In this document: positions 1 through 64,000 of the stretch, piece by piece
Position numbering within the stretch: the stretch's first letter is position 1
Layout of the letters: each line of letters starts with the position of its first letter
Assembly: GCA_009914755.4 (NCBI GenBank)
Contig: CP068257.2
Span: 34,240,001-34,304,000 of the forward strand
DNA: 64,000 bases
From: the human T2T-CHM13v2.0 reference genome, Homo sapiens
Direction of reading: 5' to 3'
Notes under the pieces: generated by a model
What the model was told of the DNA's origin: nothing
What the model saw: only the letters and a program-made list of their open reading frames with translations
Database searches by the model: none
Program-made: the position numbers and the translations under genes

Positions 1-252
1 GAGTCCAGGAAAGAGATAAGGAGCAGCCCAAGAATGATGCAGGGAGACAGATGATGATAAAGAGAAAGAGCTTTGCACATGGAAAGCACCAGAGTACAGC
101 ATTTACAGAATGTGAAGCTTACATTGCTAAATGAAGCAAGAAGAGAGGCAGGATGATCCCTGAAGCGTCAGTGCTTGCAAATTTCAACTCTGATGAGCTC
201 AACATATGGCACTGAGCATCCACCATGAACGAGGAGATGCCAGCTCATCTAA

Positions 253-544
253 GGCACCAGGCACAGTGGCTCATGCCCATAATCCCAGCACTTTGGGAGG
301 CTGAGGTGGGAAGATCGCTTGAGGCCAGGAGTTTGAGACCAGGCTGGGTAACATGGCAAGACCCTGTGTCTGCAAAAAATTTAAAAATTATCCAGGTGTG
401 ATGGCATGCACCTGTAAGTGCTACTCAGAAGTCTAAAGTGGGAGGGTCCTTTGAGCCCAGGAGTTCGAGGCTACAGTGACCTCTGTTGATGCCACTGCAC
501 TCAGCCTAGGCAACAGAGTGAGACCCATCTCAAAAGAAAAAAAG
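253..544 (+). mobile_element. Alu SINE, full-length with A-tail
   Basis: Starts ggcaccaggcacagtggctcatgcccataatcccagcactttgggaggctgagg. Middle A-rich linker present. Ends ...gagtgagacccatctcaaaagaaaaaaag. Confidence 0.9.
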
Positions 545-2799
545 AGACAGAAGAAACCCAACGGCTCTCACACTTGAATATGTGTCAGAAATACCTGAGG
601 GGTTTATTTAAGTACAGATTCGTGGGCCCACCTCAGAGATTTCGATACAATGGGAGACCCCAGGCACCTGCACACTTCACAAGCACCCAAGGGGTTCTCT
701 GAGGACAGTTAGGAAATCCACTCTTAGAAATACTGTGAAAGTGCTGCCCTTATGTCAAAACTAGGGACTTTTCTTAAAAGTATTTCTCAGAAGTCCCTAG
801 TATCAGCTTCTCTTCCACTCAGAAAAATCCAGGAGACTTCAGGATTGATTTCATCTTCCAAGTGACTTCAACCTTGTAGCCTTCAGTGTCCTCAAAATGG
901 AATCAGCAGTTCTCATTGTTAGAAGAACAACCTGGGTGTTTAAGAAAACATATCTGCAATTTTCTGCTTCCACCCTGCCTCCTGAATCAGGCTCCCAGAG
1001 ACGAAGCCCAGCAATCCAGAAATTTCTGAGGTCTTCCCAGTAGATTCTATGTTTCAGCCAGGTTTGGAAACAACTGAACAGATCATCTCTAATCCAATGT
1101 CAACCCCTAAGAGTCCCTGTATTCAATAAGCACCTGCAAGAGGAATTGTGTTTGGACTGCCAAAATAAGGCCCTAATAAACCTCCCTGTCAAAAAGGAAG
1201 TTTAAGATTCCTTGATGTCAGCAGAGCCTGCAAGAGAAACTTTAGTCCAACTGTGAGTTTTCAGAGTAAATATTATTACAATGATGTAGAATTTTAGCTG
1301 GCCTGATTAATTATGCAGTGGCAGCACTTCAATGGGTTGTGGGCCTAATATAAGCACTCCATTCTGTCATTGTTACTATCAAGTTCAACAGCCTCCTCAA
1401 ATCAGTCAGTGAGGATTTAGCATTGTTGTTACAACAACAAGAGGAACCCAGGGAAGAATGAGTGCTTTCGTCAGCTCTAAAATAGCAAACTTCAGTAAGC
1501 ATATGTTTAAGTCAGTGCCAAACAACAGATTATCTGGCTAATAAGGATTATTAAGGGAAGTGAGATGCCTAATACGGAGCATAAATGGGACTATCGTTTT
1601 AAAAGTCCCATTTCATCAGAGGTAAAGGTGACAGATGGTTGCAGATGTGCAGGCTGCGTCCCCTGCCCTTTTCTTCTCTCCTGCTGTGCTGATCTCTACC
1701 CAGTGCTAGTAATGGCCTGTGTCCTCAGATCAGGCCTTGCTGAAAAAGAAGGGGAATGCAGAGGCAGGGGACACATGGCAGATGTTACTTCCTCTTATGA
1801 TAATCCCAGGGAGGCTACATGGTAGCACGCATCAGCAGGGTTTGCTCACGGATACAGGTGGAGTGAGAAGAAAGGCCTGGGGTGGTCACTGGAGGAAAGG
1901 CAGCTCCTTCGGAGGACATCATGTTAAGTGAAATAAGCCAGGCACAGAAAGATAAATATCCCATGTTCTCACTCATTTGTGGGAACTAAACATTGATTGA
2001 ATTCATGAAGATGGAGAGTAGAAGGATGGTTACCAGAGGCTGGGAAGGGCAATATGGAGGTCGGGGGGAAGTGGGGATGGTTAATGGATACAAAAAGGAG
2101 TTAGAACAAATGAGTAAGACCTAGTATTTGCAAGCACAATAGGGTGAATAGTCACAAATAACTTAATTGTACATTTTTAAATAGCTAAAAGTATAATTGG
2201 ATTATTTGTAACACAAAGATAAATCCTTGAGGGAGTGGATATCCCATTTACCCTGATGTGATTATTACACATTGCATGCCTGTATCAGAACAGCTCATGT
2301 AACCCATAAATACAGGCACCTACAGCTTCCTACAAAACAGGGGAGAATTCCTCTGTTTAAAAACCTCAGTAGGATTCCCAGTGCCTACATAATAAAACCC
2401 AAATTGTTTAGAAAGGTGAGCAAGAGCATTTTCCATCCAGCCTTTGCTCCTACCCACCCTTTCCTTCCCTCACTCCCCCACAGCCCTACATACCCACCAT
2501 TCCAAGAACAGTCAACTTCCACTTTTCACAACTCAGGGCCTTTCTCTGCATGTTCTGCTGTCTCCAGAGCAGCATGCTTCCTGCTCCCTTTCCTCACCTG
2601 GCAAACCTCTCGGGTCGGGAGGCCGTCCTGGATGACTCTAAACAGTTGATCCACCCTTGGTGCTCTGGAGCTTTTTAAAAACTCCTTTAACATTAAATAC
2701 TGTGCTAAATGATTATTTATCTAACTACCCATCCAACTCTTCCACTGGGGCATGAGTTGCTCAAGGCCAAGCCTATGGTAGATTCTCAAAAACATCTGT

Positions 2800-2962
2800 T
2801 GGATGGATAGGAAGAAGGAAGGAAGAGAGGGAGGAAAGAAGGAAGGAAGAGAGGGAGGAAAGAAGGAGGGAGGGAAAGAGGGAGGGAGGGAGGGAAAAGA
2901 GAGGGAGGGAGGAAGGATAGAAAAGGCAGAAAAGGGAAAGGAAAGGAAGGAGGAGAAAGGAG
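2800..2962. repeat. Purine-only (GGAA/GAGG/GGGA)n simple-repeat tract; polypyrimidine on the opposite strand
   Basis: About 160 bp made only of G and A on the + strand (ggaagaaggaaggaagagagggaggaaag...). The ORFs translate to EGR/KEG and LPS/FLP repeats on opposite strands. Confidence 0.9.
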
Positions 2963-5900
2963 ACCCGGACTGGTGTCAGGAGACTGATATTTCTCCATCT
3001 ATTCATACAACAAGCGTTCATTGGAAGTAACTATTAGTTCAAGGCAATGTTCTAGTATACTGAGATAAATAAGACACACCTTTGACCCCCACTTAAGAGC
3101 TCATAAACCAGCAAGGAACAAGTTAGATAAGCAAGCAGATAATTACATTAAACATTATAAAGTCCAATAGCGGTACCTGCAAGGTGCTATGATATCAAAA
3201 AGAATAATCAGCCACACAGCCCAGGGGAATTGAATTGAAAGCTGAATCCTAAAGCACAAGTGGAATTGAAAGCAATTTACATTTTCAGTAGAGGGTCAGG
3301 GTGTGCAAAGGCATGAAAATAAAGGAAACCCTGGACAAATTTTTAAAAAAGAATGCTGAAGGTATGTTAGCTAGCAGGTAGGAGAGGCGAGGCTGGGGCG
3401 AGAAGCAGGGTGTGGCCATGAAGGTGTTTAGAGGAAGTGTGGACCTGAATGTAGCCAGAGAGGACGCTCTGGCTGAAACCCAGGCCTTTGCATGCACCAT
3501 CCCCTCTTGGAGCATTCTCAGGCTCCCCACCAGCCTGATCCTGACATCCTTCAGTTAGAGGTTCCAGGCACCCTACCCTTTCCCATCATGACACTCATCA
3601 AAATTCATTAAACAATTCTTATATCTGGCTGTTCCAGCAAACTGGAAGATTCACCAGGGCAGGCATTGTATCTGTCTTGTTTATCACTGTATCCTATACA
3701 CCTAGAAAGTACCTGCCCTAGAGTGAGCCTTCCACAGATATTGGTTAAATGAATGCAATAAATGCATGCTCTTCTTGGCCAAACCTTTTCATCATGGAAT
3801 CTGTGAAATAATAGAGTCCCACCTGAGGTGGAAACAATCCTGGAAGAGAGCTGATTCTCAGTCAGCCTCTGACACCCAGACACGATGTGCTTCCAGCAAG
3901 ACATGTCAGCTCACCAAGCCTTGGTTTCTTATCTATCAAATGGAGCTATTGGCCTGAACGAACTCTAAGGATGCCTCTAACTCCTAAAGTTGATGATTTG
4001 TACCTGATAGTCGCTCCAGATCCATAGTGTTCTATGGAGAGCAGTTCTTTGGTGATACGAAGATGAAGGAAAGAACTCAGTGCCACTCACTTCCAGGACT
4101 GTGTCCTCATTGAATTTGTCCTGAGGAAAACAGGTGCCAAGTTCCATCTTGACTTTATTAGATGTGAAAACATAGTCAGAGATGAAAGGAAAGGTCACCT
4201 CTCCTGGGCAAATAAACTTTCTTTCAGTAAGTCCCCAGGAGATGGATGTGGAGAGCCCAGGGTTTTCCACTTTGAAGTTTAAAATTCCCAGAAAGAGACA
4301 CTATCCCTAAAGCCAAACCCAGGAGACGGGCTCGAGGTGCCTCCGAAGGCAAAAGCCAGTGGTCTGCTCCATGCCCATGAGATTCAGGGGCTAGAAACAA
4401 ATGAAAGCCATGATTAAAGTAATTTCATCTATGTGTTTCCAGAGACTAATTATATTTATTGCATCTGACACCAGTCAGGGACAGCAAACATCTTTTGTGA
4501 GCCTTACAACAAAAGTTGAAAAGCATTACTCATAATGGCTGATTTTGTTTTATTACATCTGACTCAAAGCCAAAGGTAGACAGCACTTAGAGCTCTCTGT
4601 GGACATTAATGTTTGAATGCAATACAGATAGCTTCCCTCTCTGGCTTCCCACCAGCACCCACACATGCTGCCCTCCTGCTCTCAGTATGTATGCAAGTGG
4701 TTGTGGAATAGAGAGGCAGTGAAATAGCTCCAGAATTTGTCATGCAGCCACCATATCCCAAGCACATTGCTAGGCACTGATCCTCATAGGTCGATAAAAC
4801 AAGAGACCCTGCCCTCTAGGGATGCACTGGGCTGGACAACAGCCCACCAACATTACCCTGTAAGGGCAGTATTATGTGCCATAACACAGATAACGTAAGA
4901 GTGGGATGCGAAAATATCAAGAAGGAAAGAGTGAGCTCTAGTTGGGAAAAATCAGAAAAGGGGGTGGCATATGAAATAAGCCAGCAAAGAAGAGGTTATG
5001 TATTAGGCAGCCACAAATGGGAACTAAATTCTTGGTGCCAAGGACAGCAAGCAAGGTGAGAAACCGAGGAGGGTAGGGCATGTTCAACTAAAGCTTAACA
5101 TGGCATGTGTTCATATGGGGAAATAGCACATGGTGGCACAGGAACGACGAAGCATGTGGCTGATGGCCTTGAACACTACCTGAAGAGTGGGCCTCTGTTT
5201 GAGAGTAAGGAGCATTCATGACCTTGAGCACAGGAGTAAGCTGCAAAGAGCCACACTCTAAGTAGGTTAGTGCAGGAGTGGTGTGAGGTACCCAGGCCGG
5301 CAGGGCTTTTAAGAAATTGCCTTCAATGGCCTGGTTGAGAACCACTGCTCCAGAACACAGTCACGCCTGGTGCTAGGGTCTATAGTATTGCTTCAGTGCT
5401 ACCAAAATGAATATGGTGGGCTTGGTAAGTGTTAATCTGCTGCCTTAAGAACCTATCATAGGTCCATAGATAAATGCAGTTTCAAGCCAGTGCCTTATAA
5501 ACAACCTTTGAAGACAACCCATTTGTGAGTTATATACTGCCTTCCAAATGATGAAGATTTGCTTCATATCTTTAAGGGGTGTTTCCACTTTTAAAGAGAA
5601 CTTGCAATCTATTAGAAAAGATGGCAGAATTTTAGACAAAGGATCCAGAAGCTCCATGCATGAAAGTATTTATGTCTACCTGCTCCCATGACATAAGGAC
5701 AAGAACATAACTCACCATGGAGGTCCCCACTGCTACACAGCAGCCTGTCTATAAGAGCCTTGCACACACACACACAAAGTGGTATGTCTTTAAAATCCAT
5801 AAAATCTTCACAGAGTTAATTTTACTGGAAAATTGTTCTCTCTTTTTAGAACATTAGTCCCTAAGGACAGACTACAGGGAGAAAACACTGTTTTTATAAG

Positions 5901-6248
5901 CTTGCCTAAGAAAATTATTACACCCCAAAGTCCATCATGGTTATGAAATTCCATTGCATCCGTCTCTTGTTTATTTACTTTGAAACCAACATTCTAAATC
6001 TACTTGGGATACTCAATGCAAAATAATACTAGTTCTGTTTATTTTTATTTGGCTTTAAAGGAAAAAAGTAGGGGAAGAAGAGGGATGAGGTCTCAGTTAA
6101 TGATCAAGAAAATATGGCAGAAGTTGACATCTACCTGAGATAAATCAAGATCAAATCTTTGTATCTCTTCTTTGTCAATGGATCCTTTCTTCTTTCCAAG
6201 CAATACATTTATGTCTTTCTAGATTGATAATTAATATCCCATATTAAT

Positions 6249-6553
6249 TAGGCTCATGCCTATAATCCCAGCATTTTGGGAGGCTGAGGCAGGAAGATCA
6301 CTTGAGCCCAGAAGTTGGGGATGAGCCTAAGCAACAAGGGAAAACCCTGGATCTACAAAAAATAAAAAATTAACCAGGCATGGTGGCGCACAACTGTAGT
6401 CCCACCTACTCAGGAGGCTGAGGCAGGAGGATTGCTTGAGCCCAGGAGGTCAAGGCTACAGTGAGCCAAAATCACGTCACTGCACTCCAGCCAGGGTGAG
6501 AGAACAAGACCCCCTGTCTCAAACAAACAAAAAAAAAAAAAAAAAAAAAAAAA
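6249..6553 (+). mobile_element. Alu SINE with ~30-nt poly(A) tail
   Basis: ggctcatgcctataatcccagcattttgggaggctgaggcagg ... cactccagccagggtgagagaacaagaccccctgtctcaaacaaacaaaaaaaaaaaaaaaa. Confidence 0.9.
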
Positions 6554-7489
6554 GACTCAACAGCCACTGGTCAAAGTAGCTCAACCTGAAGATCTCCCTC
6601 TGGTCAAGGATGGGGCAATTTGAACTCTCATAAAGATGAGAATTGCAATGGATTAAAACTGATCAAATAAGTTTAAACCCATGAGTTCATAAAGGTATTT
6701 TTTCAAACCTACTTGATAAACTTTTGAAAGTCAACAGCATTATCTTGAAAACTTAGTAAATACAAGGAAAACGTAAAACATTTATTTTAGATTCCTTATG
6801 AACTAAGCCAGTAAATAACCAACTAGTAGATGAAAGAAAGAATTTTCTAATAAAATCATTACAGCTAATAAATCAAAGCAGAGTGACAGAATCAGAAATC
6901 AACAGTCTGCACCCTGCAGTGAAAGAATGGATCTAGGCAATGTGCATCACATCTGCCAACATCAAAAACAAGGAGCCAACAGGCATGTGAAAGAACACAG
7001 ACTCACCTACAATCCGCCAGCCCAGGAGGCTGAACCTGAGGCTGTTGAAGCTTCTGGATCCAGCTGCCAACTTCTAGGAGGTCAGAAAACCGAGGAGCAT
7101 GTTAACCTGCAACATGAGTGCCCAATCAGCCAAATCCAGATTGAGAACCACTCCGTGGGTCAAACGGCCCAGGTTCTTCAATACATAAACTGTAAGAAAA
7201 ATAGATGGAGGAAAACCTGTAAGCTAAGAGACAGCAGACAGACAGAAAGACATATATAAAATTATGTATTAAAATTTTACACACACACATATAGGCTTTT
7301 TTAATGGGAAAAACTACAGCATTTAGAGCTACGTGTTTTTAATTAATACAAAAAGATGCAAAGGATTTATCAATATAATAGCCAGGATAGTGATTACTTT
7401 GGGCAAAAGCAAGGAAATTTCTAGAGTAACTGACAAAATTCTAGTAAAATAAAATGGTCTAAAAATGAATTTAAAAGTAAAACAATTGT

Positions 7490-8700
<1,211 letters not shown>

Positions 8701-9394
8701 TCAAAAAAGTGAATCCATTACGATTAGGGATACCACATGGTGAAACCCTTATGATAGACATCTACAAAAAGAAATGTCTAGAAGTCTTGAAACTTTCATA
8801 CCAAACCACCAACTCTGAATGGTGGGTGGCACTGAGGGGCCAGGAGTAAGAGGGGGAGGGAACCAGGAGACTCAGTACAGGAGCAGGTTTATGTTTTGCT
8901 CAATATATTTTTGTTCTGTTTGCATTTATACTAGCAACTTTTCATGTATTATTCATATAGATTAAATGACTCAATCAATCTAGGAGTGAGTGAGCTATCA
9001 ATTGCCCAAGCAAGTGAGTGAGTGGGCAAATGAATGGAGAAAGAAAAAAGTATCCCAGTATCATAGGCAGGTCCTAATAGTAAAGTCTTCATAAAATCAT
9101 GTACAGTAAACTACAAAGCAAAAAAACAGATCATGCAAAATCTGATCAACCCAGACATTTTAGAGCCTGTGTATGTGAAGACACTTAAGTCCCTAGTCAC
9201 AGATACAATGAGCTTATATGCTAAAATTTTATAAATGAAAATTTTACAAGGTAACTTGTTGATCGACCAGTCAAATATGAGTTCAGAACCAGATACCATC
9301 TTAAATGATCCCTGTGCCCACCCTAATACCATCCTGCCTGCCCTCCAGGGACCCTCCAATCATGAGACCCTAACTAAGAAGTCTTGCTGCCCAA

Positions 9395-9705
<311 letters not shown>

Positions 9706-9807
9706 AGTCTTACTGCCCCTTTAAATTTCATGACCCCCAGAGTATTTGAAAGCACATTTCTGAATCCACCCAGAATTACTTCTTTACAAACATTCCAAAA
9801 AAAAAAA

Positions 9808-10132
<325 letters not shown>

Positions 10133-10284
10133 TTATCAACCAGTGTCCAAATTCAGAGTAGAGCAGCATTCTTTCAAAATTGAAGCAATTGAAAACAAAA
10201 CAAAAACAACTCTACCTCCAACCAAAAATCATATGTAACTCTGAGAATCCAAGTTTTCAGATGCTTGTTGGAGAGAGAATGTGT

Positions 10285-10440
10285 TGCTTAACTTATCTCA
10301 GCCTCAGTCAGGGTCCTCATCTATAAAATGGGAGGATAAGCATCCCCTGCCTCACTAAGGAGTTATAAGGATTTCACAAAATCCTGGGAAACTCTTAGCA
10401 CATTGCTAGGCACACAGCAAATGCTCAGGAGATGTTTGTT
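10285..10440 (+). mobile_element. MIR (mammalian-wide interspersed repeat) core
   Basis: cttatctcagcctcagtcagggtcctcatctataaaatgggaggataag...cattgctaggcacacagcaaatgctcaggagatgtttgtt matches the MIR consensus (ctcagtttcctcatctgtaaaatggg...gtgcctggcacatagtaagcgctcaataaatg). Confidence 0.75.
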
Positions 10441-10835
10441 GTGGTCTTAATTTTTTTTATTAAGGCATGTTTTAACTGTATTACCTTGGGTAAAGTCTGG
10501 TAAGGCCAGATGCAAAACAGGAGAGATAAACTAGAAAGAGTTTTACAGATTTGCTACTCACAGCCCTGTGGGGAGAATGCAGCGGGTCACACTGGGCCAC
10601 TCTGGGAAGTGTTGGCTACCAGGGTCGACAGAAGGAGAGAGTAGGAACAAGGAAAGCGTCTTCATTGAGAAGAAGCAGGGAGGTGGGGGGGAGTCTGGGT
10701 AAGCAGGCTTAGCATTGGCTAGTCTGAATCATTTCAGTGGACTCCCAGCCATAGGGGCTGTCCTGAGTTACCTGGTATCTGCCCCTGGGATAATTATGGC
10801 AGGTGGATAGTGGCTCCAAGTTTGAGAGGTTAATT

Positions 10836-11210
10836 GTATTAGTCCCTTCTCACCCTGCTGATAAAGACATACCTGAGACTGGGTAATTTATAAAGAAAAA
10901 CAGGTTTAATGGACTCACAGTTCCACGTGACCGGGGAGGCCTCCTGATCATGGCAGAAGGTGAAAGGCACGTCTTACAAGGCTGCGGCAAGAGAGAATGA
11001 GAACCAAGCAAAAGGAGTTTCCCCTCATAAAACCATCAGATCTAATGAGACTGATTCACTACCACAAGAACACTATGAGAACAGTATGAGGAAAACCGCC
11101 CCCATGATTCAATTACCTCCCACCACGTACCTCCCACAACACGTGGGAATTATGGGAGCTACAATTCAAGATGAGATTTGGGTGGGGACACAGAGCCAAA
11201 CCGTATCACT
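10836..11210 (-). mobile_element. ERVL-MaLR LTR (THE1/MST family), minus orientation
   Basis: Reverse complement of the THE1 consensus: ...tgtattagtcccttctcaccctgctgataaagacatacctgagactgggtaatttataaag ... ccccatgattcaattacctcccac...gtgggaattatgggagctacaattcaagatgagatttgggtggggacacagagccaaaccgtatca. Confidence 0.8.
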
Positions 11211-11599
11211 AATACAAGAGGTAGCTGGGAATACTGACGTCATCAGCTGCTCAAAAAGGGGAACTGACAGCTTCTAGCCAAGTCCTCAAAACTGGGCCAA
11301 AGCAGCATTATAAAAACTATATTACAAGGTAAAAGTCACACTACATAAAATCAGCCATTTTAAAATAAAACATTCAATGGCATTTAGTATACTCACAATG
11401 TTGTGCAACCAGCCACCACCTCTGTCTAGTTCCAAAACACTGTCATCATCCCAAAAGAAACTCTGGACTCATAAAGCAGTTACTCTCCATTCTCCCACTG
11501 CTACCACCTCGTTTCCAGTCCTGCCAGATCCTGGCAATGACCAATCTGCCTTCTGTCTCTATGGGCTTACCTATTCCAGATATATGATATAAATTTAAT

Positions 11600-12000
11600 C
11601 ATACAAAGTGTGACTATCATGGGCTGAATTACGCCTCCCTAAAATTCACATGTTGAAGCTCTCAATTCCCAATGAGACCATATTTGGAGATGGGGCTTTT
11701 TAAGAGGTAATTAAGGTTACATGAGATCATAAGGGTGGGGCCCTAATCCCATAGGAGTGGTGTCCTTATCAGAAGAGGAACACACGCCAGGGATGTGAGT
11801 GCACAGAGGAAAGGCCGTGTGAGGACACAACAAGAAGGCAGCCATCTGCACGCCAAGGAGAAAAGCCTTGGGAGAAAACTAACCTGCCAACACCTTGATC
11901 TTAAACTACTAGCTTCTAGAACTGGGAGAAATCAATTTCTGTTCTTCAAGCTGCCCAGTCTGTGATATTTCACAATGGCAGCCTGAGCAGATTAACACAG
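11600..12000 (+). mobile_element. Old interspersed repeat (MaLR/MER-type; same family as 38.2-38.9 kb)
   Basis: Characteristic motifs gggtggggccctaatcc...gaggacacaacaagaaggcagccatctgcacgccaaggagaaaagcc...ctgccaacaccttgatcttaaactactagcttctagaactgggagaaatcaatttctgttcttcaagctgcccagtctgtgatatttcac. Family name not resolved by eye. Confidence 0.45.
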
Positions 12001-13230
12001 TGGCTTTTTGTGTCACATAGCATAAAGTTTTCAATGCATTGTAGGAGGTGTCAGTACTTCATTCCTTTTTAATGGCTGAATAATATTCCATTATATGTAT
12101 ATACCACAATTTTTTTACCCATTCATCCATTAATGGATATTTGGGTTATTTCTGCCTTTTGGGTATTGTGAATAATGCTGCCATAAACATTCATGTCCAT
12201 CCATTTGTTTGAGTAACTGTTTTCAATTCTTTTAAGTACATAGGAATGAAATTGCTGGGCCTTATGGTAATTCTATATTTAACTTTTCAGGAACCAGCAA
12301 ACTCGTTATTTTTAAAGTATTCACTTCAGTGCCTATCACGTACAGGCCCTGTTTCACAGAGTGGGTGGAAATATCTATGAGCCATCATCCCTGCCCTACT
12401 GCCTCTGCAGGTTCTGTCTGTGAGAACCATTCCTCCAAAAGAAAAGCAGTAGCTATAATTTTCCATGGGATCTTAGTTTTATTCAAAATGAGTACCTGGG
12501 CAAACTCATGACAATTGAACCTCAAATGTCAAAGTAGCCTTTGTTTTCCAAATATTTATATTTCAAATGTTTATGGGCAAATAGACCTATTCTCTTAATT
12601 AATGCTGATATCCTCTAAGTAGGCCAAACTTGACCTTCTATAGCATCAAATAAAATATATTTCTAGGCCTCCGATCATACACATCCATGCATGAATGGAT
12701 ACAAAATGGCAGAAAGGTCAGAGAGACAAAGACTGCCAAACTGGAGAGGGATCGATTAACAGAGTTCGCAGAAACACGGACAGGAAGAAAACATAGCAGA
12801 CCTCAGAGAACCTAAGCCAGGGCAGAGATTCAAAGAGGAGAACAACACAAGAATGCCAGGATGCAGAGAGGATCTACCAGTTTTGGAAGGAGGCAGGGTT
12901 AAGAGATGAGAGAGGAATGTTAGTTTCATGCCCTTGCCAATATCTTTCATAGCTAATTACACCCTGACAACCTATAAATTCCTCTAATAGTTTTCACTGG
13001 AGAAACTATTCTTCTACCCACTCCTACAAATATGAAGCAGGGTCGCTGGTCCAGACTAGCTTCCAGAATCACCCAAGTGGTGCTGATTATCAGTGGTGGG
13101 TGTGGACAACGGAGAAAACAAGAAGGCATTTTTCTGAGAGCGCTTGTGGCAAAAATCACCTTGTATGGTAAATACCAGATTCCACACATCAAGTGTCCTT
13201 ATTTCCTAACTGAAAGAAATAACTAAGGAG

Positions 13231-13310
13231 TTTCTCTCTTTCTTGCTCTCTTCTCTTCTCTCTCTCTCTCTCTCTCCTCTTCTTACTCTCCCCACTCTCC
13301 CCAACCCCTG
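13231..13310. repeat. (CT)n / CT-rich microsatellite
   Basis: tttctctctttcttgctctcttctcttctctctctctctctctcctcttcttactctcc. Confidence 0.9.
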
Positions 13311-15662
13311 ACCTGAAGATCCACACAATAGCTAACCTCTCTAACCAATCAACTCTCAAAGTCTATTTTTCAGAGACATGGGATTTCTCTTTCTCACCAT
13401 GGAAGGGTTCGGATTCCACATATGTCACCTAGGAGACAAAAATTGAGTGTTTCAGAGAAAACAAGCTCACTCGTCTCCAACCAGCACTTTCTCTCATGGT
13501 TCCAGATGAAGACCATAATATTAAGCATTTCTACGGTACCTTTCGTCTTCCAGTACTTTTCACACACAGTTCAGGAAAGGAGGGAGCAGTGGTAGGCTGA
13601 CACATCACCTCCAAAACCCTAGACCACTGTTTTTCAGGTGGCTAGTCTATATCGCGACTGTTTAAATAAAGCAGAAACCAGATAAAAGCTCATTCAAAGG
13701 GACCAGTTATAGAAAGAGAGTGAACTATCTAGGGGCAAAAGAAAGTAATAAAATGTTCAAGTCCCCAAACATAAGGTTCATCTCTGCTAAGGGTGACTGA
13801 CTGTGGAGTCAGGCACGCCTGTTTCAAATTCTTATCCTGCCACTTACTACCTCCATATCCTCTGAAAGCATTAATATTCTCATTGGGGAAAAAAATGGGA
13901 GAAATTACCTACAAAATAGGTTTAAGTGAATTAACGTCTAGCCTAATGATCAGTAATGGTGGTGGTAGTAATAATAATATGCCACACATCAATGACCCAA
14001 GTTTTAGAGTATAATTTATTATGTTATAGAGCTAAATTTTTCTAAAATATTAAATAGTTTGAAGACCCTTGAAAGTGTTGAAAAAGTAATGTGTTTTCAC
14101 TTTTGAGAAATTTGCAGGTTGGTTTTTTAATGGTTTTAAAGCCTCTGCAGCTGACAGCAGGGCATTATTCATGCAGCACCAGTGGGTAAACCTAGGCCCT
14201 TCCATGCTTGTGTAAGGATATCTGGGTGTGAGAGATGTACCATGTTATAACCATACAGGCTTCTTCTCCAATCCATCACCATGTTCACCGCCACTATTTC
14301 CTTTCTGGGCAAAGACTTGGAGGTGGCATCATTTGTAGAAGGAATTTCTCCAGGGCACAGAAAGACTTCCCAAGAAGTACTGATTTAAGGCTGAAAGTTG
14401 TTAGTAACTTCTATGAGTGAAGACAGGAGTGAAGAATGTGGAGGCTTACAATTGCTTTCTCATCAACAGATAACTTAGACATGTGAAATAATTTTTTTAC
14501 CTTGTAGATTTGGGACAACATCTTCCCTTGAATACAACTAATCAAACTGGGCTTGCTAGGAGAATTTTGAACGTCCAACTGCATGTTCACTGATGGCTTT
14601 AAAATCCATATCTCCAGCACAGATCTTGCCTATGAACTCCCAAACCATCAATTCCACCTGGACATCTCAAATTCCACATGTCCAAGTCTGACCTTATCAT
14701 CTCCTTCTCAAATCTCAGCCCTTCTTCCCCACCTCCTTTGAATCTCTCTCAGTGCATCTTCCTGGATCTGGTCTCACTGGGTAGAAACTGAGGGGTCATT
14801 CTTGGCACCATTTTCTCCATCTCTGCAACACACATGAAAGGCAACCCATCACCGACTCTTGTCCATCTGCACTGCAAATAACCATCAGGTCTCACTGCTT
14901 TTCTCCAATTCCATGGCCACCAACCTACAGACCCAGGAGACCAATATTTATTGCATGAACTAGCCCTCCAGCATCTGCCTTGGCCCTGTCCTATTCTCTT
15001 CCTCACAGTGACCAGAATAATCTTCTCAAAGTTCTACCTTAAAACCCATCTGGACTTCCCACTGTCCATGAGTAAAGGAGAAAATCCTGAGCATGGCCTT
15101 CTCCTTTACCATGCTCATCATGCTCTGACCTCACAGACTTCCCCACCCTGAGCTCCAGCCAGAGAACTTCAGTTATACACCCGCTCATGCCAAAGGGTAT
15201 TTACTCATCCATGTTCTTCCCCTCTCAGAGGCTCTCTTTCTCCTAACTCCCTCTTCCATCTGAACAATTCCTACTTTCCCTTCAAATCTTCATGTAAAAA
15301 TCACTTCCCAAAAAAACTCTCTTGGTCAGGTTCGTTGGTTCCATATGGTCCCATGTGCTCATGGAACTGTATCTCTTTCTTTCATTGCTCTCCTTTCAGT
15401 CCACTTTGATTCCCTCACCGTTGTGCCCATGTGTCACTGTGTGTCCCCTGCTAGACTGTAAGGTCAGTAAGAGCAGGGACTATGTCTGGTTTGCCCACCA
15501 TTATAACCTCACTGCCAAGCCCAGTGCCTGGTAAAAAGAAGGCACTTGGTGAAAATAGATGTTGAATGAATGAATGAGTGAACGAATGTAAAGAGGTATA
15601 TGACACATCTAATAGGAGGATGGGGGAATTTGAGTGTAACCTTAAAAAGAGTTCTTCTATAA

Positions 15663-15828
15663 GGCCGGGTACAGTGACATGCACCTGTAGTCACTGCTCA
15701 AGAAACTGAGGCAGGAGGATGGCTAGAGCCCAGGAGACGCAGGCTGTGGTGTACTATGATCATGCCCACGGACAGGACTATACTCCAACCTGGGCAACAT
15801 AGCCAGACCCCATCTATTTTTTAAAAAA
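15663..15828 (+). mobile_element. Partial Alu (monomer-length, FLAM/FRAM-like or truncated Alu)
   Basis: ggccgggtacagtgacatgcacctgtagtcactgctcaagaaactgaggcaggaggatggctagagcccaggag...ctccaacctgggcaacatagccagaccccatctattttttaaaaaa. Confidence 0.6.
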
Positions 15829-16125
15829 GGTTCTGTAGGACAAAATCTCAGAGCATGGCAAAGGAAGGGCAGAAGGGATATTGTTTCCCAGGAAAATACT
15901 ACAGCAAATTTGTAGGAAGAAAGGGTGCAAACACTTGGGTATCCTCCCCTCATGTCACCCCTTGGAATCTCAGCTTTCCGACGGAGCAAGTAGGGGTGGA
16001 AGTGCTTGGAAGAAAAGAGGAAAATGTTGCAAAACATTCTAAAGCTATCAGGACAAAATGTATACGTGCCAGAGAACATGAGGTAGAAATTGTACTTATC
16101 TATAGTTTTAGAAAATGAGCAAGGA

Positions 16126-16753
<628 letters not shown>

Positions 16754-18219
16754 TCATGCCTTTGTTTGGTTTCGGTAATTACTTGTTCATTTAAAAAGAA
16801 AAAGAAATATATGAAAATGAACATTTCTCTCACATGTCTGCCTACATTTCAAATAAAGGTTTCATGTGGCATCTTGAAGGAACTGAAACCCTAGTAACGC
16901 AAGGAGAAAACCATCCTGCAGAAAAACTGGCACCCCCCCCAAAACAGCTATCATTCTGTTCTTTCCAGCACGAAAAGGGAAAGTGTATTTCTCTGTTTAC
17001 CTTTACATTTTCAACTTTAAAGCAATGTCAACAATAACCTGACATTGCATTTCAAGCAGAACAACAGCATTCTAAACTCCGGCATTATAGAAAAGTAAAA
17101 AATGGATATGCAGCTGGTTTCTCTTGCCCCGGCTCGTAAGATGGAGAAAATGTTTGAAAAGTAAATCCCATGAATTACAGGTGATGTTGTCGCACATTCA
17201 GCCTTCTCTTATCCCACCTGTCTTACTCCAGCGTCTCTACCTGAGCTACCTCCAAGCCAACATAGAGCCCTTTTCTTCTAAGTTTGCTAAACTTTCATCT
17301 TTACCTCTCTGACATTTTCTTGCCTTGCCAAAATTCCTAAAGCTTTCAGGGTGGTTAACAAACAGTAGGTGTCAGCCTAAGGGTTAAGAATTCATGCTCC
17401 CAGATGATAATCATCAGTAGATTGTTCTGGAAAATTAAATACACCTGAGCCAAGTTTCTTAAGGCTGTACTCTGGAGATGTTTCAATTTATTTTTTAAAA
17501 AAAGAAGAAACAGTTCAAGAATGTGAACTTTGTTTCTCACATATATTTTCCTAGGCTTCTTTTCTTTCCTTTTGTTTTTTTTTTTTTTTTTTTGGTATTT
17601 CACTATGTGCTTTGGCTTTTCCCCAGATTTTTACCTACCCTTGTCCTCTCTGACATATGAAAAATGTTCTTGCATTCTGCCACCTTAGCAAGGGCATCGA
17701 ATGACAAAAGAAACTGTTCATTCCAGAAGTCCTGATGGCACTATCGTTAGATTTAGACTCACCTATCTGCACAGACTTCCAGAGGCAAGGACAGACAGCA
17801 CGTGGCTCACTCGATAGGTGGGGCATTCATTCAGAGATGCTCACTTAGTGCCTACTATGCACCAAGCATTGTGCTTGCAGTGAGGCTCCAAGAAACTAAT
17901 GGGGATATTCTAGTTCTCCAGGAATTCCCCTCTGTTGTGAGTGATGGACTAGAATAGAAGTAGGCACAGGCTGTACCAGAAGAGCAGACACTTGCTATAG
18001 AAGGAAGGCCAGGAACACTGCTTGTGATGTGGCTACTGCTTCACTGGACAGTGAAGGTGCCTAACAGCCATTCCAGAGAGAAAGGCCAGCAGAGACAAAG
18101 GCACAGAAACATGAAAGGGCAGAGGGTGATGGAGACACAGGTGTTTCCAGGTGGCCAGACCAGATCACAGCAAGAGTGGCAAAAATGAAGCCTATAAATA
18201 TCTGTTGAAAATAGATTAT

Positions 18220-19150
18220 AATGGGAGAAAAATTTTGCAATCTATCCATCTGACAAAGGGCTAATATCCAGAATCTACAAGGAACTTAAACAAGTTTACA
18301 GGAAAAAAAAAACCCATCAAAAAGTGGGCAAAAGATACGAACAGACATTTCTCAAAAGAACACATTTATGCAGACAAAAAACATGAAAAAAAGCTCATCA
18401 CCACTGGTCATTACAGAAATGCAAATCAAAACCACAATGAGATGCCATCTCACACCAGTTAGAATGGTGATCATTAAAAAGTCTGGAAACAACAGATGTT
18501 GGAGAGGATGTGGAGAAATAGGAATGCTTTTACACTGTTGGTGGGAGTGTAAATTAGTTCAACCACTGTGGAAGACAGTGTGGTGATTCCTCAAGGATCT
18601 AGAACCAGAAATACTATTACTGGGTATATACCTAAAGGATTATAAATCATTCTACTATAAAGACACAGGCACACATGTTTATTGCAGCACTATTTACAAT
18701 AGCAAAGACTTGGAACCAACCCAAATGCCCATCAATGATAGACTGGATAAAGAAAATGTGGCACATAAACATGATGGAATATTATGCAGTCATAAAAAAA
18801 GAATGAGTTCATGTCCTTTGCAGGGACATGGATGAAGCTGGAAACCATCAACCTCAGCAAACTAACACCAGAATAGAAAACCAAACAACGCATGTTCTCA
18901 CTCATAAGTGGGAGTTGAACAATGAGAACATACGGACAAAGGGAGGGGAACATCTCACACCCGGCCTGTTAGTGGGTAGGAGGAAAGGGGAGGGAGAGCA
19001 TTAGGACAAATACCTAATGCATGCAAGACTTAAAACCTAGATGACAGGTTGATAGGTGCAGCAAACCACCGTGGCACATGTATACCTATGTAGCAAACAT
19101 GCACATTCAGCACATGTATCCCAGAACTTAAAGTAAAATAAAAAAAGAAA
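18220..19150 (+). mobile_element. L1 (L1PA-like) 3' fragment: ORF2 C-terminus, 3' UTR and A-tail
   Basis: aatctatccatctgacaaagggctaatatccagaatctacaaggaacttaaacaag ... catgtatcccagaacttaaagtaaaataaaaaaag. ORF 18368..18586 carries the ORF2 tail motif ...[46 protein letters not shown]. Confidence 0.9.
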
Positions 19151-20664
19151 ATATATTTTGAGAGTTTTGGAGTGTCATGCTAAGAAGGTTGGATTTATCC
19201 TGCATTAAGAGGGGAAAATACAAGGTGAGCTTTCCATCTAGCAAGAGGTTCAACCAGGAGCTCTACTAGAAAACATAATGCACTGTGTTTCCCCTGTGGC
19301 TGGAGAAGTGTGCATTGGGAGAGTAGAAAGGAGGGCGAAATACCTTCCAACTGATGGCAATTTGGGGAGGACTTCACAAAGAAGGTGGCCTCTGAGCAAC
19401 ACCTTGAAGGATGAGCAGAACTGAGCCCATGAGAGATGGTGGTGAGGAAGGGTGCCCAGCTGAGAGCAGAGGCACAGGTTGGTGAGTGGGCATGTCTTAC
19501 TCAGGAAGGAGCCTGGGGTCTTCTAGGGTTGGCCTATGGCTGTTGGAGGTTTGGAGCAGGAGAAAAGCTGGAAAGTTACTCTGAGATCCCATTGCGGAGG
19601 CCTTTGAATGCCTTGTTAAGGATGTTGTCCTGAAGGCAACAGGAGATCTACAGGATTAGGATTTAGAAGTTAACTCTGGCAACATGGATTGGATAAGGAG
19701 TGAGACCAGGCAAGGACACTAGTCCAGAGGCCACTGCAAAAAAAATAGGCAAGAGATGAGAAGAGCCTTGTGGCTGAGTCTGGGTGTGCTGGTGGCTCAT
19801 GCTGCCCAGCCTCCCTTGAAGCTGGGTGTGGCCCTGTGGAAGATGAGCAGGAGGGGCATGCCCGACTACCAGACCTACCCATCAATGCTCCCAGAGGGCC
19901 TCTTCATTACCTTTTTCCTTCCAGCTGGCAGGCATAAAGCTGACCTCAGGGTGGCCCTGGAAGCCCAATAAACACGGCTGAGCCTTCAGCAGCCTGAATC
20001 CCTGAATGACTGCATGGACAGGGCCACACTGGTGACCAGCTGACTCACCCAGTACTGTTACGTGACCAAAAACTAACCTTCTATTGGTTCTGTGACATTT
20101 TTTACTTTGAGATCTATTTATTGTACCAGCAATGCATACCCTACCTAACACTGATGGTTAGATGGTACAGTGGAGATGGAAAGAGACCGTCAAAAGACAT
20201 TGTACAGGTTAGTCCTCAAGACTTGGCTACCCATTTCAAGTGGAAGGTAAGAGTGAAGAGTGAAAGATGGCGCCAACATTTGCAGCCTGGATGAAGGGGC
20301 AGGTGGTGAGGCCATTAATCTGAAAGAGTGACCATGGGAGGAGAAGGCTTAGAGGAAGGCAATGAGATTCACCGGGGACCTGCAGAAGTTGGGGTATCTG
20401 TGGGGAGACCGGGGTGGGACTGTGCAGTGGGCAGTTAGGACTACAGGCATGGAGCCTAATCATAGAGGCCAGTAAAGCTGCCCAATCGCCTCCAGAACAG
20501 CCCAGGCTGCCCAGGAGGCCTCCCTTTGTACTTTCCTCACACTACAAAAAAAAAATGTAGCAAATGTCAAAGACACACAGATTGTATTAATTAATTATTT
20601 AAAATATCATTGACAACAATAGGTGAACTCTGAATGGGTTACAGGTGATAAATTATTCTGGGTT

Positions 20665-20830
20665 TTAAAAATCCCCACTCTGTGCCTCACTAGCATAGCA
20701 GGAAACTTAGTCTCTCAGGGCTTCTGTTTTCCTCCTGTGTAAAATGGATGCCTCTGTCCTTGCTGTGTGGCTGGGAGGAATAAATGGGGTGATGTAGTCA
20801 CCAGCCCATTACACAGGGCTCAGATAATCA
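20665..20830 (+). mobile_element. MIR-like fragment
   Basis: ctctcagggcttctgttttcctcctgtgtaaaatggatgcctctgtccttgctgtgtggctgggagg resembles the MIR core. Confidence 0.35.
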
Positions 20831-22074
20831 CCAGTATGTGTGATTACCATAAGCCATTCTTCTAATATTGGTAACAACAGCTGACACTGATTGAATTATT
20901 CTTAGTGTTCTACCTGATCTACCCATTTAATCTTGATAACTCCTCGAGGTAAGTACCTCCATTTTCCCCACTCTATAGATGAGGAAATAGACCAGAGAGG
21001 TTAGGTAGCTTGCTCCAGGTGATACAGCTAACAGTAAAGCTGGGCTATGGCCCCATCAGGTAGAGTCTGGCTCACGGACTCTTTCCTGCCACATGACATA
21101 TCCATGGCAGGAGACACAGTCCTCTCGGGAGCACGGATGCATCTCCAATGACTGAAAGCACTTGCTCATCATTTTTGTGGAGCATTCAGCAGCAGAGCTG
21201 GCAGTTCTCAGGAGGTTCTAAGTGGTTATGAGAACCTCGACTCATTCTTGAAGAGCAGTTTTATAATAACAGGAAAAAGTCAATAATTCCAGATAAATAA
21301 ATGCCGGTTGGGCAAAATAACCCTGAGGCTTATACAATGCTCTTAATTTTTCAAAGCATGTCCACAGGCTGCATCCCATTTCCAAAGGGCATTGGATACA
21401 AGCCCTTCAAAGGTCCAGGGAGGGAACTACGGTACCCTGGCAGAGAATATGGAAGCTGTCATGCTGCGAAGACAGCTTCACTGCACCTGGCCCTCCTCTT
21501 TCTCATGCTGAACCTTCATGAACCAGGAAGACGAGTACGATGGGAGAGAGGACAGAGATGGGTCATTGCAGCTGCTCTGGCCCTCACATCAATTGCAGGA
21601 CCCATCCCATTTGGAAATAGCACTGCTGGGAAGAACCCTCTCGAGAGGCTGCTGCCACTGTCATTGCCACTGGTCTCTCTCTTTTAGGCGGTCCTATTAC
21701 TTGTTTCAGTCTGGGGACAAAGGCAGACTGGGGTGCAGGCTCTGCTACAATGTACTGAATGTTAAAGTACCAAAAGGCTAAAACCAGAGCACCAGGATGA
21801 TGCTTGGGAATACTCCAGGGCTTGGGATGGCTCAGCCCCCAGTGCTCTGACTGATGGAGTATAAATTCCCAAACAGGAGACACTGGATGCTGTGCTGCCT
21901 CCATGTTACCAATAGGATGCCCAGGCAGTTTCAAAACTGAAGAGTGTGGAGCCCTTCTGTAGGGTAGGGGGTCTCTGACCCTGTCTGCGGGGCCCTCTCC
22001 AGGACTCAAGCTGCCATGGCCATCGTGGCCAGTCCTCAGCCACCTCCCCAGCTCTCACCACTGGCATGCAAGGG

Positions 22075-22521
22075 GAGCTGTGAGTGCTGAGGCCTTTTCT
22101 CCATGCACAGATGGCCTCAGGCCCCTCTCAGGATTCTGCAGAGCTGGTAGACGTCCCTCTCCCAGCCAGGATCCTGATTGCCAGGCTTCAGCACCCATGA
22201 AACCCCACATCTTCTTCACACAGACTGAGAATTGCATTCACAGTGGGTTTACCCGTTCACAGGTCTAACAGAGCACTTCCACCACAGGCATTTTTAATGA
22301 GCTGTGAGTGCTGAGGCCTTTTCTCCATGCACAGATGGCCTCAGACCCTTCTCAGGATTCTGCAGAGCTGGCAGACGTCCCTCTCCCAGCCAGGATCCTG
22401 ATTGCCAGGCTTCAGCACCCATGAAACCCTATCATCTTCTTCACACAGACTGAGAATTCCATTCACAGTGGGTTTACCCATTCACAGGTCTAACAGAGCA
22501 CTTCCACCACAGGCATTTTTA
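22075..22521. repeat. Tandem duplication: two copies of a 224-bp unit at about 97% identity
   Basis: Unit 22075-22298 (gagctgtgagtgctgaggccttttctccatgcacagatggcctcag...cacaggcatttttaat) is repeated at 22299-22521 with a handful of substitutions. It is not a known interspersed repeat by eye. Confidence 0.9.
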
Positions 22522-23434
22522 AAAGCTGCCCAGGGCGTCTAAGAGGCAACATCTTAACCGATAAGACCCACCGATTCAAGCTCTTCCATTTGCTGATGAG
22601 GAAGCCAGGCCCAGGATGTGAAGAGATTTCCCTAAAGTCACATAGCTATGAAGGAAACCTGGTCACCCTCCAGCATGACACAGATGCTGAAACAACTTTA
22701 ATATTTTCTCTAGGTCTAGAGAAGGGACATCACCTCTTTCAGGGGAAGGGGTAAATTGTCTTTATTTACTTACACATAATAATTCAACATTTTAATGCTG
22801 AACATTCTACGGGCTCTATAAGCTACTAGAATAAATGAGTTACCAAGATTACAGGATAAAAAAGTAATATATAAAAAAGTACTGTATTTCTAAATACTAG
22901 CAACAAACATCAAAAATAGACATTTAAAAAACAAAACCACTTACAACAGCATTAAATTTTTTGATACTTAGGGATAAATCTGACAAAAAGAACGTTCATC
23001 TATACACTAAAAACTATAAAACATTGCTGACAGAAATTTAAAAATCTTTTAAAAATGGGGAGAAACACCATGTCTATGAGTTGAAAGACTCAGGATTGTT
23101 AAAATGTCAAATTAATCTATAGATTCAATGCAATCTCAAACAAAATGCCAGCAATATATTTGTAGATATTTACAAGCTAATTCTAAAATCAGTATGGAAA
23201 GCAAAGGGCCTATTATAGCCAGAACAATTTTGAAAAAGAAATAAGCTGAAGAATTACACCTGATTTAATTGTGTTTGGGGCTTATGGCTTTTTAAATTTT
23301 TTAATTAACAGATAATCAATGTATATATTCATGAAGTACAATGTGATGTTTAATATATGTATACATTGTGGAATGATTAAATCAACCTAATTAATATATC
23401 CATCACTTCACCTATTTATCATTTCTTGTGATGA

Positions 23435-23809
<375 letters not shown>

Positions 23810-25224
23810 TAATAATGGAAATTGTACATCCTTTGACCAACATCTTTCCTTCCCCCCTCTTCTCCACCAGACTCTGTCTCTGCTTTTTCTACCTGCTTCA
23901 ATGTGAATATCTTTCTCAGTTGTTCAGTATGCAGGAGTCTTTCACCTAGTTTCTGCTTTCTCTCAGGGAGTATTGATCCATATGTAGGTGTTCATTAGGT
24001 GCATCTGTCAGAAAAGGGATAGTCAGGACCCTCCTATTCCACCATGTTGCTGATGTAACATCACCTCTTGATTTGAATCCTCCCTAGTGAACAATCACCT
24101 AGCTCTCATTGGTAACAGCAACTTCTCCCCTTAGCAAAGCAGACTTCATAGCAGGGAGCACTGAGGCTCAAAGAAGCAGCAGCATTTGCTGATAAACAGG
24201 TGCTGGAGAATATTCAGAGCAGCAAGAGCAGAGGTGTGGATGTGGGACCTCCTGAGACCCATAACATGGACCCAGAGTAAATCGTTCAATGGGATGGAGC
24301 ATAAGGTGGTGAAACAGAAAGGTGAGAGGCAGATTTAAATGATGTATATCCTTGTCACTGTTCTTCAAAACTAACTTCCAATTAATATGCTGTATGGTAA
24401 ACATATCTGAGAGCAATAACGTAGACTCCCTGAGACTGACCCTGTATGGCAGACACATCTAAATGTGTGCTCTGAGCTAGGAAATCTGACAGCGCCAAAC
24501 ACATAGATTTGTTCCTTTTCTATGAGGAACATCTGAGCTCCGAGCCTGGCCCATGGAACACAGGCCATACTGGGAATCAAGGCCCTTTGTTTTGGGGTAA
24601 GTGAAAGTTGCCAGTTGAAGACTGTCGGAGGGTGCTAAAAGAAAATGTGATGTAAGCTGCATGCCTTTTGCAAGCAGTTGCAGTTATAATGCTCAGCCTG
24701 CCCCCACTAGGCCATGCAGTTCTCCTGTCTAGCCTGCTACCACTGGACTCTCTCCCCTGCACGTAAGTCCCCAGTAAAACCCATGTCTCATTTGCTGGCT
24801 CTGGGTCTCTTCTTCAGCCTCTTGCATCTAGTACCACACCCACTGGAGTCGATACGGATTCGACACAACACATGCATACAGAGATTTAAGTCCCACCATG
24901 TATAATTCTATCTTATAGCAGTTTCAAGAAGTCTGTACCCCAGGAGCATTGAAGGGGGATCAAATCTTACTAATCGTAGGAAATAGCTTCATCTAAAGAA
25001 GAATTTCCCAATTGTTGGAGCTTTTCTTAAAAGGCATGGGCTGCTGACAAAGTAATGTGCTCCCTGTTGCTCAATGCATTCAAGCAACTGGATGCATTCA
25101 AGATGGGCTGGATGACCATCTGCCTGGAAGGTCAAAGAGATTTTTACCTTAGTAGGAAGTTGGTGGGAGGACTTTTAAGGAGGCTTCCAATCATGACAGA
25201 TTGTGATCTTTTGGGTAAAGAACT

Positions 25225-25435
25225 AAGACTTCACCTGGGTTTGAACCCCATCTCTGCCCCTTACCAGCTGGGTGACCTGGGCAAAGCATTTAACCTCGCT
25301 GTCCCAGCTTCTTCCATAGTGAAATGGGGACATGTATCAGTGTCTACCTCATAGGGTGATTGTGAGGATGAAACGAGTTGTTCCATATCAAGGGTCATGG
25401 ACATTATCAATGTTGAATAAATGTTGGTCACTGTT
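25225..25435 (+). mobile_element. MIR SINE
   Basis: cacctgggtttgaaccccatctctgccccttaccagctgggtgacctgggcaaagcatttaacctcgctgtcccagcttcttccatagtgaaatggggacatgtatcagtgtctacctcatagggtgattgtgaggatgaaacgagttg ... aataaatgttggtcactgtt: a near-textbook MIR consensus. Confidence 0.85.
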
Positions 25436-26518
25436 CTTATGATGGCGTTGTTATTATGGATTGTGACTCCCCATCTTTCATTTAAGGAGATGCCACTTAA
25501 ATGGGCTCCACAACACAACATTCCTGCAAGCACAGACCAGGCACAAGATACCTGGTATCCTTCTGACAGCTCTTTTTTTTCCTGTATCAAAATGAAGCAT
25601 AAGATGAATGGGAAAAAGATGAGACACAGACTTTAAAAATCAATATCCTTATAACTATTCTTCAAATATAATCACCAATTATATTAATTATATTAATACT
25701 TATACAGAAGTGTAAGTCTCATCTATCTTATTAGATAGAATTCCAATGTGAATCCACCTTCAACCCTTTGAACAGCACTTCTGGTGAGGGAGGGTGGAAA
25801 TTCACACAGGGGACCCTTCCTGCGTTTCCACCCTGGCTCCCAGATGCCGCATTTTTCAGAGAAGTTTGCCTTGAACTTCCATGCACCTCCTCCTACCCCC
25901 TGCAAATTTACACACAGAGCACCTTTGTGAGCCGAAGACTGGGCACGGACAGAGCACAGAGAGGGCTTGTCAAAGTAAACGAGTTGATTCATGTGTAAAA
26001 ATCCCCCGACTGCGTTTACAGATTAAATTGGAAAAACTTTCAGCTGCTTTTGGTTGAAAATTCCACTCAAATATTTCATTGGATGCCTGTGCCTTCGGCA
26101 CATGGAGTTCCAGTGCTTGCACAATAGTCTGCACGTGCAAACACAAAGCTCGGTGGTCTGTGAGTGGCATGTGGCTTCAAAAGGTCTGTGTCATCTGATG
26201 GCCAATGGTTTCCTGCATATTTGCTGTATAAGCACATCCCTGTCCACGGATGTGCTGAATTAATGATAAGCCCACAAAGTTTAACAAGGTTCAGGTGGAG
26301 GGCTCTCGAATTTTTGAACTTCACAGCACTAGATGCTTGAATGAATCTAGCAACAGTAAATTCATTACTTTGTTGGCAGCTTGTGCCTCTTAATAAAGAG
26401 CTCCACTGATTAGGAAGAGACAGCTGTAGATCTGCATTGTTCCATGTAACAGCCACCAACCACTGTGGCCTTTGAACATTTAAAATGTGGCTAATCCAAA
26501 CCAAGATGTGCTGTACAG

Positions 26519-28860
26519 GACCTGAACTCAGCTCTGGGTCAAGCAGACCCGACAGGTATGTACAGAACTCTCCACCCAAAACAACAGAATATACATTCTT
26601 CTCATTGCCACATGGCACTTACTCTAAAATTGATCACATAATCAGAAGTAAAACACTCCTCAGCAAATGCAAACAGAACTAAAATCATAATAGTCTCTCA
26701 GATCACAGTGCAATCAAATTAGAACTCAAGATGAAGAAATTCACTCAAAACCACATAACTACATGGAAACTGAACAACCTGCTCCTGAATGACTCCTGGG
26801 TAAATAATCAAAGTAAGGCAGAAATCAAGAAGTTCTTGAAAACCAGCACAAGACAAGTTCTGGCCAGGGCAATCAGGCAAAAGAAAGAAATAAGAAGTAT
26901 TAAAATAGAAAAAGAAGTCAAATTATCTTTGTTTGCAGATGACATGATCTTATATCTAGAAAACCCCATTACCTCAGCCCAAAAGCTTCTTAAGCTGATA
27001 AGCAACCTCAGCAAAGTTTCAGGATACAAAATCAATATGCAAAAATCACTAGCATTCTTATACATCAACAACAGGCAAACAGAGAGCCAAATCAGGAATG
27101 AACTCCTATTCACAATTGCTACAAATAGAATAAAATACCTAAGAATACAGCTAACAAGGGAAGTGAACCACCTCTTCAAAGACAACTACAAACCACTGCT
27201 CAAGGAAATCAGAGAGGACACAAACAAATGGAAAAACATTCCATGCTCATGGATAGGAAGAATCAAGATTGTGAAAATGGCCATACTGCCCAAAGTAATT
27301 CAATGCTAGTCCCATTAAACTACCACTGACATTCTCTGCAGAATTAGAAGAAACTATTTTAAAATTCAGATGAAACCAAAAAAGAGCCTGAATAGCCAAG
27401 ACAATTCTAAGCAAAAACAACAAAGCTGAAGGCATCATGCTACCCAACTTCAAATTATACTACAGTAACCAAAACAGTATAGTACTGGTAGAAACACAGA
27501 CACATAGACCAATGGAACAGAACTGAGAACTCAGAAATAAGATTGCACACCTACAACCATCTGCCCTTCAACAAACCTGACAGAAACAAGCAATGGGGAA
27601 AGGATTCCGTTTAATAAACGGTGCTGGGAGAACTGGCTAGCCATATGCAGAAAGTTGAAACTGGACTCCTTCTTTACACCACATACAAAAATTAACTCAA
27701 GATAGATTAAAGACTTCAATGTAAAACGCCAAACTATGGAAAAACCCTAGAAGAAAATCTAGTCAATACCATTCAGGACATAGGCATGGGCAAAAATTTC
27801 ATGATGAAAATGCCAAAAACAATTGCACCAAAGCAAAAATTGTCAAATGGGATCTAATTAAACTAAAGAGCTTCTGCACAGCAAAACAAACTATCATCAG
27901 TGTAAACAGAAAACCTACAGAATGGGAGAACCATTTTGCAATCCATCCCTCTGACAAAAGTCTAATATCCATGGTCTACAAGGAACTTAAACAAATTTAC
28001 AAGAAAAAAATACTAAAAAGTGGGCAAAGGACATGAACAGACACTTCTCCGGAGAAGACATACATGTGGCCAAAAAGTGTATGAAAAAAGGCTCAACATC
28101 ACTGATCAACAGAGAAATGCAAATCAAAACCACAATGAGATACCATCTCATACCAGTCAGAATGGTGATTATTAAAAAGTCTAAAAACAACAGATGCTGG
28201 TGAGGTTGTGGAGAAATAGGAATGCTTTCACACTATTGGTGCGAATGCAAATTAGTTCAACCATTGTGGAAGACAGTGTGGCGATTCCTCAAAGATCTGG
28301 AGGCAGAAATACCATTGGACCCAGCAGTCTCATTACTGAGTATATACCCAAAGGAATAGAAATCATTCTATTTTAAAAATACACACAAATATATGTTCAC
28401 TGTGGCACTATTCACAATAGCAAGACATGGAACCAACCCAAATGCCCATCAATGATAAACTGGATATAGAAAATGTGGTACATATACACCATGTATATAA
28501 TAATGATAAACTGGATAAAGTAATGATAAACTGGATAAAGTAATGATAAACTGGATAAAGAAAATGTGGTACATATACACCATGGAATATACTATGCAGT
28601 ATATATATACTATGCGGTATATATATATATCATAAAAAGGATCATGCCCTTTGAAGGGACATGGATGGAGCTGGAAGCCATAATTCTAAGTGAAGTAATG
28701 CAGGAACAGAAAACAAAACACTGTAAGTTCCCACTTATTATTGTGAGCTGAATGATGAGAACCCATAAACACATGGTGGGGAACAACACACACTGGAGCC
28801 TGTTGGGGGTAGGGGGAGGGAGAACATCAGGAAGAATGGCTCAGAATAAACAAATAAATA
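26519..28860 (+). mobile_element. L1 (5'-truncated, with ~1.2 kb internal ORF2 deletion), + orientation, inserted into an older repeat with a 12-15 bp TSD
   Basis: Starts in ORF2 at gacctgaactcagctctgggtcaagcagacccgacaggtatgtacagaactctccacccaaaacaacagaatatacattcttctc. It jumps from ...gaaatcaagaagttcttgaaaaccag straight to gttctggccagggcaatcaggcaaaagaaagaaataag (RT palm region), so ORF 26731..27309 is a fusion of non-adjacent ORF2 parts. Internal 21-bp x3 tandem (taatgataaactggataaag) at ~28496-28558. Tail aataaacaaataaataaatt. Flanked by agatgtg(c/t)tgta direct repeats. Confidence 0.85.
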
Positions 28861-29936
28861 AATTAGATGTGTTGTAAAATACACACCAAATTTCAAAGAC
28901 TTAGTACCCCAAAAAAGTCAACTAACTCATTAATAACTTTTTATAGTGATTATATGTTAAAATTTGGCTACAACGGATTAAAACATATTACTAAACTTTT
29001 TTTTTACCTTTATCATAGGGCTACTAGAAAAATTTAAATTACCCATATAGCTCACATTATATTTTAATTATATAATCTTAACCCAGAGTATTCATGAAAA
29101 CGAGAATCTCATAGAGGTAGCACAGGAATCTGCATGGTTAACAAGCATCCAAGTGATTAAGGTCACTGCTATTTGAAAACCCCTGACTCAGCAGTGACCT
29201 GAAGCACGAGTCAGGACACTTGGATTCTAAACATCATTCAGTTCTTTTTCTTACCTGGGACTCCATCTCCTCATCAATAGCATGAAGGGCTTGGATTAGA
29301 CCTGGAAAGTTGTCTGATTTAAGGCTTCCGATTCCATTATCCACTGATTGTCCATCAACCCATAAACCTAGGCCAGCAGATGTCCCCAGAGACTGAATGT
29401 ACCCAGATGGATACCAGATTCAGGCAGGTGTGACCTTAGGGAGGCTTTCCTGGTTTTTCACATCCTCCGGAGGACTCTGAAAGAATGGTCACCTGGGGGC
29501 TTCCCAGAGGAGTACAGCTAACTCCAGGGGAACCACATGGAACGTTGTCTGCATCAACATCCTTATCGCGACCAACTGCCCAAGGACTGCCATGTACAGC
29601 ACAGCCTCTCGATATGTCCCAGAGCAGACTCACACTCTTAGGCTGCCCTAAAAATGGCCAAGATTCCATGGATCAAACAGCAGAAGAATGCAGCCCGTCC
29701 CAAGGAAGGTTACTCGACTCAAGCTACCAACCTATTCAGCCAGAAGAATTCCTTTTCAGAAGCAGATTGGGAAACCAATTTTTTTTCCCCTATGGAACCA
29801 TCAATTTCACCTTTCCAAGATGACTCTGACGAAAGTTGCTAACCCACTCTTCAGAACCTTTGAAATTCATCTTTCTAATTGAAGGGAGGTTTTCCAGTGG
29901 GGAAAAAATGGCTCATTCGAAATAAGAATAAATGTG

Positions 29937-31440
29937 TTCGGCGTCGGCGTCGCTCCGCGCGGGGGCTCCAGGCCGAAGTCTCGCCGCGGGCTGCGAGTCA
30001 AATGCCGGTGGTTAAGGGCGCTCGATAGGCCTCTACCCGTTTGGCGTTGGCTCTGGCGTCTGGGTCGTTGTGTCCTGACAACCGCTCAGGTAACCGTTTC
30101 CTAGACAGCGGGTGCGGCTACTTTAGCCCTGAGCGTGCTCTGCGGCTGCCTGCGGGTCTCAGCTAGTGTCCGACCCTTCTCTTCGCGGACTCCACGCCGA
30201 GCAGCCACCCTGAGCCAAGAGCCGGAAGTCCCGGCATTGGCGGCCTGGACAGCCTCGCACCGGCCAATCAAGGAGAACCTCAAGAACAACTTCCTCTATG
30301 ACTTCCTCTACGGCGGTGTCGGCCTAACAGCTCCACGGGAGTGTGGACGAGGAGCTGAGCAAAAAAATTCCAGAAGTGAGATGAAATGAACATCCTGGCG
30401 ACATATCATCCAGCAGACAAAGACTATGGTTTATGAAAATAGATGAACCAAGCACTTCTTCCCATCGTATTATAGGTGATGATGAAGATGTATGTAGTGA
30501 TACAGAGACCACTGAAACCATGGAACGAGATATCTTAGCTAAGAAATTCGCTGCTGCTTGAAGGCTCGGAGCCAAAGTATAGGGTTCAGGAATAAGATAG
30601 CAGCAGAGAGGAGGATAGTGACCTCTCACCTGAAGAACAAGAAAAAAAGCGACAATTTGAAATGAAAAGGAAGTTTCACTACAATGAAGGACTCAATATC
30701 ATCAAACTAGCTAGACAATTTCAAAAGACCTAAATGATGACGAAGATGAAGAAATGTTAGAGACTGTAGATGGAGAAAGCATGAATACGGAAAAATCAAA
30801 TCAAGGATCTACTGCAAGTGACCAACAGCAAAAGAAATCACGAAGTTCATAGAAGAGATTTGTTCAACGCTGCAATTGTTAGATATAAACCCTGTTACTA
30901 TAATGCATTGCTTCTTGTTCTCCACAATTCATGACTGAAGTACCAAAATGCATACCAGTTATTATATATTGCCAAGAATTAAATGATAACCTTATAGAGA
31001 CTGATAATGCCTAAAATATATTCTTGTGCATAGTACTTTACCACAAATACAGTGTAATATCATCAGTCCAAAACTGCATTACTTTTGTAAAAAACACTGG
31101 TTAATTTGTATAAGATATCATATAACTTTTTATGCTTTAGAGGTTAAACAATGTCTTTGGGGGGGAACATTTATTGTCATCACTCTAAATGTGGTGGTAG
31201 CTCTTATAAAGTTTGTTGTTGTTTTAATCAAAAGCCAACTGAACAGCATATAAAGACTGATAAATATTCAGGCTGAGTAGTATTTTAACGCTTGTCTTCA
31301 ACTTGATTTGTCTGTTTAATTGAAAAGGGTTGTAAGAGTTACCGTTGCATTTTCTGGCCTACTACCTTTAAAATTCCTGTTGTGTTTCTTTGTATTTACA
31401 AGGAAAGGTCTGAACTTTTTCTTGTCAAAACTAGCTTTTT
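29937..31440 (+). pseudogene. Processed (retrotransposed) pseudogene of PPP1R2 (protein phosphatase 1 regulatory inhibitor subunit 2): CpG-rich 5' UTR, disabled CDS (30236-30851), proximal 3' UTR. The 3' boundary is uncertain because it abuts the NUMT.
   Basis: Intronless. Translation of 30236-30851 gives ...TASHRPIK.. / ..[18 protein letters not shown].. / ..EGSEPKYRVQE.. / ..[36 protein letters not shown].. / ..MLETVDGESMNTEKSNQGSTASDQQQK..RSS, matching human I-2 (MAASTASHRPIKGILKN...[33 protein letters not shown]...[54 protein letters not shown]...MLETADGESMNTEESNQGSTPSDQQQNKLRSS). Disablements: ATG replaced by ATTG, at least three frameshifts and several in-frame stops. The A-rich target site aaataagaataaatgt precedes the GC-rich 5' end. 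Confidence 0.9.
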
Positions 31441-31449
31441 TCCGACAAA

Positions 31450-32135
31450 TAAATTATCAGGTTAAACTTGCACTAATGTCTCCTCTGTTTTTTGTTTTGG
31501 TTTTTTCTATTTTATGTTTTTGGTACACTGGGCAGACTTCAGAGCAGCTTTTTTTCAATAAATATTCTAATGTAGCTATCTCAGCATTCCCTTTAAATAC
31601 CTGTCTTAACCTCCTGCTTTTATTTCTTACCCCTTTCCTCACATAGGCACACAATCCTTTACCTTTTAAAGGATCATTAAGATTGTCACAACGTTAGGAA
31701 CTCTTTCTCTCACTCTTCTGTCATTTGCTGCAATATTGAAATTCTTATTTTGACCATCAATGCCTATGAATTCTTCTAATACACGAAGCAAATAGATTAA
31801 GTAGCAGCAGTACTATAGGCAGGAAATACAGTTTAACTGCTGAATTTCTATACCTCTCTCATTTACAGCTTGCTAATTAAATTGTTATTATCAGTTTTTT
31901 TGGCTTAATTAGACTTAAGAAAACAATTAACTGAGGGTTTTTTTGTTTTTTGGGTTTTTTTTTTTTTTTGCATGAGGAGAGAATTGTGTGTAACCAGTGA
32001 TATGATTATTACTGAAAGTACAGACAAAAGTAAGCCTGGACATTGTTTAATTTAAATACTTTAAATAGTCCCTGCTTTAAGGGAATACGATAATATATAC
32101 TATGACAAATGTACTTTATTCTTCTAACACAGTAA
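31450..32135 (-). pseudogene. MT-CO2: MT-CO2-derived fragment within the NUMT (probable)
   Basis: ORF 31457..31654(-) contains ...KKSCSEVC..., matching the conserved COX2 motif YGQCSEICG (nt gctgctctgaagtctg vs mt aatgctctgaaatctg). The upstream stretch gacaggtatttaaaggg resembles ggacgtctaaaccaaacc (IPGRLNQ). The position is exactly as predicted from the COX1 offset. The sequence is heavily decayed. Confidence 0.5.
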
Positions 32136-32139
32136 GAAT

Positions 32140-32285
32140 TACTTGGAATTTTTTCCTGAAATGAAGTGCAGGAAAGCCCTGTGCATCTTGGGTTAGTGAT
32201 GGTTTCATTTCTAGCCAATTATTTGTATCTTAAGTTTTTGTTAGTACCAAAATAATCTGTTATATGAACAGACTTTTAAAATAAT
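32140..32285. pseudogene. tRNA-Asp / tRNA-Ser(UCN)-derived remnants within the NUMT (weak)
   Basis: gtgatggtttcatttctagcc at 32196-32216 matches the reverse complement of the mt tRNA-Asp 5' end (gaaatggtttttctaatacc), at the expected position between COX2 and COX1. Confidence 0.35.
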
Positions 32286-33826
32286 TTCTGTATATTATAT
32301 ATATAAGAAAGCTTTTATTGAACAGCTTATCTTCCACTTGCAAGTTTATGGAAATATCAGTATGTCAAAATAAATAAAAAGTGGGAGAATTATTTGGTAT
32401 TAGAAGAATGTTTTAATTATTTTGATTTTTTTAATGGGATATAATCAAAGTACTGCTGAACTATAGGTGCAGTATTCTACTAAACATTTCAGCTAGTAAT
32501 ACCACTGATTTAGAAACAAAACTGCTTATCTCTGCCTTCTGAATTTAGAATGTTGAGATTACCTGTTTAAATCTGTTTTGGGGGATGTAGACATTAAGTC
32601 TGTACATACATGTGTACATATATTCATGCACCTTCTGATTTTGGTTTTCTTGTTTTTGAGTTCTTAGAAAGTATTCACATACTCTTTTTTTTGGTAGAAG
32701 TAGCTGTTGTACAATGAAGAAAAGGATAAGACTTTAAACAGTTGATTCTGTTTGTGTTTTCTCCAAATTATTTTTTGAAATTTACCTTACAAGCAAACTC
32801 ATTTTCTGGTTTTCAGAAATAGATGATTATTTCAGAGCAGTAAGACATGACAAACAGCATGCCCAGGAGGATTTTAGGTAGTCAAATTCAGCTGAGAAAA
32901 AGGTGTTTTCAAGTCATAAGTTGCTCATTGATATGGTATGAACTAGTCAAAATATGAACCATTATAATTCAAGTTAGATTTTCTTCTGGAGAGACAGATT
33001 TGAATGTTCAGTTCTAGCCACAGTAGATTTTACTTTCAACTTTTTAATCAATATCACTTTCTGTGCTTAACTCCTTGGTGTTGCCTTGTCCGTTTTCATT
33101 AATCAAATTCTGCAGGGATGACTAAAATTTGACATAATGGTATAAATGGATTGTTAAGAATAACTTTAAGTTGAAGATTAAAGCAAGATGCCATTTTCCC
33201 CATGACTTCGATTTTGTTTACATTTTTTCCTTTAAGTTAGTATACACTACACATACATAAAATACAATAATATGACAACAAAAGGAATAAATGTTCTTAT
33301 TTTATAGAATAATAAAATGTCTGATATTGGGATATGACTGGTGGTGTTATATTCATAATTGTTGTAATAAAATTAGTAACTCCTAAAATTAATGGAATAC
33401 CTGCGAAGCGTAATGAGAAAATTGTAAGAGGCTCCTGCGTGTGCTAAATTTCCAACTAAAGCTGCTTATCCTGTCCCAGCTCCAGCTTCTACTAGTAAAG
33501 GGGCAAGCAGAAGTCAAAACGATGGTGAAAAAAGTCAGAAGCTTATATTGTTTATAAGAGAATGCTGTATCTCGGCTCAGTCATTTAGGGAGCTAATCAG
33601 TTACCAAGTCCTCTTATTTTAATTGGCATATCCATTAAAAGATTATTACAAATGCATGGGCAGTTATAATGACATAAATTTGATCATTGCCTAATAGGGC
33701 TCCTGGTTGACCCAGTTTGGCTCATATTAAGAGATTTATGTCAGTTCCTACTACTCTGGCTCAAGCACCGAATACTATAATGTGCCAATATCTTTGTGTT
33801 TGTTGAAAATAATCAATGATTAATCA
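32285..33826 (-). pseudogene. MT-CO1: MT-CO1-derived pseudogene within the NUMT. Unambiguous for 33316-33826; weaker further left.
   Basis: Reverse complement of 33790-33826 is atattgattaatcattgattattttcaacaaacacaaagatattgg, i.e. M(F/L)INH.LFSTN.KDIG, the COX1 start MFADRWLFSTNHKDIG. It continues ...FGAWA.V.GT...LL....LGQPG.LLGNDQIY.VI.TAHAFVMIF... / ...MNNMSFWL..PS..LLLA....EAGAGTG... / ..GNLAHAGAS... with a 9-bp deletion and frameshifts. Confidence 0.85.
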
Positions 33827-33838
33827 ATATAGGTAGAA

Positions 33839-34217
33839 GAGTGAAATGGCTGAGGAAGCCTTAATCCGTAATCTAAAGACAGAGGTTGAACCCTCTTTTT
33901 ACTGTGCCTCAAGGTGAATAGTCACATCAAATTGCAAACTCAAAGATGCAGCTTCAATTCTGCCAGGGCTTCCCCTGCCCTTTTCTCTCAACAGCAGAAG
34001 TAGACTGAAGACAGGTGATTAGGGTATTTCACTGTTAATGAAATTTTCTTGAGGTTGGATACTACCAATCTAATGAGGATTTAGTTTAATTAAAATGTTT
34101 GATTTGCATTCAATTGATGTAAGATAGAGAGTGTTGCAGTCCTTAATTTTTCAGGAATAAAATATAAAATATTGCTTAGGGCTTTGAAGGCTTTTGGTCT
34201 GCCTAACCTAAATTCCT
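33839..34217. pseudogene. mt tRNA cluster within the NUMT: tRNA-Tyr, tRNA-Cys, OriL-like hairpin, tRNA-Asn, tRNA-Ala (all sense on the window + strand) and tRNA-Trp (antisense)
   Basis: ggtagaagagtgaaatggctgaggaagccttaatccgtaatctaaagacagaggttgaaccctcttttta matches mt tRNA-Tyr. caaattgcaaactcaaagatgcagcttcaattctgcc matches tRNA-Cys. agggcttcccctgcccttttctc is OriL-like. aagtagactgaagacaggtgattagggtatttcactgttaa matches tRNA-Asn. aggatttagtttaattaaaatgtttgatttgcattcaattgatgtaagatagagagtgttgcagtccttaa matches tRNA-Ala. ttagggctttgaaggcttttggtctgcctaacctaaattcct is the reverse complement of tRNA-Trp. Confidence 0.85.
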
Positions 34218-35260
34218 AATCCAATGTTGAGAATACTGGTTTAAGTGGGAAGAAAAAGGCTGATAACAAAATAAGCGAGGGAAGGAAGAATGTTTATTTT
34301 ATATTTTCAAATTGTCATTTTGTTTTTATGTTATTGGTTTTGGGGAACGTCTTTAATGATGTAGAATAGATTAATCCCATACAAAAACATAAGTTGAGTA
34401 GGGCTTTGATGGTGATAAATGTTAGTATAATAACGCTGTTATTTTTTGTTAATTCTTGGCTAATAAGTCATTTGGTAAAAATCGTGTAAGAGGAGGTAGG
34501 TCTTTTGGAGATAATAGAAATATAAAGATATGGGAGTTATTAGTGATAACTTACCCCATGTATGTAATAATGATAATGTATGGGAGTTATATTTAAATTG
34601 AATAAATATGAATACAGTGATTATTAATATTTTGTAATTAGTAGATGTAACATTATTGTAGAAAGGTTGTAGGTTAGAGTGGACATTATTTAGTCTATAT
34701 GTGCAATTAATAGGCCAGAATTTTGTATAGTTATGCCTGATTTAGTCTTCCTCATTCTCCTATCAGAATTGATAATATAGCAGTAATTAATATTACATTT
34801 GGGTTAATTGATGATACTTGGAATTGAGATTAGTGCCAGTTTTTGTCATATTAATAAGATTATGCCTGATGTTATTGGAATTCCTTGTCTTACTTCTGGG
34901 ACTCAGAAATGGAATGGAGAAAGCCCACTTTTTATAATTACTGTTATAGTGATTATTACAGATGCTATTGGGTTGGGAATTTTTATGATTGTTCACTACC
35001 CAGAATATGATATATCAAGACACCTACTATTAGGACTGTAGATGCAGTTGTGTTAAGAAATATTTAGTAGCTGCTTCTTTGGATCATGAATTTAATTTTT
35101 TATTAAAATGAGAATAATGGCTAGTACATTTATTTCTAGTCCTATTCAGATTATTAATCAGTGCAAGCTAAATATTGTAAGTATAGTTCCTGTAAATTTC
35201 TGGCTCACGGTTCACATCACTCTCTGTTATATAGTATACAGAGACATACGTATTATATAT
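34218..35260 (-). pseudogene. MT-ND2: MT-ND2-derived pseudogene within the NUMT
   Basis: gattagtgccagtttttgtcatattaataag...ccttgtcttacttctgggactcagaaatggaatggagaaagccc is the reverse complement of ND2 (...gggggctagtttttgtcatgtgagaag...aacctctgggactcagaagtgaaagggggc). The 5' end gcaagctaaatattgtaagtatagttcctgtaaatttctggctcacgg is the reverse complement of the ND2 start region (...atctttgcaggcacactcatcacagcgctaagctcgcactg). Confidence 0.8.
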
Positions 35261-37066
35261 ATATGATATCTTTCTAAAAATAACCAATGAAATTGCTTTA
35301 GTAAGCATTGCCATGTCATTTTTGGAGGGAGAAAGATAGGGAGCAAAGAAGGAAATGGGTAAGATGGGCCCCAATCTAAACCTCAGGTGTGCTTCCCACA
35401 AAAGGTTCCAGAGAGTCTCTGGATTCCCCACAACCAGAGAGCAACAGCAGGTGGAGTTAGATTGGAGATGAAAGCATTTCAGATAAATGTTTGTTGACTC
35501 ACATGTAAGGAGAAAATTTACCAGGCTGCCTAAGAGGAAAAGATCTTGGCCCAAACCTTTTCCTTAATCAATGGAAGAATCCCCATTTTCCCCCACTACA
35601 AAGAAAGGAGCAAAGAGCCAGCCACGAGGTGGTCAATCTGCACCAGCTCAGACATGAGTGCAAGGACATTCTATGGCCTGGAATCTTCAACGCACATGAA
35701 AAGGGCTTTTTCTATCCATAAATGGTAATGATCTACAACAATAGGGCTGTGACACTGGAAGATACCAATTCCTACATCTTGCTTTGCTGAGGACACTCAC
35801 GGTTTTAGCCTCAGACCTTCCTAGATTACATTTTAGCTTTAGTTCATATTCTCATATTTGTCCTAAATGTCAGCCTCTGATCAAGCTCATTAAACAGAGG
35901 CTGGCCCTTCCCACAGGGGGCTTATTATCTCAGCCAGACAATTCTTGCCAGTAGGCAAGAGGAAGAAGACAAGCAAACTTATAAGAGTTGTAAAGAATGG
36001 AACTGGGACCCAAATTATGAGCTAAGGCCTTGAGTAAACATATACAGAGGTTCCAGGTAAATGGTGATTCTGTTTACAGTGGAACAGGGCCTTCTTATCC
36101 AGGATTTCTCCTCCTAGCTGATCTGATTAGCAGCTCCTTATTCATATCTCCTGCTCCAAAGTTTTCCATTGCCACATATACAGGTAATGGTATTTTGCAC
36201 AAGAAGATAAGCATGATTCAATAGAGGTAGGAGGGTCTGGTAATCAGCTACAACATCAATTGCAATATATGATCACTAGTAACATTCCCAACAGGTGTGG
36301 CCCCACCTCTTCCTCTGCATGGAAAACAATTAATGGTATCTTTTTTGCTATCCTTGGATTGTGACTAAAGTATGAGGTGCTTTCATCATAATTAGAGGTG
36401 CTGTGTCACCAGGATCTATGTTAATGAGCAACCAGAACTTCCTGGAAGATAATAGCCCAAGAAGCAACCCACTGTCATCAGTGAAGAAGTGACTCTGGGA
36501 AGACGTTGGTGCTTGGTTGGTTTCCTGAGCCCGGCCCAGCCCAATCTGCAATATGTAGAGACCGCAACTGAAAAGGGAGGTTGTTTTCACTAACAATATC
36601 CAAGGCACTGAGGAAGGGGTGGCTCTGCTTCAGTGACCTTTCATGAAGTACACACCAGGTGAAAAGAGGAATTTGCTCCACAAAAAACTACACAGCTGTG
36701 GCTCCTAAGGGCTCCAAGTATCATCAGCACAAGCAGAGGAGATGGCGCCCAGGGCAGCAGCAGAGTGGCCTGGAGGGCAGGTGTCGCTCACCCCAGGGGT
36801 GGCAGATGGTCTCAGGTAGACCTGGATGACAACGGAGGAGTCTCTGCTGGCACCTTCCCAGGCATCAAGGAAATAAAATGGCAGCTGCCACACGGTAACT
36901 AAGCCCTGGAACCATTTAGGAGAAAGGTTTCTGAGGGCCAATGTCCCAAAGCAGCTAGAAAAATAAGGTCATCAATACTAGTGTGAACCTCTTTTAAGCC
37001 CCATGAGTTGTAAGATCTTAACCACAGTCTACAACTTCAAACTTTTTCTAGGATGTAAAAATTGTG

Positions 37067-37406
<340 letters not shown>

Positions 37407-37734
37407 TCAGAGATTCCTTCTTCTCTGATCTCTCTTCAGAATCAGGTTTCACCAGCTTAACCTGAGACTTAAAGGTGCTGAAAAATGAAGGTTTCAGGTG
37501 AATAAATGGGACTGCAGAACAGAGATTGGCAGCTATCATTATAACCTAGTGCCAAAGGGGTTAGACCCATGGGTTCCACCTGTCTGGTGAATAATCACCT
37601 TCACTAAGAAGATGGTCATCTACCAGTTATGACCTGACATCCTACTCAATGCCTTCGAGTAGGAGAGTATAAAGAGTATAAAGAGGACTAGCTATCACTT
37701 CTCAGCTTTTGGCTAAGAACAAGTGAAGGGCACC

Positions 37735-37945
37735 GGCTTTGGAATTGTAAAGATATGAATTCAAATCCCAGTTCTTCTATTTGCTCATAGTATGAATTTT
37801 AACAAATTAGGTGACCTCTCTGCTTCTTGGATGCCTCAGCTATCACACAGAATATATCTAATGGGATATTTTGCAGGACTATTTTTCAGCGTTAAATTAA
37901 ACATGTCAAGCTTCTAACAGAATGCCTGACATATAGTAGTTGCCT
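37735..37945 (+). mobile_element. MIR SINE
   Basis: ggctttggaattgtaaagatatgaattcaaatcccagttcttctatttgctcatagtatgaatt...ggtgacctctctgcttcttggatgcctcagctatcacacag...aacagaatgcctgacatatagtagttgcc. Confidence 0.7.
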
Positions 37946-38236
37946 TAAAAAAAAAAAAAAAAAAGTAGCTACTGCTATTAACTAGCCAACTTTCAACAGC
38001 TCCCCTTATACATAAAGTGGGCATGAAAGCAAATTAGAGCTGGATCCTACTAATGGGGGGCCAGGAACAGTAAATGTGTTTGGAAAGCCATAGGATTTGA
38101 GAGAGAAAATCTCACAGATGGCATGATCCAATTCTATCATTTTTTAGTTATAGAACAGAAGCTAAGTGTCAAAATTAGGCCATGCGGTCAATGAGAGACA
38201 GAACAGAACACAAATCCATGCTTGGCTATGGTTATG

Positions 38237-38940
38237 GGTTGAATTGTATGTTCCAGAATAAGATATGTTGGAGTCCTACCCCCAGAAGCTCCAAATGGCC
38301 TTACTTAGTAGGATCTTTACAGAGGTCATCAAGTGAAAAGGAGGTCCTTCGTATCATTCTCATGCCTTTGCATTCTCATAGCTTAGTTCCCACTTATGAA
38401 TGAGAACATGCGATGTTTGGTTTTCCATTCCCCTGGGGGAAAGGGTGGGAGGGGGTTGAGGGATAAAGGACTACAAATTTAGTTCAGTGTATACTGCTCA
38501 GGTGATGGGCTCACCAAAATCTCACAAGTCACCCCCAAAGAACTTACTCTTGAAACTACATACCACCATTTCCCCAAAAACCTATGGAAATAAAAAAATA
38601 ACAAATAAATAAAAGGAGGTGCTCAGGAAGGGCTCTAATCCAATATGCCTGGTGTCTTTATCAAAAGGGGAAATTTGGACACAGAGACATGCACACAGGG
38701 AGGACACCCTGTGAAGACTGGAGTTACACTGCCACAGTCAAGGAATTCCAGCAGGTAGAAGAGAGGTCTGGAGTGGATCTTCCCCTGGCACCTTCACAGG
38801 GGACCTGGTCCTGCAGACACCTTGATCTCAGACTGCTGGCCTCCAGAAGTCTGAGCTAATACATTTCTGTGGTTTAGCCACTCTGGTTTTGGTATTTTGT
38901 TTAGGCAGCCTTAACAAACTAAAATAACTACTTCCCAGTC
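38237..38940 (+). mobile_element. Fragmented old interspersed repeat (same MaLR/MER-type family as 11.6-12.0 kb), interrupted by a short inverted L1 3' fragment at ~38385-38430
   Basis: gttgaattgtatgttccagaataagatatgttggagtcctacccccagaagctccaaatggccttacttagtaggatctttacagaggtcatcaagtgaaaagg ... gggctctaatccaatatgcctggtgtctttatcaaaaggggaaatttggacacagagac...gacaccttgatctcagactgctggcctccagaagtctgagctaatacatttctgtggtttagccactc. L1 piece: ttagttcccacttatgaatgagaacatgcgatgtttggttttc. Confidence 0.45.
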
Positions 38941-40752
38941 CACTAAGCCACCATACCAGTAGTTTTCCAATTCTGTTCCGTTGGCCCCTAGGGTCCCGGG
39001 TAGATGTTTAATAAGTGGCTCTCAGGAGAGGGTGTGGGAGACCTGATGTGCAGTTGCTGCCAATTTCCATGGTGTAAACACTCCCCCTATGGCCAATTTC
39101 AAGCTCCCAGTGTGTGGTCACTGAATGCAGAGCTGGGAATTGCTGCACACAGTCACTCTCATGACCAGGAGGAGACACCAGGAGGTACCTCAGGGATGGC
39201 ATGGGGTAAGGGGAGGACCAAAGAAGCAGGACGCCAGCATTGCCACCAGCCCAAACTAAGCACTGTATGTATGAGAGCAACACAACTGAAACTGTAAGCT
39301 CCACTGCAGTAGCCCATGACCATCAAAGCAACAAACCCACTTCCTTTTCAACCTGAAGTTTTTTGTATCTGTTACATGCCTAGACCTCTGGAACCCCAGG
39401 CCACTGTCTGTAAAGATCCAGCAGTTTTAGAGGTCACTCAGGGGCGCTTAGTGGAGGTCACCCTTCTCATCCCTGGCCTCTGTTTCTTGCTCATTAAAGA
39501 TCGTGCTGCTTTTCACTCACCTAGAGATGAATTTCAAAAAGAATGTCTTTCTTTCACATTCGGCAGGAGATCAAATTCCCCCTCCTCTCTCAAAAAACAC
39601 TCTTTAGGAAAAGAATTCCAGAAGAATCTACCCACAGATTCTGAGTCCTTAATCTAGCTATCCAGTGTGACACAGAACTCAGACACTGTGAGAAGGTTTT
39701 GCTTTTACTGGGCCTGTTCTCCAGGTCTGTGCTTTCTAATTATAAAGTTGATGTCTCAGTCCTTCTTTGATCAGTTCAACTAAGAGGACTTGGTGTTTAT
39801 GGCAATTGAATTGCTTCTTTGTCACGATGTCAGATTCGTCCCACCGTTCAACTACCTCTAACACACGAATTGTATCAACTAAGCGCATCAAACAGTAATG
39901 GTGAAAGGGAGAGGGACTAGTGCAGTGGCTCTCAACTGGGGGCAGTTTTTCCCCCCAGGAGACGTTTGGTGGTGTTTGGACACATTTTTGATGGTCACAG
40001 CCAGAGAAAGGGATGCTACTGGCATCTGGTACGTAGAGGCCAGGGTTGCTGCTACCTATTGTACAAGGCATAGAGCAGCCCCACAAGATAAAGAATTATC
40101 TAGTCTAACTATCAATAGTGAGAGGTTGAAAAACCCTAAATTCATGAAATGGGGAGCCCAGAACACATTGACTGGGATAGATTTGGTCATTGTCCTATCA
40201 CCGTACTAAGGTGCTGGCCAGTAAGACGGTCTAAAGATAGAGGCATATCTTATACATATGACACACGAAGAAGAACCTCTATACAACTAAATTATTTTCA
40301 ATAATAATTATGTAATAATAAGCAACAACCATTATTTTCTTTAATTTTGCAGCAATTTAAAAAGTTAAAAATACATTTCTATTTTAAAAATTTTATTCAA
40401 ATTCAAGAAAATACTTAATGTATGAACTAAACTTTGCACTTACCAAACAAAAACATTTTACCTTGCAGCTCTCATTGTTTTATTTTAAAATTCATGTTAA
40501 TCAATGGGGAAAAGATTCCCTATTTAATAAATGGTGCTGGGAGAATTGGCTAGCCATATGCAGAAAATTGAAACTGGATCCCTTCCTTACACCTTATACA
40601 CAAGTTAACTCAAGATGGATTAAAGACTTAAATGTAAAACCCAAAACTATAAAAACCCTAGAAGAAAATCTAGGCAATACCATTCAGGACATAGGCATGG
40701 GCAAAGATTTTTATAATGAAATTGCCAAAAGCAATTGCGACAAAAGCCAAAA

Positions 40753-41678
40753 GCCGCCCCGTCCGGGAGGGAGGTGGGGGGGTCAGCCCCCCGCCCGGCC
40801 AGCTGCCCCATCCGGGAGGTGAGGGGCGCCTCTGCCCGGCCGCCCCTACTGGGAAGTGAGGAGCCCCTCTGCCCGGCCAGCCGCCCCATCCGGGAGGGAG
40901 GTGGGGGGGTCAGCCCCCCACCCGGCCAGCCGCCCCGTCCGGGAGGTGAGGGGCGCCTCTGCCCGGCTGCCCCTACTGGGAAGTGAGGAGCCCCTCTGCC
41001 TGGCCAGCCGCCCAGTCCGGGAGGGAGGTGGGGGGGTCAGCCCCCCGCCCGGCCAGCCGCCCCGTCCGGGAGGTGAGGGGCGCCTCTGCCCGGCTGCCCC
41101 TACTGGGAAGTGAGGAGCCCCTCTGCCCGGCCACCACCCCGTCTGGGAGGTGTACCCAACAGCTCATTGAGAACGGGCCATGATGACAATGGCGGTTTTG
41201 TGGAATCGAAAGAGGGGAAAGGTGGGGAAAAGATTGAGAAATCGGATGGTTGCCGTGTCTGTGTAGAAAGAAGTAGACATGGGAGACTTTTTATTTTGTT
41301 CTGTACTAAGAAAAATTCTTCTGCCTTGGGATCCTGTTGATCTGTGACCTTACCCCCAACCCTGTGCTCTCTGAAACATGTGCTGTGTCCACTCAGGGTT
41401 AAATGGATTAAGGGCGGTGCAAGATGTGCTTTGTTAAACAGATGCTTGAAGGCAGCATGCTCGTTAAGAGTCATCACCACTCCCTAATCTTAAGTACCCA
41501 GGGACACAAACACTGCGGAAGGCCGCAGGGTCCTCTGCCTAGGAAAACCAGAGACCTTTGTTCACTTGTTTATCTGCTGACCTTCCCTTCACTATTGTCC
41601 TATGACCCTGCCAAATCCCCCTCTGCAAGAAACACCCAAAAATGATCAATAAAAAAATAAAAAAAATAAAAAAAAAAA
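40753..41678 (+). mobile_element. SVA retrotransposon (hominid-specific), 5'-truncated: VNTR region (40753-~41160) + SINE-R (HERV-K-derived, ~41160-41650) + poly(A) with AATAAA
   Basis: GC-rich tandem units of ~37-49 bp (gccgccccgtccgggagggaggtgggggggtcagccccccgcccggccagc / tgccccatccgggaggtgaggggcgcctctgcccggccgcccctactgggaagtgaggagcccctctgcccggccagc) are repeated about nine times. This is followed by the SINE-R signature ...tgtctgtgtagaaagaagtagacatgggagactttttattttgttctgtactaag...gggttaaatggattaagggcggtgcaagatgtgctttgttaaacagatgcttgaaggcagcatgctcgttaagagtcatcaccactccctaatc...caagaaacacccaaaaatgatcaataaaaaaataaaaaaaataaaaaaaaaaa. Inserted precisely inside L1 ORF2. Confidence 0.9.
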
Positions 41679-42240
41679 TTGACAAATGTGGTCTAATTAA
41701 ACTAAAAAGCTTCTGCACAGTAAATGAAACTATCATCAGAGTGAACAGAAAACCTACAGAACAGAAGAAAATTTTTGCAATCTATCCATCTGACAAAGGT
41801 CTAATATCCAGAATCTACAAGAAACTTAAGAAAATTAACAAGAAAAAAAACCATTAAAAAGTAGACAAATGATATGGACAGACACTTCTCAAAAAAAAAA
41901 AAAAAGACAGACATGAGGCCAACAAACGTATGAAAAATAGCTCAACATCACTGATCATTAGAGAAATACAAATCAAAACCACAATGAGATGCCATCTCAC
42001 ACCAGTCAGAATGGCGATTATTAGAAAGTCAAGAAACAAAAGATGCTGGTGAGATTGTGGAGAAATAGGAATGCTTTTACACTGTTGGTGGGAATGTAAA
42101 TTAGAATCAACTATTGTGGAAGACAGTGTGGTGATTCCTCAAAGATCTGGAGGCAGAAATACCACTGGACCCAGCAATCTCCTCACTGGGTATATACCCA
42201 AAGGAATGTAAATCATTCTATTATAAAGATACATGTACAT

Positions 42241-42561
<321 letters not shown>

Positions 42562-45047
42562 TCATTGCAGCACTATTCACAAGAGCAAAGACATGGAATC
42601 AACCCAAATGCCCATCAATGATAGACTGGATAAAGAAAATGTGATACATATACACCACGGAATACTATGCAGACACAAAAAGGAATGAGATCATGTCCTT
42701 TGCAGGGATACAGTTAAAGCTGGAAGCCATTATCCTCAGCAAACTAATGCAGGAACAGAAAACCAAACACCACATGTTCTCACTTATAAGTGGGAGCTGA
42801 ACAATATGGACACAGGAAGGGGAACAACACACATTAGGGCCTGTCAGGGGAGAGTTGGGAGGGGAGAGCATTAGGGAAAAGAGCTAATGCATGCTGAGCT
42901 TAATACCTAGGTGATAGGTTGATAGGTGCAGCACACCACCATGGCACATCTTTACCTATGTAACAAACCTGCACATCCTGCACATGTACCCTAGAACTTT
43001 AAAAATATATATTATTTAAAAATGAAATAAGATAAAATTCATGTTAAATTTTAAACACAAAAACTCCAAATGTTCACACAGAATAACAGAATTAGAGTAA
43101 CTCGAGTCTTGTTTCTTCATCTTTACAATCACTGTGCTAATGTTGTTTGTTTGCAATCCACAGTTTAAAGGCAGGAATGTATACTACTATAGGTTTGGAG
43201 GCACAAACTAAACCCCAAGTGAGCTCAAATGGTTCTAAATATTTTTGAACTTCATTTCAAAAAGAACACTGAGTCCACAGATTGAGGGGCAGGGAGTGAA
43301 CTCCCTGTATAACCAAATTGTAATTGTAACTTCCATGTGAAATAGAGCTTATCTATGAGCCTTGGAGTAAAATACCACCATGTTCTCTATGTTCTAGTGG
43401 TCACCCAGGCCAGCTGCTTCGACGTGGATAGGGGCTACACAGGACATGAATATCATGAGAAGGTGAGGATCACTGAGGACCATCTTGGAGGCTGGCTACC
43501 ACATTTAAATTTCAAGATGGTCTTCAGTTTGGAATTCACTGTTGGTCATTAGTTTGCTTAGTGGAGACCTACTATGCGATACCAAGTGAAATCTTTGTTT
43601 CTCTGCTTTAATGGAGGGCATAGATAATGCACCAAGAGGACTTTCTTATTACAGCATTGGATATTTTCAATGCCTTGTTCATATTCCTGTTGCTTCACTC
43701 ATGGCCAGCCCTGTTCTCACAAGAGGCAAGCTGAGCTGCCAAGCTAGCCAAGCACGGTTATTATGAACAATATATTACGACCATCTTGGACAGCTCCAAT
43801 TAGCAAGAAATATGAGTAGTAACTGGTTCTGAATTGGAGCAAACACTTAGAGGGAAGCATTATTTTGATAAATGATCAAGATCTTTCAAACCTCAAATTC
43901 ACTGCCTGAAATAACTCAGTACCACGTTATGCCACGTCTGTTCCAGTTCAGTCACTCATTCACTCATTTCACCTTTCTCCCTTTGCATGCAGCATTTAGA
44001 AGCTCACAAATACTCACTGAATAAACAATACTAACAACAAGTAAAGGCTTGTAATAATTTGACAGTTTCATTCTAAATTTAGCATAGAAAAAAACATTAA
44101 ATACTAAAACATCCACTTAAAAATTATATAAGCTCAAAATTATATATCACTGTCATAAATGTTGATGAAGATTAAATAACATGAGGAAACAACTGTAACA
44201 AAGCAGAAAATAAAAATTGTTTTGACAGTATTTTTCAAACTGAAAAAAGCAGGGAGCCCTCTTAGCATAGCTGGCAGCATGTCAATCTCACAAACTGGAA
44301 AAAGCAGCTATTATAGAAAATATATTCTGGATAAATATATAATAAATTTACATATTAGTTGTGTTTTAATGTTAGAATGAAATTGATACATATTCCTTTT
44401 TCTACTTTTTTGAATTTCTATTTTCTCATAAAGTTTTCAGCAGTACAATTTTATGGGGCATGATCTTTAGTTAACAATGTACTATTATGTAATGCAAGAA
44501 GTAAAATAGCCTAGTAGAAAAGCATAGTAGAAAGAATGCTGGCCTAATGAGAAATCCTGGGAATAAGCACCTGCCATTGCTAATGAGCAGGATGACACCT
44601 CTTCACTTCTCAACCTCTTTATCTGTGAAAGATAAGAACAGGAAATACTACTCACTTTATGCCAGCGAAATACAAAAATTTATTAGGAGTAGATCTCATG
44701 TTTTCTTACTACAAAAACAAACAAACAAACAAAGAGACACCAGGAACCTTGGGAGGTGTGGGATATGTCTATTAATATGTCTATTACCTTAATTGTGGTG
44801 ATGAAATCATGGTGTTTGCATATGTCCAAACTCATCAAATTGTTTATATTAAACGAGTATGGTTTTTGCATATCAATATACCTCAATAAAACTGTTTTTT
44901 AAAAGGTATGAGACAGATTTCAGTGTTTCAGAGTTGCTACCTTTGTAAAAAGCAAGCTAAGAAAAATATAATTCCAAACACATTGACTTCTTTTATTGTT
45001 TAGCTGAAGAGATTATAGCCTGATCACTTCTGTTTAAAGATAAATGT

Positions 45048-46950
45048 TTTAAGCTGATAAACAACATCAGCAAAGTCTCAGGTACAAAATCAATGTGCAA
45101 AAATCACAAATATTCCTATACACCAATAATAGACAAACAGAGAGCCAAATCATGAGTGAACTCCCATTCAAAATTGCTGCAAAGAGAATAAAATACTTAG
45201 GAATACAACTTACAAGGGATGTGAAGGACCTCTTCAAGGAGAACTACAAATCACTGCTCAAGGAAATAAGAGAGGACACAAACAAATGGAAAAACATTCC
45301 ACGCTCATGGATAGAAAGAATCAATATCGTGAAAATGGCCATACCGCCCAAAGTAATTTATAGATTCAATGCTATCCCCATCAAGCTATCATTGACTTGC
45401 TTCACAGAATTGGAAAAAAACTGCTTTAAATTTCATATGGAACCAAAAAAGAGCCCATATAGCCAAGACAATCCTAAGCAAAAAGAACAAAGCTGGAGGC
45501 ATCATGCTACCTGACGTCAAACTATACTACAAGGTTACAGCAACCAAAACAGCATGGTACTGGTACCAAAACAGATACCTAGACCAATGGAACAGAACAG
45601 AGACCACAGAAAAAATGCTACACATCTACAACCAACTGATCTTTGACAAACCTGACAAAAACAAGCAGTGGGGAAAGGATTCCCTGTTTAATAAATGGTG
45701 TTGGGAAAACTGGCTAGCCATATGCAGCAAACTGACACTGGACCCCTTCCTTACACCTCATACAAAAATTAACTCAAGATGGATTAAAGACTTAAATGTA
45801 AGACCTAAAACCATAAAAACCCTAGAAGAAAATCTAGGCAATACCATTCAGGACATAGGCATGGGCAAAGACTTCATGACTAAAACACCAAAAGCAATGG
45901 CAACAAAAGCCAAAATTGACAATGGGATCTAATTAAACTAAAGAGCTTCTGCACAGCAAAAGAAACTATTATCAGAGTGAACAGGCAACTTACAGAATGG
46001 GAGAAAATTTTTGCAATCTATCCATCTGACAAAGGGCTAATATCCAGAATCTACAAGGATATTTAAATAAGTTTACAAGAAAAAAACAAACCACCCCATC
46101 AAAAAATGGTGAAGGATATGAACAGACACTTCTCAAAGGAAGATATCTATGCGGCCAACAAACATAAGAAAAAAAGTTCATCATCACTTGTCATTAGAGA
46201 AATGCAAATCAAAACCACAATGAGATGCCATCTCACGCCAGTTAGACTGGTGATCATTAAAAAGTCAGGAAACAACAGATGCTGGAGAGCATGTGAAGAA
46301 ACAGGAATGCTTTCACACTGCTGGTGGGAGTGTAAATTAGTTCAACCTTTGTGGAAGACAGTGTGGTGATTCCTCAAGGATCTAGAAGCAGAAATATCAT
46401 TTGACCCAGCAATCCCATTACTGGGTATATACCCAAAGGATTATAAATCATTCTACTATAAAGACACATGCACACGTATGTTTACTGCAGCACTATTCAC
46501 AATAGCAAAGACTTGGAACCAACCCAAATGGCCATCAATGATAGACTGGATAAAGAAAATGTGGCACATATACACCATAGAATACTATGCAGCCATAAAA
46601 AAAGAATGAGTTGATGTCCTTTGCAGGGACATGGATGAAGCTGGAAACCACCATTCTCAGCAAACTAACGCAGGAACAGAAAACCAAACACCACATGTTC
46701 TCACTCATAAGTGGGAGGTGAACAATGAGAACACATGGACACAGGGAGGGGAACATCACACACCAGGGCCTGTTGAGGGGTGGAGGAATAGGAGAGGGAT
46801 AGCATTAGGAGAAATACCTAATGTAGATGACGGGTTGATGGGTGCAGCAAACCACCATGGCCCATGTATACCTATGTAACAAACCTGCAAGTTCTGCACA
46901 TGTATCTCAGAACTTAAGGTATAATAAAAAATATATATATATATAAATGT
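45048..46950 (+). mobile_element. L1 (L1PA-like) 3' ~1.9 kb: ORF2 RT C-terminal region, cysteine-rich tail, 3' UTR and A-rich end
   Basis: ttaagctgataaacaacatcagcaaagtctcaggtacaaaatcaatgtgcaaaaatcacaaatattcctatacaccaataatagacaaacagagagccaaatcatgagtgaactcccattc... ORFs 45095..45514, 45504..45932 and 46106..46369 are ORF2 pieces (..FNAIPIKL.., ..[23 protein letters not shown].., ..[46 protein letters not shown]). Ends cacatgtatctcagaacttaaggtataataaaaaatatatatatatataaatg. Confidence 0.9.
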
Positions 46951-47171
46951 TTTATTTAAGAGTATCATTCTGACCATCATGCCTCCCACCATGCCTACAC
47001 TAGCTCTGTCATATCTTGGTTTGTTAATGCATCAGACACCTCAGGTGATAGCCCATCACAGTCACCTACAGCTCAGGACCCAGGGGTGAACACCAAAATG
47101 GGCACCAGAATGTGTAGAGAAAGCTCCAGAAGAAGCAGGAACCCATGTCTCTTCCCATTTGATCTATTCTT

Positions 47172-47220
47172 GTTGTGTGTGTGTGTGTTCATGTATGTGC
47201 AAGTGTCTATGTGTGTGTTT
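47172..47220. repeat. (TG)n-rich microsatellite
   Basis: gttgtgtgtgtgtgtgttcatgtatgtgcaagtgtctatgtgtgtgtttc. Confidence 0.85.
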
Positions 47221-50195
47221 CTCCCAAGTTACCTCAAGAAAACTTGATCACCAACGACTCCAGCAGGCTGGACTTCTTGCTACAGAGAAACAACTCTGGT
47301 GAGTAGGTTTTCTTTGTTTTCCTACAAGGAAAGACTAACGATGGCAGGGTTCAGGAATGTATCAATATAGGATGTCGTTGTTTAAAAAAGGAAAAAGAGT
47401 CGAAGGTTCTCTGTTTCAGGGAATGGAGGAATAACAAGATGAAAGCAATAGGAAAAATGAACTGGCACGAAAGAGTTGGCTCCAGGAACTTCTCCTATGC
47501 CTCTTCAACTCTAAAATCAGAAAGGTAAAACTGGAGAGCCACTGGAGCATGGAGGGTAGGTTTCCGAGCTGCACACTTAGAGCTGCACATGAGTTCCCCA
47601 AAAGAGTAAAGGTGGAGGCCTTAGAAGACACGGTGAGGACTCCAGGAGGGGAAGAAGAGGACGAACACTCAGGAACAAAAGCAGCAAAGGCAGTCATAGT
47701 TACAGATGCCAAAGAGGAAAAAAGGAGAACAAATTCCCATCAAAGCAGGAGGGTGTTTTGAGAAAGAATGGGTGGTCAACTGCGCTAAATGTTGGAAAGA
47801 GATTATGAGGAAGGCAAGAGGACAGAGACACAAAGCTTTTTCAGTAAGGTAGCCACTGGTGTCTTTGGGTGGCATATTTGTAATAGAATGGTGGGGACAA
47901 TCACCAATAATTACACCTCGCATTACCTCACCAGTAAGCAGAGGCCGCACATGAGGAGACAGACCAGCAAAACTAGGACAGAGAAAGCATATAGTAGGAA
48001 GATTGAACACAACCAAGTGTGAGATTTGGGCATAGGAAATGTATAGATAATGGCTGGGTAACGGCAATAGGATGGAAGAGATGCAAAAGGGCCCAACCTA
48101 GAACATGAAGGACCCACTGGGGTGGGGATAGGGTGGACCAGCCTTGAAATCATTTCAGCAAGCAGAGCCCAATGTGCAAAGGGGTGCAAAGCAGAGCCCG
48201 ATGTTGCAACTAACCAGCAGTCACCCAGGCAGGCAGACAGCATGGGGCAGGGGAGAGAGGAGAACGCCTTTGCATCATGGTGAACCGTGATGTTTTTCAA
48301 CAAGTAAACTGAATCAGGAACAGGAAGAAATCCGGAACAAGAAATATTCTAGGAAGTCAGCTGAAAGGCAGCCAAGCTGCATTAGAGAATCAGTGGCGAT
48401 AACCGGGCTCCCATCAACAGACTGTGTGGTTCAGGGGCAAGACTCCAGCCCCCGGGGAGAGCTGGCAAGGGCAAGAAGAAAGGGCTGGATCCATGGAGGA
48501 GTGGAGGAGCAGGCTCCCAAAGACAGATCAGTGGCTTGAGACTTTGTGAGCCAGTGAGCAGACCTGGGTGCAAAGCAGGACTGAAAGGGCCAAAAGAGTG
48601 AGTCATCGCAGCCCAGAGCACTGGGCCAGAACTCCTCAGCCCCTTCCACGAGCAGGGCAGAGACGGCCTGGGCAGTAGCATGTTTGGCTCAAAGACTCCC
48701 AGCAGAAGAGGACGGCAAAGGCTGAGAATCAGGCAGGAGTCAAAGAAGGGGTGCTTTAAGGTAAGGGGAAGGCTTAAACAGAAAAAGCAGAAGGAAGGGT
48801 AAGAAAGAGTTCAGAGACAGGGTCATAAGCATTTTGTAAGGCTAAGGCCAAGGAAGAAGTGGGAAGGCATAAAATACCCAGCGAATACTTGGCCTTGCTC
48901 TCCTCAGATCTAACCAGTTGCAGACCTAGAGCTACTCTAGAATAATTGTTAATTGAATGTGATGCACCCTGAAAGGCACCCAATCAGAAGATTTGAGATT
49001 GATCTGCTGTGTGAGGGCCAAGGAAGAATTTCTCGATTGCGAGGACTGACAAACACCCACGCAAGTCCCTACAAGAGGTTATGAACATTTTCTTCTTTCG
49101 AAATTACTTTTTCGCCGTGCAGATTTTCATACTCTGAGATACTTGGTGAGTATGGTTCTAACCGAAGGCAAAGCAACAAGTTCAATAACCCCACAGGGAA
49201 CTCAGCAGCCCCGCTCCTTGTCTTCCAAAGCTGTCCAGCTCCTCCTCCCAGTGGCTGGTTTTCAGTTTTGCAACTCTTGAAATTCAGATTGATAACTTGG
49301 GCACCCTTTTAGTGGAGATGGCTGAAAAAGTAGATTTCTTCTTAGCCAAACAAAGGCTTCAAAAGCATCTCTTACAATTTTAAGCTTTTCAAATGGCTTC
49401 AAAATTCACAAGTACCCATAACAACTTTTTAAAACTTTGTGACTTTAGATCGACACCCAGAAAATTGTACGCTGGGTTTTCCCTTAAGGAGAGAACATTT
49501 TGGATTTGCTTTTGTTAGTTTCAAATGAATGACCTCATCATTGGATTAATACCTAAACCAAAAGGATGAATGGCTTGTGCTACTTCAGCTGGGGAGTCCA
49601 GGAACCTGGAGGATGCTGCGGAGCCATTCAGAGGGATCTTGGCATGTAGCATGTTCTCAAAACTTTGAAGCAGCAATGACAATGAGAAGAAGGAGGAGGC
49701 AGAGGAAGCAGTAGAGGCTCTAATGAAATTCATTGCCTGAATATTAAAAGCATTCAATAATGGGCTCAAATCAATCCATTGATGGTGCATCCAAAAACAG
49801 CTATAAAGGAAAGCTAGGGATATTTGTGCTATGTCATCATATTTTGAAGGTTAACACTATGAATAACAGCCTACCCTTCTTTACTAAATATGTTGGTGCC
49901 ACTTAGAATCCTGAGAATCTTAGGGGTATTTTTCAACTGAAATGGGTATTTTTAACTAGAAACTCAAGTGGTCTGTGGCCACAAATTGAGAAGACCTGGC
50001 CTAGTGAACCATGTTGGCAAACATTCTGCCTATGCCTATGAAATAATAGATGCTCAAGGCATCATTTCACATCATAATAGCAGAAATCTAGTTCTTCCAG
50101 GGCTAAAGCAGAAGGAGGTAAGGGTCTGATGCTCTGACTTGAGACACAGCCACAGAGAGAATGATTCACATGTGTGTATCTTAAATCAGTACTCA

Positions 50196-50654
<459 letters not shown>

Positions 50655-51058
50655 TTAAATTTTTTAAATGTTCTGAATTTAAGAACCTGACTTTCTCTGT
50701 CTGTGGGAGTATCAACTGCAGATACAGAATGCACTCAGATCTCACTTTGGATTTACTCAGGTCCCAGTAATGAGCTCCTGTGCAATGCCCAGGGCTATGC
50801 TCTGAAGATGCAGGAAGGGAAGATCTTAAACTACATGATTTTGGAAGGCAAATGTAGATACCCACCAATCTCTACTACAATGCTGCTTTATGTGGTCCCC
50901 AAGAACCTCTGACTTGATGAGTACTGATGGGCCCCCAAAATAAACTCGGGGCTAATGTCGAGCAGGAAACAAAGTGCATTAACCTGTTGGGTAAAATTAA
51001 TTAATAATTATCTCTCTCAACACGAAAGAAGCCCTGCTAGGAATTTTTATTTCACTAA

Positions 51059-51338
51059 TTTTTTGGAGACAGAGGCTTACTCTGTCACCCAGGCTGGAGT
51101 GCAGTGGCATGATCTCAGCTCACTGCAGCTCCCAGGTTCAAGTGACTCTCGTGCCTTAGCCTCCGAAGTAGGTGGGATTACAGGCACCCACCACCACACT
51201 CAGTTAATTTTTGTATTTTTAGTGAAGATGGGTTTTCACCATGTTGGCCAGGCTGGTCTCGAACTCCTGACCACAAGTGATCTGCCTGCCTCGGCTTCCT
51301 AAAGTGTTAGGATTACAGGCATGAGCCACTGTGCCCAG
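51059..51338 (-). mobile_element. Alu SINE, minus orientation
   Basis: ttttttggagacagaggcttactctgtcacccaggctggagtgcagtggcatgatctcagctcactgcagctcccaggttcaagtgactctcgtgccttagcctccgaagtaggtgggattacaggcacccaccaccacactcagttaatttttgtatttttagtgaagatgggttttcaccatgttggccaggctggtctcgaactcctgaccacaagtgatctgcctgcctcggcttcctaaagtgttaggattacaggcatgagccactgtgcccag. Confidence 0.9.
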
Positions 51339-53378
51339 TACTGCTAGGAATTATCTTGGCTGTCTTTCTGACATTCATTTGTTGTGAGACAGAGGCTCAC
51401 TTGTCCAAACCCAAAGAATGGACTCAGAGACCTGGAAAACAGCAAAAGCGACACTTTTAATGACAGTCTTGCAAGATCGAGTGTCTGATGGGAAGGCACA
51501 CCCAGCACAGTTACAACAAGCAGTTTATCCCCTAGTGTGCAGGTCCCTCCCCCAGTTCCTCATAGGCTGAGAACTATGGGGTCACAATCTTCCCAGACGT
51601 CGCCTATTGGTTGTTGGGTTGGGGCTTTAGGTGGTTTCTTTAAGGTTGTCTTGCTGCATTTTGTTGCAGCCCACAATGCATTACAATCCTAGTCAGCTCA
51701 GGGGCTCTTTAAGTATCTGACTTATGTCCTAAGTAGCTGGGCAGCTCATAAGAACAGACAAAGCAAGCTATTTTGCAGGCTAGTAAACTTTCATCTTAGA
51801 CTAAACTTTTTTGGATTAGGTGAAGGCAACTAAGGGACGGGGGTGGGGTGCCAACAAGCAGGCATCAGCTATCCAAGCAGGGGCCTAGTATATCCTGTTT
51901 TTTTCTGTAGTTTGCTGACCTAAGCCAATTTAAGTCACTTTGTCTTAGAAATGGACCACTATATACATTATTTCCTTCATTTGTGAGGAAAGATTATTAT
52001 TACAAATAGAAATTGCTAATATTTATTGACCACTGACCTTCTGCACTGCACCAATCTTACATATATTAACTCACTTAAATTCTCAACAATCTAGTGAGGG
52101 TTTACTATTTTGCATCCTAGATAATTAAGGGACACAGAAGTTAAATTCCTTGCTCAAAATCTTATAGGTGACAGAACAAAGATTGAAACCCGAGCACTCT
52201 GGATCCTGGGCATAAACTCTTAACCACCCCTCTCATTTCCTCTGAAAAATTAACAGATTCACTCATAGTGGGCCTACTTCTATTTTTAAGTGTAAACATT
52301 TTTGTCCTCAGATATTTTGACCCTCATAAGTTTACCATGCTAGGATTTTCTTGTTTTGTCTTTCAGAGCAAGGACACAGGCTCATCCAATGTTTTAGTAC
52401 ACTGCTACCTAAAATCAAAGAAATAAGATCTTATTTGTTCTAACAAAAGACCTGCTTCACAATAGAAATAAAAATGGTCTCTTTGTTCATTTACTGAACA
52501 AACCCAAAAACATATGTTTTTGGGACAAACCCAAAAACATAGCTCAGTCTAGTAAACTTCTCCAAAATATGCATGTTATACATTTTTGAGATACCTCTTG
52601 TGTTATATATCTGGTGGGAAAAAAAAGGGAGCTTTGATCATAGCACATGCATCAACAAAAAATTTTCACTCTAAACCTCAGTTTGAATATGGTTTAAAAG
52701 AAAATTGTAAAGCGTTTCCTCTCCCAGTGTTAACCAAATAGAGGTTGTTGGAAAAACAATCCTGGGAACTGGGTGTGGGTCTGGGCCCTGAAACTAGATT
52801 GCACCAGCACCAATTTACATGAAGGATTACATAAAGTTTTGGACATGGTACTGAGCAATTTTGCCAGTTTCAACTGTCCAGCATCTTAACCTCATTTCCA
52901 TATTTGGGGACTTCTGACACATACTACCCACCATGAAAGCCTATCACTACAGCAGCTGAAATGCCAGGGCCCTGGGTAGAAGGTTGGTCACATGACCTCT
53001 CATGGCCAATCAGGTTCCCTGGCTGGGACTTTGACTTTGGGCTGAGAGCCCCAGCTTTAATTTTCACTACATTTATCATTTCATCTATTGTGTTTCCTCC
53101 ACAGACAAATGTAATGCTCCATGAAGGCAGTCAACTTTGTTCACTGCTGTATTCCTAGTGCCTAAAATAATGTCTGACTCATAACAAGAAAATATGTACA
53201 AATACATATTTCTTGAATGAATAAAATATGTCTTGTTATCTGAATCAATTCTTTTAATTTCTAAGATCTCAAATTCTCTTGTATAATAGCTGATTCCTAA
53301 TTTATGGATATGGTAGCCACGCTTATTTCCAAAACATGATATTTACATTAATGATCTTCTATTAGCTCTATAAGCTCT

Positions 53379-53742
53379 GATGTGGTTTTGCTGTGTCGCC
53401 ACCCAAATGTCATCTTGAATTGTAGCTTTCATAATCCCCATGTGTCTTGGGAGGGAGCCTGTGGGAGGTAATTGAATCATGGGGGGCAGTTTCCCCCATA
53501 CTGTTCTCATGTTAATGAACAAGTCTCACAAAATCTGATAGTTTTTTAAAGGGGAGTTCATCTGCACATGCTCTGTTGCCTGCCACCATATAAGACGTGC
53601 CTCTGCTCCTCCTTCACCTTCCACCATGACTGTGAGGCCTCCCTAGCCATGTGGAACTGTGAGTCCATAAAACCTGTTTTTCTTTATAAATTACCCAGTT
53701 TGGGGTATGTCTTTATTAGCAGAGTGAGAACAGACTAATATA
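53379..53742 (+). mobile_element. ERVL-MaLR LTR (THE1/MST family), + orientation
   Basis: tgatgtggttttgctgtgtcgccacccaaatgtcatcttgaattgtagctttcataatccccatgtgtcttgggagggagcctgtgggaggtaattgaatcatggggggcag...ccatgtggaactgtgagtccataaaacctgtttttctttataaattacccagtttggggtatgtctttattagcagagtgagaacagactaatat: near-consensus THE1 from the TGATATGG start to the end. Confidence 0.85.
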
Positions 53743-55401
53743 AGCTCTGTTTCCTTGGGTATTATTTCTTCTTCACTGTGACTTTGTGCCTCTGTTTCCT
53801 AAAATCTTTGCTTCTTTGTTGTCAGAGAGGGGATAGATGGATGCATGTGCAAAGCAAGGCTAACTGACTATAACCTTTCCCCCAGCATTATGCATAATAA
53901 AGATGTTCATTCATTCATTCTTTCATCCAACCATTGTTATTAAGAGAAAGACACAATGGGGCAAAACAAGAATATTTTATTGTTTTGTGGGAGAATGTGT
54001 TCACCCCTTCCATTTTGCAACTTGTTCTCCTGAGCAAAACTCTACATATTTTTTCCCATAGCATAACTTAAAAGGATATTTTTTTAGAGAGTAGATTATC
54101 ACCATTTTGAAGATGGGAACTTCCAAACTCCAAAAAAAACAAAATAGTACAAAATTTTCCAGACATATGGGATTATCAACCACTGCCAATCACCTTACAG
54201 ACCAAGAAGTGTTCAAGAACAGTGTTAGGCAAATATTGCCCCAATATTTAAAACGGGTGGGGAGACTCATACAATAGAACACAATGCTTAATATTAACCC
54301 CCTAAAATCTAGAGCAAATTAACAAAGAGCTATTATAAAGTCTGGATAATTTGACACATATACACCCATATCCCACTTTACATTTTACTCTTTAGGCAGA
54401 AAATCCCTGGTTGCTTCTACAATAACCCTTGACATCACCATCATAGATGTCCTCCACTTGAAACTCCAGTCTGTCTGTCTGCCTGTTATAAATTGCAATA
54501 TTCAGAACCAGAAATAGTATTCCAGACAACATGAGAGTATGGAACCACTAATCACTATTTGGATATCAATTCATGTCTACCAAAATAGCCTGTGATTTCA
54601 TTTCTCTTTTACCAACCTCTACACACTGCACATTGGAACTGCTCCTGAACCAACCATTCCACATTCTTTCCACATATTTCATGAAAAGGTAAAGACACAT
54701 GACCCAGATGGCAAACTTGGTATATTCACCTAGCTCTTTTCCTACTCCACACCCTTAGAAATGACAGGAGAGATGTTTTATTACATACTGAAACCGTAAG
54801 AGCTGCGCCAAACAAGGAACAGTACCCAACATTAACCAGAAATTTTGAGACAAAAAGCAGAAAGATATAAGGCAGACAGGATCAACTTGTTGGAGAAAAC
54901 GACAGCCAAACACTTGTACACTTGTAGCAGGAGAGGCCTGCCAGAGAGAGAAGTGGTTACAGAGTACTCCAAGCTCTCAGGGGATGGGTCCAAGAAGCAA
55001 GAAGGCAAATGGGGAAAAACAATAGGAGATTAACAGGGTCACTGCATTTAGAGCAGCCACATCTCTTGGCTCCTCCTTCCTCCCGCTCTTGAATTGAGTG
55101 GTGACCAACAGCAGCATATTGCACAGGCTAAAGTGATGAGTGGGGCACTTAAGTCTAAGAGGCATCATTCTAACTGAACCTATGGAACCTATGGCAGAAA
55201 GTGGCCTTATGCTCACCAGGCTTATCTTCCTTTCCCTGGGCACACAGAAAGACTGTATTTGCCAGTTTTCTTTCAGTTATGTTGAGATCATATAACTAGT
55301 TTCCAGCCAATGGATAGCAGTGAAATGTACCCCTTCCAGGCCTGGCCATACAATGCCCCATTTTATGCTCCTTGTTCTTCCCTCTCTAAAAGTAAAGGAT
55401 C

Positions 55402-55810
55402 TGTATCAGTCCATTCTTGCATTGCTATAAAGAAATACCTGAGACTGGGTAATTTTATAAAAGAGGTTTAACTGGCTGACGGTTCTGCAGGCTGTTTGGG
55501 AAGCATAGTGGCATCTGCTTCCAGGGAGGCCTCAGAGAGCTTTTACTCATAGCAGAAGGCAAAGTGGGAACAGGCACTTCACAGACCAAAAACAGGAGCG
55601 AGGGTAGGGGAGAGCTGCCACACTTTTCAACAATCAGATCTCGCAAGAACCCATCCAGTACCACGAAAACAGTACCAAGAGAATGGTGCTAAACTATTCA
55701 TGAGAAATCCAACTCTATGATCTAATTATCTTCCACTAAGCCCCGCCTCCAATATTGAGGATTACAGTTCAATATAGGATGTGGTGGGGACAGCATCCAA
55801 ACTAGATCAG
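55402..55810 (-). mobile_element. ERVL-MaLR LTR (MST/MLT-like, more diverged), minus orientation
   Basis: ctgtatcagtccattcttgcattgctataaagaaatacctgagactgggtaattttataaaagaggtttaactggctgacggttctgcaggctg ... gaggattacagttcaatataggatgtggtggggacagcatccaaactagatca. Confidence 0.7.

Positions 55811-64000: not shown

What the first reader, a model, noticed from the sequence alone, without database searches (positions are those of the whole stretch)
31450..35260. Very old, strand-asymmetrically decayed NUMT that retains the mt gene order ND2 to COX2 and the ancestral mammalian COX1 residues
Identity to modern human mtDNA is only about 70-75% even in the most conserved COX1 blocks. The conceptual translation keeps GNLAHAGAS, the ancestral form seen in mouse and most mammals, where human has GNYSHPGAS. 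There is a 9-bp deletion near FFMVMPIM and multiple frameshifts. This points to an insertion predating much of primate diversification. Such molecular-fossil NUMTs preserve the ancestral mt sequence and are useful outgroups. They can also contaminate mtDNA heteroplasmy or ancient-DNA analyses and COX1 barcoding. Standard NUMT scans at high identity thresholds may miss or split it. The COX2 to COX1 C-terminal portion is especially degraded.
Basis: partly seen in the sequence, partly recalled or inferred. Interest (0 to 1): 0.5.

Follow-up and report, generated by a model that had tools for sequence, protein, structure and literature searches.

The report
Old catalogued mitochondrial DNA insert, half-sized
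This is a real, very old, dead copy of mitochondrial DNA in human chromosome 21, but it is only half as long as claimed, has been in public catalogues since 2011 (HSA_NumtS_552), and the other half of the interval is the tail of an unrelated processed pseudogene (PPP1R2P2).

Summary
A NUMT is present, but only at window 33,319-35,196 (minus strand, about 1.88 kb). It covers ND2 codons ~14-347, tRNA-Trp/Ala/Asn, OriL, tRNA-Cys/Tyr and COX1 codons 1-~181. No COX1 C-terminal part or COX2 exists anywhere in the 64 kb. The supposed "degraded" stretch (31,450-33,282) is the 3'UTR of the PPP1R2P2 processed pseudogene (29,937-33,282, plus strand). It aligns without introns to all six PPP1R2 exons of baboon, capuchin and lemur.

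The NUMT matches HSA_NumtS_552 (hg19 chr21:37,262,572-37,264,422) in strand, mt span (1,910) and nuclear span (1,851). A same-sized, collinear macaque entry (Rhm_Numts_080) exists.

The old age is supported. Identity is 65.6% to human mtDNA and 72% to rhino. The NUMT shares 9 of 91 human-only nucleotide states and 1 of 28 human-only amino-acid replacements; GNLAHAGAS is retained. It never groups with human in trees. Its non-CpG decay is 2-3 times that of the adjacent retrocopy, which the literature dates to 29-43 My.

Insertion was most likely near or before the primate-colugo split. Already known; low interest.

The parts
33319..35196 (-). The NUMT itself (HSA_NumtS_552), equivalent to rCRS ~4509-6445
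   Evidence: blastn with colugo, pig and human mtDNA. nhmmer profile hit 35,195-33,319, envelope 35,215-33,307, 1,186 bits. Sliding identity. Catalogue match of strand, mt span 1,910 and nuclear span 1,851.
34218..35196 (-). ND2 pseudogene fragment (codons ~14/16 to 347), with 8 frameshifting indels and 6 mt-code stops
   Evidence: phmmer against PDB ND2 chains, E 1e-88 bovine, residues 16-346. tblastn residues 14-347. Codon table. Indel list.
34152..34217 (-). tRNA-Trp pseudogene
   Evidence: Mapping from rCRS 5512-5579 through the alignment. Rfam tRNA 21 bits, below threshold.
34075..34145 (+). tRNA-Ala (anticodon UGC), on the opposite strand to ND2 as in mtDNA
   Evidence: Rfam RF00005, 33 bits, above gathering score. 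Mapping from rCRS 5587-5655.
34001..34073 (+). tRNA-Asn pseudogene
   Evidence: Mapping from rCRS 5657-5729. Alignment.
33934..34009 (.). Remnant of the light-strand replication origin (OriL) region
   Evidence: Mapping from rCRS 5721-5798. Alignment shows the conserved stem sequence CTTCTCCCGCC...GGCGGGAGAAG decayed to CTTCTGCTGTT...GGCAGGGGAAG.
33904..33971 (+). tRNA-Cys pseudogene
   Evidence: Mapping from rCRS 5761-5826.
33840..33904 (+). tRNA-Tyr (anticodon GUA)
   Evidence: Rfam RF00005, 29.6 bits. Mapping from rCRS 5826-5891.
33319..33830 (-). COX1 pseudogene fragment (codons 1 to ~181), with 8 indels (6 frameshifting) and 4 mt-code stops
   Evidence: phmmer against PDB COX1 chains, E 4e-68. 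tblastn. Codon table.
33430..33453 (-). Codons for GNLAHAGA (ancestral; human has GNYSHPGA)
   Evidence: Human state from L010, whose COX1 is 513/513 identical to PDB 5z62_A.
33460..33464 (-). Site of the in-frame 9-bp deletion (removes TVY/PP codons after GAGTGW)
   Evidence: Alignment and indel list.
29937..33282 (+). Not part of the NUMT: the PPP1R2P2 processed pseudogene. It has a truncated 5'UTR, a CDS equivalent at about 30,236-30,852, and a full 3'UTR to the poly(A) site at 33,277.
   Evidence: Six collinear intronless blastn blocks to PPP1R2 exons 1-6 of baboon, capuchin and lemur. 3' end alignment. Translation. PMC3840573.
29924..29936 (+). 5' target-site duplication of the retrocopy (AAGAATAAATGTG)
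   Evidence: 11/13 identical to 33,283-33,295 (AGGAATAAATGTT).
33283..33295 (+). 3' target-site duplication of the retrocopy, 23 bp from the end of the NUMT

Best explanation
Window 33,319-35,196 (minus strand) is a non-functional nuclear copy of about 1.95 kb of mitochondrial DNA. It runs from ND2 codon ~14 through the WANCY tRNA cluster and OriL into the first ~181 codons of COX1. Such fragments are captured at a chromosomal double-strand break; this mechanism is inferred from what is established for NUMTs and was not tested here. The insert has since decayed neutrally. It is the catalogued HSA_NumtS_552 on chromosome 21. The insertion happened on the human ancestral lineage at about or before the primate-colugo split, roughly 70-100 My ago, so it preserves a near-ancestral mitochondrial sequence. 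Much later, a PPP1R2 mRNA was retroposed by the L1 machinery 23 bp beyond the COX1 end of the NUMT, producing PPP1R2P2. The literature dates that event to about 29-43 My ago; my data allow a somewhat older date.
For: Identity and extent:
- There is a single significant mt match in 64 kb.
- Gene order and tRNAs are confirmed.

Catalogue:
- HSA_NumtS_552 is on chr21, minus strand, mt 4535-6444 (span 1,910), nuclear span 1,851.
- My blastn with the same scoring parameters gives rCRS 4536-6445 and window 35,169-33,319, which is also 1,851 bp.

Nuclear context:
- The window carries an AluY, an SVA-like VNTR and a retrocopy.

Age:
- Macaque Rhm_Numts_080 has the same mt extent and size and is collinear with neighbouring NumtS.
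- Identity is lower to human (65.6%) than to rhino (72.0%) or pig (70.6%).
- The best ND2 protein hit is colugo, and no primate appears in the top 120.
- Only 9 of 91 human-singleton sites are shared, against 17-28% chance sharing with other taxa's singletons.
- Of 28 human-specific amino-acid replacements, the NUMT is ancestral at 21, human at 1 and other at 6.
- In the transversion-only NJ bootstrap, Colugo+Human (60%) and Colugo+NUMT (39%) together account for 99%, so Human+NUMT gets about 1% or less; Human+NUMT is not among the eight commonest splits under any of the three distance measures.
- Non-CpG divergence from invariant sites is 13.8% (transversions 3.9%), against 4.9% (2.05%) for the adjacent PPP1R2P2. 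That retrocopy is dated to Catarrhini, 29-43 My, in PMC3840573.

No function: 10 stops, 14 frameshifts and neutral-like decay.

Left half is the retrocopy.
Against: - No primate other than human, and no outgroup to Boreoeutheria, could be obtained. The tree therefore cannot say whether insertion was just before or after the primate-colugo split, or even before the boreoeutherian root.
- The three quartet counts (NUMT+human 9, NUMT+colugo 13, human+colugo 18) are not significantly different.
- The clock ratio depends on a literature age for PPP1R2P2 and on rate constancy. Transitions give a ratio of 3.5 and transversions 1.9.
- Orthology with the macaque entry is inferred from table coordinates, not from an alignment.
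- The capture-at-a-break mechanism is inferred from general knowledge of NUMTs.
Confidence: 0.93

Rival explanations
1. One reading: one 3.8-kb NUMT spanning ND2 to COX2 (31,450-35,260), whose COX1 C-terminal and COX2 part is merely more degraded.
For: The interval length equals the ND2-COX2 distance in human mtDNA. The region 31,000-33,300 is AT-rich like the NUMT.
Against: There is no mt similarity there by blastn, tblastn (mt code) or a six-species nhmmer profile run with --max. Identity is at background level. A contiguous co-inserted segment would have decayed equally and would be detectable. The region aligns at about 84-90% identity (BLAST figures) to the PPP1R2 last exon and 3'UTR in three primates. 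The reconstructed pre-retroposition allele shows no mt continuation either.
Confidence: 0.01
2. A younger NUMT, inserted in stem anthropoids or stem primates (about 45-70 My). It would look older because the human mitochondrial lineage accelerated afterwards and because mt-derived sequence decays unusually fast in the nucleus.
For: The transversion-only clock ratio to PPP1R2P2 is only 1.9. Trees cannot resolve the node. Anthropoid acceleration of COX genes is established knowledge. Catalogue orthology is shown only down to macaque.
Against: The NUMT shares essentially none of the human-lineage changes accumulated since the colugo split: 9 of 91 sites, below chance level, and 1 of 28 amino-acid replacements. 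Some of those changes should predate anthropoids. The overall non-CpG ratio is 2.8. The best ND2 hits are colugo and slow-evolving laurasiatherians, not primates.
Confidence: 0.2
3. A recent insertion from hominoid mtDNA that was heavily mutated, or an assembly or contamination artefact.
For: None beyond the fact that the host is a hominoid genome.
Against: Identity to human mtDNA is 65.6%. Ancestral states are retained. The insert is present in the hg18 and hg19 catalogues, with a macaque counterpart. A retrocopy dated to Catarrhini and carrying its own target-site duplication lies 23 bp away in the flank.
Confidence: 0.01
4. The NUMT and the PPP1R2 cDNA were captured together in one repair event, or the site is a recurrent break hotspot. 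This would explain why the retrocopy lies only 23 bp from the NUMT end.
For: The proximity itself. The pre-insertion allele shows the NUMT ending right there.
Against: Decay of the two elements differs 2-3 fold, so their ages differ. The retrocopy has a normal L1-type target-site duplication and an A-rich target. The AT-rich NUMT flank is a good L1 endonuclease substrate. This is a post-hoc coincidence at one locus.
Confidence: 0.05

Closest known systems
HSA_NumtS_552 in the RHNumtS.2 compilation / UCSC NumtS track (Simone et al. 2011, PMC3228558; Calabrese et al. 2012, PMC3314570)
   Same: Chromosome strand (minus), mt span 4535-6444 (1,910 bp), nuclear span 1,851 bp, and low identity (blocks at 69.39% and 67.23%). 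These are identical to my blastn of human mtDNA against the window using the same scoring parameters.
   Different: Nothing of substance. The catalogue reports only two BLAST blocks (mt 4535-4890 and 5510-6444). More sensitive alignment to less derived mitogenomes shows one continuous segment that starts about 27 bp earlier (rCRS ~4509).
Ancient orthologous human NUMTs (Huang & Frith 2025, bioRxiv 10.1101/2025.03.14.643190)
   Same: The same class of old, roughly 65-70% identical NUMTs retained across orders. That study lists 1,013 human NUMTs, of which 189 are ancient orthologous and 90 are at least 100 My old.
   Different: I could not check whether this locus is among their 189 or 90, because the per-locus table is not held. 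My data place it near the primate-colugo split and do not demonstrate a pre-eutherian age.
Rhm_Numts_080 (rhesus macaque chr3:10,675,674-10,677,534, rheMac2)
   Same: mt span 1,914, nuclear span 1,861, about 67.8% identity. Its position is collinear with the macaque counterparts of HSA_NumtS_554 and HSA_NumtS_555.
   Different: Orthology is inferred from tables only. No sequence alignment was possible.
PPP1R2P2 processed pseudogene (Korrodi-Gregorio et al. 2013, PMC3840573)
   Same: It explains the left half of the finding. It is on chromosome 21 and is an intronless, 5'-truncated copy covering nearly the whole 3,475-nt PPP1R2 mRNA, including the full 3'UTR.
   Different: It is not mitochondrial at all. 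My site patterns hint that it may be as old as the catarrhine/platyrrhine split rather than strictly catarrhine: (retro,lemur)(baboon,capuchin) 33 against (retro,baboon)(capuchin,lemur) 20. This is weak evidence.

Membership tests
NUMT (nuclear mitochondrial DNA segment) | Statistically significant similarity to mitochondrial DNA | tested here: met
   blastn E 2.6e-165 (colugo), 0 (pig), 1.7e-106 (human). nhmmer 1,186 bits.
NUMT (nuclear mitochondrial DNA segment) | Collinearity with the mitochondrial gene order across gene boundaries, including strand-switching tRNAs | tested here: met
   ND2-W-(A,N,OriL,C,Y on the opposite strand)-COX1. Rfam finds tRNA-Ala and tRNA-Tyr on the + strand and tRNA-Trp on the - strand.
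NUMT (nuclear mitochondrial DNA segment) | Embedded in nuclear DNA | tested here: met
   AluY, SVA-like VNTR and PPP1R2 retrocopy in the same window. Catalogued on chr21.
NUMT (nuclear mitochondrial DNA segment) | Loss of coding capacity under the mitochondrial code (pseudogene) | tested here: met
   10 stop codons and 14 frameshifting indels in ND2 and COX1.
   No hit with E below 1.6 for the COX1(nt 561)-COX2 profile. tblastn with COX2 and COX1 beyond residue 198 is negative. Identity is at background.
Ancient (pre-anthropoid) NUMT | Lacks the derived states of the host's modern mtDNA lineage and branches basal to it | tested here: met
   9 of 91 human singletons shared, against 17-28% by chance. 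21 of 28 amino-acid positions ancestral and 1 of 28 human. Human+NUMT about 1% or less in the transversion-only bootstrap and absent from the eight commonest splits under K2P and LogDet.
Ancient (pre-anthropoid) NUMT | Orthologous presence in distantly related species | tested here: inconclusive
   A macaque counterpart is inferred from published tables. There is no mouse chr16 entry, which is uninformative. Genomes of marmoset, lemur, colugo and others could not be searched.
L1-mediated processed pseudogene (for 29,937-33,282) | Intronless alignment to consecutive exons of a multi-exon parent gene | tested here: met
   Six abutting blocks that match exons spread over about 26-28 kb in baboon, capuchin and lemur.
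L1-mediated processed pseudogene (for 29,937-33,282) | Ends at the parental poly(A) site with an A-tail, and is flanked by a target-site duplication | tested here: met
   Homology stops at ATGACA, downstream of the parental AATAAA (mutated to ATAAAA in the copy). A short A-rich remnant follows. The TSD matches at 11/13 positions. The tail is very short, so this is the weakest feature.

The most novel reading that the evidence does not exclude
The insert may date to the stem of Euarchonta/Primatomorpha, about 80-95 My ago, or even earlier. It would then be one of the longest contiguous (~1.9 kb) mitochondrial 'fossils' of that age in the human genome. It could serve as a slowly evolving outgroup sequence for resolving primate-colugo-tree shrew relationships and for reconstructing the ancestral primate ND2/COX1. 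It could also give a local calibration of nuclear decay against the adjacent dated retrocopy.
Probability: 0.45. Interest if true: 0.3.

Novelty: already known. Interest (0 to 1): 0.1.

Why it matters
It matters little. The element is a catalogued, non-functional NUMT, and ancient human NUMTs as a class are well described. The useful results are mostly corrective:
- The insert is half the claimed size.
- The 'degraded COX2' half is a PPP1R2 retrocopy.
- The contamination worry is unfounded at about 65% identity.
- The strand asymmetry is inherited mitochondrial composition.

The modest positive value is a 1.9-kb near-ancestral mt sequence with an internal age comparator next to it.

Tried and rejected
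- ARAGORN in bacterial mode found no tRNAs in 30,000-37,000. Rfam was used instead.
- I looked for any other mt-derived piece in the window, in case the NUMT had been split by later insertions as in HSA_NumtS_014. I used two near-complete mitogenomes and four nhmmer profiles covering 12S to cytb. Nothing was found.
- I tested whether the NUMT resumes upstream of the retrocopy by reconstructing the pre-insertion allele. It does not.
- Exact-number searches of the catalogue with my first coordinates (6445, 4536 and similar) failed because of an off-by-one. Searching by the span values succeeded.
- Supplements of Tsuji 2012 are not held, and those of Huang & Frith 2025 are held but do not contain a per-locus table.
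- The mouse NumtS table has no chr16 counterpart. I judged this uninformative, given mouse rates and the BLAST threshold.
- I could not obtain non-human primate or afrotherian/xenarthran mitogenomes. The ND2 protein search returns only the 120 best hits (colugo plus Laurasiatheria), and a human query would be swamped by human variants. I ran no further search on this because it could not change the verdict.
- Strand-asymmetric decay was considered and rejected as non-significant.
- Co-capture of the NUMT and the retrocopy in one event was considered and judged unlikely, because the two have decayed to different extents and the retrocopy has a normal target-site duplication.
Full report
**Host and orientation**

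The window is hominoid nuclear DNA. It carries a perfect AluY 5' end at 8,640-8,675 and an SVA-type VNTR at 40,752-41,150. Translating the minus strand with the vertebrate mitochondrial code shows ND2-like and COX1-like peptides between about 35,200 and 33,250. Nothing recognisable appears further left.

**What is mitochondrial**

- Stitched translations match solved ND2 chains over residues 16-346 (E 1e-88 for bovine, 3e-78 for human, 5e-61 for mouse). They match COX1 chains from residue 3, in an alignment that nominally runs to residue 216 (E 4e-68). The reliable COX1 similarity ends earlier, at about codon 181, as shown below.
- An ND2 protein search gave colugo as the best hit, followed by rhinoceroses, bears and other slowly evolving laurasiatherians. 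No primate was in the top 120.
- I fetched labelled mitogenomes: colugo NC_004031, pig NC_000845, black rhino NC_012682, Steller sea lion NC_004030 and Iberian mole NC_039630.
- I also fetched a human mtDNA contig from a metagenome. Its COX1 is 513/513 identical to the human structure 5z62_A and carries GNYSHPGAS.
- blastn gives one significant match per mitogenome: window 35,195/35,190 to 33,319/33,318.
- nhmmer run with --max and a profile of ND2 to COX1 nt 560 scores 1,186 bits over 35,195-33,319.
- Profiles of the remainder find nothing with E below 1.6, and nothing in 31,450-33,318. These covered COX1 nt 561 to the end of COX2, 12S to the ND2 start, and ATP8 to cytb.
- tblastn with COX2, ATP8/6, COX3 and ND1 in the mt code is negative.
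- Sliding identity to six mitogenomes is 0.5-0.8 inside the segment. It drops to the 0.33-0.36 background left of about 33,305 and right of about 35,203.

**Anatomy**

Mapping rCRS annotation (coordinates from memory of MITOMAP) through the alignment gives the following:

| Feature | Window coordinates | Strand |
|---|---|---|
| ND2 | 35,196-34,218 | - |
| tRNA-Trp | 34,217-34,152 | - |
| tRNA-Ala | 34,075-34,145 | + |
| tRNA-Asn | 34,001-34,073 | + |
| OriL remnant | 33,934-34,009 | . |
| tRNA-Cys | 33,904-33,971 | + |
| tRNA-Tyr | 33,840-33,904 | + |
| COX1 codons 1-~181 | 33,830-33,319 | - |

- Rfam independently calls tRNA-Ala (UGC, 33 bits) and tRNA-Tyr (GUA, 29.6 bits) on the plus strand. 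tRNA-Trp is below threshold on the minus strand.
- There are 26 indels against the consensus. Eight lie in ND2, all frameshifting. Eight lie in COX1, six of them frameshifting.
- There are 10 mt-code stop codons.
- The in-frame 9-bp deletion lies at about 33,462, after GAGTGW. It is not at FFMVMPIM, where only 1 bp is missing at about 33,639.

**Identity**

| Segment | Identity to human, gap-free columns |
|---|---|
| Whole segment | 65.6% |
| ND2 | 60.4% |
| tRNA cluster | 72.3% |
| COX1 | 70.5% |

Whole-segment identity to the other mitogenomes is 72.0% (rhino), 70.6% (pig), 70.2% (mole), 68.3% (colugo) and 68.2% (sea lion).

**It is already catalogued**

- I ran blastn of human mtDNA with the scoring used by Simone, Calabrese and colleagues (+2/-3/5/2; parameters read).
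- It gives rCRS 4536-6445 against window 35,169-33,319. That is an mt span of 1,910 and a nuclear span of 1,851.
- RHNumtS.2 lists HSA_NumtS_552: chr21, minus strand, mt 4535-6444 (1,910). Its position is hg18 36,184,442-36,186,292 and hg19 37,262,572-37,264,422 (1,851).
- The catalogue entry has two blocks at 69.39% and 67.23% identity.
- The same catalogue holds many NUMTs at 64-72% identity, so this one is not at risk of being missed.
- The macaque compilation has Rhm_Numts_080 (chr3, mt 4478-6391, spans 1,914/1,861, 67.8%). Its distances to the macaque counterparts of HSA_NumtS_554 and HSA_NumtS_555 mirror the human distances: 2.0 and 6.4 Mb against 2.06 and 6.56 Mb.
- This makes orthology, and hence an age of at least the catarrhine ancestor, very likely.
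- The mouse table has no chr16 counterpart, which is uninformative.
- Huang & Frith (2025) report 1,013 human NUMTs, 189 of them ancient orthologous and 90 at least 100 My old. I could not check whether this locus is among them.

**What the left half really is**

- Six-frame translation of 30,300-33,300 revealed a frameshifted protein phosphatase inhibitor-2 (PPP1R2) reading frame at about 30,236-30,852 on the plus strand.
- A protein search returned PPP1R2 of many mammals. I fetched the baboon, capuchin and lemur genes.
- Window 29,937-33,278 aligns as six abutting blocks to exons 1-6. These exons are spread over about 26-28 kb in each species. Block identities run 84-93% to baboon, 81-93% to capuchin and 81-91% to lemur.
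- The last block (30,804-33,278) is the terminal exon with the whole 3'UTR.
- Homology stops at ...AATAATATGACA (33,277), just downstream of the parental AATAAA. A short A-rich remnant follows.
- The sequence A[A/G]GAATAAATGT[G/T] occurs at 29,924-29,936 and again at 33,283-33,295, matching at 11/13 positions. This is a target-site duplication.
- This element is PPP1R2P2. It is described on chromosome 21 as covering nearly the whole 3,475-nt mRNA with all four poly(A) signals, and is dated to Catarrhini at 29-43 My (PMC3840573).
- The NUMT ends 23 bp to the right of the duplication. In the reconstructed pre-retroposition allele, mt similarity stops at the same point.

**Age**

1. *Site patterns.* At 91 sites only human differs from five other mitogenomes. 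The NUMT has the human base at 9 of them (9.9%). That is below the 17-28% coincidental sharing seen with singletons of the other five taxa. The quartet counts are NUMT+human 9, NUMT+colugo 13 and human+colugo 18.
2. *Amino acids.* Of 28 human-specific replacements, the NUMT is ancestral at 21, human-like at 1 and other at 6. The human-like case is D50N, a G>A change that decay could produce.
3. *Neighbour-joining.* With transversion distances the NUMT stays outside Laurasiatheria in 98.7% of bootstraps. Human+colugo excludes it in 60%, and colugo+NUMT occurs in 39%. That leaves about 1% or less for human+NUMT, which is also absent from the eight commonest splits under K2P and LogDet. Without an outgroup, the attachment point on the Primatomorpha-Laurasiatheria branch cannot be polarised.
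4. *Local clock.* At non-CpG sites invariant in six mitogenomes, the NUMT differs at 13.8% (transversions 3.9%). At non-CpG sites invariant in three PPP1R2 parents, the adjacent retrocopy differs at 4.9% (transversions 2.05%). The NUMT has therefore decayed 1.9-2.8 times as much in the same genomic neighbourhood. This implies roughly 60-120 My, given 29-43 My for the retrocopy.

Taken together, insertion was most likely at about or before the primate-colugo split. It was certainly not within hominoids.

**Decay process**

- On the mt-sense strand, C>T is 51/245 and G>A is 24/179 (p = 0.054; non-CpG p = 0.13). A>G is 22/300 and T>C is 13/281 (p = 0.22).
- Sense-strand C fell from 25-32% in the six mitogenomes to 20% in the NUMT, while G stayed at about 13%.
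- This is what symmetric nuclear C/G-to-T/A decay does to a sequence that starts C-rich and G-poor. No asymmetric process needs to be invoked.

**Practical claims**

- With about 65% identity to human mtDNA, reads from this locus will not mis-map to mtDNA.
- The insert ends at COX1 nt ~542. This is upstream of the reverse Folmer barcoding primer site, which I recall as about nt 700 (established primer positions, from memory). The LCO1490-equivalent site also carries a 1-bp deletion. The contamination concern is therefore negligible.

**Verdict**

This is a genuine, old, non-functional NUMT that is already in public catalogues.

Noticed in passing
window 29,937-33,282 (+): PPP1R2P2 processed pseudogene. 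It has a 5'-truncated UTR, a frameshifted CDS equivalent at about 30,236-30,852, and a complete 3'UTR. A target-site duplication lies at 29,924-29,936 and 33,283-33,295. The retrocopy landed only 23 bp from the COX1 end of the much older NUMT.
   Followed up: yes
PPP1R2P2 against parents L025 (baboon), L026 (capuchin) and L027 (lemur): The informative site patterns are (retro,lemur)(baboon,capuchin) 33, (retro,baboon)(capuchin,lemur) 20 and (retro,capuchin)(baboon,lemur) 11. This hints that the retrocopy may be as old as, or older than, the catarrhine-platyrrhine split. The published date is Catarrhini-only, 29-43 My. Parallel CpG decay could also produce this pattern.
   Followed up: partly
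L026 ~33,620-33,935 (capuchin PPP1R2 3'UTR): About 317 bp of extra sequence interrupts the capuchin 3'UTR relative to the retrocopy, baboon and lemur. It is probably a lineage-specific repeat insertion.
   Followed up: no
window 40,752-41,150: A GC-rich tandem array (period 127 with a 37-nt sub-repeat, 94% matches) with SVA-type VNTR sequence. This indicates a hominoid-specific SVA element.
   Followed up: no
window 8,364-8,675 (-): An Alu whose first 36 bases match the AluY-type 5' consensus exactly. It has a perfect 31-nt poly(T) (poly(A) on its own strand) at 8,364-8,394, which suggests a young insertion. A second, more diverged Alu 5' end lies at 42,240-42,275 (+).
   Followed up: no
window 28,501-28,560: A perfect 3-copy tandem repeat of the 20-mer TAATGATAAACTGGATAAAG, followed by a 2.3-copy 18-mer array at 28,587-28,627.
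   Followed up: no
window ~35,300-36,000: The sequence immediately beyond the ND2 end of the NUMT looks like an interspersed repeat (possibly LTR-like). It could not be classified without a repeat library. It contains no mitochondrial similarity.
   Followed up: no
RHNumtS.2 table, HSA_NumtS_014 (hg18 chr1:94,158,319-94,175,887): Another 64-72% identical NUMT. It spans mt 1739-12883 and is broken into 10 blocks over 17.6 kb.
   Followed up: partly
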